Virus record (IMG/VR): IMGVR_UViG_3300029619_000018
Coordinates: 1 to 37,897 of that record
Direction: 5' to 3' (one strand)
Length of the DNA stretch: 37,897 bases
DNA from: a virus
Shown here: piece after piece, positions 1-37,897 of the stretch
Layout: each line of letters begins with the position of its first letter
Numbering within the stretch: the stretch's first letter is position 1
Notes under the pieces: generated by a model
Databases searched by the model: none
Told to the model about the DNA's origin: nothing
The model's input: only the letters and a program-made list of their open reading frames with translations
Program-made: the position numbers and the translations under genes

Positions 1-439
1 TAGCGCAGCCACCAACACCGGCAACTGGAGTGCAGCCACCAACACCGGCGACTGGAGCGCAGCCACCAACACCGGCAACTGGAGCGCAGCCACCAACACC
101 GGCAACTGGAGCGCAGCCACCAACACCGGCGACTGTAGCGCAGCCACCAACACCGGCGACTGGAGCGCAGCCACCAACACCGGCAACTGGAGTGCAGCCA
201 CCAACACCGGTAACCGTAGCGCAGCCACCGTTGATGGAAAGGAGTCTATTGCAATCGTCACCGGAGTTGATAGTAAGGCATCCGGTGCCATTGGATGCTG
301 GCTCGTCCTAACCGATAGGGGTGGCTGGAACGGTGATACTTTCCCAATTAAAGAGGTGCGAGCTGTAAAGGTAGATGGTGAGATTATAAAACCCGGGGTA
401 TTTTACAAACTGGAAAATGGGGAGGTCGTGGAAGCATGA
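1..439 (+). CDS. C-terminal part of the tandem 9-aa-repeat protein (continuation of 37239..37897); 5' partial in this window
   Basis: Frame 2 reads (SAATNTG[ND][WCR])x8, then SAATVDGKESIAIVTGVDSKASGAIGCWLVLTDRGGWNGDTFPIKEVRAVKVDGEIIKPGVFYKLENGEVVEA, and stops at TGA 437-439. The stop overlaps the next ATG (ATGA). Confidence 0.75.
   Translation, partial: SAATNTGNWSAATNTGDWSAATNTGNWSAATNTGNWSAATNTGDCSAATNTGDWSAATNTGNWSAATNTGNRSAATVDGKESIAIVTGVDSKASGAIGCWLVLTDRGGWNGDTFPIKEVRAVKVDGEIIKPGVFYKLENGEVVEA
2..217 (+). repeat. 27-bp coding tandem repeat, 8 units (AGC GCA GCC ACC AAC ACC GGC RAC TGG type)
   Basis: Direct reading. The units are near-identical apart from the last two codons (NW, DW, NW, NW, DC, DW, NW, NR) and AGC/AGT, GGC/GGT synonymous changes. 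Confidence 0.95.
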
Positions 440-633
440 ACCCATACGATATCCCGGATAAGCCCATCCCGAGCTGGGTGGATAACTACGATGATAAGCC
501 ACACATCTGCCCGGAGTGCGGCTGCGAAATCAACGAGACAATTTACATTAAGGACGGCATGGTCATTGGCTGCGAAAACTGTGTTAAGCGGTTTGACGCC
601 AGCGATGCGGATGCTGACAGGTACTTTGAATAA
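436..633 (+). CDS. Small zinc-ribbon protein (CPECGC...CENC), function unknown
   Basis: 65-aa ORF with ATGA overlap to the upstream gene. GGAGG lies about 10 nt upstream. Has two CxxC pairs. Confidence 0.6.
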   Translation: MNPYDIPDKPIPSWVDNYDDKPHICPECGCEINETIYIKDGMVIGCENCVKRFDASDADADRYFE

Positions 634-643
634 GGAGGATAAC

Positions 644-1366
644 ATGGTTAAATTCAGACCGCTGCGAGCGGACGAGGTTGACCTGCGGGTTGACCGCTAT
701 ACTTCGAGAGGGGCTGTTCTCCTATGCTACAAAGACGCGCGATGTGACATGCGCATTCTGGACGAGACGGTGGGCGCCGAAAACTGGCAGCGGGAGCATT
801 ACGAATGCAAGGGCAACCTTTTCTGTCGGGTGGGAATCCGAATTGATCCGCAGCATGACGAATGGGCATGGAAAGCTGACTGCGGAACCGAAAGCTACAC
901 CGAAAAGGAAAAGGGCGAAAGCTCCGACAGCTTTAAGCGCGCCTGCTTTAATTGGGGGATCGGTCGCGAACTCTACACCAAAATCAACATTGTTGTCCCG
1001 ATGAGGACGCAAAAGAACGCCAACGGAAAATATGAGCCTGAAGATAGCAATGACAAGTGGGCACGGTTCACGGTAGCGGAGATGGAAGTACACGGCGAAC
1101 AGATTACATATCTGACGGTCGCAGACAAAAACGGCAACATCGTATTTAGTTTTGGTCAACCGGGCGATGCCGGAGAGGACATCACGGAAACCTGCGCTGA
1201 CTGCGGGAAACCGATCGTCCCAATCACCAAACGAGACGGGTCTACATGGTATGTCCGGGAGATTGTCCCATACACCGAGAAAATGTTCGGACGGCATTTG
1301 TGCGGTCCGTGTATGAAAGCCGCAAAGGAGGCCGAAAAGAGGAATGAAAACAAGGCTCCGGTTTGA
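644..1366 (+). CDS. Rad52/Sak-type single-strand annealing protein
   Basis: AAGGAGG RBS before ATG 644 (internal to track ORF 491..1366). Sequence MVKFRPLRADEVDLRV...LLCYKDARCDMRILDETVGAENWQ...GTESYTEKEKGESSDSFKRACFNWGIGRELYT matches my memory of Rad52-like phage annealases. C-terminal CxxC...CxxC zinc ribbon. Confidence 0.7.
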   Translation: MVKFRPLRADEVDLRVDRYTSRGAVLLCYKDARCDMRILDETVGAENWQREHYECKGNLFCRVGIRIDPQHDEWAWKADCGTESYTEKEKGESSDSFKRACFNWGIGRELYTKINIVVPMRTQKNANGKYEPEDSNDKWARFTVAEMEVHGEQITYLTVADKNGNIVFSFGQPGDAGEDITETCADCGKPIVPITKRDGSTWYVREIVPYTEKMFGRHLCGPCMKAAKEAEKRNENKAPV

Positions 1367-1901
1367 TTCTGCCGACTGGACAAGAGACCGGAACGGCTAC
1401 GGCATCACCCTGTATACCAAAGATGCCGCAGCCGCCCAGGCTTTCCTTGATGAGATGAAGCCCGGCAAGATGTACGCCGCCGAACTAAAGGAGCACCACG
1501 AGCGCAGGAGCCTTTCGGCCAACTCGTACCTGTGGGCACTCCTTGATGATCTGGCCTTTACCCTCTCCACCCAGGCGGCCCCGCTGACTAAGGAGGAGCT
1601 GTACCGGAAGTACATTAAGGAGGTCGGCATCTGGAAGGATGTGCACAATATCGAGCCGGAAGCCGCCAAGACCGTCCGGACAGCGTGGGAAATGCTCGGT
1701 ACTGGCTGGGTAACGGAACAGGTAGACTACGAGCCAGACGGTGACCATCTGGTGATCCGGCTGTACTACGGCAGCAGCACCTACAACACCAAACAGATGT
1801 CCCGGCTGCTGGATGCCGTCATCGCAGACTGCAAAGAGCAAGGGATAGATGTTGCCACTCCGGCCGAGCTGGCCTTGCTAAAGGAGGAATGGGGAAAATG
1901 A
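1344..1901 (+). CDS. NinB/Orf-like recombination mediator (tentative)
   Basis: The motif RRSLSANSYLWALLDDLA resembles the lambda NinB RSLDQNRKLWACLGDV segment. The gene sits between the annealase and SSB. Confidence 0.45.
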   Translation: MKTRLRFDSADWTRDRNGYGITLYTKDAAAAQAFLDEMKPGKMYAAELKEHHERRSLSANSYLWALLDDLAFTLSTQAAPLTKEELYRKYIKEVGIWKDVHNIEPEAAKTVRTAWEMLGTGWVTEQVDYEPDGDHLVIRLYYGSSTYNTKQMSRLLDAVIADCKEQGIDVATPAELALLKEEWGK

Positions 1902-2236
1902 AAAACGAATGGGGCGCAGAGCTTGACCGAAACGGTTACGCTCCGAGCATCGTACAGGCCGACACATCTAAGTGCTTTTTGTGCCAGCGCTCCGGCGTAA
2001 AGCTCGACCGGCACGAAATATTCGGCAACGCCATGCGGAGCAAAAGCAAGCGCATGGGCCTTTGGGTTTCCCTTTGCCACACGCCATGCCACCTGACACA
2101 CGCACACGGCTGTGCCGAGGTGATGGACTGGCTGCACCGGATGGGCGAACAAGCCTGTATCGACAACTACGATTTCACAATCCCGATGTTCCGGGAGGAA
2201 TTCTACACCAACTATTTGGAGGAAACAGAATGCTGA
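1898..2236 (+). CDS. Cys/His zinc-binding protein, possibly an HNH/NinG-like nuclease
   Basis: ATGA overlap at 1898. Sequence CFLCQRSG..LDRHEIFGNAMRSKSKRMGLWVSLCHTPCH. Lies in the recombination module. Confidence 0.4.
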   Translation: MKNEWGAELDRNGYAPSIVQADTSKCFLCQRSGVKLDRHEIFGNAMRSKSKRMGLWVSLCHTPCHLTHAHGCAEVMDWLHRMGEQACIDNYDFTIPMFREEFYTNYLEETEC

Positions 2237-2625
2237 ACAAAGCGATACTTAATGGGCGGCTGACGAAAGCGCCCGAACTGAAGCAGACCAACAGCGGCAA
2301 GAGCGTATGCGGCTTTACCATCGCCGTAGACCGCAACCGTGACCGTGAGAAGACCGACTTCGTACCCATCGTAGCATGGGGAAAGACCGCCGAATTCGTG
2401 AACCAGTGGTTCGGCAAGGGCGACCTCATTACCATTGTGGGGCGCATCGAAGTTCGCAACTACGAGGACAAGAACGGCAATAAGCGCACCGCCACCGAGG
2501 TTATCGCAGAGGAAGCCCTTTTCGGTGGCAGCAAATCTACCGGAAAGGCAGAGGAAAAGCCCGCAGAGAGCGAGCAGGGCGGATTTGAAGAAGTCGAGGG
2601 CGACCCTAACGACCTCCCATTCTGA
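2230..2625 (+). CDS. ssb: Single-stranded DNA-binding protein
   Basis: GGAGGA RBS then ATG 2230. OB-fold signature MLNKAILNGRLTKAPELKQT..GKSVCGFTIAVDR...FVPIVAWGKTAEFV..W..KGDLITIVGRIEVRNYEDKNG. Acidic tail ending in DLPF. Confidence 0.9.
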   Translation: MLNKAILNGRLTKAPELKQTNSGKSVCGFTIAVDRNRDREKTDFVPIVAWGKTAEFVNQWFGKGDLITIVGRIEVRNYEDKNGNKRTATEVIAEEALFGGSKSTGKAEEKPAESEQGGFEEVEGDPNDLPF

Positions 2626-2641
2626 CGGGAGGTGAGGAGGA

Positions 2642-3412
2642 ATGCCGAATAGATTGATAAAGGATAGCTTCCGCACAAGCGACAAGATAGCATCCTTAAC
2701 GGATTTCGAGTTTCGGCTTTGGGTAAGTCTTATTGTTTCGGTAGACGATGCAGGGCGAGGAGATGCCCGCCCTGCAATCATCAAAGGCAACGCATTCCCG
2801 CTTCGGGAAAGGGTTACTGCAAAAGATATCAACGATGCGCTCCACGGTTTGGCGGCCAAAGGCTGCGTTTCCCTCTACGAGGTGGACGGGAAGCCCTACT
2901 TTTGGTTCCCGACTTGGGCCGATCATCAACGGATACGAGAATGCAAACCAAAATATCCGGACCCGCCTAAAAACAGCGGCTTTACACCGTCTGCTGAAAT
3001 CTGCGGCGAGTTGCCGCAAGTTGCGGCGGATTGCGGCGAGCTGCGGCCTGAATCCAATCCGAATCCGAATCCTAATCCGAATCCGAATCCAAGTACCCCC
3101 CATGCCCCCCAAGGGGGCCGGTTTGCCGAATTTTGGGCGCAATATCCCAAGAAAGTCGGCAAAGGCGCAGCGGAAAAGGCTTTTGAGCGCATCAAGCCGG
3201 ATAAGCAGACCTTTGACCGCATGATGGATGCCATATCTGCACAGAAGCGGAGCCGCCAATGGACGGAGAACAACGGCCAGTACATCCCAAACCCTGCGAC
3301 ATGGCTGAACCAGCGCAGGTGGGAGGACGAGCTGGCAGGGATGGCAGAGGTAAAGCAGCTTCCCAGCTATGACCTGGCGCTGGCCGAACGGATGATGGAG
3401 GAGAACGCATGA
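2642..3412 (+). CDS. Phage replisome organizer / DnaD-like replication initiation protein
   Basis: The N-terminus (LIKDSF..SDKIASLTDFEFRLWVSLIV..DDAGRGDARPAII...YFWFPTWADHQRIR) and the C-terminus (FAEFWAQYPKKVGKGAAEKAF...IPNPATWLNQRRWEDE) are typical of phage replication organizers. An (NP)6 linker joins them. Confidence 0.7.
   Translation: MPNRLIKDSFRTSDKIASLTDFEFRLWVSLIVSVDDAGRGDARPAIIKGNAFPLRERVTAKDINDALHGLAAKGCVSLYEVDGKPYFWFPTWADHQRIRECKPKYPDPPKNSGFTPSAEICGELPQVAADCGELRPESNPNPNPNPNPNPSTPHAPQGGRFAEFWAQYPKKVGKGAAEKAFERIKPDKQTFDRMMDAISAQKRSRQWTENNGQYIPNPATWLNQRRWEDELAGMAEVKQLPSYDLALAERMMEENA
3001..3090 (+). repeat. Five tandem 10-bp iteron-like units (YTGCGGCGAG type, 3001-3050) followed by about 6.5 AATCCG hexamers (3051-3090); candidate origin inside the organizer gene
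   Basis: Direct reading of the units: CTGCGGCGAG TTGCCGCAAG TTGCGGCGGA TTGCGGCGAG CTGCGGCCTG, then AATCCAATCCGAATCCGAATCCTAATCCGAATCCGAATCC. Confidence 0.5.
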
Positions 3413-4299
3413 GTGACAAAGTAGATATCGCCGTAAGGCGATTACAGGAAGCGGCAGAAATGTCGCAGATGTTATACGAAAAACCGCTTGTTGTTACATA
3501 CAGCGGAGGTAAGGATAGCGACACGGTGTTGAAGTTGGCGCAGATTGCGAAAATCCCATTTGAGGTGCTGCACAGCCATACGACTGTTGACGCTCCAGAA
3601 ACTGTTTACCATGTTCGGGAAACATTTCGGGAATTGGAACTCGCAGGGATCAAATGCGACATCGACTATCATGTTCGCCCGGACGGGACAAGGACAACAA
3701 TGTGGAACCTAATCCAGAAAAAGCTGATTCCACCCACGAGAATTGTAAGATACTGCTGCGATAAACTCAAGGAGGGGGGCGGAAATGACCGGTTTATCGT
3801 TACTGGAGTAAGGTGGGATGAAAGTAACGCACGAAAAAAGAACCGTGGGATATTGGAGGTCATAGCAAGCAAACGGGAAAATAAGATTGTTTTGTCAAAT
3901 GACAATGATGAGGATCGTAGGGTGTTTGAAAGCTGCCAGATGAAAGGCAAGCGGGTGGTAAATCCCATCATCGACTGGACAACCGAAGATGTTCTTGATT
4001 TCTGCAAAGCGGAAAAGGTGAATCTTTGCCCGCTTTATGGGGAGGGTTGGCATAGAGTCGGATGTGTTGGGTGTCCTATGGCCGGGAAGAAAAGGTACAT
4101 GGAGTTTGCGAGATACCCAACCTACAAAAAAGCCTACATAGCAGCATTCGATAGAATGATCGAGGAACGGAAGCGGCGGGGCATGGTGAAATGCTTTACC
4201 AGAATGGGCGATACAGGCGTTGATGTTTTCCACTGGTGGATGGAGGACGGCATACTTCCAGGGCAAACCGTCCTGCCGGGATTTGAGGAGGACGCATGA
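3409..4299 (+). CDS. PAPS reductase / PP-loop ATP pyrophosphatase family protein
   Basis: PP-loop motif VVTYSGGKDSDT near the N-terminus. Downstream Cys cluster CPLYGEGWHRVGCVGCPMA. ATGA coupling on both sides. Confidence 0.8.
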   Translation: MSDKVDIAVRRLQEAAEMSQMLYEKPLVVTYSGGKDSDTVLKLAQIAKIPFEVLHSHTTVDAPETVYHVRETFRELELAGIKCDIDYHVRPDGTRTTMWNLIQKKLIPPTRIVRYCCDKLKEGGGNDRFIVTGVRWDESNARKKNRGILEVIASKRENKIVLSNDNDEDRRVFESCQMKGKRVVNPIIDWTTEDVLDFCKAEKVNLCPLYGEGWHRVGCVGCPMAGKKRYMEFARYPTYKKAYIAAFDRMIEERKRRGMVKCFTRMGDTGVDVFHWWMEDGILPGQTVLPGFEEDA

Positions 4300-4637
4300 A
4301 AATCACCATGCCGGAAATCCCCCCGTCGCTGAACAAATACGCTGGTCGGGCCAATGCCTGGGACTACCGAGCGGAAAAGCAGCGCTGGCTGCAGCTGTTT
4401 GTTGCATACTGCCCCAAGTGCAAACCAATGGGCAAGGCGGTGGTGACCATCACCTACTACTTCCCAACTAGGCACAGGCACGACCCAGACAACTACAACG
4501 GCAAGATGCTGATGGACGGGCTGGTACACCGGGGAGTAATCGCCGATGATAGTTTTGACCATGTAGAGCTGCGGCTGCGTGGGGCATATGACCCCAAAAA
4601 CCCAAGAACAGAAATTGACATAGAGGAGGTACCCTGA
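4296..4637 (+). CDS. rusA: RusA-family Holliday junction resolvase
   Basis: IPPSLNKY near the N-terminus. Also VVTITYYFPTRHRHDPDNYNGKMLMDGLVHRGVIADDSFDHV, which is the RusA DxDN...DD pattern. Confidence 0.8.
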   Translation: MKITMPEIPPSLNKYAGRANAWDYRAEKQRWLQLFVAYCPKCKPMGKAVVTITYYFPTRHRHDPDNYNGKMLMDGLVHRGVIADDSFDHVELRLRGAYDPKNPRTEIDIEEVP

Positions 4638-4792
4638 TGGGACAGAAGGATGTAGAGCGGGAGAAGCCGCTTTTTGAGGGACAAAATGCCGAGGAATTTA
4701 TCAAGCGCTGGAACGCTATCACCAAAGCCATAAAAAGGCGCGCAGAGATGCCCGAGCAGGAAAAGGTGGTGAGTTATGATGTCATACGATAA
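4637..4792 (+). CDS. Small hypothetical protein (51 aa, below the ORF-track cutoff)
   Basis: The ATG overlaps the rusA stop (TGATG). Sequence MGQKDVEREKPLFEGQNAEEFIKRWNAITKAIKRRAEMPEQEKVVSYDVIR. Overlaps the next gene start by 17 nt. Confidence 0.35.
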   Translation: MGQKDVEREKPLFEGQNAEEFIKRWNAITKAIKRRAEMPEQEKVVSYDVIR

Positions 4793-5420
4793 AGCGTCTC
4801 CTAACGCCAAAATCGACTGTTCTAAATCAAATGACCCGGAGCTCCTGGAGCAGCTGGTGCGGGAGGGCAAGACCAACAGGGAGATTGCCTTAATTCTTGA
4901 TCTTGATTACGGCTCTGTGGCCTCGATCTTGTATCGCTATGGAATCAAGAGAGACCCAAACCGGCCCTGCAAGAGATGCGGAGGGCCGATAGGCAGCACC
5001 AACACCAGACAGCTGTATTGCAAGGAGTGCCAAAAGGCCATGGACAGCATCCGGGCCCGCAAAAGCAGTATGAAAAAAGCTGAGCCGAAGAAATGCGAAT
5101 ACTGCGGGAAGGACTATTTCGGCCAGCCGGGACAAAAGTACTGCTCAAAGCAATGCTACAAGGATGCGGCGGCATCCGGTAAGTATAAGCGCCCAAAGAA
5201 TTGGCTAAAGCGCCGGGATGGGAAAATCGACATCGAGATAAGGGTTTGCGGCAAAACAACAGAGCGCCGGGAGAGTGTGGACTACTACGAGGCCCGGGAG
5301 ATTTGGCACGATGGCTGGATAGGCCGGGGCTACGCAGCGCTGATAACGGTAGATGGTCACAGGTTGGAGACCCTGCCGCAAATAAAGACATTCTTCGGAT
5401 TTAGGAGGGATTCGCTATGA
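4776..5420 (+). CDS. HTH (sigma-r4/LuxR-like) plus multi-zinc-ribbon protein, putative regulator
   Basis: GKTNREIALILDLDYGSVASILYRYG resembles an HTH. It is followed by CKRCGG, CKECQ, CEYCGK and CSKQC pairs. Confidence 0.5.
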   Translation: MMSYDKASPNAKIDCSKSNDPELLEQLVREGKTNREIALILDLDYGSVASILYRYGIKRDPNRPCKRCGGPIGSTNTRQLYCKECQKAMDSIRARKSSMKKAEPKKCEYCGKDYFGQPGQKYCSKQCYKDAAASGKYKRPKNWLKRRDGKIDIEIRVCGKTTERRESVDYYEAREIWHDGWIGRGYAALITVDGHRLETLPQIKTFFGFRRDSL

Positions 5421-5629
5421 GGAACTGGACGGCAGCGGCAGTTACGATAATCTTAGCTGCTTTCTGCATAATGGTTCTCTCGGCTATTTCGGCCGAAAGG
5501 TGGAATCAGTTGGATGAAGTGGCCCAGGCGGAGATCACCACAGAGGAACAGGAACGCCGGGAGCAGGCAGCCTATTACAAGGGTTGGCAGGACTGCAAGC
5601 AATATTATCTTGAGAATTTTGGAGGGTGA
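5417..5629 (+). CDS. Small single-pass membrane protein
   Basis: AGGAGGG RBS. Hydrophobic segment AAAVTIILAAFCIMVLSAI. Confidence 0.5.
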   Translation: MRNWTAAAVTIILAAFCIMVLSAISAERWNQLDEVAQAEITTEEQERREQAAYYKGWQDCKQYYLENFGG

Positions 5630-5633
5630 GCCA

Positions 5634-5795
5634 ATGACCGTAAAGGACTACTACGAAACAATCCGGAACATAGAAAGGATGGCTGCTGCCGTTGACGCAG
5701 AGGGTGCAGTCACCCTCGACCATGACGATGCGGAGCAGATATGGGCGCTGCTGCTGGACTACAAGGATTTGCTGATGGCACTGGAGGTTGGATGA
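5634..5795 (+). CDS. Hypothetical protein (53 aa)
   Basis: GGAGGG RBS 7 nt before ATG 5634, internal to track ORF 5514..5795. Confidence 0.45.
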   Translation: MTVKDYYETIRNIERMAAAVDAEGAVTLDHDDAEQIWALLLDYKDLLMALEVG

Positions 5796-5796
5796 A

Positions 5797-6327
5797 ATGA
5801 GCAAGGCCGTTATGATAAGTATACGCCCGAAGTGGTGCGAGAAGATTTGTAGCGGTGAAAAGACTATCGAGGTGCGAAAAACGCGCCCGAAGCTGGAAGC
5901 ACCGTTTAAGTGTTATATCTACTGCACGCTGCCGAAGTACCCGCACGAGGACTTTATTGCAACGGATTATCCAAAGCCGCAGTTTTATGGCGGAGGCAAA
6001 GTCGTTGGCGAGTTTACCTGCGACGCAATTGCCCGTGTGAACATCTGCGGATTCTGGGACGATAGTGGGAAGCAGCTCGACAATCGGCTCAAAGAAACAT
6101 GTTTGACCTCAGAAGAGTTATGCGACTACCTTGGCGAAAAGGTCGGTTACGGATGGCATATCTCCGACCTGAAAATCTACGACACGCTGAAGGAGTTGAG
6201 CAAGTTTTCGTGCCCGTTTGAAAACTGCATAGACAAAGTGTGTGATGAATTTGGGTGTGAATCATGCGAAAATGGCGGTCATATTAAGCGCCCGCCCCAA
6301 AGCTGGTGCTATGTGGAGGAAATGTGA
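5797..6327 (+). CDS. ASCH (PUA-like) domain protein
   Basis: MSKAVMISIRPKWCEKICSGEKTIEVRKTRPK is the typical ASCH N-terminal pattern. GGAGG lies 9 nt upstream of ATG 5797. Cys-rich C-terminal tail. Confidence 0.65.
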   Translation: MSKAVMISIRPKWCEKICSGEKTIEVRKTRPKLEAPFKCYIYCTLPKYPHEDFIATDYPKPQFYGGGKVVGEFTCDAIARVNICGFWDDSGKQLDNRLKETCLTSEELCDYLGEKVGYGWHISDLKIYDTLKELSKFSCPFENCIDKVCDEFGCESCENGGHIKRPPQSWCYVEEM

Positions 6328-6650
6328 TGGATGCTGTGAAATTTTTGCAGGAGCGAAACAGGATGTTCATGAGTGGCGCGGCCACGCCGAGCATTGGGCT
6401 GGAGGACGATTATGACCCGGTAATCGCGGTTAAGGTCGTAGAGAAGTGGTCTGCTGAACATCCCCGCAAGACGAGGCAGAGTGTGTTTCTGGAGCAATAC
6501 CCGGAAGCAATCCTCGATGTGTTCAAAATACTGCGGTTTTGTCCGGCGGATATTTCTGCCACTCACAGAAGAGGTGACGGTGAGTGTAAGAATCCCAAAA
6601 AAGCGTGTGCAGACTGCCGTCGTGAGTTTTGGATGCAGGAGGTAAAGTGA
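6327..6650 (+). CDS. Hypothetical phage protein with C-terminal Cys cluster
   Basis: GGAGGA RBS before ATG 6327. Contains KTRQSVFLEQYPEA...CPADI...C.......CADCRREFWMQEV. Confidence 0.5.
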   Translation: MDAVKFLQERNRMFMSGAATPSIGLEDDYDPVIAVKVVEKWSAEHPRKTRQSVFLEQYPEAILDVFKILRFCPADISATHRRGDGECKNPKKACADCRREFWMQEVK

Positions 6651-6856
6651 TGGACTGTTTCAATCATCTTTGCCCGTTCCGTCAGAATACAACAAGTAAC
6701 TGTAACCGTTGTGAGTGCTTGGCGTGTCAGAACAGGTGCAAAGGTCCCGTTACATATACTGCAAGCAATCATACGCTGACCGCAGACGAAATTGCAAAGA
6801 TTACCAATAATTCCAAAAACGGCAGAGAGGTTAAACTGGGACAGGAGGTAGAGTAA
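6650..6856 (+). CDS. Small Cys-rich protein
   Basis: GGAGG RBS with GTGATG overlap. Contains CFNHLCPF...CNRCECLACQNRC. Confidence 0.5.
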   Translation: MDCFNHLCPFRQNTTSNCNRCECLACQNRCKGPVTYTASNHTLTADEIAKITNNSKNGREVKLGQEVE

Positions 6857-7080
6857 TGGCTGAATTGAAATCGTGCCCGTTTTGCGGATGCGACATGAAA
6901 ATCGAAGCTGTAACGATCGATTATATCGAAACTGCTTTGCTCGTTGGGAATCCTCGGCATAAGGATGGGTGCATGATTGGCGCGATGGCGTCGCCGAGAA
7001 GTAAAGACATTGATAAGCTGGTCGAATTTTGGAACAGGAGGGCTGACAATGACACTAACCGAGATGTTTACAATTTGTGA
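6856..7080 (+). CDS. Lar-family-like restriction alleviation protein (tentative)
   Basis: MAELKSCPFCGC at the N-terminus and FWNRR near the C-terminus, as I recall for Rac/Lar-like proteins. TAATG overlap. Confidence 0.5.
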   Translation: MAELKSCPFCGCDMKIEAVTIDYIETALLVGNPRHKDGCMIGAMASPRSKDIDKLVEFWNRRADNDTNRDVYNL

Positions 7081-7216
7081 TTTGTGCGCATATGCGCCAT
7101 GTCTTTGTGGGAATGACCCCGAGAATTGCGTGGCGTATGTGATGAGGACTTCTCACCCGAACACGCTGATTGGGAAATACACAACGGTACATGATGGGAG
7201 GGCTGACAATGGCTGA
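7049..7216 (+). CDS. Small Cys-rich hypothetical protein (55 aa)
   Basis: The 15-mer GGAGGGCTGACAATG supplies the RBS and start at 7049. Contains CDLCAYAPCLCGNDPENC. Confidence 0.4.
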   Translation: MTLTEMFTICDLCAYAPCLCGNDPENCVAYVMRTSHPNTLIGKYTTVHDGRADNG

Positions 7217-7433
7217 ATACAAAATCTGCTTTAGCGTGGCTGGGGCGTTCGGCGCTCAAATCAGATTTGAGGCAAAACCCGGCGTCTCCTATGAGGACGC
7301 TGCGGCGTCTATTGACAAGGAAAAGCTGGTTCGGTTGATGTGCCTCGACGCCTTGGGCTGCTCCGGAAAGGACATTGAGGTTATCACTCCTGAACAGTAC
7401 GAAGCGAAATTTGGAGGGGATGAGGATGGCTGA
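7209..7433 (+). CDS. Hypothetical protein (74 aa)
   Basis: The same 15-mer GGAGGGCTGACAATG supplies the RBS and start at 7209, internal to track ORF 7170..7433. Confidence 0.5.
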   Translation: MAEYKICFSVAGAFGAQIRFEAKPGVSYEDAAASIDKEKLVRLMCLDALGCSGKDIEVITPEQYEAKFGGDEDG

Positions 7434-7490
7434 ATTCATCGTACAACAGGACGCTGACATTATCAAACGAGCGATGGAGGAGGGAGAAAC

Positions 7491-7931
7491 ATGATTGACT
7501 ACAAGCGCATCTGCATTGACGAGCTGAAGTGCCATAGCTATAAGCTTCGGTCGTTGGAAAGCCTGCCGGAAGAAATCCGCCGCTACAATGAGCAGATGGA
7601 CGGCATTCGGTCCGCTACCAGCGATGCTACACCAGTAAAGGGCGGTGGCTGCGGCCGGGAAGATCATTTGATTAACGCAATCTCCCGCCGGGATGCGCTC
7701 TCGGCAAACCTTGCGGTAGTCAAGTGGCAGACCTCCCAGGTTGAGAAAGGACTGGCCTGCCTGACGGGAAAGCAGCGGCGCATCCTTGAGTTGTTCTACA
7801 TCCGCCGGGAATATGGCTACATACAGAGACTTTGCCAGGAGTTCAATGAGAGTGAACGAGAGGTGTACCGGGATAAGGACGAAGCGCTGATGAGATATGC
7901 CCTTTGCCGGTATGGGTTGACGGAGCTGTAA
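7491..7931 (+). CDS. Sigma-70 region-4-like late transcription regulator (RinA/ArpU/DUF1492-like)
   Basis: The C-terminal LTGKQRRILELFYIRREYGYIQRLCQEFNESEREVYRDKDEALMRY looks like a sigma r4 HTH. It is the last early gene before the packaging module. Confidence 0.6.
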   Translation: MIDYKRICIDELKCHSYKLRSLESLPEEIRRYNEQMDGIRSATSDATPVKGGGCGREDHLINAISRRDALSANLAVVKWQTSQVEKGLACLTGKQRRILELFYIRREYGYIQRLCQEFNESEREVYRDKDEALMRYALCRYGLTEL

Positions 7932-8052
7932 AGATGGCAGAAACATGGCAGAAATAAGATGCATATACAGTGTATACTGATAGTGTGGTAAAACACAGAC
8001 TTCCCTTGACATTCCTCCTGGTGGGGAGCCGGGCCCCTAATCCCGGCAATCT

Positions 8053-8127
8053 GCTCCCGTAGCTCAATGGTAGAGCGGCTGCCTTGTAAGCAGCGAGTTA
8101 TAGGTTCAAGCCCTATCGGGTGCTCCA
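8053..8127 (+). tRNA. tRNA-Thr (anticodon UGU) with encoded CCA
   Basis: Manual cloverleaf:
- Acceptor stem GCTCCCG/CGGGTGC, with one U-U at positions 3:70.
- D arm GCTC-AATGGTA-GAGC.
- Anticodon arm GCTGC-CTTGTAA-GCAGC.
- Variable loop GAGTT.
- T arm ATAGG-TTCAAGC-CCTAT.
- Discriminator T, then CCA. Confidence 0.8.
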
Positions 8128-8264
8128 CCTTCATGTTTTATTTCCTTTTTACGGGGCCGCCGATGCCCCGTTATCCCATCGGCCGAAGATACATGACCTT
8201 CGTAAAAAAGGTGCCGCGCTGGCAGGCCGCAAGTTCGCAATAGTCTGCCTTACCAAAAGCAGCC

Positions 8265-8297
8265 AGAGAGTACCGAAAGGCGCTCTCTTTCTTTATG
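8265..8297 (+). terminator. Terminator-like hairpin in the leader of the phosphoesterase gene (weak call)
   Basis: AGAGAG-TACCGAAAGGCG-CTCTCT followed by TTCTTTAT. The stem has an internal bulge. Confidence 0.3.
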
Positions 8298-8317
8298 CCA
8301 TAAAGGAGGGGATACCT

Positions 8318-9109
8318 CTGGATTTAATAGTCCGCAAAATCCCGCAGAGCGACACCATCAAGGTATATCCGGTATCTGATGTGCATTTGGGCAGCATCCT
8401 ACATGATAAAGAGGGCTGGCAAGCATTCTGCCGCCGGGTAGAGCGGGAGGATGCTTATCTCATCCTTGGCGGCGATCTCATCAACAACAATACCAGGAAC
8501 GCGGTGGGAAGCCCCTTTGAGGATTATATCCGCCCGCGGGAGCAGAAAAAGATGATGGTGGAAATGCTAACGCCAATAAAGGATAAGATACTCTGCGCGG
8601 TATCCGGTAACCACGAAGCGAGGACAGCCAGGGACACCGACCAAGACATTATGGGCGATATCATGTGCAAGCTGGACATGGAGGACTACTACGCCGAGGA
8701 CATAGCATTCCTCAAACTGGAGATTGGGCGCAGGGTAACAAGAGATATCCCTATCACCAGCTATACGATGGCTGTTACCCATGGCTCGGGCGGCGGCATT
8801 TACACCGGTGCAACGGTCAACCGCAATGAGCGCTTCGGCTACACCATAGAGGGCATTGACGCTCTGATTGTTGGCCATACCCACAAAGGCACCATCAGTA
8901 AGCCCAAAAAGATCGTGGTGGACAGTAACAACAATGTTATCCGTACCAAGCAGCTGGTAGTGGTTAGCTGTACCGCATGGCAGCAGTACGGAGGCTACGC
9001 AGCCCGGAAGATGCTGCTGCCCAGCAGTGAGAGCGACCATGAGCAGCCGCAGACGCTCCTGCTGTGCGGGAACAAGACAGGCACTAAGCGGATAACCACG
9101 GTTTGGTAA
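8318..9109 (+). CDS. Calcineurin-like metallophosphoesterase
   Basis: Motifs occur in order: VSDVHLG, ILGGDLINN, SGNHE, VTHGSGGG, VGHTHKG. There is no in-frame ATG/GTG after the tRNA. AAGGAGGGG lies 7 nt before an in-frame CTG at 8318, so the start is uncertain. Confidence 0.7.
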   Translation: MDLIVRKIPQSDTIKVYPVSDVHLGSILHDKEGWQAFCRRVEREDAYLILGGDLINNNTRNAVGSPFEDYIRPREQKKMMVEMLTPIKDKILCAVSGNHEARTARDTDQDIMGDIMCKLDMEDYYAEDIAFLKLEIGRRVTRDIPITSYTMAVTHGSGGGIYTGATVNRNERFGYTIEGIDALIVGHTHKGTISKPKKIVVDSNNNVIRTKQLVVVSCTAWQQYGGYAARKMLLPSSESDHEQPQTLLLCGNKTGTKRITTVW

Positions 9110-9183
9110 CAATAATTGGTAGCCCGGCATAGTAGACACCGGGAGGGATAGGGCGGGAAGAATTTTGAAAGGAGGTGCCGAAG

Positions 9184-9495
9184 ATGGCCAGTGGATGCAG
9201 TGCGAAAAGCAAAGAGAACCTGCGCCCATGGAAAAAAGGGCAAAGTGGGAACCCAAGTGGGAGGGCGAAAATCCCCGAAGATGCCAAGGCGATGCTGAAA
9301 GCGGCGACTCCTGCGGCAGTTAAGCTGCTGGTGGATACCCTCAACAACACAAATGAGAAAACCGAAACGAGAGTAAAGTGCGCTGAAACCGTATTAGACA
9401 GAGTATACGGCAAGGCAAATCAGCCGATTGATCTGGGTGGCGAGATACCCAAAATCGAGATCGTGCTGGGCAATGGCAAGGAGTACGCCAAATGA
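9184..9495 (+). CDS. terS: Terminase small subunit (DUF5681-like N-terminus)
   Basis: KGQSGNPSGRAK motif. Position is immediately upstream of TerL with ATGA coupling to it. GGAGG lies 8 nt before ATG 9184. Confidence 0.6.
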   Translation: MASGCSAKSKENLRPWKKGQSGNPSGRAKIPEDAKAMLKAATPAAVKLLVDTLNNTNEKTETRVKCAETVLDRVYGKANQPIDLGGEIPKIEIVLGNGKEYAK

Positions 9496-10835
9496 CGGTC
9501 AATTTAGGCACACCGAATCCCAAGCAGGAGCAGTTTTTGCTGTCGGAAAAGCGCAGGGTGTGTTACGGGGGCGCCAGAGGCGGCGGTAAGAGCTGGGTGG
9601 TGCGAGCAAAGGCCACCATGCTTGCCGTTAATTATAGTGGCATCAAGATACTGATCCTGCGCCGGACATATGCCGACCTGTGGCAAAACCATGTGTTGGA
9701 GCTGCGGAAGGTGCTGGAACCCGACATTGCCACCTATCGGGACTCGGAAAAGGCGATGATATTCCCAAACGGCAGTCGTATCCGTTTTGGATACTGCTCG
9801 GCCGAAGCCGATGTGCTGCAGTATCAGGGGCAAGAGTACGACATCATGTTTTTGGACGAGGCCACACAGTTTACCGAGTTTATGTACAACAACCTTGTGG
9901 CCAGTAACCGTGGTGCCAACGACTTCCCCCATCGGATGTATCTGACCTGCAACCCCGGCGGAGTCGGCCATGCGTGGGTCAAGCGCCTGTTTATCGACCG
10001 GGACTACACGGACTCTGAAAACCCAGAAGACTACGAATTTATCCCTGCAAAGGTATACGACAACACGGTTTTGGTGGATAAGGACCCAGACTATGTTCGG
10101 ATGCTGGAGACCCTACCGGAGGATATGCGCCGGGCATGGCTGGATGGCGACTGGAATGTGTTTGCAGGTCAGTATTTTGCAGAGTGGCGTGACGATATCC
10201 ATGTGATAGACCCCATAGAGATACCAGACTGGTGGAGACGCTACTTTGCAATGGACTACGGCCTTGATATGTTGGCCGGATACTGGATCGCCATTGACGG
10301 AGATGGAAACGGCTATGTGTACCGGGAGATATACGAGTCCGGGCTAATCGCATCGGATGCCGCCATGCGCATCAAGGAGGCCAACGGGGACGATAAGATC
10401 GAGCAATGGCTTGCACCGCCCGACCTGTGGAACAGGCGTAATGACACAGGCCGCAGCGTGGCAGATATATTTATGGAGCAGGACATCCCGCTGGTTAAGG
10501 TGGACAACGACCGCATAAACGGCTGGCAGGATGTACATGAGTGGCTCAAACCGAGGGACAGCAGAGATATCATAACCGGCGACAAGACGAGGATAGCAGG
10601 GCTGCGGTTTTTCCGCAACTGTAAGCAGGTCATCAGATGCCTGCCGATGGTCCAGTATGATGACCACAGACCAAACGATGTAGCTACCGAGCCGCACGAG
10701 CTGACCCATGCACCTGATGCAATCAGGTATTTTTGCAGCGGGAGACCGTATGCGGGACAGCCGCCGGTTACCAAGTACAAGCTGCCGCCGGAGCTGCGGC
10801 AGACCGAAGAACAAGGAGGGTATCAGGTATGGTAA
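9492..10835 (+). CDS. terL: Terminase large subunit
   Basis: Walker A YGGARGGGKSW. Walker B-like MFLDEATQF. C-terminal nuclease-like region. Typical size and position. Confidence 0.9.
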   Translation: MTVNLGTPNPKQEQFLLSEKRRVCYGGARGGGKSWVVRAKATMLAVNYSGIKILILRRTYADLWQNHVLELRKVLEPDIATYRDSEKAMIFPNGSRIRFGYCSAEADVLQYQGQEYDIMFLDEATQFTEFMYNNLVASNRGANDFPHRMYLTCNPGGVGHAWVKRLFIDRDYTDSENPEDYEFIPAKVYDNTVLVDKDPDYVRMLETLPEDMRRAWLDGDWNVFAGQYFAEWRDDIHVIDPIEIPDWWRRYFAMDYGLDMLAGYWIAIDGDGNGYVYREIYESGLIASDAAMRIKEANGDDKIEQWLAPPDLWNRRNDTGRSVADIFMEQDIPLVKVDNDRINGWQDVHEWLKPRDSRDIITGDKTRIAGLRFFRNCKQVIRCLPMVQYDDHRPNDVATEPHELTHAPDAIRYFCSGRPYAGQPPVTKYKLPPELRQTEEQGGYQVW

Positions 10836-10945
10836 GACGATGGCTCAAAAGACTGATCCTGTGGGCGTTATGGGACGACCAGACGGCGCAGGAGCAATAT
10901 GCAACCAAGATATTCAACGAGTGGCTTAACGGCCCGGAGGATTGA
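10829..10945 (+). CDS. Small hypothetical protein (38 aa)
   Basis: The ATG overlaps the end of terL, and the stop abuts the portal RBS. Sequence MVRRWLKRLILWALWDDQTAQEQYATKIFNEWLNGPED. Confidence 0.35.
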   Translation: MVRRWLKRLILWALWDDQTAQEQYATKIFNEWLNGPED

Positions 10946-10946
10946 T

Positions 10947-12650
10947 ATGAGTGATGTAACCCTGTGGACGCTATACCGAGAGGGTGTAGCGTACCACAAC
11001 AAGATGGGCTTTAGCACCAAATTCCCGACCTTTGTGCGGTTTAAGGAGGGCGACCAGTGGCCACAAGCGACAGAGCGCACCAAGAATCTGCCGAGACCCG
11101 TCCTTAACATCGTGGACATGATCGTCCGCAGCAAGCGCTCCAGCGTGCTTGACCAGCCCGTCAGCATCGTCTACAGACAGGGCAGCGCCAGCGGTGACGA
11201 AATCCTTGACCAGATGCATCAGGACGCCGCCGAGAACTGCACCGAGTACGCACGGACGATCTGGGACAGAGCCGACATGGACAAACTGTGCAACGAGGCG
11301 TGTGACGATGCAGCGACCAACGGCACAGGCATATGGCACTTTTACTGGGATACCAGCGTAACAGGCGACAAATATGTGGGGGAGCTTCGCGGGGAAACCG
11401 TGGATGCTCTTAACTTTTTTGTAGCCAACCCGCAGCTCCGGGATGTGCAGAAGCAGGACTATCTCATCATCGCACAGCGGCTCAAATTGGGCGCTGTACG
11501 CAAGATGGCCAAGGACAGGGGATTGTCTGCGGAAAAGGTCGCGAACATCTGTCCCGACGAATTTGAGGATGCAAGCACCTATCAGGCCGAGAGAATCGAG
11601 CTGGACGGCAAGGAAAACGAAAAGGTCACGGTGCTGACCAAGTATTACCGCAAGAACGGGGAGGTCGTATTTGACAAAGCGACCCGCAGCGTGGAGATAT
11701 GCAAAGCGGTACCGCTTACCCCGCAGGGCAGCCCGACCCGCATCAAGCTGTACCCTGTGGCGGCGCTCAACTGGAAACTGCGTAAAGCCTGTTTCTACGG
11801 CATCGGCGAGATCGAGGGGCTTATCCCCAACCAAAAACTGATTAACTTCATGTACGGAATGCAGGCGCTGGCCATCCAGCAGATGGGCTTTCCGAAGATC
11901 GTGGCAAAGCCCGGTGCAATCAGACAGCCGCTGACCAACGAGCCGGGGGAAATCGTCACAGACTACTCCAACGGCGGGATATCGTACCTGCAGCCTCCTG
12001 CGTTTTCGTCTGCTGCTACGCAGGTCAGCAACGACATGATCGACCTGACCCGCGTAGTAACCGGTACGACCGAGGTAACGACCGGCGAGTCCTTGGGTGC
12101 AAACATGGCAGCATCGGCAATCATTGCATTGCAAAACCAAGCACAGACCCCTGTCAACGAGATTCAGCGCAGATACTGGCACGCAGTTAAGGAGATCGGC
12201 CGCATTTGGATGGAGTTTTTCAAGACATACTGCTCCGACAAGCGGGAAATCGTCATTGAGATGGGGGACGAGGTATCCGGCAGAGCATTTACGGGTACGG
12301 ACTATGCGATGTACGACTTTGACCTGCAGGTGGATGTAGGCGCATCGTCCGAGTATTCTGCGGTGCTGGCACAGGCGACCTTGGACAAGATGCTTGACCG
12401 AGGAGATATCACAATCGACCAGTACATCGAGCTTTCCGACCCGAATGTAGCGCCGTTCAAGGAGAAGTTCAAGCGAATGCGGGAAGCCCAGCCGCAAGCG
12501 GTGGGTATGCCTGGCGTTCCGGAGGAAGAAGTGAACGGCGTACAGAGCGTTTCCGGCATTGGCGGAGTTCCGCTGCCGGATGTGCCGAAGGCCCCGACCG
12601 TCATGGACAAGTTCACAGGAGGTGGCAACAATGCTGTGCCCAAACTGTAA
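10947..12650 (+). CDS. Portal protein
   Basis: 567-aa protein directly after terminase. GGAGGA RBS before ATG 10947. Size and position fit. The family was not identified by eye. Confidence 0.7.
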   Translation: MSDVTLWTLYREGVAYHNKMGFSTKFPTFVRFKEGDQWPQATERTKNLPRPVLNIVDMIVRSKRSSVLDQPVSIVYRQGSASGDEILDQMHQDAAENCTEYARTIWDRADMDKLCNEACDDAATNGTGIWHFYWDTSVTGDKYVGELRGETVDALNFFVANPQLRDVQKQDYLIIAQRLKLGAVRKMAKDRGLSAEKVANICPDEFEDASTYQAERIELDGKENEKVTVLTKYYRKNGEVVFDKATRSVEICKAVPLTPQGSPTRIKLYPVAALNWKLRKACFYGIGEIEGLIPNQKLINFMYGMQALAIQQMGFPKIVAKPGAIRQPLTNEPGEIVTDYSNGGISYLQPPAFSSAATQVSNDMIDLTRVVTGTTEVTTGESLGANMAASAIIALQNQAQTPVNEIQRRYWHAVKEIGRIWMEFFKTYCSDKREIVIEMGDEVSGRAFTGTDYAMYDFDLQVDVGASSEYSAVLAQATLDKMLDRGDITIDQYIELSDPNVAPFKEKFKRMREAQPQAVGMPGVPEEEVNGVQSVSGIGGVPLPDVPKAPTVMDKFTGGGNNAVPKL

Positions 12651-12807
12651 AGCCGAAATGAGAATCACCGGCAAATACCTTACATTCACCGGGGACAAAT
12701 CCCCAGACACGGAGACCAAGGCATTTATCAAGCTGCAATTGGAGTGCATCAACCCGCAATGCACCAACAGAACACCGACCTATGTGACCAACCCCTTGGA
12801 GGGATAA
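12631..12807 (+). CDS. Small zinc-ribbon protein (58 aa)
   Basis: GGAGG RBS. Contains MLCPNCKAEM...ECINPQCTN. Confidence 0.45.
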   Translation: MLCPNCKAEMRITGKYLTFTGDKSPDTETKAFIKLQLECINPQCTNRTPTYVTNPLEG

Positions 12808-12865
12808 CCAATTTTTAAGTGGCTGCTAAACGGAACAAACCGAACCTCGCCACAGAAAGGAATTT

Positions 12866-13567
12866 ATGGACGAAGAAATCATGACTGCTGCTAATGAAGA
12901 TATCGTTGAAGATATCGACTCCTCTCCCGCAGTAGAGGAAACCGAGCCTGTCGAGCAGGAAGAACCTGCGGTACAGGAAGAACCGACCGAGACACAGCGT
13001 GTGTCACGGAGAATCAAAGAAGCATCCCAAAAGAGCGTGGACGACTTTATCCGCAGCATGGGCCTGACCAATCATTATGACAATGACAGACCCATCACCA
13101 CAAAGGCGGAGTACGAAGCATTTGTTGCGATGCAGCGGCTGGACGAGGACGGCCAAACCGACCCCGTATCAGCTTACCGAAATCAATCACTTGAAGCGGA
13201 GATTACCCGCTTGCGGAGCAATGAGCGCATGAGAGAGCTGGAGGCTGACCCTGTAAGAGGGCAGACATTCACAAAGCTAAAGGACCAAGTGGTTGAATTG
13301 ATGGACTACTGCACCCAGCAGGGGACGCCCTGCAGCGTGGATGCAGCGTTCAACACAATTTTGGCGAACAGCTATTTTGACCTCGCCAACGATGCTGCAA
13401 ACAAGGCAAAGGAAGACACGCTCCGAAGAATCAACAACAACGCACAAGCATCTCCCGGAGCATTGACGGGCGAAAGCCCCGAAACCGAAGCCGACTACAT
13501 GAAGATGTCGGACAAAGACTTTGAAAAGCTGTATCAAGCTGCACTCCGGGGGGAATTAAAAAATTAA
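12866..13567 (+). CDS. Capsid scaffolding protein
   Basis: Acidic N-terminus and a helical, coiled-coil-like sequence. Lies between the portal and major capsid genes. Confidence 0.6.
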   Translation: MDEEIMTAANEDIVEDIDSSPAVEETEPVEQEEPAVQEEPTETQRVSRRIKEASQKSVDDFIRSMGLTNHYDNDRPITTKAEYEAFVAMQRLDEDGQTDPVSAYRNQSLEAEITRLRSNERMRELEADPVRGQTFTKLKDQVVELMDYCTQQGTPCSVDAAFNTILANSYFDLANDAANKAKEDTLRRINNNAQASPGALTGESPETEADYMKMSDKDFEKLYQAALRGELKN

Positions 13568-13582
13568 GGAGTGTATAAAACT

Positions 13583-14512
13583 ATGGCAACTACTACCCAG
13601 ACTTACGGTAATCTTACCGCTGAACAGAAAACCTTTTACGACCGCACCCTGCTGTCCCGGCTGCTGCCCAATCTGACTTTCCTGAAGTACGGCCAGAAGC
13701 GCCCCATGCCGAAGAACGAGGGCGACACTATCAACTTCCGCCGTTTCAACTCCCTTGATGTCCCTGCGGCATCCCTGACCGAGGGCGTGACCCCTGACGG
13801 CGACAACCTGTCCATCACTGCTGTGACCGCTACCGTGGCGCAGGAGGGCAACTGGGTCCGCCTGTCTGACAAGATCAGCATGGTCGGCATCGACCCCGTC
13901 CTGACAGAGTCCGCTGCGCTGATGGGCGAAAACGCCGCCAAGACCCTGGAGACCCGCTGCGCGGATGTTATCTTCAAGGGTACTTCCCAGCAGTTTGCTG
14001 GCGGCGCTGCCTCCGCTGCCGCTATTGCCGCCGGTAAGGTGGTAAACAGCGAGGAGATCAAGAAAGCGGTGCGAACCCTGCGCAACAACAACGCCGAGCC
14101 CCTGGAAGGCGGCTATTATATCGGCTTCTGTGATCCCGATGTAGCATACGACCTGCAGAACGACAGCCTGTGGCAGGATATCTCCAAGTACAATGGTGCA
14201 GAGAACATCATGAAGGGCGAGATCGGCCGTATCCATGGTGTCCGTTTCATTCTGACCACCATGTGTCCCACCGACACAAAGACCGCTACTGCGGGTACCC
14301 TGCATAAGACGCTTATTGTAGGCAAGGACGCTTACGGCGTGGTCGATGTGAACGGCTCCTCCAAGCCCGAAATCATCATCAAGCCCACTGGCTCCGCCGG
14401 TACCGAGGATCCCCTGAACCAGCGCGCGAGTGTCGGCTGGAAAGCGATGGCGGTTACTGTTCGCCTGCAGGAGCTGGCAATGGTCTGCATTCAGTCCATG
14501 GCTACCGCCTAA
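13583..14512 (+). CDS. Major capsid protein (HK97 fold; resembles the N4-gp56-type family as I recall it)
   Basis: LTAEQKTFYDRTLLSRLLPNLTFLKYGQKRPMPKNEGDTINFRRFNSL...LTEGVTPDG...GEIGRIHGVRFILT. Followed by a strong terminator. Confidence 0.8.
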   Translation: MATTTQTYGNLTAEQKTFYDRTLLSRLLPNLTFLKYGQKRPMPKNEGDTINFRRFNSLDVPAASLTEGVTPDGDNLSITAVTATVAQEGNWVRLSDKISMVGIDPVLTESAALMGENAAKTLETRCADVIFKGTSQQFAGGAASAAAIAAGKVVNSEEIKKAVRTLRNNNAEPLEGGYYIGFCDPDVAYDLQNDSLWQDISKYNGAENIMKGEIGRIHGVRFILTTMCPTDTKTATAGTLHKTLIVGKDAYGVVDVNGSSKPEIIIKPTGSAGTEDPLNQRASVGWKAMAVTVRLQELAMVCIQSMATA

Positions 14513-14520
14513 CCAAATAC

Positions 14521-14551
14521 AAGGGAGGGGGTAACACCCCTCCCTTCTTTT
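14521..14551 (+). terminator. Rho-independent terminator after the capsid gene
   Basis: Perfect 10-bp stem AAGGGAGGGG / CCCCTCCCTT with loop GTAACA, followed by CTTTT. Confidence 0.8.
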
Positions 14552-14567
14552 ACAGAAAGGATTTAAC

Positions 14568-14807
14568 ATGGCAAAAGAGATTAAGAACCCCGACATGGTC
14601 GGAGAGATCGTAGAAAAAGCGACCGGCGAGGAACTCGCCAAGGGCAAGAAGGTACGCATCCGTTTGCCGAAGGACAAGCTGAACAAAGAAGATGTCGTAG
14701 TGCCTGTGTGCATCAACGGCTACACCTATCAGATCAAGCGCGGCGAATGGGTAGATGTACCCGAAGAAGTCGCCCGCATCCTTGAAGAAGCAGGGTACAT
14801 GGGGTGA
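14568..14807 (+). CDS. Small virion-module protein (79 aa), unknown function
   Basis: Has an RBS and lies downstream of the capsid gene. Lys/Glu-rich. Confidence 0.5.
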   Translation: MAKEIKNPDMVGEIVEKATGEELAKGKKVRIRLPKDKLNKEDVVVPVCINGYTYQIKRGEWVDVPEEVARILEEAGYMG

Positions 14808-14811
14808 GTAA

Positions 14812-15669
14812 ATGAACAAGAACGATGCCATCAACGGTGCGCTGCGGTGGATAGATGAAGCCACCGTAAACGGCGCTGCCGCAAGCAACGGGTTTATAGC
14901 CGACTACAAGGACAGAATGGAGCACCTGCTGGACGGTGCTGTTGCAATGGTGGAATCGCAGTTCCCGCTGATCGAATCCATCAGCATCGTTCAGAACATG
15001 CCTCGGTGCATGGAGGGCTCCCATTTTGAAGCTAAGACGGTTTATCCCGGTGATACCTACGAGTTTACAAACAGTGATGCAAAAGCCTACACGCTTGAAA
15101 TTTGCGGTGTTCTAACAGCGACTATCGATGGGGCCCAGCGGCAGATTACCGCTCCTGAGTTCCAGCGGCTTTCCGGCAGCTTTAACGGCAGCATCAAGTT
15201 GGAATCGCGGTACCCATTCCAGGTAAGAAACGCTGCGTTTTATGCATTCCCGCTGGTAGAAATCCCGGAGCACATAGCATGGGTGCCGTATGAGCTGCCC
15301 CAGCAGATGAACGGCATGGTGAAAATCCTTTTCTCCGGTGACGGCGTGACCTTCCGCGACTTTTCCGACTACCGGCGGCTGGATGAATACCATATTGCGA
15401 TCCCGTACCATTACAGCGGGCAGTTCGATATCCAGTATAAGCACCGGCACGCCACACTTGCAGGCGCTTCCGGTGCGACCGAGATAGAGGTGGAGCCCAA
15501 GGCGGTTCCGCTGATTCCACTCCGGCTGGCCATTGATGCCACAAGCGGCATTGATGAGACACTGGCGCTGAATCAGTTCCTCACCGGACGCTTTGCAGAG
15601 ATGGTAGGCGCTATGACGGACGAGGACATCGAGAAACACCAAGTAATTGAAACCGTATTCATGATGTAA
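14812..15669 (+). CDS. Virion structural protein, possible head-tail adaptor
   Basis: Position in the structural module. Helical N- and C-termini flank a beta-rich insert. No motif was recognised. Confidence 0.4.
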   Translation: MNKNDAINGALRWIDEATVNGAAASNGFIADYKDRMEHLLDGAVAMVESQFPLIESISIVQNMPRCMEGSHFEAKTVYPGDTYEFTNSDAKAYTLEICGVLTATIDGAQRQITAPEFQRLSGSFNGSIKLESRYPFQVRNAAFYAFPLVEIPEHIAWVPYELPQQMNGMVKILFSGDGVTFRDFSDYRRLDEYHIAIPYHYSGQFDIQYKHRHATLAGASGATEIEVEPKAVPLIPLRLAIDATSGIDETLALNQFLTGRFAEMVGAMTDEDIEKHQVIETVFMM

Positions 15670-15681
15670 GGAGGGGAGCAA

Positions 15682-17589
15682 ATGAGATATTCTCCGGCAA
15701 AACTCCCCAGCGCTGATGTGGTAAAGACCAATGCCATGGTCATTAACGACTTTTATGGCTGCGACTTTTCCAGCGGCGCAACCAATATCGACCCAAGAAG
15801 AAGCCCCAACTGCGAGAACATGATCCGTTCCTCCCCCGGCCGCGTGAGAAAGCGCCTTGGCTTTGCCAAAACAGCGGTATACGATGGCCGTATTAATGGC
15901 CGGTTCTCTCTGGATGGGACAGATATTATCCATGCGGGCACGAAACTGTATGCAGGCGATACGCTGATCTCTTCCGCCATGAACGATGCCTTTTCGGTTG
16001 GCAAGAACTTCGATAAAGCGCTGTACCTGCTGGATGGAGCACACTACTACAAGGTAACGCACAGTGGCGGAACCTTTACCGTGGCTAATGTATCGGACAG
16101 CGCCTATGTACCGCGCATCGTTATCAATAAAAATCCGGATGGTACCGGCGGAACAACTTATGAGGATATCAACCTCATGTCGGATAAGTGGACGGAATCT
16201 TTCTATGTAGGAGATAAGACCGCAGCAGCAACAGTATTCCAACTTTCCCTTGAAAATTTGGATACAACACCTGTAACGGCAAAGATATTGCAAGCTGACG
16301 GTTCCTTTGTAGACAAGGTGGAGACTACCGACTTTACTGTAAACCGCACCAGCGGCACCGTGACATTCGTAGCCGCTCCGGGTAAATCCCCTTTGGAGGG
16401 CGCGGACAATGTATATATCACTGCATCAAAGGACAGGAGCGAGAGCCGAAGCCGCATTACGAACTGCGATACCTGTATTGTGTATGGCGAGACGGGCACC
16501 CGGCTATTTGTGACCGGCGATCCGAACTTTAAGAACAGGGATTTTTGGTCGGCGCAGAATGATTTTTCTTATTTTTCCGATCTATCCTATTCGATACTGG
16601 GCGAGGACAGCGAGCGCATTGTAGGTTATTCCATCGTGGGCGACAGGATAGCGGCCCACAAGAGCGGAACCACCGGCGCGGTGTATGTGCGCACCGGCTC
16701 CACGGTAACGGAGACCGATGATCTTGGCAACAGCGTGGAGACCTTTGCCTTTAAGACCGGAAATGTAATCACCGGACACGGCGCAATCGCTCCGCACAGC
16801 TTTGTGCCGACCGATAACGAGCCGCTGTTCCTTTCCTCCACCGGCATCTTCGCACTGACTGCTTCCGATGTGACCGGCGAGCGCTATGTGCAGAGCCGCA
16901 GCTTTTATATCAATCCGAAGCTGCTTTCGGAAAGCAATATCGCCGATGCCTATGCCTGCATCCACAAGGACTTTTATTTCATTGCGGCCGGTGCTGGCGT
17001 GTATGTGCTTGACCTGCTGCAAAAGCACTACGAGGATGGGGAGCCGTATTCCAACTACCAGTACGAGTGCTTTTATCTGACCGGAATACCCGCAAGGGTG
17101 ATCTGGGACGATAACGGCGAACTGTTCTTTGGTACGGCGGATGGCAAAGTATGCAAATTCAATACCGATGAGACCGCTCCAAACTCCTACAACGACACGA
17201 TGGACGGGGAGACATACACACCAGTAGGGTGCCAGTGGGAAACCCCAGATATCGATGGCAAGACCTTTTACTCCAGCAAACACTTCCGGTACATGGCCTG
17301 CAGGCTGTCCGCTTTTGTGCGCACCAGTGTAAACGCCTATGCGATGTGCAGCGGCAAATGGATCTCCATCCTGACCGATGCCCGAACGGCAAGGTTTTTC
17401 TCGTGGGAGGACATCGACTGGTCGAAATGGACATGGAGTACCGATGCCACCCCAAAGGTGCTGGGGCGCAAGCTGGATATGCGCAATCTGGATAAGGTGC
17501 GCTTCCGGTTCTCCAATGCAAATGCGGAGCCTTTCGGCATAGAAAACATTGCCGTAGAGTACCGAGAAACCAAGAAATACAGGGGGTAA
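15682..17589 (+). CDS. Large virion structural protein, possible tail hub/nozzle
   Basis: 635-aa protein with a strong AAGGAGGGG RBS. Lies between the adaptor-like gene and the fibre gene. Confidence 0.4.
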   Translation: MRYSPAKLPSADVVKTNAMVINDFYGCDFSSGATNIDPRRSPNCENMIRSSPGRVRKRLGFAKTAVYDGRINGRFSLDGTDIIHAGTKLYAGDTLISSAMNDAFSVGKNFDKALYLLDGAHYYKVTHSGGTFTVANVSDSAYVPRIVINKNPDGTGGTTYEDINLMSDKWTESFYVGDKTAAATVFQLSLENLDTTPVTAKILQADGSFVDKVETTDFTVNRTSGTVTFVAAPGKSPLEGADNVYITASKDRSESRSRITNCDTCIVYGETGTRLFVTGDPNFKNRDFWSAQNDFSYFSDLSYSILGEDSERIVGYSIVGDRIAAHKSGTTGAVYVRTGSTVTETDDLGNSVETFAFKTGNVITGHGAIAPHSFVPTDNEPLFLSSTGIFALTASDVTGERYVQSRSFYINPKLLSESNIADAYACIHKDFYFIAAGAGVYVLDLLQKHYEDGEPYSNYQYECFYLTGIPARVIWDDNGELFFGTADGKVCKFNTDETAPNSYNDTMDGETYTPVGCQWETPDIDGKTFYSSKHFRYMACRLSAFVRTSVNAYAMCSGKWISILTDARTARFFSWEDIDWSKWTWSTDATPKVLGRKLDMRNLDKVRFRFSNANAEPFGIENIAVEYRETKKYRG

Positions 17590-17592
17590 GAT

Positions 17593-20124
17593 ATGTTTGA
17601 AAAAATAAAAGCGTCCGATGGCAATGCTTATACCCCGGACGCTGTATTTACCGATAGCGATGGCAACAGGGTGGGTGTAATCGGACAGGAAACGACCCCC
17701 GGCCTGTCTGCCAGTGAGATGCAGTATTCCGTAGAGCAGGTCGTGCGTGAGGTAGTGATTCCCGCGTACAACAGCCTGGTGGACGCGCTGAATGCCTTGA
17801 CCGCTGCCGCCAACATGGGCGCAGAGGATATCAGCGGTGCGGCATCGACCGTACAGGAAGAGCTGGAAAAGCGGATCCTGACCGGCAATGTGAAGTACAT
17901 CCGCCTTAACGATGACAAGGTGCTGGAAACCAGCGAAGATGGCGTAACATGGGAAGCGACCGGCTCCTCCGGCCACATCATTGTCAAGCCGGACGGGACA
18001 GTAGCCCCGCAGCGCAGCCGCATGAAGTTTGCCAACGGAACTGTGACCGATGACGGCGAGCAGACCATCATCACCGGCCTGAAAGGCGATACCGGCCCGC
18101 AGGGCGAGAAAGGCGACACAGGCGAGCAGGGGCCGAAGGGTGACCAAGGCCTGACAGGCCCCGTTATTGTTCCCACCGTAGATGCAGACGGCGTCATGTC
18201 CTTTACCATACAGGATACGGCGATTGCACCGCAGGCCGTCAGTGTGAGAGGCCCGCAGGGCCCGCAGGGCGTACAGGGCCAGCAGGGTGCCCAGGGCACA
18301 AGAGGCCCGCAGGGTATTCAGGGCGTACAGGGTATCCAGGGCCCCAAGGGCGAAACAGGCGAACAGGGTCCTGCCGGTGCTACTGGTGCCACAGGCGCAA
18401 CCGGTCCCAAAGGTGATAAAGGCGATACTGGCCCCAAGGGTGATACCGGCGCAACCGGTGCCCGTGGTGCAACAGGCGCTACCGGCGCACAAGGCCCGGC
18501 TGGTCCCGCAGGCCCCAAGGGTGAACAGGGCGATACCGGAGCCACAGGCGCAACCGGGGCGACAGGTGCTACAGGTGCAGAAGGCCCTGCTGGCCCTCGT
18601 GGCTTAAAGGGCGAAAAGGGAGACAAAGGTGATACTGGTGCAACAGGCGCTACCGGCGCTACTGGTGCGCAGGGGCCTATGGGACCGCAAGGACCGACAG
18701 GCCCTGCCGGTAAAGATGGAACCAGCCTGTATATCGAGGACAGCTATCCTACACTGGCAGCGCTGAAAAACGCGATCCCCGCCGGGAACAACAAGATGTA
18801 CTATGTGCAGGAGGACGGCGAGTGCTACATCTGGAGCGAGACGGCCAATGACTGGGTAAGCGTTGGCGCTTTGCAAGGCCCCATCGGCCCTCAAGGCCCT
18901 CAAGGCGTACAGGGGCCACAAGGCGAGCAAGGCCCAGCTGGCGCTACCGGTGCTACTGGCGCTGCTGGAGAACAAGGCCCGCAGGGTGAGAAAGGCGACA
19001 AAGGGGACACTGGCGAGCAAGGCCCCACAGGCGCTACTGGTGCAACAGGCGCGACAGGCCCGCAAGGCCCAGCCGGTTCTCCCGGTGCTGACGGTGCAGC
19101 TGCTACTATTAAAATAGGTACAGTAACCTCCGGCGATGCTGCTTCCGTTACCAACAGCGGCACAACCTCTGCTGCGGTATTCGACTTTGTACTGCCCAAA
19201 GGCGATAAGGGCGAAAAAGGAGATACCGGTGCTACAGGTCCGCAGGGTGAGACCGGCGCAACCGGCCCGGCTGGTGCTACCGGCGCTACAGGCCCGCAAG
19301 GCGAACAGGGCGTTCAGGGGCCGCAGGGCGAAGTGGGTCCGGAGGGGCCGCAAGGTCCTGCCGGTGCAGCAGGAAAGGATGGCAAATCCGCCTACCAGAC
19401 TGCCGCAGAAGCAGGATACACCGGGACGGAAACCGCATTTAACGCGGCGCTGGCGGATGTGCCCGGCCATATCGCAAGCAAGGCCAACCCCCACGAAGTA
19501 ACCAAAACGCAAGTTGGCCTTAGCAATGTGGACAATGTGAAGCAGGCCCCCTATACCCATGTTTCCGATAAGGCTAACCCACATAGCGTGACCAAAGCCC
19601 AGGTCGGGCTTGGAAATGTAGATAACACCAGCGATGTCAATAAGCCTGTTTCCACTGCACAGCAGACAGCGATTAACGCCTGCAAGGTAAAGAAAGCGAG
19701 CGTTACCCTGACCGCTGCCGGGTGGACAGGAGCTGCAAGCCCCTATGCGCAGACCATAACCCTTTCCGGCATTACCGTAAACAGCAAGGTGGATATCCAG
19801 ATGGATGCAACCGTCCTTGGCGCTATCCTCGACAGCGGTACATCTGCCCTTTGGATTGAGAACAACAACGGTACCCTTACCGCCAAGGCAATGGGCGAAA
19901 AGCCCAATGCGGACATGGAGGTACAGGTGATGATAACAGAGATCATCAACGGTGGGGGCAGTATCTCCGGCAATGCCATCTATGCGCCATCCGGCGGCGG
20001 TGGCTTTGTAGCTTCCGCTACGGCACCGGATACCAAGCTGCTGTGGATCGATACCGCAAACGGCGGTATTATCAAATACCACAACGGCACTGCATGGGTA
20101 GCTGTTGGCGCGGCATTCAGTTAA
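17593..20124 (+). CDS. Collagen-like tail fibre protein
   Basis: Four blocks of G-X-Y repeats. Two copies of the fibre motif ANPH.VTK.QVGL.NVDN. Beta-rich C-terminal domain. Confidence 0.85.
18070..19383 (+). repeat. Collagen-type G-X-Y coding repeats in four blocks (about 18070-18165, 18247-18720, 18872-19090, 19198-19383)
   Basis: GGC/GGT recurs every third codon ([19 protein letters not shown] and similar). Block edges are approximate. Confidence 0.85.
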
Positions 20125-20138
20125 GGGGGTGAAACATA

Positions 20139-20759
20139 TTGGCTCTTAATTCTCAGAACCAGATCCTTGCCTCGGACTTTGTAAGCCTTAAAGCAAGGGT
20201 AAAAGCGGAAATGAATCGTCGCTGCCGCTCCGGCTCTCTGACGGCCTATGCCGGAGCAGCCTACGACTACAGCGTTGTCCCCGCCAATGGGGTCATCGTC
20301 AAACCGGAACACCTTAACAAGCTGGTCGTACCGATCAACGCGATTTCGCCCAGTGGGTATACCGAAAAAGCAGCTGGGGACGCCGTCCCGGAGTTGGCCA
20401 CACTGGATGCAAAGCTGGCAGGCCATGAAGCATATCCCATGCGTGGCAGCGGTTCGGATTGCGCATCCGGCTGCAGCGGACTGTGCAGCTCCGGATGCTA
20501 TAATAGCTGTTCTGGTTGTGGCGGATCTTGCTCTTATGACTGCAGCGGGTGTAGTGGAACCTGTACTGGCGACTGCGAAGGGACATGTTCTGGAGGCTGC
20601 AGCACATCGTGCGGAGGAGCTTGCTGGCGGGATGGCTGCACCAGCAACTGTACAGCAGCTTGTAGAATGGATTGTACTGGAGGGTGCAAAGGAAATTGCG
20701 GCAGTATATGCTCTACGAATTGTAGAACGACCTGTGTATCAACATCTGGAACATCTTAA
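20139..20759 (+). CDS. CXXX-repeat protein: 107-aa N-terminal domain plus a 24-Cys ladder; putative radical-SAM substrate
   Basis: TTG start 7 nt after GGGGGTG. The C-terminal region (20460-20735) reads CASGCSGLCSSGCYNSCSGCGGSCSYDCSGCSGTCTGDCEGTCSGGCSTSCGGACWRDGCTSNCTAACRMDCTGGCKGNCGSICSTNCRTTC. Confidence 0.75.
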   Translation: MALNSQNQILASDFVSLKARVKAEMNRRCRSGSLTAYAGAAYDYSVVPANGVIVKPEHLNKLVVPINAISPSGYTEKAAGDAVPELATLDAKLAGHEAYPMRGSGSDCASGCSGLCSSGCYNSCSGCGGSCSYDCSGCSGTCTGDCEGTCSGGCSTSCGGACWRDGCTSNCTAACRMDCTGGCKGNCGSICSTNCRTTCVSTSGTS

Positions 20760-20776
20760 TTGTAGGAGGTAAATTT

Positions 20777-21289
20777 ATGATAGGCGTATATCAAGCAAAT
20801 GCTATGGTAAAAGTGGCAGAACTTTCCGAGATTTCTGTTCAGGAGATCAAGGAGGCTTTAGCTGAAAAAAAGGTGGGAGTTGGCCGAGAACTGTATCCCA
20901 TTTTATGTGATCAACCGATGGCTCCTGCCGTGAATGCAGAAGAAAGTACGGTACGCAGCTATGCTTCCAATGTAATCGCAAAGGTTGAGGATGCACTGGG
21001 AATTAAATATGATGAAGCCGTAAAAGGTGCTGTTACAGAGTATTTTGTCCTTGACCGCAAACGATATGGCAGTAGCATAGAACAAATCGTTGAGCGGAGC
21101 TTGTCCGTACTCGCTATGTACCCCAGTGCAGAAAAAGGCTCTTTCTTATGGTTCTTGATGGAAACCATAAAGCGCCAACTGATGGGAGTGTATATTAAGG
21201 ATACCAAATTCCTCCCGGAGCTGAAGATTTTAATTGAAGAAATAAAGAAAACTTCGGCAGCTTATGATCTGTATGCCGCTGAACTCTAA
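20777..21289 (+). CDS. Hypothetical protein (170 aa) inside the radical-SAM cassette
   Basis: Strong AGGAGG RBS. Visibly more AT-rich than its neighbours. Helical sequence with no recognisable motif. Confidence 0.55.
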   Translation: MIGVYQANAMVKVAELSEISVQEIKEALAEKKVGVGRELYPILCDQPMAPAVNAEESTVRSYASNVIAKVEDALGIKYDEAVKGAVTEYFVLDRKRYGSSIEQIVERSLSVLAMYPSAEKGSFLWFLMETIKRQLMGVYIKDTKFLPELKILIEEIKKTSAAYDLYAAEL

Positions 21290-21301
21290 GGAGGAATCAA
21301 A

Positions 21302-21583
21302 ATGGCATTGAAAGTAACAATCCCTGAGCAGGACTGCACCTGCGTGGAACGCCTGTGGTACGAGTACAACGCGGCGCTGGGTGTTCTGCGTTATCTGATG
21401 GCGCAGCCTGATGTACTGGAGGAAAACCTGCAGCTGTATGCCGATAGCTGTGAAGCAAAGAGCGTGGAGCTGGAGCTGGCCAAAAGAGAAGTGAGTGAGC
21501 GCTTTAAGCCCGACGGCGCAGTTATGAGCTACTCTTTTAACTTTGACGAGTGCGCCATTGAGTATCAGATGGAGGCCGTATGA
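21302..21583 (+). CDS. Small accessory protein, putative CXXX-repeat modification system partner
   Basis: 93-aa protein with an AAGGAGG RBS, ATGA-coupled to the radical-SAM gene. The size and position match the small partner I recall for CXXX-repeat maturase cassettes. Confidence 0.5.
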   Translation: MALKVTIPEQDCTCVERLWYEYNAALGVLRYLMAQPDVLEENLQLYADSCEAKSVELELAKREVSERFKPDGAVMSYSFNFDECAIEYQMEAV

Positions 21584-22896
21584 AGCGAAGCGAAATAAGC
21601 TATGCGGATTACCTTTGCACCTTGTACCCGGAGGAGAGCGCCAAAATGCTGCCGGAGGAATTTCTCTGCCGCGACATTACTTTTCAGGTGACCGATGACT
21701 GCCCGATGGCCTGCACTTATTGCTACCAGGGGCATAAAGGGCACCGGGTAATGTCAAAAGAAACGGCCAGAAAAGGGGTAGACCTCCTTTTCAAAATGTG
21801 GGAGGAAGATAAGGGGACTTTTATCAACCGTAAAACAAAGGCCATTGTTCTGGATATGATCGGTGGGGAACCTCTGATGGCTATTGATGTGATCGATGAT
21901 ATCTGCACCTACTTTGTGCGGCGCTGCCTGGAGCTGCAGCACCCGTGGATCTATACATGGAGGGTCAATATCACATCGAATGGTGCTTTGTACTTTGAAC
22001 CGAAAGTGCAGGAGTTCCTCCACAAGTTCCGGAATAATCTGAGCTTCGCTGTAACGCTGGACGGGCCGAAAGAGATCCATGATGCCTGCCGGGTCTATCA
22101 TGATGGGCGCGGTAACTTTGATGACGCCTACGCGGCAATGAAGCACTTTAACGCCCACTTCTACGAAGAATTGGGGACAAAAGTGACCATTGCCCCGGAG
22201 AACATCCACAATCTTAACCGCATCGTGGACTTCTTTATGGCCGAGGGCATGAAAACAATACACGCCAACTGTGTACATGAAGCCAAGTGGACACCGGAAC
22301 ACGCCAAGGTGCTGTACGATGAAATGAAGCAGATGGCTGATAAGCTGCTGAAAAACAACGACGGTACCACGGTCTCCCTGTTCTCGGAAGATAATTTCCA
22401 CCCGCTTCCGCCAGAAGAAAACGGGAACTGGTGCGGCGGTACCGGGGCCATGCTGGCGTTTGACCCCGATGGTATTGCCTACCCCTGCCTGCGGTATATG
22501 CCATCCTCTTTGGGCAACGATGTCCCGCCCATTATCGTCGGTACCGTCGATGGGGTATTTGAGCAGCCGGAGCACAAAGCAATTAAGGAATACCTTGACA
22601 GCATTACCCGTCGTTCGCAGTCTACGGATGAATGCTGGGAATGTCCGGTCGCTTCCGGCTGCGCATGGTGCTCCGCATGGAATTATCAGGAGACCGGCTC
22701 GGTCAACTGCCGCAGTACCAATATCTGTGTGATGCACAAGGCGAGAGCACTGGCCAATGTGTACTACTGGAACAAATGGTATAAGCAAAACAACATCAAT
22801 AAGAAATTCAAAATGCATCTACTCCGAGAGGAAGCAGAAAAAATAATCAGCCCGCAGGAGTATGATATGCTGCTGCGGCTGAGTGAGGAGGACTGA
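21580..22896 (+). CDS. Radical SAM / SPASM-domain peptide maturase
   Basis: CX3CX2C motif (DDCPMACTYCYQG). GGEPLM. SPASM-type C-terminal clusters WCGGTGAMLAFDPDGIAYPC and CWECPVASGCAWCSAWNY. Confidence 0.85.
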   Translation: MKRSEISYADYLCTLYPEESAKMLPEEFLCRDITFQVTDDCPMACTYCYQGHKGHRVMSKETARKGVDLLFKMWEEDKGTFINRKTKAIVLDMIGGEPLMAIDVIDDICTYFVRRCLELQHPWIYTWRVNITSNGALYFEPKVQEFLHKFRNNLSFAVTLDGPKEIHDACRVYHDGRGNFDDAYAAMKHFNAHFYEELGTKVTIAPENIHNLNRIVDFFMAEGMKTIHANCVHEAKWTPEHAKVLYDEMKQMADKLLKNNDGTTVSLFSEDNFHPLPPEENGNWCGGTGAMLAFDPDGIAYPCLRYMPSSLGNDVPPIIVGTVDGVFEQPEHKAIKEYLDSITRRSQSTDECWECPVASGCAWCSAWNYQETGSVNCRSTNICVMHKARALANVYYWNKWYKQNNINKKFKMHLLREEAEKIISPQEYDMLLRLSEED

Positions 22897-22897
22897 T

Positions 22898-23155
22898 ATG
22901 GATGCAAGTGTTTGGGTAGCAATTATCACAGGTGTGGCGTCGGTATTGGCGGTGGTGATAACCAACAGCCGGAGCAATGCCGAACGGGACTACAAGATGG
23001 AACGGGCGCAGGCCGTAACCGACACCAAGCTGGAAGAACTGACCCGGGAGGTGCGGCTGCACAATAACTTCGCGGAACGGATCCCCGTTTTGGAAGAACA
23101 GAACAAAGCCCTTAACAAAAGGGTAACCAACCTTGAGCAGAGAAAAGGAGCGTAA
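22898..23155 (+). CDS. N-terminal TM plus coiled-coil lysis-associated protein (XhlA-like)
   Basis: GGAGGA RBS before ATG 22898. TM segment VWVAIITGVASVLAVVI. Coiled-coil segment LEELTREVRLHNNFAERIPVLEEQNKALNKRVTNLE. Lies directly upstream of the holin. Confidence 0.5.
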   Translation: MDASVWVAIITGVASVLAVVITNSRSNAERDYKMERAQAVTDTKLEELTREVRLHNNFAERIPVLEEQNKALNKRVTNLEQRKGA

Positions 23156-23157
23156 CT

Positions 23158-23484
23158 ATGAACGAATTTGTAACCTGGACAACTCTTGGAACCTATGCCG
23201 GCGCTGTGATGATGGTCACTATCATCACCCAGTTTTTGAAGCAGACCCCCCTTGCCAAGCTGAACGCACAGCTGCTGGCGTACATTGTGGCGGTGGCTAT
23301 CCTCATCGGCGCAGAAGCATTTAACGACTCTGCCGTGACGGTACAGGGCGTAATCCTGTGCCTGCTGAACGCCGTTATTGTGGCGCTGGCTGCCAACGGT
23401 ACATACGATGCCGCTACCACCAATATGATGAAAAAGCCTGTGGTGGCGGAATACGAGCACGAGGAGGTCGTGGAAGATGCCTAA
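23158..23484 (+). CDS. Holin
   Basis: 108-aa protein with about three hydrophobic segments and a charged C-terminus. Lies immediately upstream of the endolysin and overlaps it. Confidence 0.65.
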   Translation: MNEFVTWTTLGTYAGAVMMVTIITQFLKQTPLAKLNAQLLAYIVAVAILIGAEAFNDSAVTVQGVILCLLNAVIVALAANGTYDAATTNMMKKPVVAEYEHEEVVEDA

Positions 23485-24193
23485 AGTGTATCTTTCCCCG
23501 GAACGCAGACCAAAACCGCATGGGCCGTATTACGGCTTTCCCGGCGTGTATGAGCATGATGTGTGTGTGGAAATCGGCGCTTATTGCGCCGATGCCCTCA
23601 CCCGCTGCGGCTTTGAGGTAATGGTAGCTGACCCTGCCAAGACCATGCAGGAGCGTGTAGCGGAAAGCATAGTATGGGACAGTGACCTGCATATGCCCAT
23701 TCACACCAACGCCAGCACTGCCACCACAAAAGAGGGGACGGCGCAGGGGCCTACCATTCTCCGCTACGGCAAAGCCGGCGGCGTAAGCGACCGGGCCTGC
23801 CAGATGGTTTATCGCCGCCTGATGGAGATTTACCCCCGGAATACCCACCGGGGCGTGTACCAGAAAGACGAGTTTTATGAAATCGGCAGAACCCCGATGC
23901 TTTCCATCTATCCGGAGCTGGCTTTCCACGACAACGGACAGGACGCGATCTGGCTGGTGCAGAACAAGAAAGCCATAGGGGAAGCACTGTGCAAAGGCGT
24001 GTGCGACTGGTTTGGCGTGACCTACAAGGCAGAGGAAGAAAAGCCGCAGACAGACTATGAGCGGCTTCTTGCCGAGCTGGAGGAAGTAAAAGAAAAGTAC
24101 AGAGTAGAGCACGCATCTGCGCAGGCGCTGCGTGCCAGAATTTTAGCCGCCGTGGAACAGTATGACACGGCGGCATTTGATAAGGAGGGATAA
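23477..24193 (+). CDS. Endolysin, N-acetylmuramoyl-L-alanine amidase (Amidase_3-like)
   Basis: YLSPE...YEHDVC..IG..L..CGFEV...DLHMPIHTNA...YPELAFHDN pattern. The C-terminus is coiled-coil-like rather than an obvious wall-binding repeat. Confidence 0.75.
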   Translation: MPKVYLSPERRPKPHGPYYGFPGVYEHDVCVEIGAYCADALTRCGFEVMVADPAKTMQERVAESIVWDSDLHMPIHTNASTATTKEGTAQGPTILRYGKAGGVSDRACQMVYRRLMEIYPRNTHRGVYQKDEFYEIGRTPMLSIYPELAFHDNGQDAIWLVQNKKAIGEALCKGVCDWFGVTYKAEEEKPQTDYERLLAELEEVKEKYRVEHASAQALRARILAAVEQYDTAAFDKEG

Positions 24194-24194
24194 G

Positions 24195-24968
24195 ATGGCG
24201 CCGAAAAAGAATGTGACCCTTGTAAACGATGGCGGAAGCAGCAACACCATCAAAAACACCGGCACAGTCAAGCCGATAGGTTACGATGTGGCGAGGGCGG
24301 CCGCAGCAGCAGGCTCCGAAGTAAATAAGCCCGGCAGGGGAACGACTGACGCTATCATAAAAGGCGGGGCGCTTGCCGCAGCCAAAGGTCAGCTTGCCGG
24401 ACTTTCTCCCACTACCAGCGCGACGGTAACAGACACTACGGAACGAGATGCATATCTTGAAAGCCTGAAAGCGCAGCTGGATGCGCAGACCGCTGCCTAT
24501 GACCAGCTGCTTGCCTACAACCAGCAGATGTATGAGGCCCAGCAGAAACAGGCGGCCCAGCAGCGGGAGGACAATGCACGCAGGGCGTACATTGCCAAAG
24601 AGATGGCGCTAAAGAACCTCCCCGGGCAGCTGGCCCGTGAGGGCATTAATGGCGGCCTTGCGGAAAGCTCCTATGTCCGGCTGAACAACCGCTATAACAG
24701 CAGCCTTGCCGATGCGGATAACGCCTATTCCGATGCGGTGAATCAGGCATACCTTGACATGATTCAGGCGAACCGGGAGCCGCAGAGCGGAAAGATGAAT
24801 GCGCAGGCAAGCTATTCCGCCGGGCTGGCAAAGGCCCCGAAGCCAAAGACAAAAACCACCAAAAAGGACAACCCAAATTACAATGCCGCCTTGCAGGACT
24901 CCTACAACATGTTGCGCCGGGCCGGTTATTCTGATTCAATGGCGGCAAGACTTCTCGGACTTGAATAA
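24195..24968 (+). CDS. Gln/Ala-rich coiled-coil protein, possible internal virion protein
   Basis: AAGGAGGG RBS before ATG 24195. Lies immediately upstream of the giant polyvalent protein. Confidence 0.45.
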   Translation: MAPKKNVTLVNDGGSSNTIKNTGTVKPIGYDVARAAAAAGSEVNKPGRGTTDAIIKGGALAAAKGQLAGLSPTTSATVTDTTERDAYLESLKAQLDAQTAAYDQLLAYNQQMYEAQQKQAAQQREDNARRAYIAKEMALKNLPGQLAREGINGGLAESSYVRLNNRYNSSLADADNAYSDAVNQAYLDMIQANREPQSGKMNAQASYSAGLAKAPKPKTKTTKKDNPNYNAALQDSYNMLRRAGYSDSMAARLLGLE

Positions 24969-24979
24969 CAGGAGGAAAA

Positions 24980-27900
24980 ATGGATAGAAAAACGCTGGAA
25001 CAAAACTATCAAAAATCTTTCGGTGCATCGCCTGCCGCGGAGCTTGAGCAGAACTACCAGCGGAGCGGCATTGACTCTCTTGTTCAATCTGTGAAGAAAG
25101 CTACCCAATATAATCCCTCTGCCCCCAGCACGCAGCCTACACAGGCTGCGCCTGCTGGGGCTTCTTCTCGTAAGCAGAGCGATGCCATGAAGGAGCAGCT
25201 GGATACGATTAAGAAACAGAGGGACGACGCGGCAATTAAGGCCGGGGCCTATATGCGAGCTGGGAATATGCAGCAGCAGGCCAAGGAGCAGCAGAAGATT
25301 GCCAACAAGGCTGCCTTTGAGTACGAGAACGCCTATACCCAGTGGAAGAACCAGCGAAATGCGGAAGCGGTAGAGGACTACAACCCGGACGAGAATAAAT
25401 TCAAGGCAGGCGATGCTGCCCTTGCTGGTGTGCAGAATGCATTCCAAAGCATGAGGCAGTATGCCGCTGCAGCATCTTCGTATCTTTCCGGTAATCCGGA
25501 AGCGCAGGCATGGGAAGCCAAGCGGCTGATGGAAAGCGGCGTAAGCGGTGCCGAAGCCGTAAAGCGGGCCGGGCTTGCCGATAAGAGAGAAATCCCCATC
25601 ACAGACTATAAGACACAGGCAGAACTGCGCCACGAAAAGAATGTAGCCAGCGTTGGTGCTGTTGAGGGCGGAGCGCTGCAGCTGGTCAATACGATCTCGA
25701 ACATGGTGCCGTCCCTTGTTGCAAACGCGGTCCTCCCCGGCTCCGGTTTGCCCGTGATGGCTGCATCCGCCGCGGGCAATAAATATGCAGATGCCTATGA
25801 GAAGTACGGGAATACGGATACAGCATTCGTACTCGGCTCCGCTGCCGGTGGCGCTTCCATGCTTACCGAACAGTTTGGCGGTTTGTATGGCTCGCTGGGC
25901 AAGTCTGCCGCCGGGCAGGCCGTGGCCAAGAAACTGATGGCGGAAGCCCCCGGCCTGTATAACCTCGCCAATTCCGTGGGTGGCAAGTGGCTGCGGGACG
26001 CTCTCTCCGAAGGCATTGAGGAGGGTGCAGAGGATGTTATCAACTACGCCACTGAAAAGGCCCTCACCGGCGACAGTGACGAGATGGACAACTTCGGCTA
26101 TGATATCCTGCTGGGTGCTCTTGCAGGCGGTGTATTGGGCGGCGGCAACGCTGCGATGCGTTCCGTCACCTACAGCCGTGTAGGCAAGGCACTGAATGCT
26201 TCCCCTGCTGCCGTAGCGCAGCAGGTGCAGGAGGGCATGGAGAAAGGCGCAGGCACCGCACCTGCCATTTATGCGGCGGAGGTGCAGAAGAACCCCAGCA
26301 GCCAAATGGTGGGCAGACTGTATGAAGCAAACCTCACCTATGATGCCGAGAGCGGCCTTTCCAAAATCCAGAACGATATTACCCAGGTCTCCATCAATGA
26401 GATCAAGGCGATGGTCTCCAAAGCGGATGCGCTGGCGCAGGCAGCCCAAAAGCTGAATGTGGAAGCTACTCCGCAAGCCGTAGCAACAGCTATTACCGAT
26501 GCCCAGCGCACACAATCCATTAAAACAGCCGAGGACAGCGTAGGGCAGGCTTTTGCTCCCACAGTTGATAATCCTGTCAACGCAGGAGAGAAAGCCTACA
26601 ACAGCGCCCTTGCCGGTGTAGCAGCTAACCAAGGCGTAGCTGCTCGCATCAATAACGACCCTGCCGCAAGACAGGCATTCTCCCAGTTGACCGGCGTACA
26701 GTTCAGCGGAAACACAGCACAGGATATTGCCGCTATCGAAGTGGCTACGCAGAACATTGCGAAGTCCGGTAAACAGGCGATCTCCCAGGCGGAATATGCC
26801 CAGCGTGTCGCTGCCGCAGGAGAACAGGCTGCTGCCCAGTTCGATGCCGATATGCAGGCGCAGGCGGAGCAGATGCAGCGGGAATCCGATGAAAGATGGC
26901 TTTCCGTTGAGCAAAACACCATTACCGATGTAGACGGAAAGCGCCGCATCAAGGAGATCACCAATACCGATGTGCGCGGCAATACCGAGATCGGCTATAA
27001 GAAAGCTGAAATTCTCGGCAGTAAAAAGAAAGCTGTTGCCGAGGTGAACAATGCAGCGAAATACCTTGGCAAGACTATCGTGTGGTTTGAGGGTGCGGTG
27101 CAGGTCAATGGGCAGTACCGACTGACCAATGGCTATCGCGCACCGGATGGCACCATTTATGTCAACATCAATTCCCGTGATCCGCTGATGGTTACTTTCG
27201 GGCATGAGATGTTTCACGACCTTGTAGCTGATGGCAAGTATTCCGGGATGATTGATACGCTGGTAGAGAACCCAGACTATGCCGATATGGTAAAGGGCAT
27301 GATGAATGCCAAAACCGAACTGTACGAGCGCAATGGAATTGAGCTTGACCCGGATGCAGCTGCGGAGGAAGTCGCTGCCGATATCAGCGGTGATCTTTTG
27401 GGCAGCCGGGATATGCTGGAGTACATCGGCGCAAGAAATACGGAAGCCGCCACCGGCATTAAAGGTTTCTTGAACCGTATCCTCAAAAAGCTAAAAGGAA
27501 AGCCCTCTGCACAGGAAGCCTATAACAGGCTGTCCGAATCGCAGAAGGCTTTGCTTGATGGGATGGAGGGGAGAACGGAGGTAGAAGAAGCGGGGAAGAT
27601 ATCTTATTCGCTGATGCGGGAAGCGGTGGAGAAAAACAACCGCCCATTTGCGGAACAGTTTGCCGACTACAAAGCTGGCAAAATGAAACCGACGGAGCTG
27701 TTTGCCCTTGGCAATACATCGCAGTATCTGCAGGCTGCCGGAATAGGGAATGAGCCCATTGTTATGGCGCAATCTGTTGTGGCAAAGGCGCAGAGAAAAG
27801 CAAAGGTTGATACCCATGGGCACAACCTTTCCGATAATGTTTTGCTGAAGCTTCCGGAAATGCTGGACAAGCCGGCGCTTCTGTTGAAATCGGACACTGT

Positions 27901-30900
27901 CCCCAATGCAGCAGTTATTGTTACCTCTACAGCGGATTCCGACGGGAACCCTGTTGTTGTGGCGCTCCACTTGAGCCGGAGCGAGGGCTTTGATATTGTA
28001 ACAAGAGTGGCAAGTCTGTATGGAAAAGAAAACAGCAGAGACTTCCTTGCGGAGCAAATGCTTCGGGGAAATCTGCTTGGTTACAGCAAAAAAGAAGCCA
28101 ACCGACTGCTTCATCGAGATGGGCTCCAATTGCCCAGACGGAACACAGCGGTTGACTTCGACACCATTAGTGTAGCACAAGACACTGATGCTGTCAATAA
28201 CTATTCTATGCAGAATAGCGCAGAAGATGCAAGCGGGAAACATTCCCTTATGGATATCCCGGCAATGGACAGTACCGGCAGGGAGCTTTCTGCCGAGCAG
28301 CGGGAGTATTTTAAGGACAGTAAGGTGAGGGACGAGGACGGAAACCTGCTTGTAGTGTATCACGGAACGGATGCCGACTTTACCGTTTTTGACGCTTCCA
28401 AAGGCAGGGCAAACATGGATATTCAGGGAATGTTTTTCAGCCCTTGGGAGCTTGATGCGCAGGGCTACGGCAGTAATGTAAGCGCCTATTACCTTGACAT
28501 TAAAAACCCCGCGAGCGAAGCCGTTGGGTATAAAGCGCTCAACAGGTTCAAGGGGCAAAACAATGCCGGAGTAAAGGCAAGAGAGTACCTGCAGAACCTT
28601 GGCTACGATGGCGTAAACAACGGAAACGAGGAGTATATTGCCTTTGAACCGAGCCAGATCAAGCGCATCGACAACCTCACCCCAACCAAAAGCAAGGACA
28701 TCCGCTACTCCCTCATGGAAGATGCCCAGTACATGGCCGACATCGACAAAGCGGTATCTGAAGCTACGCAGAAAGCAAACGATGAGCTGAAGGCTGCACA
28801 AGCCGAGGTGAAGAACATCCGTCAACAGCTTGCTGACTATCGCCAGCAGGCAACTGCGGAAGCGAAGATGAATGACCGCTGGCGTGATGCAGAGACGAAA
28901 CTCCTCACCGAAATAGCAGCGGCTAAAGAGCGAGAGAAGGCAGCAAAGGCTCGTTCCGAGTTCATGCAGAAGTACGATTCCCTTTCCAAACAGTACCGCG
29001 CTGACCTGCGGGCTAACAACCAGCAGGCACAGGAAAAGTATAACGAAAAACTGACCGAAGCCAAGGACGAATTCAACCGGCGGAGGACGCAGGACCGCAT
29101 TGACCGAGTGGTGCGGGAGGATCGGGCAAAGAGCAAAGCCCGATTGAGGACGGCGGAACAGAAATCCACCACTACGGAAGATGTTGCCAAGGTTCTGACC
29201 GAAATGCCGAAGAAGGACAAGGAAACCTTTAAGGCGAAAGCCGCCAAAGACTGGCGCACCTTTAAGCGCCAGTGGATCAATACCAAGGATGAGCTGGAGC
29301 GCTTCGGGAACGAAGTCGGCGACAGCAGAATCATGTATGCAGCGAACAATGTCGGGCAGGCATCTGCGGCGGCGCAGTATTCCATTGGCGGCGCCGGGCA
29401 GTATGACCTTAACGGCAAGAAGATCGGCGATAAGAACCTCATGCAGGTATTTGAACCGGCGAAAAAGGCTGGCTTGACCGATGAGTTTTACACCTACCTG
29501 CTGCACGAGCACAATGTAGACCGCATGAGTGTACGCGAAAACGCGCAGCGGCAGCTTGCAGAACTTCGGGCGAAACTGAACAGGGAAGTCAACGGCTTTT
29601 CGGAAATGACAGATGAGAACATCGCTACAGCCGCAGGCAAGGATACTACCCTTACAAAAGCCTACACCGAGGCACAGATTGCCGCCGCCAAGCAATATAA
29701 GCAGTTCCAGGCGTGGGCAGAAAAGCAGTTTGACAAGCCTGTATTCGGCAGCAGCGTGACCGCAGACGATAGCCGTGCCGCAGCAGCTGACCTGCTGGAT
29801 GCACACCCTGAATTTGAGAAGTGGGCAAAGGATGTGTATGCCTACCTTGACGGATTGATGGAGGTGCGAAAGCAGGGCGGACTCGTGAGCACTGATATGG
29901 CACAGTACATGAAGGAACTGTATCCGCACTATGTTCCCACCTACCGCGATATGCCCAGCACCTCCGGCGGCTACTCCAACCCTAACAGCGTTGCGGTGAA
30001 CAGCACCATAAAGTCCGCAAAAGGTGGCAACCAGGATATCATGCCGCTGATCGACAGTATTGCCAGGCAGACCTTGCAGACCTTCTCCGCAGCAAAAAAG
30101 AACATTCTGGGCAATATTCTGTATGAAGATGCAATGGATACTACCCGTGATATCTCGGAATACATTCAGAGTGTTACAGAGGAAGGCGATCTCGTTGACC
30201 TTGATGCGGATTCCGCAGAGAACCTCAAGAACACGCTGCGCATTTGGGTGGATGGCAAACCGGTTACTCTGCACATGAGTGAAGCAATGGCCGATGGGTT
30301 TAGACCCATTGAGCAATCCAATTCCTTTGGAATGAAAGCATTGCGCTCCATCAATAGCACATTCAAAAAGCTGGTTACCCAGTGGAACCCGGTGTTCATT
30401 GTTCGCAACTTCATCCGCGATGCGCAGTCCGCTTTGTATTTCACCCATTACAGCAACGCCACATTCATTAAGAATTATGGTAAGGCTGTAAAAGAAATCG
30501 CGACAAACGGGAAGTACTGGCAGCTGTACCAGGCAATGGGCGGTAAGGGAACAACCTACTACGACCCAAAGACTGGCCTTGCGGATCGCCGCCATTTCAA
30601 AAATGCTACGGCAGATAAACTCCTTGGCGGTTTGAATAAGGCTATTGATATACTGTCCTTCGCCAATGAGGCAGTCGAACAGTACCCTCGTCTTGCAGAG
30701 TTCATCAGCACAATGGAGGCAACCGGAGATGTGCAGCAGGCGCTTTACAATGCGGCTGACATTACCACCAACTTTGGCCGCGGCGGCTTTGCAGCCCGCA
30801 AACTGAATGCATCTCTGGTGCCGTTCTTCAACCCCGGAATGCAGGGCCTTTCCAAGAACATTCGCAATGTCATTGACCGGCGCGGCTGGAAAGAGATTGG

Positions 30901-32119
30901 ACAGCTGGTCTCCCGGTTGCTTATCAATGGTGTTGCACCCGGCATCATTATGGGCCTGCTGTACGATGGGCTGAAAGAGGATGATGACTACAAGGAACTT
31001 TCCGACTACATTAAGGATAGTAACATCCTCATCAAGATCGGCGACAATAAGTTCATTAAAGTCCCGATGGGTCGTGAGCCTTCCGTTATTACGGCATTCA
31101 CCAACCGTATGTGGCGCTGGTTGAAAGGCGAACCCGCAAGCAGTGCATTTGCTGGTTATCCGTCTTTCGCCATTGAGCAGATTGCGCCGAACAATCCGCT
31201 GACCAATAACATCTTCGCTGGTATTACTGCAATGAGCACCAATAAGACTTGGTACGGCGGGGACATCGTTTCCAGCTACATGGAGGAAAAGCCGGACTAT
31301 CTGCAGTACGATGAAAGCACCGATGCGTTTTCTATCTGGCTGGGCGAGATCACCCGCCACGGGAAGAATGGCATCGAGGGGCTTTCGCCGAAGAAAGTCA
31401 ATTACTTGATTGACCAGTATTCCGGCTTTATCGGTGACTGGGTGCTCCCGGCGCTTTCCAAAAAGGCGGATGTTCCTGCGGTGGTAAAGGCATTTGTTGT
31501 AGATAGCGTCCGGCAGAACCGGCTGGGCAGCGACTTCTACGATGCACTGGACGAAGCCAAACAGGTAAAGGATACCGAGATGGCAACTGCAGCTGATGAT
31601 GCGACCTATTCCTACCTGTATAAGCAGAGCAAGGCTGCATCCGAAATCACGAAGCAGCTCAAGGAAATCTACAACAGCGGCGAAAAGACCCGCAAGGAGA
31701 AGATGAGCGAGGCTCGTGACCTGCTGGAATTACGAAACGAGATTTATAGAAAAGCCCTTTTGACCGTCGGCACCTACGAGGAAACCGCAAAGAGCATCGG
31801 AAGCGCAGACAGCGATGTGGTGAAGCGCGAAGCAAACCGCAAGGCGTTCGGCGCGGAATATGCGCTAAAGAACTACAACAAGGATGTCGGAGAGAAAGCT
31901 GCAGAATATGTGGCGCATGGAGTTACCTATGACCAGTACTATGCCGCATACTTTGCTGCCCGCGGCATCACCGGCGACAAGGACGAGAACGGTAAGACGA
32001 TTACCAACTCTGCCAGCCGGAAAAAGAAAGATGCCATCGACAAGGCTGTGCCAAACGCAACCACAAAGCAAAAGCACCTTTTGTACGAAGCGATTGGCGT
32101 TTCAGAAAAAGTGTGGTAA
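24980..32119 (+). CDS. Giant polyvalent (multi-domain, probably virion-packaged/injected) protein, 2379 aa
   Basis: Gly/Ala-rich hydrophobic N-terminal region. HExxH zincin motif (FGHEMFHDL, nt 27203-27217). PARP-like ART motifs at about nt 28330-28680. Long coiled coil (about 28700-29280). Roughly 950-aa C-terminal region of unknown type. Confidence 0.75.
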   Translation: MDRKTLEQNYQKSFGASPAAELEQNYQRSGIDSLVQSVKKATQYNPSAPSTQPTQAAPAGASSRKQSDAMKEQLDTIKKQRDDAAIKAGAYMRAGNMQQQAKEQQKIANKAAFEYENAYTQWKNQRNAEAVEDYNPDENKFKAGDAALAGVQNAFQSMRQYAAAASSYLSGNPEAQAWEAKRLMESGVSGAEAVKRAGLADKREIPITDYKTQAELRHEKNVASVGAVEGGALQLVNTISNMVPSLVANAVLPGSGLPVMAASAAGNKYADAYEKYGNTDTAFVLGSAAGGASMLTEQFGGLYGSLGKSAAGQAVAKKLMAEAPGLYNLANSVGGKWLRDALSEGIEEGAEDVINYATEKALTGDSDEMDNFGYDILLGALAGGVLGGGNAAMRSVTYSRVGKALNASPAAVAQQVQEGMEKGAGTAPAIYAAEVQKNPSSQMVGRLYEANLTYDAESGLSKIQNDITQVSINEIKAMVSKADALAQAAQKLNVEATPQAVATAITDAQRTQSIKTAEDSVGQAFAPTVDNPVNAGEKAYNSALAGVAANQGVAARINNDPAARQAFSQLTGVQFSGNTAQDIAAIEVATQNIAKSGKQAISQAEYAQRVAAAGEQAAAQFDADMQAQAEQMQRESDERWLSVEQNTITDVDGKRRIKEITNTDVRGNTEIGYKKAEILGSKKKAVAEVNNAAKYLGKTIVWFEGAVQVNGQYRLTNGYRAPDGTIYVNINSRDPLMVTFGHEMFHDLVADGKYSGMIDTLVENPDYADMVKGMMNAKTELYERNGIELDPDAAAEEVAADISGDLLGSRDMLEYIGARNTEAATGIKGFLNRILKKLKGKPSAQEAYNRLSESQKALLDGMEGRTEVEEAGKISYSLMREAVEKNNRPFAEQFADYKAGKMKPTELFALGNTSQYLQAAGIGNEPIVMAQSVVAKAQRKAKVDTHGHNLSDNVLLKLPEMLDKPALLLKSDTVPNAAVIVTSTADSDGNPVVVALHLSRSEGFDIVTRVASLYGKENSRDFLAEQMLRGNLLGYSKKEANRLLHRDGLQLPRRNTAVDFDTISVAQDTDAVNNYSMQNSAEDASGKHSLMDIPAMDSTGRELSAEQREYFKDSKVRDEDGNLLVVYHGTDADFTVFDASKGRANMDIQGMFFSPWELDAQGYGSNVSAYYLDIKNPASEAVGYKALNRFKGQNNAGVKAREYLQNLGYDGVNNGNEEYIAFEPSQIKRIDNLTPTKSKDIRYSLMEDAQYMADIDKAVSEATQKANDELKAAQAEVKNIRQQLADYRQQATAEAKMNDRWRDAETKLLTEIAAAKEREKAAKARSEFMQKYDSLSKQYRADLRANNQQAQEKYNEKLTEAKDEFNRRRTQDRIDRVVREDRAKSKARLRTAEQKSTTTEDVAKVLTEMPKKDKETFKAKAAKDWRTFKRQWINTKDELERFGNEVGDSRIMYAANNVGQASAAAQYSIGGAGQYDLNGKKIGDKNLMQVFEPAKKAGLTDEFYTYLLHEHNVDRMSVRENAQRQLAELRAKLNREVNGFSEMTDENIATAAGKDTTLTKAYTEAQIAAAKQYKQFQAWAEKQFDKPVFGSSVTADDSRAAAADLLDAHPEFEKWAKDVYAYLDGLMEVRKQGGLVSTDMAQYMKELYPHYVPTYRDMPSTSGGYSNPNSVAVNSTIKSAKGGNQDIMPLIDSIARQTLQTFSAAKKNILGNILYEDAMDTTRDISEYIQSVTEEGDLVDLDADSAENLKNTLRIWVDGKPVTLHMSEAMADGFRPIEQSNSFGMKALRSINSTFKKLVTQWNPVFIVRNFIRDAQSALYFTHYSNATFIKNYGKAVKEIATNGKYWQLYQAMGGKGTTYYDPKTGLADRRHFKNATADKLLGGLNKAIDILSFANEAVEQYPRLAEFISTMEATGDVQQALYNAADITTNFGRGGFAARKLNASLVPFFNPGMQGLSKNIRNVIDRRGWKEIGQLVSRLLINGVAPGIIMGLLYDGLKEDDDYKELSDYIKDSNILIKIGDNKFIKVPMGREPSVITAFTNRMWRWLKGEPASSAFAGYPSFAIEQIAPNNPLTNNIFAGITAMSTNKTWYGGDIVSSYMEEKPDYLQYDESTDAFSIWLGEITRHGKNGIEGLSPKKVNYLIDQYSGFIGDWVLPALSKKADVPAVVKAFVVDSVRQNRLGSDFYDALDEAKQVKDTEMATAADDATYSYLYKQSKAASEITKQLKEIYNSGEKTRKEKMSEARDLLELRNEIYRKALLTVGTYEETAKSIGSADSDVVKREANRKAFGAEYALKNYNKDVGEKAAEYVAHGVTYDQYYAAYFAARGITGDKDENGKTITNSASRKKKDAIDKAVPNATTKQKHLLYEAIGVSEKVW

Positions 32120-32121
32120 AA

Positions 32122-33795
32122 TTATTGCAGTTTTACAATGATTCCAAAAGCGCGCTGGAAAAAAAGTATGGAGTTCGCTTTTGGTTCATTACCCTGCACC
32201 AAACCGCCATAAGGCGAACACTTGGAATCGTCAGATTCAACACAGGAGCCCCCCTGCCCGGGGGCTTCTTGTGTTATCTGGCGATTTTCTCTATCTTCGG
32301 CTTCCTGCATGGCCTTGTCTACATCATTAACGGTGATCTTGCTGCCGTCTCCATCAAAGTTGTAGCAAATAACAACCCGATCATCGTAGACAAATACAGA
32401 GTTGATGAAGGTATCTACTATGCGCTGCATATAATTTATATCCGTCCGGTCGCCCTCGGGAACCTTTGAGAGGAAGTACATGATCTTTTTTTCGTCAAAT
32501 TTCTCCTGCACCAGCTCCTGCTCTGCAATGGCAAACTTGATGTTCTCCAGTTCTTCCTCTCGATCTCTTACTCTCGCCGCAATGGTGGGGGATGCAGCGC
32601 CTGCTTCGAGTGCGGCGACAAGATTACCGATTGCTTTCTCGCACTCTCTCCTGCGCGATTTTAACCCGTCCAGGATCGCTGTATCTTTCTGCCTTTGCTG
32701 CCACGCACAAAGGTCTGCGGCGATTGACTGGATATTTTCTTTGTGCAGCGCTACATCGAGGGTTGTGTCAATAACTAGCCGCTCTAAGAAGTCTTTCCTT
32801 ACCGGCTTCTTCTGGCAGGCTTTGCTTTTATCCCGGCTGTTCTTGTGATGGACGCAACCATAGTAATAATGCTTTGCCCCGGTCTTGCTTGTTCCGCTCT
32901 CTCCTGCCATCGGGCCGCCGCATTGGCCGCAGAAGCACTTTGTGGTAAGGATGAACGGTTCGGCAGCTTTTGCTCTTGCCGGTGCGTGTTTATTCTTTCC
33001 CAATTTAATCTGCACCCTTTCGTATAAGTCTTTCGGGACGATCTGTGGCATTCCGCCCTCTACTCTGATATCGGCGTAGATATATACCCCGGTATACCTT
33101 TCGTTACGCAGGATGGAATACATGGACGAGCGTGTGAGGGGCTTTCCCTTGTGGGACCGGATTCCCTTTTTGTTCAAGTCGTCCATGATGTGCGTTAGCA
33201 ATTCTCCGCCATCGTAGCGCTGGAAAATCTCTAAAACGGCCGCTGCGTTGATCGGGTCGGTATAAAAGCGCTTGTCCTCACCGGCCTTGTAACCAAATGG
33301 GATTGCCCCACTGGTGATCTGGCACTTCCGGGCGCTCTCCAGCAGGCCGCGGCGTACATTCTCGGCATTCGTTGCGGAATAAAACTCTGCCATGCCCATC
33401 AGCATTGCCTTTTGCATTCCGCCTAATGGCCCATCCGCTACCGGCTCGGTGCAGGAAATCAGCGACACACCATTGCGCTTTATCCGCATTTCATTCAGCA
33501 CCATATCCTCCATGTTGCGGCCGAAACGGTCGCTTTTCCACACGAGGACGGCATCAAACAGGCCCTTTTCGCTGTCCTTTATCATCTGCCGGAACGCTTC
33601 CCGGTCATCGTTGGTGCCGGTCTTGTGCTTATCGGCATATGTCTGAATAATCCGGTAATCGTGCTGTTCCGCATATTCCTGGCACACCCGGAGCTGCCCC
33701 TCTATGGATTGATCTGTTTGTCTGCTGCCGGGGGAGTACCGCGCATAGATGCATACGGTGCGCACCGGCCGCAGGTCATATCTTTTTTTCGCCAT
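32122..33795 (-). CDS. int: Large serine recombinase (integrase)
   Basis: N-terminal resolvase domain (CIYARYSPGSRQTDQSIEGQ...WKSDRFGRN). Recombinase domain. Zinc ribbon CFCGQCGGPM...YYYGC. C-terminal coiled coil. Confidence 0.9.
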   Translation of the reverse strand: MAKKRYDLRPVRTVCIYARYSPGSRQTDQSIEGQLRVCQEYAEQHDYRIIQTYADKHKTGTNDDREAFRQMIKDSEKGLFDAVLVWKSDRFGRNMEDMVLNEMRIKRNGVSLISCTEPVADGPLGGMQKAMLMGMAEFYSATNAENVRRGLLESARKCQITSGAIPFGYKAGEDKRFYTDPINAAAVLEIFQRYDGGELLTHIMDDLNKKGIRSHKGKPLTRSSMYSILRNERYTGVYIYADIRVEGGMPQIVPKDLYERVQIKLGKNKHAPARAKAAEPFILTTKCFCGQCGGPMAGESGTSKTGAKHYYYGCVHHKNSRDKSKACQKKPVRKDFLERLVIDTTLDVALHKENIQSIAADLCAWQQRQKDTAILDGLKSRRRECEKAIGNLVAALEAGAASPTIAARVRDREEELENIKFAIAEQELVQEKFDEKKIMYFLSKVPEGDRTDINYMQRIVDTFINSVFVYDDRVVICYNFDGDGSKITVNDVDKAMQEAEDRENRQITQEAPGQGGSCVESDDSKCSPYGGLVQGNEPKANSILFFQRAFGIIVKLQ

Positions 33796-33891
33796 TGTTT
33801 TCTCCTATTTGACCGATCAATTAGATTTCTCCCTTTTTGCAACGAGAGGAGGAAGATTCATCTGTACTTTCCGATTATGTCACGAATGTCA

Positions 33892-34827
33892 TCAATTGTT
33901 TTTCTGGTAGTTCCGTTCTAATTCCTCCCAGTCAGCAGCTGTTAGATACTTCCTGTATCCAAGCAGTCGATTCACCTCTCCTTCGAGTTTATCAATTCGA
34001 TCGTTCAAGTCGTCAATAATCTCATTCTTCTTCTCCGTTACTGATTCTTGCACTTCTATTTGCGTTTTCAACGCAGTGATGGACCTTTGAAGATTTGAAG
34101 CATTATCGCGAGCGGCAGAAAGCTGGGTGGCTTGCCATACACATACTGCAGATACAACTGCCAGCAAAATGATAAACACATAGATTGAAACCGACTTTTT
34201 CTTCACGCTTTTGACGGTACCTGCCTTTTCGCTTTCCTGCTGTTCTCCTTTCGATTGCTTCGCTTTGCCCTCTTGTTTATCTGACCCTATCTTTACCGGT
34301 ATAACCTTTACTTTTCTGGTTTCAATTCCATGTTTGGGTTTCTCCTCTGCAGCTTTTGTTTCCGATCTGGCATCAGTAGGGCTAATTGGGTCTGCGGTGT
34401 AATTATCTGGGTCAGTCCCTGTAAATAGGTGCTTTCTGTGCATAAAGTATATGATATTTGGCAGTGACCATGCTAATGCGGTAATCAAGAAACAGACGCC
34501 AGACACTGCAAGTCTTGTGCCTAAGTCCGCCATAATTACACCACCATAGGCATTCACCCCTGCCGAAATAGGCGCTATAGCAAACAACGCAATTATGTAC
34601 TTGAAACGAGAAGCACAGAAGCTGCCGACTGCAGTGTACGCCAGAACGGTAAGAAATGAGTTGACGAGGCACAATGCTATGCAGATCACGGTATATGCAG
34701 GAAATGCACTAAACACGGTAGCGAACCATATGAGTGTGAGCCAAATAAAAGAAAGACTAATAGCAGCCCCAATCAGCCAAAGTATTTTGCAAACCTTTAG
34801 CCACTTCATTCCTAAATCTTTTTGCAT
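33892..34827 (-). CDS. Multi-pass membrane protein with C-terminal TM-anchored coiled coil
   Basis: AGGAGG RBS. About four N-terminal hydrophobic helices, a charged Lys/Glu linker, one more TM (IYVFIILLAVVSAVCVW), then a coiled coil. The gene is AT-rich. Confidence 0.6.
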   Translation of the reverse strand: MQKDLGMKWLKVCKILWLIGAAISLSFIWLTLIWFATVFSAFPAYTVICIALCLVNSFLTVLAYTAVGSFCASRFKYIIALFAIAPISAGVNAYGGVIMADLGTRLAVSGVCFLITALAWSLPNIIYFMHRKHLFTGTDPDNYTADPISPTDARSETKAAEEKPKHGIETRKVKVIPVKIGSDKQEGKAKQSKGEQQESEKAGTVKSVKKKSVSIYVFIILLAVVSAVCVWQATQLSAARDNASNLQRSITALKTQIEVQESVTEKKNEIIDDLNDRIDKLEGEVNRLLGYRKYLTAADWEELERNYQKNN

Positions 34828-34847
34828 TTTCTCTCCTCCTATTATTA

Positions 34848-34880
34848 ACCGCCCTCGTTGCCGGGGGCGGTATTTTGATT
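34848..34880. terminator. GC-rich intergenic hairpin, terminator-like (better U-tract on the + strand)
   Basis: ACCGCCCTCG-TTGC-CGGGGGCGGT (10 bp including one G-U) followed by ATTTTGATT on the + strand. Lies between the lipoprotein and membrane-protein genes. Confidence 0.5.
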
Positions 34881-35334
34881 AGAAATTATCCATTGTATAG
34901 TCAACCCATTTGTTTATCAAGGTATTGATATCCACAAGGCCAGAATGTGAGATGGCATCAAAGATGCACTCTCCACAAAAGTATGTATCTTCCCCGGTTC
35001 CGAGTATGTCCCCGAAGTGATGAAGGCCACTATAAGCATTGCATGTGTAGCATTGCGGCACATCGTCACGGCAGAACTCGCAATATGTTGGGTTCTTGCT
35101 TATCATCGCTTCAAGAGGATACCGGCTCCCGCAGTATTCGCACAGGAATGTTCTTTTGTCTAAGCAGTCTTTGCATAGATACTCGTCATTATATCCAACA
35201 TCAGTAAGATCATCTATGCCTGTAATTCTGCCGCAGATTGTGCAGGGGGCGAAGTCCTCTCCGTGATCCGCTGGCCGACTACCACAGCTACATAATAATA
35301 GAAGCGCGGCCAAAACAATAAATAGCTTTTTCAT
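34879..35334 (-). CDS. Cys-rich lipoprotein (six CxxC pairs)
   Basis: Signal peptide plus lipobox-like MKKLFIVLAALLLLCSCGS. CxxC pairs CTICG, CKDC, CEYCG, CEFC, CYTC, CGEC. AT-rich, with its own upstream intergenic region and a downstream hairpin. Confidence 0.7.
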   Translation of the reverse strand: MKKLFIVLAALLLLCSCGSRPADHGEDFAPCTICGRITGIDDLTDVGYNDEYLCKDCLDKRTFLCEYCGSRYPLEAMISKNPTYCEFCRDDVPQCYTCNAYSGLHHFGDILGTGEDTYFCGECIFDAISHSGLVDINTLINKWVDYTMDNF

Positions 35335-35613
35335 TTTGCCCCATCTCCTCTATCAGTCCTTTTTATTGGACACCCTGTGGTGTACTATTATATTTGTAAC
35401 GAACATATGTTTTATGCACAAAGAAATAGAAATAAAATCCACAAAACCGTCAATAGATTTTGGCAAATAAAGGGAGTATGATTAAGGTACGACATAATAA
35501 CACTACGCCGTGACGGAATCGTGCGTAAACGACATAAAGGAGAAGAGTAATGAAGGAACTAACAAAGGAGGAGACCCGTTTCATCGAACTGATGCGGCAG
35601 CACCCGGAGAATG

Positions 35614-35934
35614 TCACTTTTGCTCGCCGTGTTCTAATGCAAGCAGTGCCAGGCGCCGAGCATCGTCCCCAGCCTGACGAAACAAATCCAGCATAACCTT
35701 TTCCTCGTCAGACAGCTCACCTTCGGTGGGCTGTTTTTCTTTGCCCAAAAGCTCATCTACGGTGATGCCGAAGTACTCAGCGATTTTTGCAAGAGTAATA
35801 CCGTCCGGCGTTGCCCCTGTCTTTTTCCATTTTGTTGTTATGGAGTTGCTAAACCCCATATCGATGGCAGCTCTTGTTGGGGTAGTTTTCTTATTTTCAC
35901 ACAAAGCCTTGAAACGATCATAAAACATATACAA
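35614..35934 (-). CDS. XRE-family HTH repressor (CI-like)
   Basis: HTH segment TPTRAAIDMGFSNSITTKWKKTGATPDGITLAKIAEYFGITVDELLG. Divergent from the early operon. The start is either TTG 35934 (6 nt after GGAGG) or ATG 35928. Confidence 0.85.
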   Translation of the reverse strand: MYMFYDRFKALCENKKTTPTRAAIDMGFSNSITTKWKKTGATPDGITLAKIAEYFGITVDELLGKEKQPTEGELSDEEKVMLDLFRQAGDDARRLALLALEHGEQK

Positions 35935-35991
35935 AACTAACCTCCGTTATTTGTGCAAAACAAAGAAACTTCCTTAAGTTAGAAATCTGTC

Positions 35992-36020
35992 TTGACAAAA
36001 TAACCAAAGTTAGTTACAAT
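35992..36020 (+). promoter_or_regulatory. Early rightward promoter (sigma-70 consensus-like)
   Basis: TTGACA (35992-35997), 17-nt spacer, TACAAT (36015-36020). Reads into the cro-like gene. Confidence 0.75.
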
Positions 36021-36049
36021 ACAGATAGAGGGAATAACTTTGGTTATTT
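35998..36049. promoter_or_regulatory. Operator: perfect 15-bp inverted repeat AAATAACCAAAGTTA / TAACTTTGGTTATTT
   Basis: Arms at 35998-36012 and 36035-36049. The left arm fills the promoter spacer. Confidence 0.65.
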
Positions 36050-36110
36050 CCTCGCCACTTGGAAGTATGTAATGCGTGATATTCTTAGCACCTTTATTAT
36101 GCAGCGCAAA

Positions 36111-36127
36111 CTAACCAAAGTCAACTA
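36111..36127. promoter_or_regulatory. Third operator-like copy (CTAACCAAAGTCAACTA)
   Basis: Shares the 10-mer TAACCAAAGT with 36001-36010. Lies just upstream of the cro-like RBS. Confidence 0.5.
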
Positions 36128-36154
36128 CTTAGTTAAAGGAGCGTGAAAATTCGG

Positions 36155-36373
36155 ATGCCTGCACAATGGACGGGTAAGCTAATCGGCGAAATACACAACG
36201 CCGGTTTTACCATCAAAGAAGTGGCTCGGCGGGCGAACCTGCATGACAAGTATGTAAGCCAGGTCTTGAACGCTGACCGAGAGGCGCCCTCTGCGGAAGC
36301 AAAACTTCGCAAGGCGCTGGCCGAACTTATTAAGGAAAGGGAGGGGGAGAAATGCCAAAGGAACAACCCATGA
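36155..36373 (+). CDS. Cro-like / early HTH regulator
   Basis: First gene of the rightward operon. Contains FTIKEVARRANLHDKYVSQVLN, which is HTH-like. The start is ATG 36155, or GTG 36143 as in the ORF track. Confidence 0.6.
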   Translation: MPAQWTGKLIGEIHNAGFTIKEVARRANLHDKYVSQVLNADREAPSAEAKLRKALAELIKEREGEKCQRNNP

Positions 36374-36579
36374 AGGTAATAACAGTAGGCACCATAAATA
36401 TTTCCAAAATGCCGCAGAGCAAAAGGGATTTCCTTTGTGCCTGGTTGATGGAAGCAATGGAGCGCTTCTATTCCGATCCTGCCAATATGGCTGGTTTTTT
36501 GGAATGGGAAGCGAACTTGGAAAAAGAGAAGGAGGAACAACATGGAAGCAACAACCAACACCTTTATCCGGTGGTTTAA
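36352..36579 (+). CDS. Hypothetical early protein (75 aa)
   Basis: GGAGGGGGAG RBS before ATG 36352. Confidence 0.5.
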   Translation: MPKEQPMKVITVGTINISKMPQSKRDFLCAWLMEAMERFYSDPANMAGFLEWEANLEKEKEEQHGSNNQHLYPVV

Positions 36580-36775
36580 CTCGGATGAGATCGTACCCAG
36601 CAAGGACGGCCTTTACCTGTGCCAGACAAATCCGGGAAGATACGCTACCTTGCCATTCAGCACAAAGCATCAGATGTTCAATGTCAGCATAGATAATGTG
36701 GATTGCGCTATCGAAGTCCAGTGGTGGGCATTCCTGCCGGAGCTTCCGCAAAAGGAGGTACAGGAAGATGAGTAA
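36542..36775 (+). CDS. Hypothetical early protein, DUF551-like (tentative)
   Basis: AAGGAGGA RBS. The ending VQWWAFLPELP resembles the DUF551 W..lP pattern. Confidence 0.45.
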   Translation: MEATTNTFIRWFNSDEIVPSKDGLYLCQTNPGRYATLPFSTKHQMFNVSIDNVDCAIEVQWWAFLPELPQKEVQEDE

Positions 36776-36863
36776 AAAGGAGTGGCTGCAGGAAGCCTTG
36801 GCCGTAGTCCTCGGAATGGGAGCCATCTTCGCAGTAGCGGCTATCCTGCTGCTGGTGAGGTAA
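36768..36863 (+). CDS. Tiny single-TM protein (31 aa)
   Basis: AAAGGAGG RBS. Sequence MSKKEWLQEALAVVLGMGAIFAVAAILLLVR. Below the ORF-track cutoff. Confidence 0.4.
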   Translation: MSKKEWLQEALAVVLGMGAIFAVAAILLLVR

Positions 36864-36867
36864 GGCT

Positions 36868-37242
36868 ATGGAGCAGAACGAGAGGATAGCAGTTATCCGG
36901 GAGAAGTTCCCCGGTTACACCAAGCCGCTGGACAGTATGTGCAAGAAGCCGGGCTATTACGGAATTCGGCGGACTTCCGAAGCGGAAGCGCTGATAGCGG
37001 ACAAGCCCGGCAGGAAGCGGGAAGCAAACTATAAGCTGTCTGTGCGTATTCCTTTGGGTTATGTGAATATGGCGGAGTTCCGTCAGCAGCTTATCGAAAT
37101 GGGTTACTGTAATTTTACGGCATGGGTTCTGCGCTGTATCCGCCGCCAGCAGGAGGAGTACAAAAAAAGAAAGGCCCCCGTCAGAGACGGAGACCCAACC
37201 ACCACCACAAATATACACGATAAGGGGGGGGATGTCAAGTGA
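36868..37242 (+). CDS. Hypothetical early protein (124 aa)
   Basis: ORF with coupled neighbours. Basic C-terminal half. No motif was recognised. Confidence 0.5.
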   Translation: MEQNERIAVIREKFPGYTKPLDSMCKKPGYYGIRRTSEAEALIADKPGRKREANYKLSVRIPLGYVNMAEFRQQLIEMGYCNFTAWVLRCIRRQQEEYKKRKAPVRDGDPTTTTNIHDKGGDVK

Positions 37243-37897
37243 TCGTCTACAAGGGAACCGACAAGGACATGAAATGCCGAGGCTTCCAATTCGATCTTGG
37301 CAAAGAATATGTGGAGGAGGAAGCGAAACTGTGCGACAAAGGTTTCCATGGATGCGAGTACCCGCTGGATGTGTTCACCCATTACGCCCCGGCCGACAGT
37401 CGGTTTTTCGTGGCTGACCTCGATGGCGTGACGGACGAAGAAGAAGAAGGTGACAGCAAGCGAGCCGGAACGAAAATAAAGCTCCGGGCGGAAATCGGTA
37501 TCGCTGGTATTGTAAAGGCTGCGGTTGAGTACATAAAAGAAAAAGCAGAGAGCAGCAAAAATCAGACCGGCAACTGGAGCGCAGCCACCAACACCGGCGA
37601 CTATAGCGCAGCCACCAACACCGGTAACCGTAGCGCAGCCACCAACACCGGCTACTGTAGCGCAGCCACCAACACCGGCGACTATAGCGCAGCCACCAAC
37701 ACCGGCAACTGGAGTGCAGCCACCAACACCGGCGACTGGAGCGCAGCCACCAACACCGGCAACTGGAGCGCAGCCACCAACACCGGTAACCGTAGCGCAG
37801 CCACCAACACCGGCTACTGTAGCGCAGCCACCAACACCGGCAACTGGAGTGCAGCCACCAACACCGGCGACTGGAGCGCAGCCACCAACACCGGCAA
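37239..37897 (+). CDS. N-terminal part of the tandem 9-aa-repeat protein (3' partial; continues at 1..439)
   Basis: GTG 37239 follows AAGGGGGGGG and overlaps the previous stop (GTGA). Reads VIVYKGTDKDMKCRGFQFDLGKEYVEEEAKLCDKGFHGCEYPLDVF, an N-terminal domain I recall from prophage proteins (DUF7666-like, unverified). It then enters SAATNTGxx repeats and remains open to the window end. Confidence 0.7.
   Translation, partial: MIVYKGTDKDMKCRGFQFDLGKEYVEEEAKLCDKGFHGCEYPLDVFTHYAPADSRFFVADLDGVTDEEEEGDSKRAGTKIKLRAEIGIAGIVKAAVEYIKEKAESSKNQTGNWSAATNTGDYSAATNTGNRSAATNTGYCSAATNTGDYSAATNTGNWSAATNTGDWSAATNTGNWSAATNTGNRSAATNTGYCSAATNTGNWSAATNTGDWSAATNTG
37578..37897 (+). repeat. 27-bp coding tandem repeat, 11 full units plus a 23-nt partial unit
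   Basis: Direct reading. The variable di-residues run DY, NR, YC, DY, NW, DW, NW, NR, YC, NW, DW, N-. Confidence 0.95.

Follow-up and report, generated by a model that had tools for sequence, protein, structure and literature searches.

The described system most similar to the locus reported here is the bacterial CXXX-repeat system, a family defined by bioinformatics whose chemistry, to our knowledge, is not established; no account of the chemistry or biology of its radical SAM (rSAM) family was found in the literature. A SPASM-type rSAM enzyme that acts on a whole protein is known in QhpD, which puts Cys thioether cross-links into QhpC, a protein kept as a subunit of a complex. We know of no phage fibre module that includes a radical-SAM maturase. 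The closest characterised enzyme family is that of PapB, which forms six thioethers in PapA (freyrasin), at repeated Cys-X3-Asp motifs (PMC12373016).

We analyzed a window of 37,897 nucleotides, the whole stretch of DNA under study (IMG/VR record IMGVR_UViG_3300029619_000018), from a temperate, gut-type phage with a podovirus-like tail module and no cultured relative in the phage collection that was searched. It carries a cassette of four co-oriented, tightly packed genes, which the initial annotation had taken for an undescribed phage use of rSAM chemistry. Consistent with that view, no description of a phage version of the CXXX-repeat rSAM system was found in the literature.

Results

The cassette occupies positions 20139-22896 of the + strand by ORF coordinates. 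Its features and those of the gene directly 5' of it are as follows.

17593..20124, + strand: collagen-repeat tail fibre, 843 aa, the gene directly 5' of the cassette
20017..20124, + strand: conserved C-terminal fibre motif LLWIDT...KYYNG..W, fibre residues 809-843, running to the stop
20139..20759, + strand: Cys-ladder protein, 206 aa, candidate substrate
20139..20459, + strand: N-terminal conserved domain (N-domain) of the ladder protein, residues 1-107, proposed anchor/recognition domain
20460..20735, + strand: CXXX ladder, residues 108-199, 24 Cys; tail and stop follow to 20759
20777..21289, + strand: p170, 170 aa, predicted all-alpha accessory protein
21302..21583, + strand: p93, 93 aa, probable remote TIGR04116-type partner, translationally coupled to the enzyme gene
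21580..22896, + strand: radical SAM/SPASM maturase, 438 aa, CXXX-repeat-target family by profile match

All four ORFs of the cassette proposed in the initial annotation were recovered at these positions on the + strand, and its placement between a fibre gene and the lysis genes also held. The 5' neighbor matches Pfam Collagen (E 1.6e-49) in seven stretches as well as many PHROG tail-fibre families, for example phrog_5073 (E 1.6e-85). On the 3' side are genes for a 90-aa protein (phrog_1863), a holin (phrog_1299) and an Amidase_3 endolysin; the adjoining lysis module is itself mosaic. The gap from the fibre stop to the ladder gene is 14 nt, the next two are 17 and 12 nt, and the last junction is a 4-nt overlap, ATGA at 21580-21583, where the TGA stop of p93 overlaps the ATG of the enzyme gene. 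The ladder gene has a TTG start 7 nt after the ribosome-binding site AAGGGGGTG. The cassette is part of the late operon, and no promoter or terminator signal was found within it on the + strand. Profile searches against NCBIfam, Pfam and PHROG detected neither an exporter nor a protease in the cassette of the window. No match to TIGR04119, the second maturase of the bacterial system, was found with NCBIfam among the eight proteins between 17593 and 24193.

The 438-aa enzyme scored 386.5 bits against TIGR04115 (cut-off 350, E 1.5e-115), and the match spans residues 31-396 of the protein and positions 2-359 of the 359 in the profile. By this curated threshold it is a true TIGR04115 CXXX-repeat-target rSAM/SPASM maturase, the family that the initial annotation had named. 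The next-best family was PapB (NF047865) at 155.8 bits, under its cut-off of 340, and the QhpD model TIGR03906 gave 82.6 bits against a cut-off of 453. The anaerobic sulfatase maturase model reached only 43.6 bits. The protein also matches Pfam Radical_SAM and Fer4_12 and phrog_1802 (E 4.7e-54). The CX3CX2C and SPASM motifs that had been read from the sequence are present, the former at residues 41-48 (C41, C45 and C48) and the latter as C-terminal Cys at 285, 303, 352, 355, 361, 364 and 383 (CX2CX5CX2C...C), and all of these Cys are invariant in an alignment of eight sequences with 41-63% identity. On TIGR04115, the classical relative L057 reaches 522 bits and the classical relative L054 reaches 420. 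In L057 a 61-aa peptide passes TIGR04114 and TIGR04119 is matched at 235 bits; L057 and L058 both carry ABC transporters.

The candidate substrate contains 24 Cys within the 92 residues from 108 to 199. Of the 23 spacings between them, 20 are of four residues, two of three and one of five, which bears out the earlier description of Cys at almost every fourth position, and a 7-aa tail, VSTSGTS, closes the protein as described. The residues between the Cys are mostly Gly (19), Ser (16) and Thr (10), with four each of Ala, Asn and Asp. Such an array cannot be due to chance. Relatives that share as little as 41% identity in the enzyme still conserve it, which confirms the reading frame. In the ladder family of 74 members, a spacing of four accounts for 79.5% and a spacing of three for 18.1% of the intervals, and the number of Cys per ladder ranges from 13 to 95, the latter in a 473-aa protein. 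The X positions are free, with Asp making up 3-6% at each, while the start of the ladder, D-C-x-x-x-C-x-G-[LM]-C, and the junction G-[ST]-D-C are conserved. AlphaFold2 gave no fold for the ladder (pLDDT <45). A variable length combined with free X positions behaves like what might be expected of a shaft repeat rather than of a defined bioactive peptide.

The N-terminal part, which had been called folded-looking, was found to be a separate conserved domain by alignment, by AlphaFold2 and by protein clusters. Up to E97, 17 of its positions do not vary, among them K18, R20, V21, K22, A23, E24, R27, R28, Y37, D43, P48, E57, H58, K61 and P65. The model comprises three helices at moderate confidence (pLDDT 60-72), and no fold match was found in the PDB. 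This helical domain of about 105 aa occurs in 229 representative clusters, all without assigned function, among 1.84 billion proteins, and it is almost always N-terminal in proteins of 150-270 aa. The globular domain can also be C-terminal to the ladder. The whole 206-aa protein scored 19.6 bits against TIGR04117 (cut-off 50) and showed a faint match to PF27846 (tSAM_targ_Cxxx_rpt) and a match to phrog_6085 (E 1.9e-5). No TIGR04114 match was listed for it, and it matched no annotated virion or receptor-binding family in Pfam, PHROG or by PDB fold.

The two-domain ladder protein was kept beside every rSAM relative: its gene is next to the rSAM gene in all but one of the 33 viral relatives (32), the remaining locus being cut by the end of its contig. 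In the window it lies two genes 5' of the rSAM gene. We infer that the ladder is modified by the rSAM enzyme and, by analogy with PapB, that the modification is a thioether. The chemistry may nevertheless differ from that of PapB, since the Cys-X3-Asp acceptor is not what repeats in the ladder.

Two relatives carry additional domains. In P0281 the N-domain and the ladder are separated by an insert, which in PHROG matches a host range and adsorption protein (E 2.5e-14) and a tail protein (E 7.8e-12); it also matches Tal and PblB-type receptor-binding families, and CBM_4_9 below threshold. P0169 has an extra N-terminal domain of 175 aa. Both are encoded 3' of motif-bearing fibres.

The small partner protein suggested in the initial annotation was supported in part. 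p93 had no match to the TIGR04116 HMM even at E up to 10, yet it aligned over its full length with proteins that pass TIGR04116 (hhalign P 8.3e-5, probability 61%). When p93 was pooled with fused extensions, this comparison rose to a probability of 92% (P 6.6e-7); the reversed controls gave P 0.15-0.17. The extensions are the N-terminal parts of 487-558-aa rSAMs from distant relatives, with which p93 is collinear (hhalign P 1.3e-4). p93 is a separate gene in loci L001-L021, and in L022-L030 the p93-like part is fused to the enzyme. We therefore read p93 as a probable remote homolog of TIGR04116 and not as a member by the curated threshold.

The fibre gene ends in the motif LLWIDT...KYYNG..W, in which P, L, W, D, T, K, N, G and W are invariant. 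In each of the 33 viral loci with an rSAM relative at least 40% identical, a gene ending in this motif, encoding a protein of 57-843 aa, lies directly 5' of the cassette, and the motif recurs in five loci of bacterial genomes (prophages in Clostridia-type genomes) and in L178 and L179. The tail-fibre slot named in the initial annotation is thus a recurrent one, in prophages as well as in viral contigs. The tail modules concerned are podovirus-like (the window), siphovirus-type (L054) and of the myovirus type with baseplates (L028 and L055). The link to fibre genes is much stronger than the sequence of a single phage could show: it is kept across very different phages. L018 and L021 each contain two motif genes, two ladder genes and two p170 genes, and in L055 two fibres 8 kb apart are each followed by a ladder gene and an ORF of about 150 aa, with a single rSAM. 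By these gene counts, ladder copy number tracks the fibre genes and not the enzyme. The motif is also found on fibres without the cassette, as about a dozen of some 43 motif-bearing loci have neither a ladder nor an rSAM; it is hence not a docking site dedicated to ladder proteins alone.

The second gene had been listed as a 170-aa unknown, and it stays without a match in Pfam, NCBIfam or PHROG. p170 contains a single Cys and was modeled by AlphaFold2 as eight helices with a pLDDT of 88.7; a weak TPR-like resemblance was the strongest fold similarity detected. It is conserved in the groups with an rSAM identity of at least 59% and is duplicated where the ladder gene is duplicated. From around residue 171 onward, the distal third of the ladder is variable and recombines: between near-identical phages, the distal ladder and p170 share 55-64% DNA identity, compared to mostly 91-99% in flanking genes. 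From these alignments, the distal ladder and p170 are evidently swapped together, as seen for fibre tips and their chaperones. This co-variation could also be simple physical linkage.

Discussion

We propose, with a probability of roughly 0.55, that the cassette is a phage-adapted bacterial CXXX-repeat rSAM system recruited into a tail-fibre module and that the ladder protein is an enzymatically cross-linked, fibre-associated protein. This reading draws on the identity of the enzyme, the homology and fusion of p93, the linkage to fibre genes and the fibre-coupled copy number, and equally on the domain fusions of P0281 and P0169, the lack of an exporter, second maturase or short precursor, the range of ladder lengths, the swapped distal module and the siting in a late operon. 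The cassette accompanies fibre genes in many phages that are not related to one another, which suggests that its product is a component of the host-recognition apparatus stapled by an enzyme. On the other side, the family of the enzyme is one of RiPP biosynthesis, and a shared cargo slot could account for the adjacency to fibre genes.

Late in infection, the rSAM/SPASM enzyme, aided by p93, would act on the 24-Cys ladder, and its thiols would most probably be converted to a series of small thioether rings if PapB is a guide. Thioether cross-links stay closed under reducing conditions. The N-domain may serve as a handle that is recognised by p93 and the enzyme, that docks the finished protein on the fibre, or both; the C-terminal element of the fibre, always encoded next door, is its proposed docking partner. 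We infer that the N-domain docks on this motif and that the ladder protein is present in the virion. p170 would be a dedicated chaperone-like helper that fits the ladder's variable distal end, and the product may be a covalently stapled rod or tip on the fibre that takes part in adsorption; the needle or protease-proof tip pictured in the initial annotation would be conceivable specific forms. More tentatively, and somewhat short of an even chance, phages of strictly anaerobic gut Clostridia may use, for part of the fibre that recognises the host, a continuous ladder of 13-95 Cys with non-reducible cross-links made by the rSAM, swapping its distal end and helper to change specificity.

A phage RiPP-like product is the alternative that survives best, though we consider it unlikely. 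Here the N-domain, at about 105 aa, would be an unusually long leader that p93 and the rSAM recognise, and the modified ladder, possibly cleaved, would be released at lysis, which would make an exporter unnecessary. In the system to which the enzyme and p93 belong, the classical members do take the form of RiPP clusters that have short precursors and ABC exporters, and the conserved G-[ST]-D-C junction with the first repeats resembles a leader/core boundary. However, neither a protease nor an exporter is present in the cassette of the window or in most relatives, and the C39-like peptidase ORF beside the ladder gene of L054 (23 bits, cut-off 24) is of a type that also follows ladder-less motif fibres (L149). 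The ladder genes duplicate with the fibre genes and can be 8 kb away from the single rSAM, the globular domain can be C-terminal to the ladder, one 473-aa protein has a ladder of 95 Cys, and P0281 carries an inserted domain of the receptor-binding type. The product would act as a bacteriocin, a signal or a metal-scavenging peptide, and p170, co-varying with the core, would confer immunity or handle the peptide; the toxin released at lysis that the initial annotation offered as an alternative is disfavoured. The distal ladder and p170 do co-vary like toxin/immunity pairs, but lysogens would be expected to go unprotected if the immunity gene were part of a late lytic operon.

It is rather improbable that the protein is an accessory to fibre assembly or metal binding that is neither cross-linked nor part of the virion. 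Free thiolates would then bind metal or Fe-S clusters, or the ladder would be a transient scaffold for trimerisation of the collagen-like fibre, and the rSAM would perform other chemistry on it, for example conversion of Cys to formylglycine or dehydro-residues. A composition so dense in Cys, Gly and Ser is typical of sequences that bind metal, AlphaFold models the ladder without a fold of its own and the PapB acceptor motif is absent from the ladder. Genes directly 3' of fibre genes often encode assembly chaperones, which also counts toward this explanation. Against it, a SPASM maturase of the peptide-crosslinking clade is strictly co-conserved, the anaerobic sulfatase maturase score being only 43.6 bits. 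Variation in ladder length and a swapped distal end would not be expected if the scaffold were catalytic or transient, and the adsorption-type insert of P0281 points to an exposed, functional part of the virion.

A passenger (moron) cassette without a functional tie to the fibre is very unlikely: the fibre-lysis interval could be a permissive insertion slot, as it commonly holds cargo, the lysis module next to it is mosaic and the motif fibre family also occurs without the cassette, but sipho- and myovirus-type relatives place the cassette inside the tail or baseplate-fibre module and not beside lysis genes, a motif-bearing gene is immediately adjacent in 33/33 viral loci whatever the gene order, fibre and ladder sets duplicate together and P0281 is fused with adsorption domains.

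If the ladder protein is a cross-linked, fibre-associated protein, it would be the first case of a structural protein of the virion being modified by an rSAM enzyme, and the covalently stapled rod that it forms would be of a new kind. Its presence in the virion would mean that RiPP-type maturases can be recruited for viral structural parts, and it would explain how phages of strict anaerobes could obtain redox-insensitive cross-links where disulfides are unreliable. The distal ladder with p170 would be a new exchangeable host-range module in abundant gut phages, and a rod that is genetically encoded, stapled by an enzyme and tunable in length would be of interest to protein engineering. For RiPP enzymology, the cassette offers a large, easily expressed substrate with a minimal set of three helpers (p170, p93 and the rSAM) to solve CXXX chemistry.

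Compared to the bacterial CXXX-repeat system (TIGR04114/04117/04118, 04115, 04116 and 04119), the cassette shares an enzyme that passes TIGR04115, a p93 that appears to be a remote TIGR04116 homolog and a target with Cys at every fourth residue and small residues between. It differs in that its target is a two-domain protein of 206 aa, whereas the classical precursors have 61-88 aa, and in that it adds the novel p170 and sits in a late operon beside a fibre gene. The classical clusters L057 and L058 contain a 61-aa precursor, ABC exporters and either TIGR04119 or a fused enzyme, none of which is found in the phage cassette. The likeness to PapB and PapA lies in a ladder of small rings, as predicted here, with a four-residue period. 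The ladder unit is, however, Cys-X3-Cys with Gly, Ser or Thr between, residue +4 being Cys and Asp making up only 3-6% per position, and the substrate is a protein of the tail module rather than a short peptide as PapA is. QhpD belongs to another family, and QhpC has few, specific cross-links, with no repeat ladder and no phage context. Modules of a fibre tip and its cognate chaperone in tailed phages, such as gp37/gp38 of T4 and the tail fibre with Tfa of Mu and P2, show no sequence or fold similarity to the proteins of the cassette, but they share its organization of a fibre, a distal element and a small accessory, the latter two being exchanged together.

Organization of the cassette and its setting

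The initial annotation had described four co-oriented, tightly packed genes behind the tail fibre gene, and ORF reading reproduced their coordinates exactly.

Genes of the cassette and other genes of the window named in the text
20139-20759, +, ladder gene, 206 aa, TTG start behind a ribosome-binding site AAGGGGGTG
20777-21289, +, p170 gene, 170 aa
21302-21583, +, p93 gene, 93 aa
21580-22896, +, radical SAM enzyme (rSAM) gene, 438 aa
24980-32119, +, 2379-aa polyvalent protein after the lysis genes, with MuF_C, ART-PolyVal ADP-ribosyltransferase and LPD38 domains and an HExxH stretch
32122-33795, -, large serine recombinase with Resolvase, Recombinase and Zn_ribbon_recom domains
491-1366, +, early region, Rad52-like recombinase
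3409-4299, +, early region, PAPS-reductase-domain protein
8120-9109, +, early region, calcineurin-like phosphoesterase

The p93 stop and the rSAM start overlap as ATGA, and no promoter or terminator signal interrupts the cassette on the + strand. The 24 Cys claimed for the ladder protein were confirmed in residues 108-199, ahead of a 7-residue tail; they are spaced by 4 (20 times), 3 (twice) or 5 (once), with chiefly G, S and T between them. The cassette is preceded by an 843-aa collagen-repeat tail fibre and followed by a small protein without assigned function, a holin and an amidase endolysin. Two ORFs antisense to the fibre gene (16582-18492 and 18604-20082, both -) and a 174-aa ORF in another frame over the ladder gene (20248-20772, +) were rejected as frame artefacts rather than genes, since the coding sequence is repetitive and GC-rich.

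The window, an entire 37.9-kb contig, belongs to a podovirus-like phage that encodes a terminase, a P22/SU10-type portal, a capsid protein, a 635-aa virion protein, the fibre, the cassette and lysis genes. It also encodes the giant MuF/ART-PolyVal protein, which is likely to be ejected or to serve in anti-defence, and a large serine recombinase, because of which the phage is considered temperate. Identical ladder proteins are encoded on NCBI contigs 260-534 kb long, which are presumably prophage-bearing; among species-representative bacterial genomes, relatives reach 50% identity at most. The holin and endolysin module (23158-24193) is exchanged among phages otherwise ~99% identical, as seen against the related loci L001 and L049: the endolysin is of the Amidase_3 type in the window and Amidase_2 in L049, with DNA identity there of just 50-75%.

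The radical SAM enzyme and its small partner

When the rSAM was run against subfamily models, as had been proposed, it scored 386.5 bits (cut-off 350) with TIGR04115, which NCBIfam titles "radical SAM peptide maturase, CXXX-repeat target family". The runner-up, the PapB ranthipeptide maturase family, scored 155.8 bits, far under its own cut-off, and the anaerobic sulfatase maturase model only 43.6 bits. The CX3CX2C motif lies at residues 41-48, and a C-terminal set of Cys (285, 303, 352, 355, 361, 364 and 383) is invariant in relatives down to 41% identity. In four loci (L019:5780-8170, and L018, L020 and L021) the rSAM is interrupted by an intein bearing a LAGLIDADG homing endonuclease (Pfam LAGLIDADG_3, Intein_splicing and Hint), inserted immediately before the third Cys of CX3CX2C (...CCMNCSY|CLTGDT...VHN|CYQGHKG); the L018 copy is split into three ORFs.

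Neither p93 nor p170 matched anything in Pfam, NCBIfam or PHROGs. By profile-profile comparison, the p93 family matched TIGR04116 proteins, the small partners of bacterial CXXX systems, over the full length (P 8.3e-5, probability 61%), and pooling these with the fused enzyme extensions raised the probability to 92% (P 6.6e-7); reversed-sequence controls gave 0.15-0.17. The extensions belong to a third group of loci, ordered fibre, rSAM, ladder, whose enzymes of 487-558 aa have an N-terminal extension collinear with p93 (YVERL.YE … F.ECAI; hhalign P 1.3e-4). Because of this collinearity, the sequences indicate that partner and enzyme are fused as one gene in this group. Iterated HMM searching with p93 failed to retrieve the fused enzymes; they were reached by profile-profile comparison alone.

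The ladder protein family and p170

We collected 33 viral loci with rSAM relatives (100% to 41% identity), and a protein of the same design lies beside the enzyme in all but one, which is interrupted by a contig end. This design consists of an N-terminal domain (N-domain) of ~105 aa, a G-[ST]-D-C junction and the CXXX ladder. Of the N-domain positions, 17 are invariant (…LKARVKAE..RR…Y.G..YDY…P…EH..K…P.NAI…), and the first ladder repeats are conserved as D-C-x-x-x-C-x-G-[LM]-C. An alignment search returned 469 proteins, none of which is given a name by any source. When 1.84 billion representatives were searched exhaustively with phmmer, 229 clusters were recovered, almost all of them of 150-270 aa with the domain N-terminal. 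Two long Ig-repeat proteins (P0211 and P0230) with 7-11 weak stretches were rejected as spurious repeat-summed matches.

Among 74 distinct members, 79.5% of the steps from one Cys to the next are of 4 residues and 18.1% of 3. S/T/G, G and G/S/T predominate at the X positions, with Asp at only 3-6% per position. Ladders hold from 13 to 95 Cys. The longest are in proteins of 473 aa (95 Cys; L052:6855-8276, Bacillota MAG) and 442 aa (86 Cys; L139:6081-7409, viral contig), both with the same N-domain and with the fibre motif described below upstream. AlphaFold2 modelled the whole ladder protein at a mean pLDDT of 48: the N-domain forms three helices at moderate confidence (pLDDT 60-72) and the ladder has no fold (pLDDT below 45). 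Foldseek found nothing in the PDB with this poor model.

Some members depart from the common design. The order is reversed in L054 and L055, where the ladder is N-terminal and a globular domain C-terminal; that of L055 is possibly homologous to the N-domain (P 2.2e-4; 0.017 with L054 included). P0169 (375 aa) has an additional 175-aa N-terminal domain, and its locus reads fibre with motif, ladder, three ORFs of ~185-197 aa, p93-like ORF, rSAM. P0281 (543 aa) has a ~250-residue insert between N-domain and ladder that matches the PHROGs "host range and adsorption protein" (E 2.5e-14) and tail protein (E 7.8e-12), further tail fibre, Tal and PblB-type receptor-binding PHROGs, and CBM_4_9 below threshold. 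The gene upstream of P0281 ends in the fibre motif.

Loci with an rSAM of at least 59% identity all conserve p170, which duplicates along with the ladder gene. AlphaFold2 predicts eight helices (pLDDT 88.7). The model had no significant PDB match; its weak top matches, TPR-like peptide-binding proteins (E 0.5-2), give no more than a hint of such a fold. The only BFVD match was the second p170 allele, in an uncultured podovirus. No homology was detected to the 175-187-aa ORFs downstream of the ladder gene in the distant group (hhalign P 0.34, equal to the reversed control). In phages that mostly share 91-99% identity with the window in the flanking genes, DNA identity falls to 55-64% over both p170 and the final third of the ladder. 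The distal ladder and p170 are thus exchanged as a block, which recalls how fibre tips and their chaperones form modules in other phages.

The cassette is coupled to a tail fibre family

The proposal that the cassette occupies a fibre slot was borne out across three tail types. In 33/33 viral loci the gene directly upstream carries a common C-terminal element of ~30 residues, [ST]AP..T.LLWIDT….G.[IL]KY[YH]NG..W..V..A[FY]x-stop, in which the window fibre also ends. The proteins that bear it vary in length between 57 and 843 aa and are unrelated apart from the motif. Weak occurrences of the motif were also seen in cultured phages, in proteins annotated as tail-fibre or minor-tail proteins. Fibre adjacency is kept in all gene-order groups: the third group, the 38-kb phages (ladder, p170, p93, rSAM) and the ~100-kb contigs, where the same order is followed by another fibre-like gene. 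The tail modules include myovirus-type baseplates (L028, L055), tape measure and tail-tip genes (L054, Vallitalea) and the podovirus-like window.

Copy number tracks the fibre. L018 and L021 each have 2 motif genes, 2 ladder genes and 2 p170 genes, and the Ruminococcaceae prophage L055 has two sets of fibre, ladder gene and ~150-aa ORF, 8 kb apart, with a single rSAM. In the reverse search, a ladder lay just downstream in about 2/3 of motif loci, most of them with the rSAM too. Since about a dozen motif-bearing loci have neither ladder nor rSAM and encode different tail proteins there, the motif defines a wider fibre family, with which the ladder system is always associated. In one viral contig (L161:7946-8929, -) the ladder gene is on the opposite strand directly after a p93-like ORF and rSAM, so that its adjacency persists despite lost co-orientation.

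Discussion

The reading with the best support is recruitment of a RiPP-type CXXX maturation system into the adsorption apparatus. We propose that the rSAM with p93 would modify the ladder of a fibre-associated protein, that p170 may be a helper matched to the variable end of the ladder, and that the N-domain could be a handle for recognition and/or docking. For a radical-SAM-stapled fibre element in the virion, we estimate a probability of about 0.4.

Three other explanations were considered. A RiPP-like product released at lysis is unlikely, and next in order comes an assembly or metal-binding accessory outside the virion, which we likewise think improbable; a passenger cassette unrelated to the fibre is very improbable. 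What chiefly weakens these three is that copy number follows the fibre, that the module context is shared by three tail types, that one member has a fused adsorption domain, and that genes for export and cleavage are absent. A C39-like peptidase ORF in L054 (23 bits to Peptidase_C39_2, cut-off 24) was down-weighted as a leader peptidase, as the same ORF type follows a ladder-less fibre. Such small ORFs (L054:11916-12584; L149:6115-6558) follow motif-bearing fibres with and without the ladder system.

The linkage in the ladder is putatively a thioether, by analogy to PapB, an enzyme that forms thioethers in repeats of CXXXD (PMC12373016). Unlike the PapB system, however, the phage ladder does not have the Asp acceptor as part of its repeat. 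Close relatives are all in strictly anaerobic Clostridia-type genomes. We infer that an oxygen-labile rSAM can work in anaerobes, where non-reducible thioethers might do what disulfides cannot.

The CXXX enzyme family and partner models have been in TIGRFAMs/NCBIfam for years, and PHROGs already groups the phage copies (phrog_1802, phrog_6085); the components are therefore not new. A full-text literature search returned nothing on phage CXXX or rSAM fibre systems, nor a description of the conserved N-domain and protein-sized target, the loss of TIGR04119 and exporter, or the way the system is systematically coupled to a fibre family in different tail types. This conserved coupling is the main new result.

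Classical bacterial clusters were located by an rSAM-alignment scan of species-representative bacterial genomes. A Lachnospiraceae MAG (L057) has a TIGR04115 rSAM (522 bits), a second maturase (TIGR04119 "CXXX repeat peptide maturase", 235 bits), a 95-aa small partner (TIGR04116 "CXXX repeat peptide modification system protein", 62 bits), a 61-aa precursor that passes TIGR04114, and ABC exporters. In Faecalibacterium gallinarum (L058), the enzyme is a fused protein of 735 aa, accompanied by a TIGR04116 protein, a 61-aa precursor and an ABC transporter. The window ladder protein scores 19.6 bits with TIGR04117 (cut-off 50) and faintly matches PF27846, a CXXX target-repeat model. While the phage cassette differs from the classical system in being without TIGR04119, exporter and short precursor, it retains the enzyme and a diverged small partner, as judged by the TIGR04115 match and the profile link between p93 and TIGR04116.

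Follow-up and report, generated by a model that had tools for sequence, protein, structure and literature searches.

A single gene of the virus genome analysed here encodes a polyvalent protein of the phage type that probably serves a temperate podovirus as an ejection (pilot) protein carried inside the virion. The gene (24980..32119, on the plus strand, as are all features located below) specifies 2379 aa (261 kDa) and takes up 18.8% (7140/37897) of the window, by which we mean the whole 37,897-nt stretch of DNA; an earlier sequence-only reading had put this share at 19 percent. From giant proteins of the 933W/phi24B and Bcep22/JC1 types, to which the window protein is 21–26% identical, we infer that it is most likely packed in the capsid and injected together with the DNA. 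We also infer the ejection route, the bridging of the cell envelope, all catalytic activities and the self-cleavage that are considered below.

Giant polyvalent proteins occupy a fifth of many podovirus genomes and little is known of how they work. The present protein bears out a concept that is already established, and it is notable mainly for one enzyme module that is exchanged at a high rate.

Gene and genome context

The giant gene is the last of the late (plus strand) operon, in which it is translationally linked: a strong ribosome-binding site, AGGAGG (24970..24975), is located 4 nt before its ATG and the stop codon of the preceding gene is at 24966–24968. An identical reading frame was found in independent gene calls on other contigs. 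The preceding gene, g268 (24162..24968), encodes an Ala/Gln-rich protein of 268 aa that lacks both Cys and Trp and gave no match in a PHROGs scan. A homologue of g268 lies directly 5' of the giant gene in a Vescimonas prophage (L004), and in a second locus (L016) one is found about 4.3 kb upstream of the match to the conserved core. The g268 product is perhaps likewise an internal or ejected protein.

Further upstream on the same strand are genes for a terminase, portal, capsid, a 635-aa virion protein, a collagen-like fibre, a holin and an endolysin, and a serine recombinase gene lies downstream of the giant gene. The capsid protein is 45%, the portal 38% and the 635-aa virion protein 30% identical to those of the Bacillus megaterium podophage Page, and no tail tube, sheath or tape-measure gene was detected among the ORFs scanned with PHROGs or NCBIfam, in agreement with the sequence-only reading. 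A prophage copy was found within a 457-kb bacterial contig. The genome is that of a Page-like, temperate podovirus prophage of Angelakisella/Oscillospiraceae (human-gut Clostridia). It belongs to an abundant human-gut prophage family, with 731 protein clusters (at 90% identity) matching at E≤1e-5. Neither the giant gene nor the structural module found a match when compared by megablast with 50,697 phage records; the phage has no close cultured relative. The location of the giant gene after the lysis cassette, to which the same reading had drawn attention, holds, since the holin and endolysin genes precede it. This position is a local rearrangement: in Page the homologous gene also adjoins the lysis cassette but sits just before it, at the end of the structural module.

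A polyvalent protein rather than a tape measure

The features that had been picked out by eye in the giant protein all occur in it, and its description as a phage-type polyvalent protein stands. ART-PolyVal, MuF_C and LPD38 each score above the Pfam gathering thresholds and, together with a zincin-like HExxH...E domain, give the protein the several (2–15) effector or enzymatic domains that characterise polyvalent proteins. The gene is phage-encoded and adjoins virion (late) genes. The proposal that the protein is 'replacing a tape measure' does not survive, since the phage has the capsid, portal and 635-aa virion protein of a Pagevirus-type podovirus; such phages have no tape measure and there is thus nothing to replace. 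The apt analogy is with the ejection or pilot proteins of podoviruses. Profile searches that might have revealed a conventional tape measure were negative, with zero tape-measure family matches in Pfam, PHROGs or NCBIfam. Searched over its whole length, the protein returned nothing at E≤1 from NCBIfam, nor from PDB sequences using phmmer.

The composition of the protein is unusual. It has 0 Cys in 2379 aa compared to 2.2% Cys in the other 34 ORFs (naive binomial P ~2e-23), and homologues with the same C-terminal chassis have 0–2 Cys each.

C-terminal chassis and tail

The most widely conserved part of the giant protein is its C-terminal region. The sequence-only reading had noted about 950 aa here 'of unknown type'; the region is present as described, but its type is recognisable, with Pfam LPD38 (PF18857) at aa 2001–2163 (30980–31468; E 2.5e-36) and phrog_14770 at aa 1553–2255. 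The LPD38 domain is embedded near the C-terminus in a conserved core of about 700 aa, which we call the chassis (aa 1570–2264; 29687..31771). It aligns with 56/60 Page-like homologues, in which an RNxxRD motif (aa 1809–1814; 30404–30421) and an FGRGG...N...F.N...QG motif (aa ~1932–1956) are invariant. The most hydrophobic helix of the protein (aa 1973–1998; 30896–30973) also falls within the chassis; the hydrophobic segments are borderline for transmembrane helices (Kyte-Doolittle 1.2–1.7).

A tblastn search with the chassis alone matched 271 phage records, including Ralstonia, Vibrio and Thalassomonas phages, and among the matches were JC1 gp69 (E 2e-18), Bcep22 gp75 (2e-16) and the 933W giant protein (3e-9). 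The recognised phages among these matches are ones that we take to be short-tailed. With the chassis model as query, Foldseek against BFVD retrieved C-terminal chunks of many viral giant proteins (E 1e-39 to 1e-14), including the second half of PTXU04 gp25 (E 5e-17) and giant proteins named for RelA/SpoT, type I methylase or lytic transglycosylase domains. That proteins with such different names share their C-terminal chunks fits a constant chassis with variable cargo. The chassis travels with the podovirus structural module: in six loci (L001, L009, L015, L016, L021 and L022) the same capsid or 635-aa virion protein is encoded no more than 10 kb away from it.

Beyond the chassis, the protein ends in a module of about 65 aa (aa 2310–2379; 31907..32116) with the pattern ...GDKDENGKTI.NS...K..AID......T.QK..L....G.S.KVW*. 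We found 49 matches to this tail module, 31 of them ending within 15 aa of the C-terminus, and it also terminates giant polyvalent proteins that have no LPD38 core. In the AF2 model this tail has the highest confidence (pLDDT 80–92).

Elsewhere the models are poor. For aa 1440–2379 (58-sequence alignment) mean pLDDT was 53 and Foldseek against PDB gave nothing below E 0.6; for aa 200–890 mean pLDDT was 44 and Foldseek against PDB gave nothing. Structural arguments are weak at these values and we therefore withhold fold-based claims for the chassis and for the N-terminal module A. We also considered whether giant proteins that have the same N-terminal unit of modules A and B but lack LPD38 might share a remotely homologous core, and rejected this (hhalign of A1 against A5, 10% probability).

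N-terminal modules and the zincin-like domain

The N-terminal region (aa 1–229; 24980..25666) is Gln/Ala-rich, with LEQNYQ at aa 6 and again at aa 22. It is followed by module A (aa ~230–490; 25667..26449), which is conserved, Gly/Ala-rich and moderately hydrophobic, with invariant columns in the motifs NMxPS..., MxASAAGNxY and SEGxEEG. Module A recurs near the N-terminus of many phage giant proteins of 1.5–4 kaa; 187 representative clusters match aa 1–880, with most of the matched stretches within aa 230–490. Like the tail module and the [YH]SLM linkers described below, it is covered by no Pfam family. A profile built from distant homologues, used to deepen the N-terminal alignment, recovered just 6 proteins. 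The claim of a Gly/Ala-rich hydrophobic segment at aa 230–400 is right as to composition (G+A 27–32% over aa 201–400) and too strong as to hydrophobicity, which is merely moderate. The 19-aa Kyte-Doolittle maxima, at aa 242–265 and aa 375–393, are 1.24–1.36, below the usual thresholds, and true transmembrane helices in module A were rejected on this basis. AF2 predicts helices here, mostly at pLDDT <50, and aa ~400–450 alone reach 59–82.

Module B (aa ~680–850; 27017..27529) contains the HExxH motif noted earlier at aa 742 (HEMFH, aa 742–746), with H742, E743, H746 and, as predicted third metal ligand, E797. Across 11 homologues (22–30% identity) there is no change in the HExxH, in E797 or in an upstream NG pair. 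In the AF2 model (pLDDT 56–74) a helix and three strands precede the HExxH helix and further helices follow, one of which bears E797; this order, with the HExxH on a helix and the Glu metal ligand on a later one, is that of the zincin-like MPTase-PolyVal domains. Searches did not link module B significantly to any known zincin family, by profile or by fold: it had no Pfam match at E≤1 and no Foldseek match in PDB (low-confidence model), while a profile of the HExxH family run against PDB sequences gave noise plus sub-threshold matches, local to the HExxH, to thermolysin and WLM protease at E ~1. A homologue matched only Peptidase_M78, at E 0.0099, which is below the cut-off. Motif and predicted topology together point to a putative zincin-like metallopeptidase.

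Putative effector cassettes and their linkers

The segment at nt 27640–28110 that had been likened to MuF-C coincides with phrog_616 (aa 885–1059; 27632..28156). Within it, MuF_C (PF18819) matches aa 940–1040 at E 1e-17, with 64.6 bits against a cut-off of 27.6 and profile positions 2–101 of 103 covered. A His-Gly-His at aa 946–948 is followed by Thr/Ser residues downstream, and the MuF_C/PBECR module is predicted to have an RNase fold.

The next cassette (aa 1093–1238; 28256..28693) carries the PARP-like ART domain of the sequence-only reading, now identified as ART-PolyVal (PF18760) at aa 1118–1235 (E 1e-20; 75.4 bits against a cut-off of 31.2; profile positions 1–138 of 140). The consensus active site of the ART-PolyVal family is H-Y-D (Iyer et al.; PMC5512222). 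In our own alignment of the cassettes, which was not fitted to the Pfam model, the His is kept (H1128), F1152 occupies the Tyr position and E1223 the Asp position; sister cassettes have Y/F and D/E/S at the corresponding positions. With Phe and Glu in place of the consensus Tyr and Asp, the ART cassette could be inactive or changed in specificity.

Among 119 close relatives the ART cassette is the sole hypervariable segment, with column identity of 46–53% compared to 84–100% elsewhere, and insertions in it concentrate at aa 1176–1234. Relatives carry one or two confirmed ART-PolyVal domains, or an extra LPD3 cassette, and one (P0074) has a third, partial ART-PolyVal match. From these alignments the ART module appears to be swapped at a high rate between near-identical phages. 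The family thus offers a clean natural experiment, in which the backbone is conserved, the linkers are fixed and the single ART cassette between them is exchanged, doubled or accompanied by further modules, and this restriction of exchange to the ART marks it as the part under host pressure.

The fixed linkers are short peptides at the cassette junctions: GKISYSLMR (aa 872–880; 27593..27619), SGKHSLMD (aa 1085–1092; 28232..28255) and KDIRYSLME (aa 1239–1247; 28694..28720). Every cassette is flanked by [YHF]SL[MI] linkers, such that N cassettes are accompanied by N+1 motifs. The three copies in the window use differing codons, and it is thus the peptide that is conserved and not the DNA; DNA-level recombination repeats were rejected on this ground as the origin of the junctions. 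Nor is [YH]SLM general to zincin-bearing giant proteins: only members of the close family, at 45% identity or more, have it. The linker is possibly a self-cleavage site, and it could also be a structural linker or a recombination scar. Together with the C-terminal tail, the linkers are concrete targets for studying how effectors are packaged and released.

After the last linker comes a charged helical spacer (aa 1248–1409; 28721..29206). A coiled coil of about 190 aa had been proposed here. The longest Pro/Gly-free stretch of the protein (aa 1236–1409; 174 aa) is indeed found at this place and aa 1250–1440 are 42% charged, but strong heptads are limited to about aa 1247–1300, i.e. the first ~60 aa, and the E/R/K-rich remainder is thus more like a charged single helix.

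Proposed mechanism and alternative explanations

Late in infection, a few copies of the giant protein would be packed in the capsid, with the LPD38 chassis (aa ~1570–2264) and the ~65-aa tail as the parts likely to direct or tolerate encapsidation. On infection, the Cys-free and largely alpha-helical polypeptide would thread through the portal and the short-tail channel, before or with the DNA. The hydrophobic helix of the chassis, the Gly/Ala-rich N-terminal module and the charged helical spacer of ~175 aa may then help to bridge the cell envelope, and the mid-protein effectors (the zincin-like metallopeptidase, the MuF_C/PBECR predicted RNase and the H-F-E variant ART-PolyVal) would enter the cell. 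The zincin might cut in cis at the K-x-x-[YH]-S-L-M linkers bounding the effector cassettes and so release them; as the phage has no recognisable prohead protease, it is the obvious candidate for cutting the linkers.

Three readings would take the protein out of the capsid interior. It could be a late cytoplasmic multi-effector that is never packaged, acting in host shut-off, superinfection block or counter-defence, with LPD38 as just another of its domains. The end of an operon, after the lysis cassette and beside a recombinase, is a typical place for accessory (moron) genes, and a similar terminal ORF of ~8 kb is treated as an accessory gene in the C. clostridioforme LM41 paper. We consider this improbable, since homologues with the same chassis are found in virions and one is essential. 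By mass spectrometry, JC1 gp69 yielded 51 peptides from CsCl-purified virions (PMC9144972); phi24B gp47, abundant in virions yet not seen in the cryo-EM map, was proposed to be an ejection protein by those who described it (bioRxiv 10.64898/2026.04.10.717836); and PTXU04 gp25 was required for infection in a CRISPRi-ART screen. The chassis moreover accompanies podovirus capsid and virion genes across distant hosts, the Page gene lies inside the structural module ahead of the lysis genes, and total avoidance of Cys would be unexplained in a purely cytoplasmic enzyme. The protein could instead belong to the outside of the tail, as a central needle, a plug, a nozzle extension or a very long fibre; this would suit a gene downstream of the tail and fibre genes whose product has a long helical spacer. 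Trimeric coiled coils are common among the tail needles and plugs of podoviruses. This too is quite improbable. The phi24B homologue, abundant as it is, is missing from a reconstruction in which tail and needle are well resolved; nothing resembling a beta-helix, a fibre or a receptor-binding domain is seen in the predicted structure; an ADP-ribosyltransferase and an RNase-fold domain would have to reach the cytoplasm, with its NAD+ and RNA, in order to act; and a collagen-like fibre and the 635-aa virion protein are already encoded. That the protein is a divergent tape measure and the phage long-tailed is hardly credible. The protein resembles a tape measure superficially in its large size, its hydrophobic Gly/Ala-rich segment and its long helices, but the family searches described above were empty, no tail tube, sheath, tail-assembly chaperone or distal tail protein was seen among the scanned ORFs, and the capsid, portal and virion genes match podoviruses.

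Within the ejection-protein reading, the role of the zincin may be argued in two ways. In the more elaborate version, which we put forward tentatively and think rather unlikely, the protein would be a self-processing polyprotein whose zincin cuts the linkers; the chassis and N-terminal hydrophobic module would stay in the envelope as a DNA conduit, MuF_C and ART would be freed into the cytoplasm, and the ~65-aa tail would serve generally as a signal for encapsidation or for docking at the portal. Were this true, it would amount to a testable grammar by which phages load and unload interchangeable effectors, consisting of address tag, chassis and cleavable cassettes. Possible, if on balance also unlikely, is that the zincin is itself an effector, which cuts peptide cross-links of the cell wall during penetration or degrades a host defence protein, and that the linkers are inert. 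The phi24B authors propose that the gp47 metallopeptidase degrades peptidoglycan (bioRxiv 10.64898/2026.04.10.717836), Iyer et al. list 'effector against host proteins' among possible roles, and the metallopeptidase-bearing N4 vRNAP is packaged unprocessed (Iyer et al. 2017). The window protein, unlike JC1 gp69, lacks a lysozyme or transglycosylase module, which leaves a wall-degrading role vacant. Against this, though not decisively, inert linkers are hard to square with a peptide that is kept despite codon differences, once per cassette boundary, and gluzincin-type HExxH...E domains of polyvalent proteins, e.g. that of P1 DdrB, have been argued to be autoproteolytic (Iyer et al. 2017). Processing and effector roles of the zincin are compatible with each other.

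Comparison with known systems

Among the closest known systems are phi24B gp47 (2811 aa), JC1 gp69 (4515 aa), Bcep22 gp75 and PTXU04 gp25 (2198 aa). These have the homologous LPD38 chassis of ~700 aa in common with the window protein and, like it, are each encoded by one giant ORF that closes the structural module and fills about 20% of a podovirus genome. They differ in cargo, with lytic transglycosylase, methylase and helicase (DarB-like) domains in JC1 and Bcep22, LPD5 and LPD1 in phi24B, and module A, the zincin-like domain, MuF_C and ART in the window protein; MuF-C is also present in phi24B gp47. Neither the N6-adenine methylase nor the SF2 helicase of DarB-like proteins was found in the window protein with Pfam, and the 'DarB-like' proteins of JC1 and Bcep22 share just the C-terminal chassis with it. 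The hosts also differ, being proteobacteria for the phi24B/JC1-type phages and a Gram-positive-lineage gut anaerobe for the window phage.

Page represents the closest phage lineage. In the comparison with its gp20 (1679 aa) the chassis aligns end to end with window aa 1634–2264; gp20 has LPD38 only, without recognisable effector domains, and related Bacillota prophages encode LPD38-only proteins of ~1000–1180 aa. Where gp20 ends, the window protein runs 115 aa further, into its C-terminal tail.

[quoted passage not shown] Unlike in that set, the HExxH domain of the window protein is unmatched by Pfam models. N4 vRNAP, likewise giant, polyvalent and packaged, also has a metallopeptidase domain, but the window protein has no RNA polymerase module. 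T7 gp14/15/16 and P22 gp7/16/20 have the same proposed role, being capsid-internal, expelled through the tail and aiding DNA across the envelope; comparison of the window protein with these gave no PDB sequence match at E≤1 and no fold match at E≤0.001 (low-confidence model), and one polypeptide would here stand in place of the three T7 or P22 ejection proteins. Finally, phage T4 Alt is a capsid-carried, injected ART that modifies host proteins at the start of infection (PMC5512222). Alt is a separate myovirus protein of ~70 kDa, whereas the ART of the window phage is a swappable ART-PolyVal cassette within a 261-kDa chassis protein.

A giant protein with a typical polyvalent domain set

The ORF at 24980-32119 on the plus strand encodes a giant protein of 2379 aa (261 kDa) and takes up 18.8% of the 37,897-nt window. 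An AGGAGG is found 4 nt 5' of its ATG, the stop of the preceding gene lies 11 nt before the same ATG, and the identical ORF appears in independent gene calls on other metagenomic contigs. A sequence-only reading had described this ORF as a probable injected multi-effector; the ORF is real and all of the features then listed were found. These are an HExxH motif (HEMFH, aa 742-746), a Gly/Ala-rich segment of moderate hydrophobicity (aa ~230-400, Gly/Ala 27-32%), a MuF-C domain (Pfam MuF_C at aa 940-1040, E 1e-17; phrog_616 at aa 885-1059) and an ART domain (Pfam ART-PolyVal at aa 1118-1235, E 1e-20). Pfam LPD38 is matched at aa 2001-2163 (E 2.5e-36), all three Pfam matches being far over the gathering scores, and phrog_14770 covers aa 1553-2255. 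Iyer et al., who defined the polyvalent domain families, classed MuF-C as a PBECR RNase fold and ART-PolyVal as an H-Y-D ART (PMC5512222), and the giant protein has a typical domain set. The proposed coiled coil holds in part: the longest Pro/Gly-free stretch of the protein is indeed here (aa 1236-1409), with heptad periodicity clear only in the first ~60 residues, so that a large part of it may instead be a charged single helix. Charged residues make up 42% of aa 1250-1440.

Constant C-terminal chassis and variable N-terminal cargo

The C-terminal region, previously thought to be of unknown type, turned out to be a conserved LPD38-bearing core (the chassis) and the most widely shared part of the protein. 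Its 60 homologues are mostly proteins of 1000-1180 aa with LPD38 alone, and 56 of them align to the giant protein, most within aa ~1570-2264. An RNxxRD motif (aa 1809-1814) and the pattern FGRGG...N...F.N...QG are invariant, and in each protein the most hydrophobic helix lies directly N-terminal to LPD38 (here aa 1973-1998). In gp20 of the podophage Page (1679 aa, LPD38 only) the last 660 residues align to aa 1634-2264. Using the chassis alone, tblastn matched 271 phage records, including JC1 gp69 (E 2e-18), Bcep22 gp75 (2e-16), 933W and other Stx phages (3e-9), and phages of Ralstonia, Vibrio, Thalassomonas and Shewanella. AF2 gave a poor model of aa 1440-2379 (mean pLDDT 53), which matched nothing in the PDB; in BFVD it matched C-terminal chunks of many giant viral proteins (E 1e-39 to 1e-14, TM ~0.4). 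One of these chunks is the latter half of the polyvalent protein of Escherichia phage PTXU04, and others come from proteins named for RelA/SpoT, type I methylase or lytic transglycosylase domains. The architecture is one of a constant C-terminal chassis joined to variable N-terminal cargo.

We scanned aa 1-880 by a full HMMER search against 1.84 billion cluster representatives. This matched 187 proteins, at two modules, A (aa ~230-490, the Gly/Ala-rich segment) and B (aa ~680-850, the HExxH domain), with module B found by a family HMM in 108 of the 187; most of these proteins are of 1.5-4 kaa. MuF_C, ART-PolyVal, PBECR3/5, LPD23 or LPD3 is carried by 14 scanned representatives, which are classical phage polyvalent proteins. 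The LPD38 core is present in only 8/155, and profile-profile comparison of the two kinds of C-terminal core found no relationship between them. In module B the HExxH is invariant, as are a Glu (E797) 51 residues further towards the C-terminus and an NG pair on the N-terminal side. Its predicted topology (helix, three strands, the HExxH helix, then helices, one with E797; pLDDT 56-74) is as expected of a gluzincin. The module gave no Pfam model match, no significant match to PDB sequence profiles and no fold match; we thus call it zincin-like, by motif and topology only.

A hypervariable ART cassette, its linkers and a shared tail

The ART cassette is the sole variable segment among 119 relatives of 84-100% overall identity. 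All 40-aa windows are 84-100% conserved but for aa 1121-1240, which are at 46-53%, and insertions are concentrated at aa 1176-1234. Some relatives have a different version of ART-PolyVal, some have two confirmed ART-PolyVal domains in tandem, and some have an extra LPD3 cassette; in one of them (P0074) there is a third, partial ART-PolyVal match. The tripeptide SLM occurs exactly three times in the giant protein, each time at a module border (aa 877, 1089 and 1244, within GKISYSLM, GKHSLM and KDIRYSLM), and a relative with N cassettes carries N+1 of these motifs. Since the codons differ across the three copies, it is the peptide and not the DNA that is conserved; the motif is restricted to the close family.

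The last ~65-70 residues (aa 2310-2379, window 31907-32116) follow the pattern ...GDKDENGKTI.NS...K..AID......T.QK..L....G.S.KVW and form a module with which at least 31 other giant proteins also end; these include proteins without LPD38, and the module is common to giant polyvalent proteins whose cores are unrelated. No Pfam family covers this module, which alone is well predicted in the chassis model (pLDDT 80-92). Its DxDxNG loop is reminiscent of EF-hand/dockerin calcium loops; the module ends in a final Trp and in some cases occurs twice in tandem. We regard it as a candidate tag for encapsidation or docking.

Genome and host: a short-tailed temperate phage from gut Oscillospirales

PHROG scans placed the large terminase at 9492-10835, the portal at 10899-12650, the major capsid protein at 13571-14512, a 635-aa virion protein at 15682-17589, a collagen-like 843-aa tail fibre at 17593-20124, the holin at 23158-23484 and the endolysin at 23477-24193, with Erf, NinB and a replication initiator among the early genes. 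In these scans no gene in the window looks like one for a tape measure, tail tube, sheath or chaperone. Identity to the counterparts in Page, a podophage of Bacillus megaterium, is 45% for the capsid protein, 38% for the portal and 30% for the 635-aa protein. A copy of the giant gene at 94% identity occurs in an Angelakisella MAG, copies at 34-38% occur in Oscillospiraceae and Vescimonas genomes, and a 457-kb bacterial contig contains a close relative, with uvrA and uvrB a few kb away. The Page-like structural proteins, the copies in Oscillospirales genomes and the bacterial contig identify the phage as temperate and short-tailed, with gut Oscillospirales as its hosts. The exact giant protein is present in human-gut metagenomes.

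A 268-aa gene (24162-24968), Ala/Gln-rich and free of Cys and Trp, overlaps the end of the endolysin gene. In one related locus (L004) a homologue is directly 5' of the giant gene, and in another (L016) it is ~4.3 kb 5' of the core match. The product of the 268-aa gene may act as another internal or ejection protein, or as a chaperone of the giant protein.

Several other features were seen. The long Gly-X-Y repeats of the fibre appear as 9- and 27-nt DNA repeat families (18091-19359). A radical-SAM gene (21580-22896; phrog_1802, E 5e-54) is part of the late operon, where it separates the fibre genes from the lysis cassette, and is kept in the related contigs L028 and L029. Among the early genes, a PAPS-reductase-like gene (3409-4299; phrog_424, E 2e-42) is of a type reported also for prophages of C. 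clostridioforme LM41 and for JC1, a Bcep22-like phage, both of which have giant polyvalent ORFs too.

Both ends of the window fall in a single 27-nt tandem-repeat array (1-337 and 37469-37886, copies 63-100% identical), which means that the assembly is circular or permuted and was opened inside this array of some 25-30 units. The repeats are directly 5' of the Erf, NinB and replication-initiator genes and could represent origin iterons or a 9-aa-repeat ORF (30..311). A large serine recombinase of 557 aa (32122-33795, minus strand; PHROG scan) is convergent with the giant gene. Two contigs with an identical giant gene (L028, 17680-19100; L029, 10140-11385) are 100% identical to the window up to 32201, differ over 32201-32324, are again 88% identical to 32856 and then lose homology; after this point the 457-kb contig has the bacterial genes RadC, UvrA and UvrB, placing the prophage end inside the recombinase ORF. 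One explanation is that attP is located in the recombinase gene, leaving this gene intact only when the phage is circular; the other is that recombinase modules vary among these phages. A strong terminator-like hairpin (32244-32269; 10-bp stem, 7 G-C pairs) occurs 125 nt after the giant-gene stop. It is part of the segment that differs between otherwise identical contigs and lies where the recombinase ORF has its 3' end.

Proposed function and comparison with known systems

We suggest that the giant protein is a capsid-internal ejection protein and effector carrier. The chassis, perhaps with the tail module, would secure its incorporation; at infection it would exit via the portal and tail, and hydrophobic and helical stretches would help it to span the envelope. 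The host would then be the target of the zincin, RNase-fold module and ART, which may first be freed at the SLM linkers. We consider it probable that the giant protein is a polyvalent protein that is packaged and ejected. It contains no Cys (the other 34 ORFs average 2.2%, structural ones 1.0%) and chassis-bearing homologues have 0-2, which fits unfolded travel through a narrow channel and outside the cytoplasm, though this is not proof. The alternative of a cytoplasmic effector that is not packaged we consider improbable; the chassis-bearing JC1 gp69 ranked second among purified-virion proteins, with 51 unique peptides (PMC9144972). An external tail component is, in our estimate, a very slim prospect, and phi24B gp47 (2811 aa; LPD5, LPD1, LPD38, MuF-C) is abundant in virions by proteomics and invisible by cryo-EM, its authors proposing encapsidation, ejection and a trans-periplasmic conduit (bioRxiv 10.64898/2026.04.10.717836). 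That the protein is itself a tape measure is scarcely credible, and the earlier idea that it replaces one was a misreading: the phage lineage is short-tailed and never had a tape measure, so the proper comparison is with podovirus ejection proteins.

How the zincin acts is a separate matter. Iyer et al. proposed that zincin domains may process polyvalent proteins (PMC5512222), and as no prohead protease is evident between the portal and capsid genes, the in-cis zincin would be the natural candidate protease. Self-processing of the giant protein at its linkers nevertheless seems rather doubtful to us. Attack by the zincin on the cell wall or host proteins, and not on the giant protein itself, is a possible, tentative alternative that concerns the mechanism only and is not exclusive.

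The value of this case lies in the clear view, at population level, of a single hypervariable ART cassette between fixed linkers, the Cys-free make-up and the common C-terminal tail, as leads and not established facts. Earlier work had already described the polyvalent concept (Iyer 2017) and the LPD38 chassis family, as well as the occurrence of this family in virions (JC1, Bcep22, phi24B). JC1 gp69 (4515 aa) combines transglycosylase, methylase, helicase and LPD3 domains with LPD38 at aa 4195-4401 (PMC9144972), and knockdown of PTXU04 gp25 (2198 aa), a 'Fit' gene, strongly lowers plating efficiency (PMC11879866). A near-identical observation is on record in gut Clostridia, where ORFs of ~8 kb make up ~20% of two C. 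clostridioforme LM41 prophages and lie at their 3' ends (PMC11318856).
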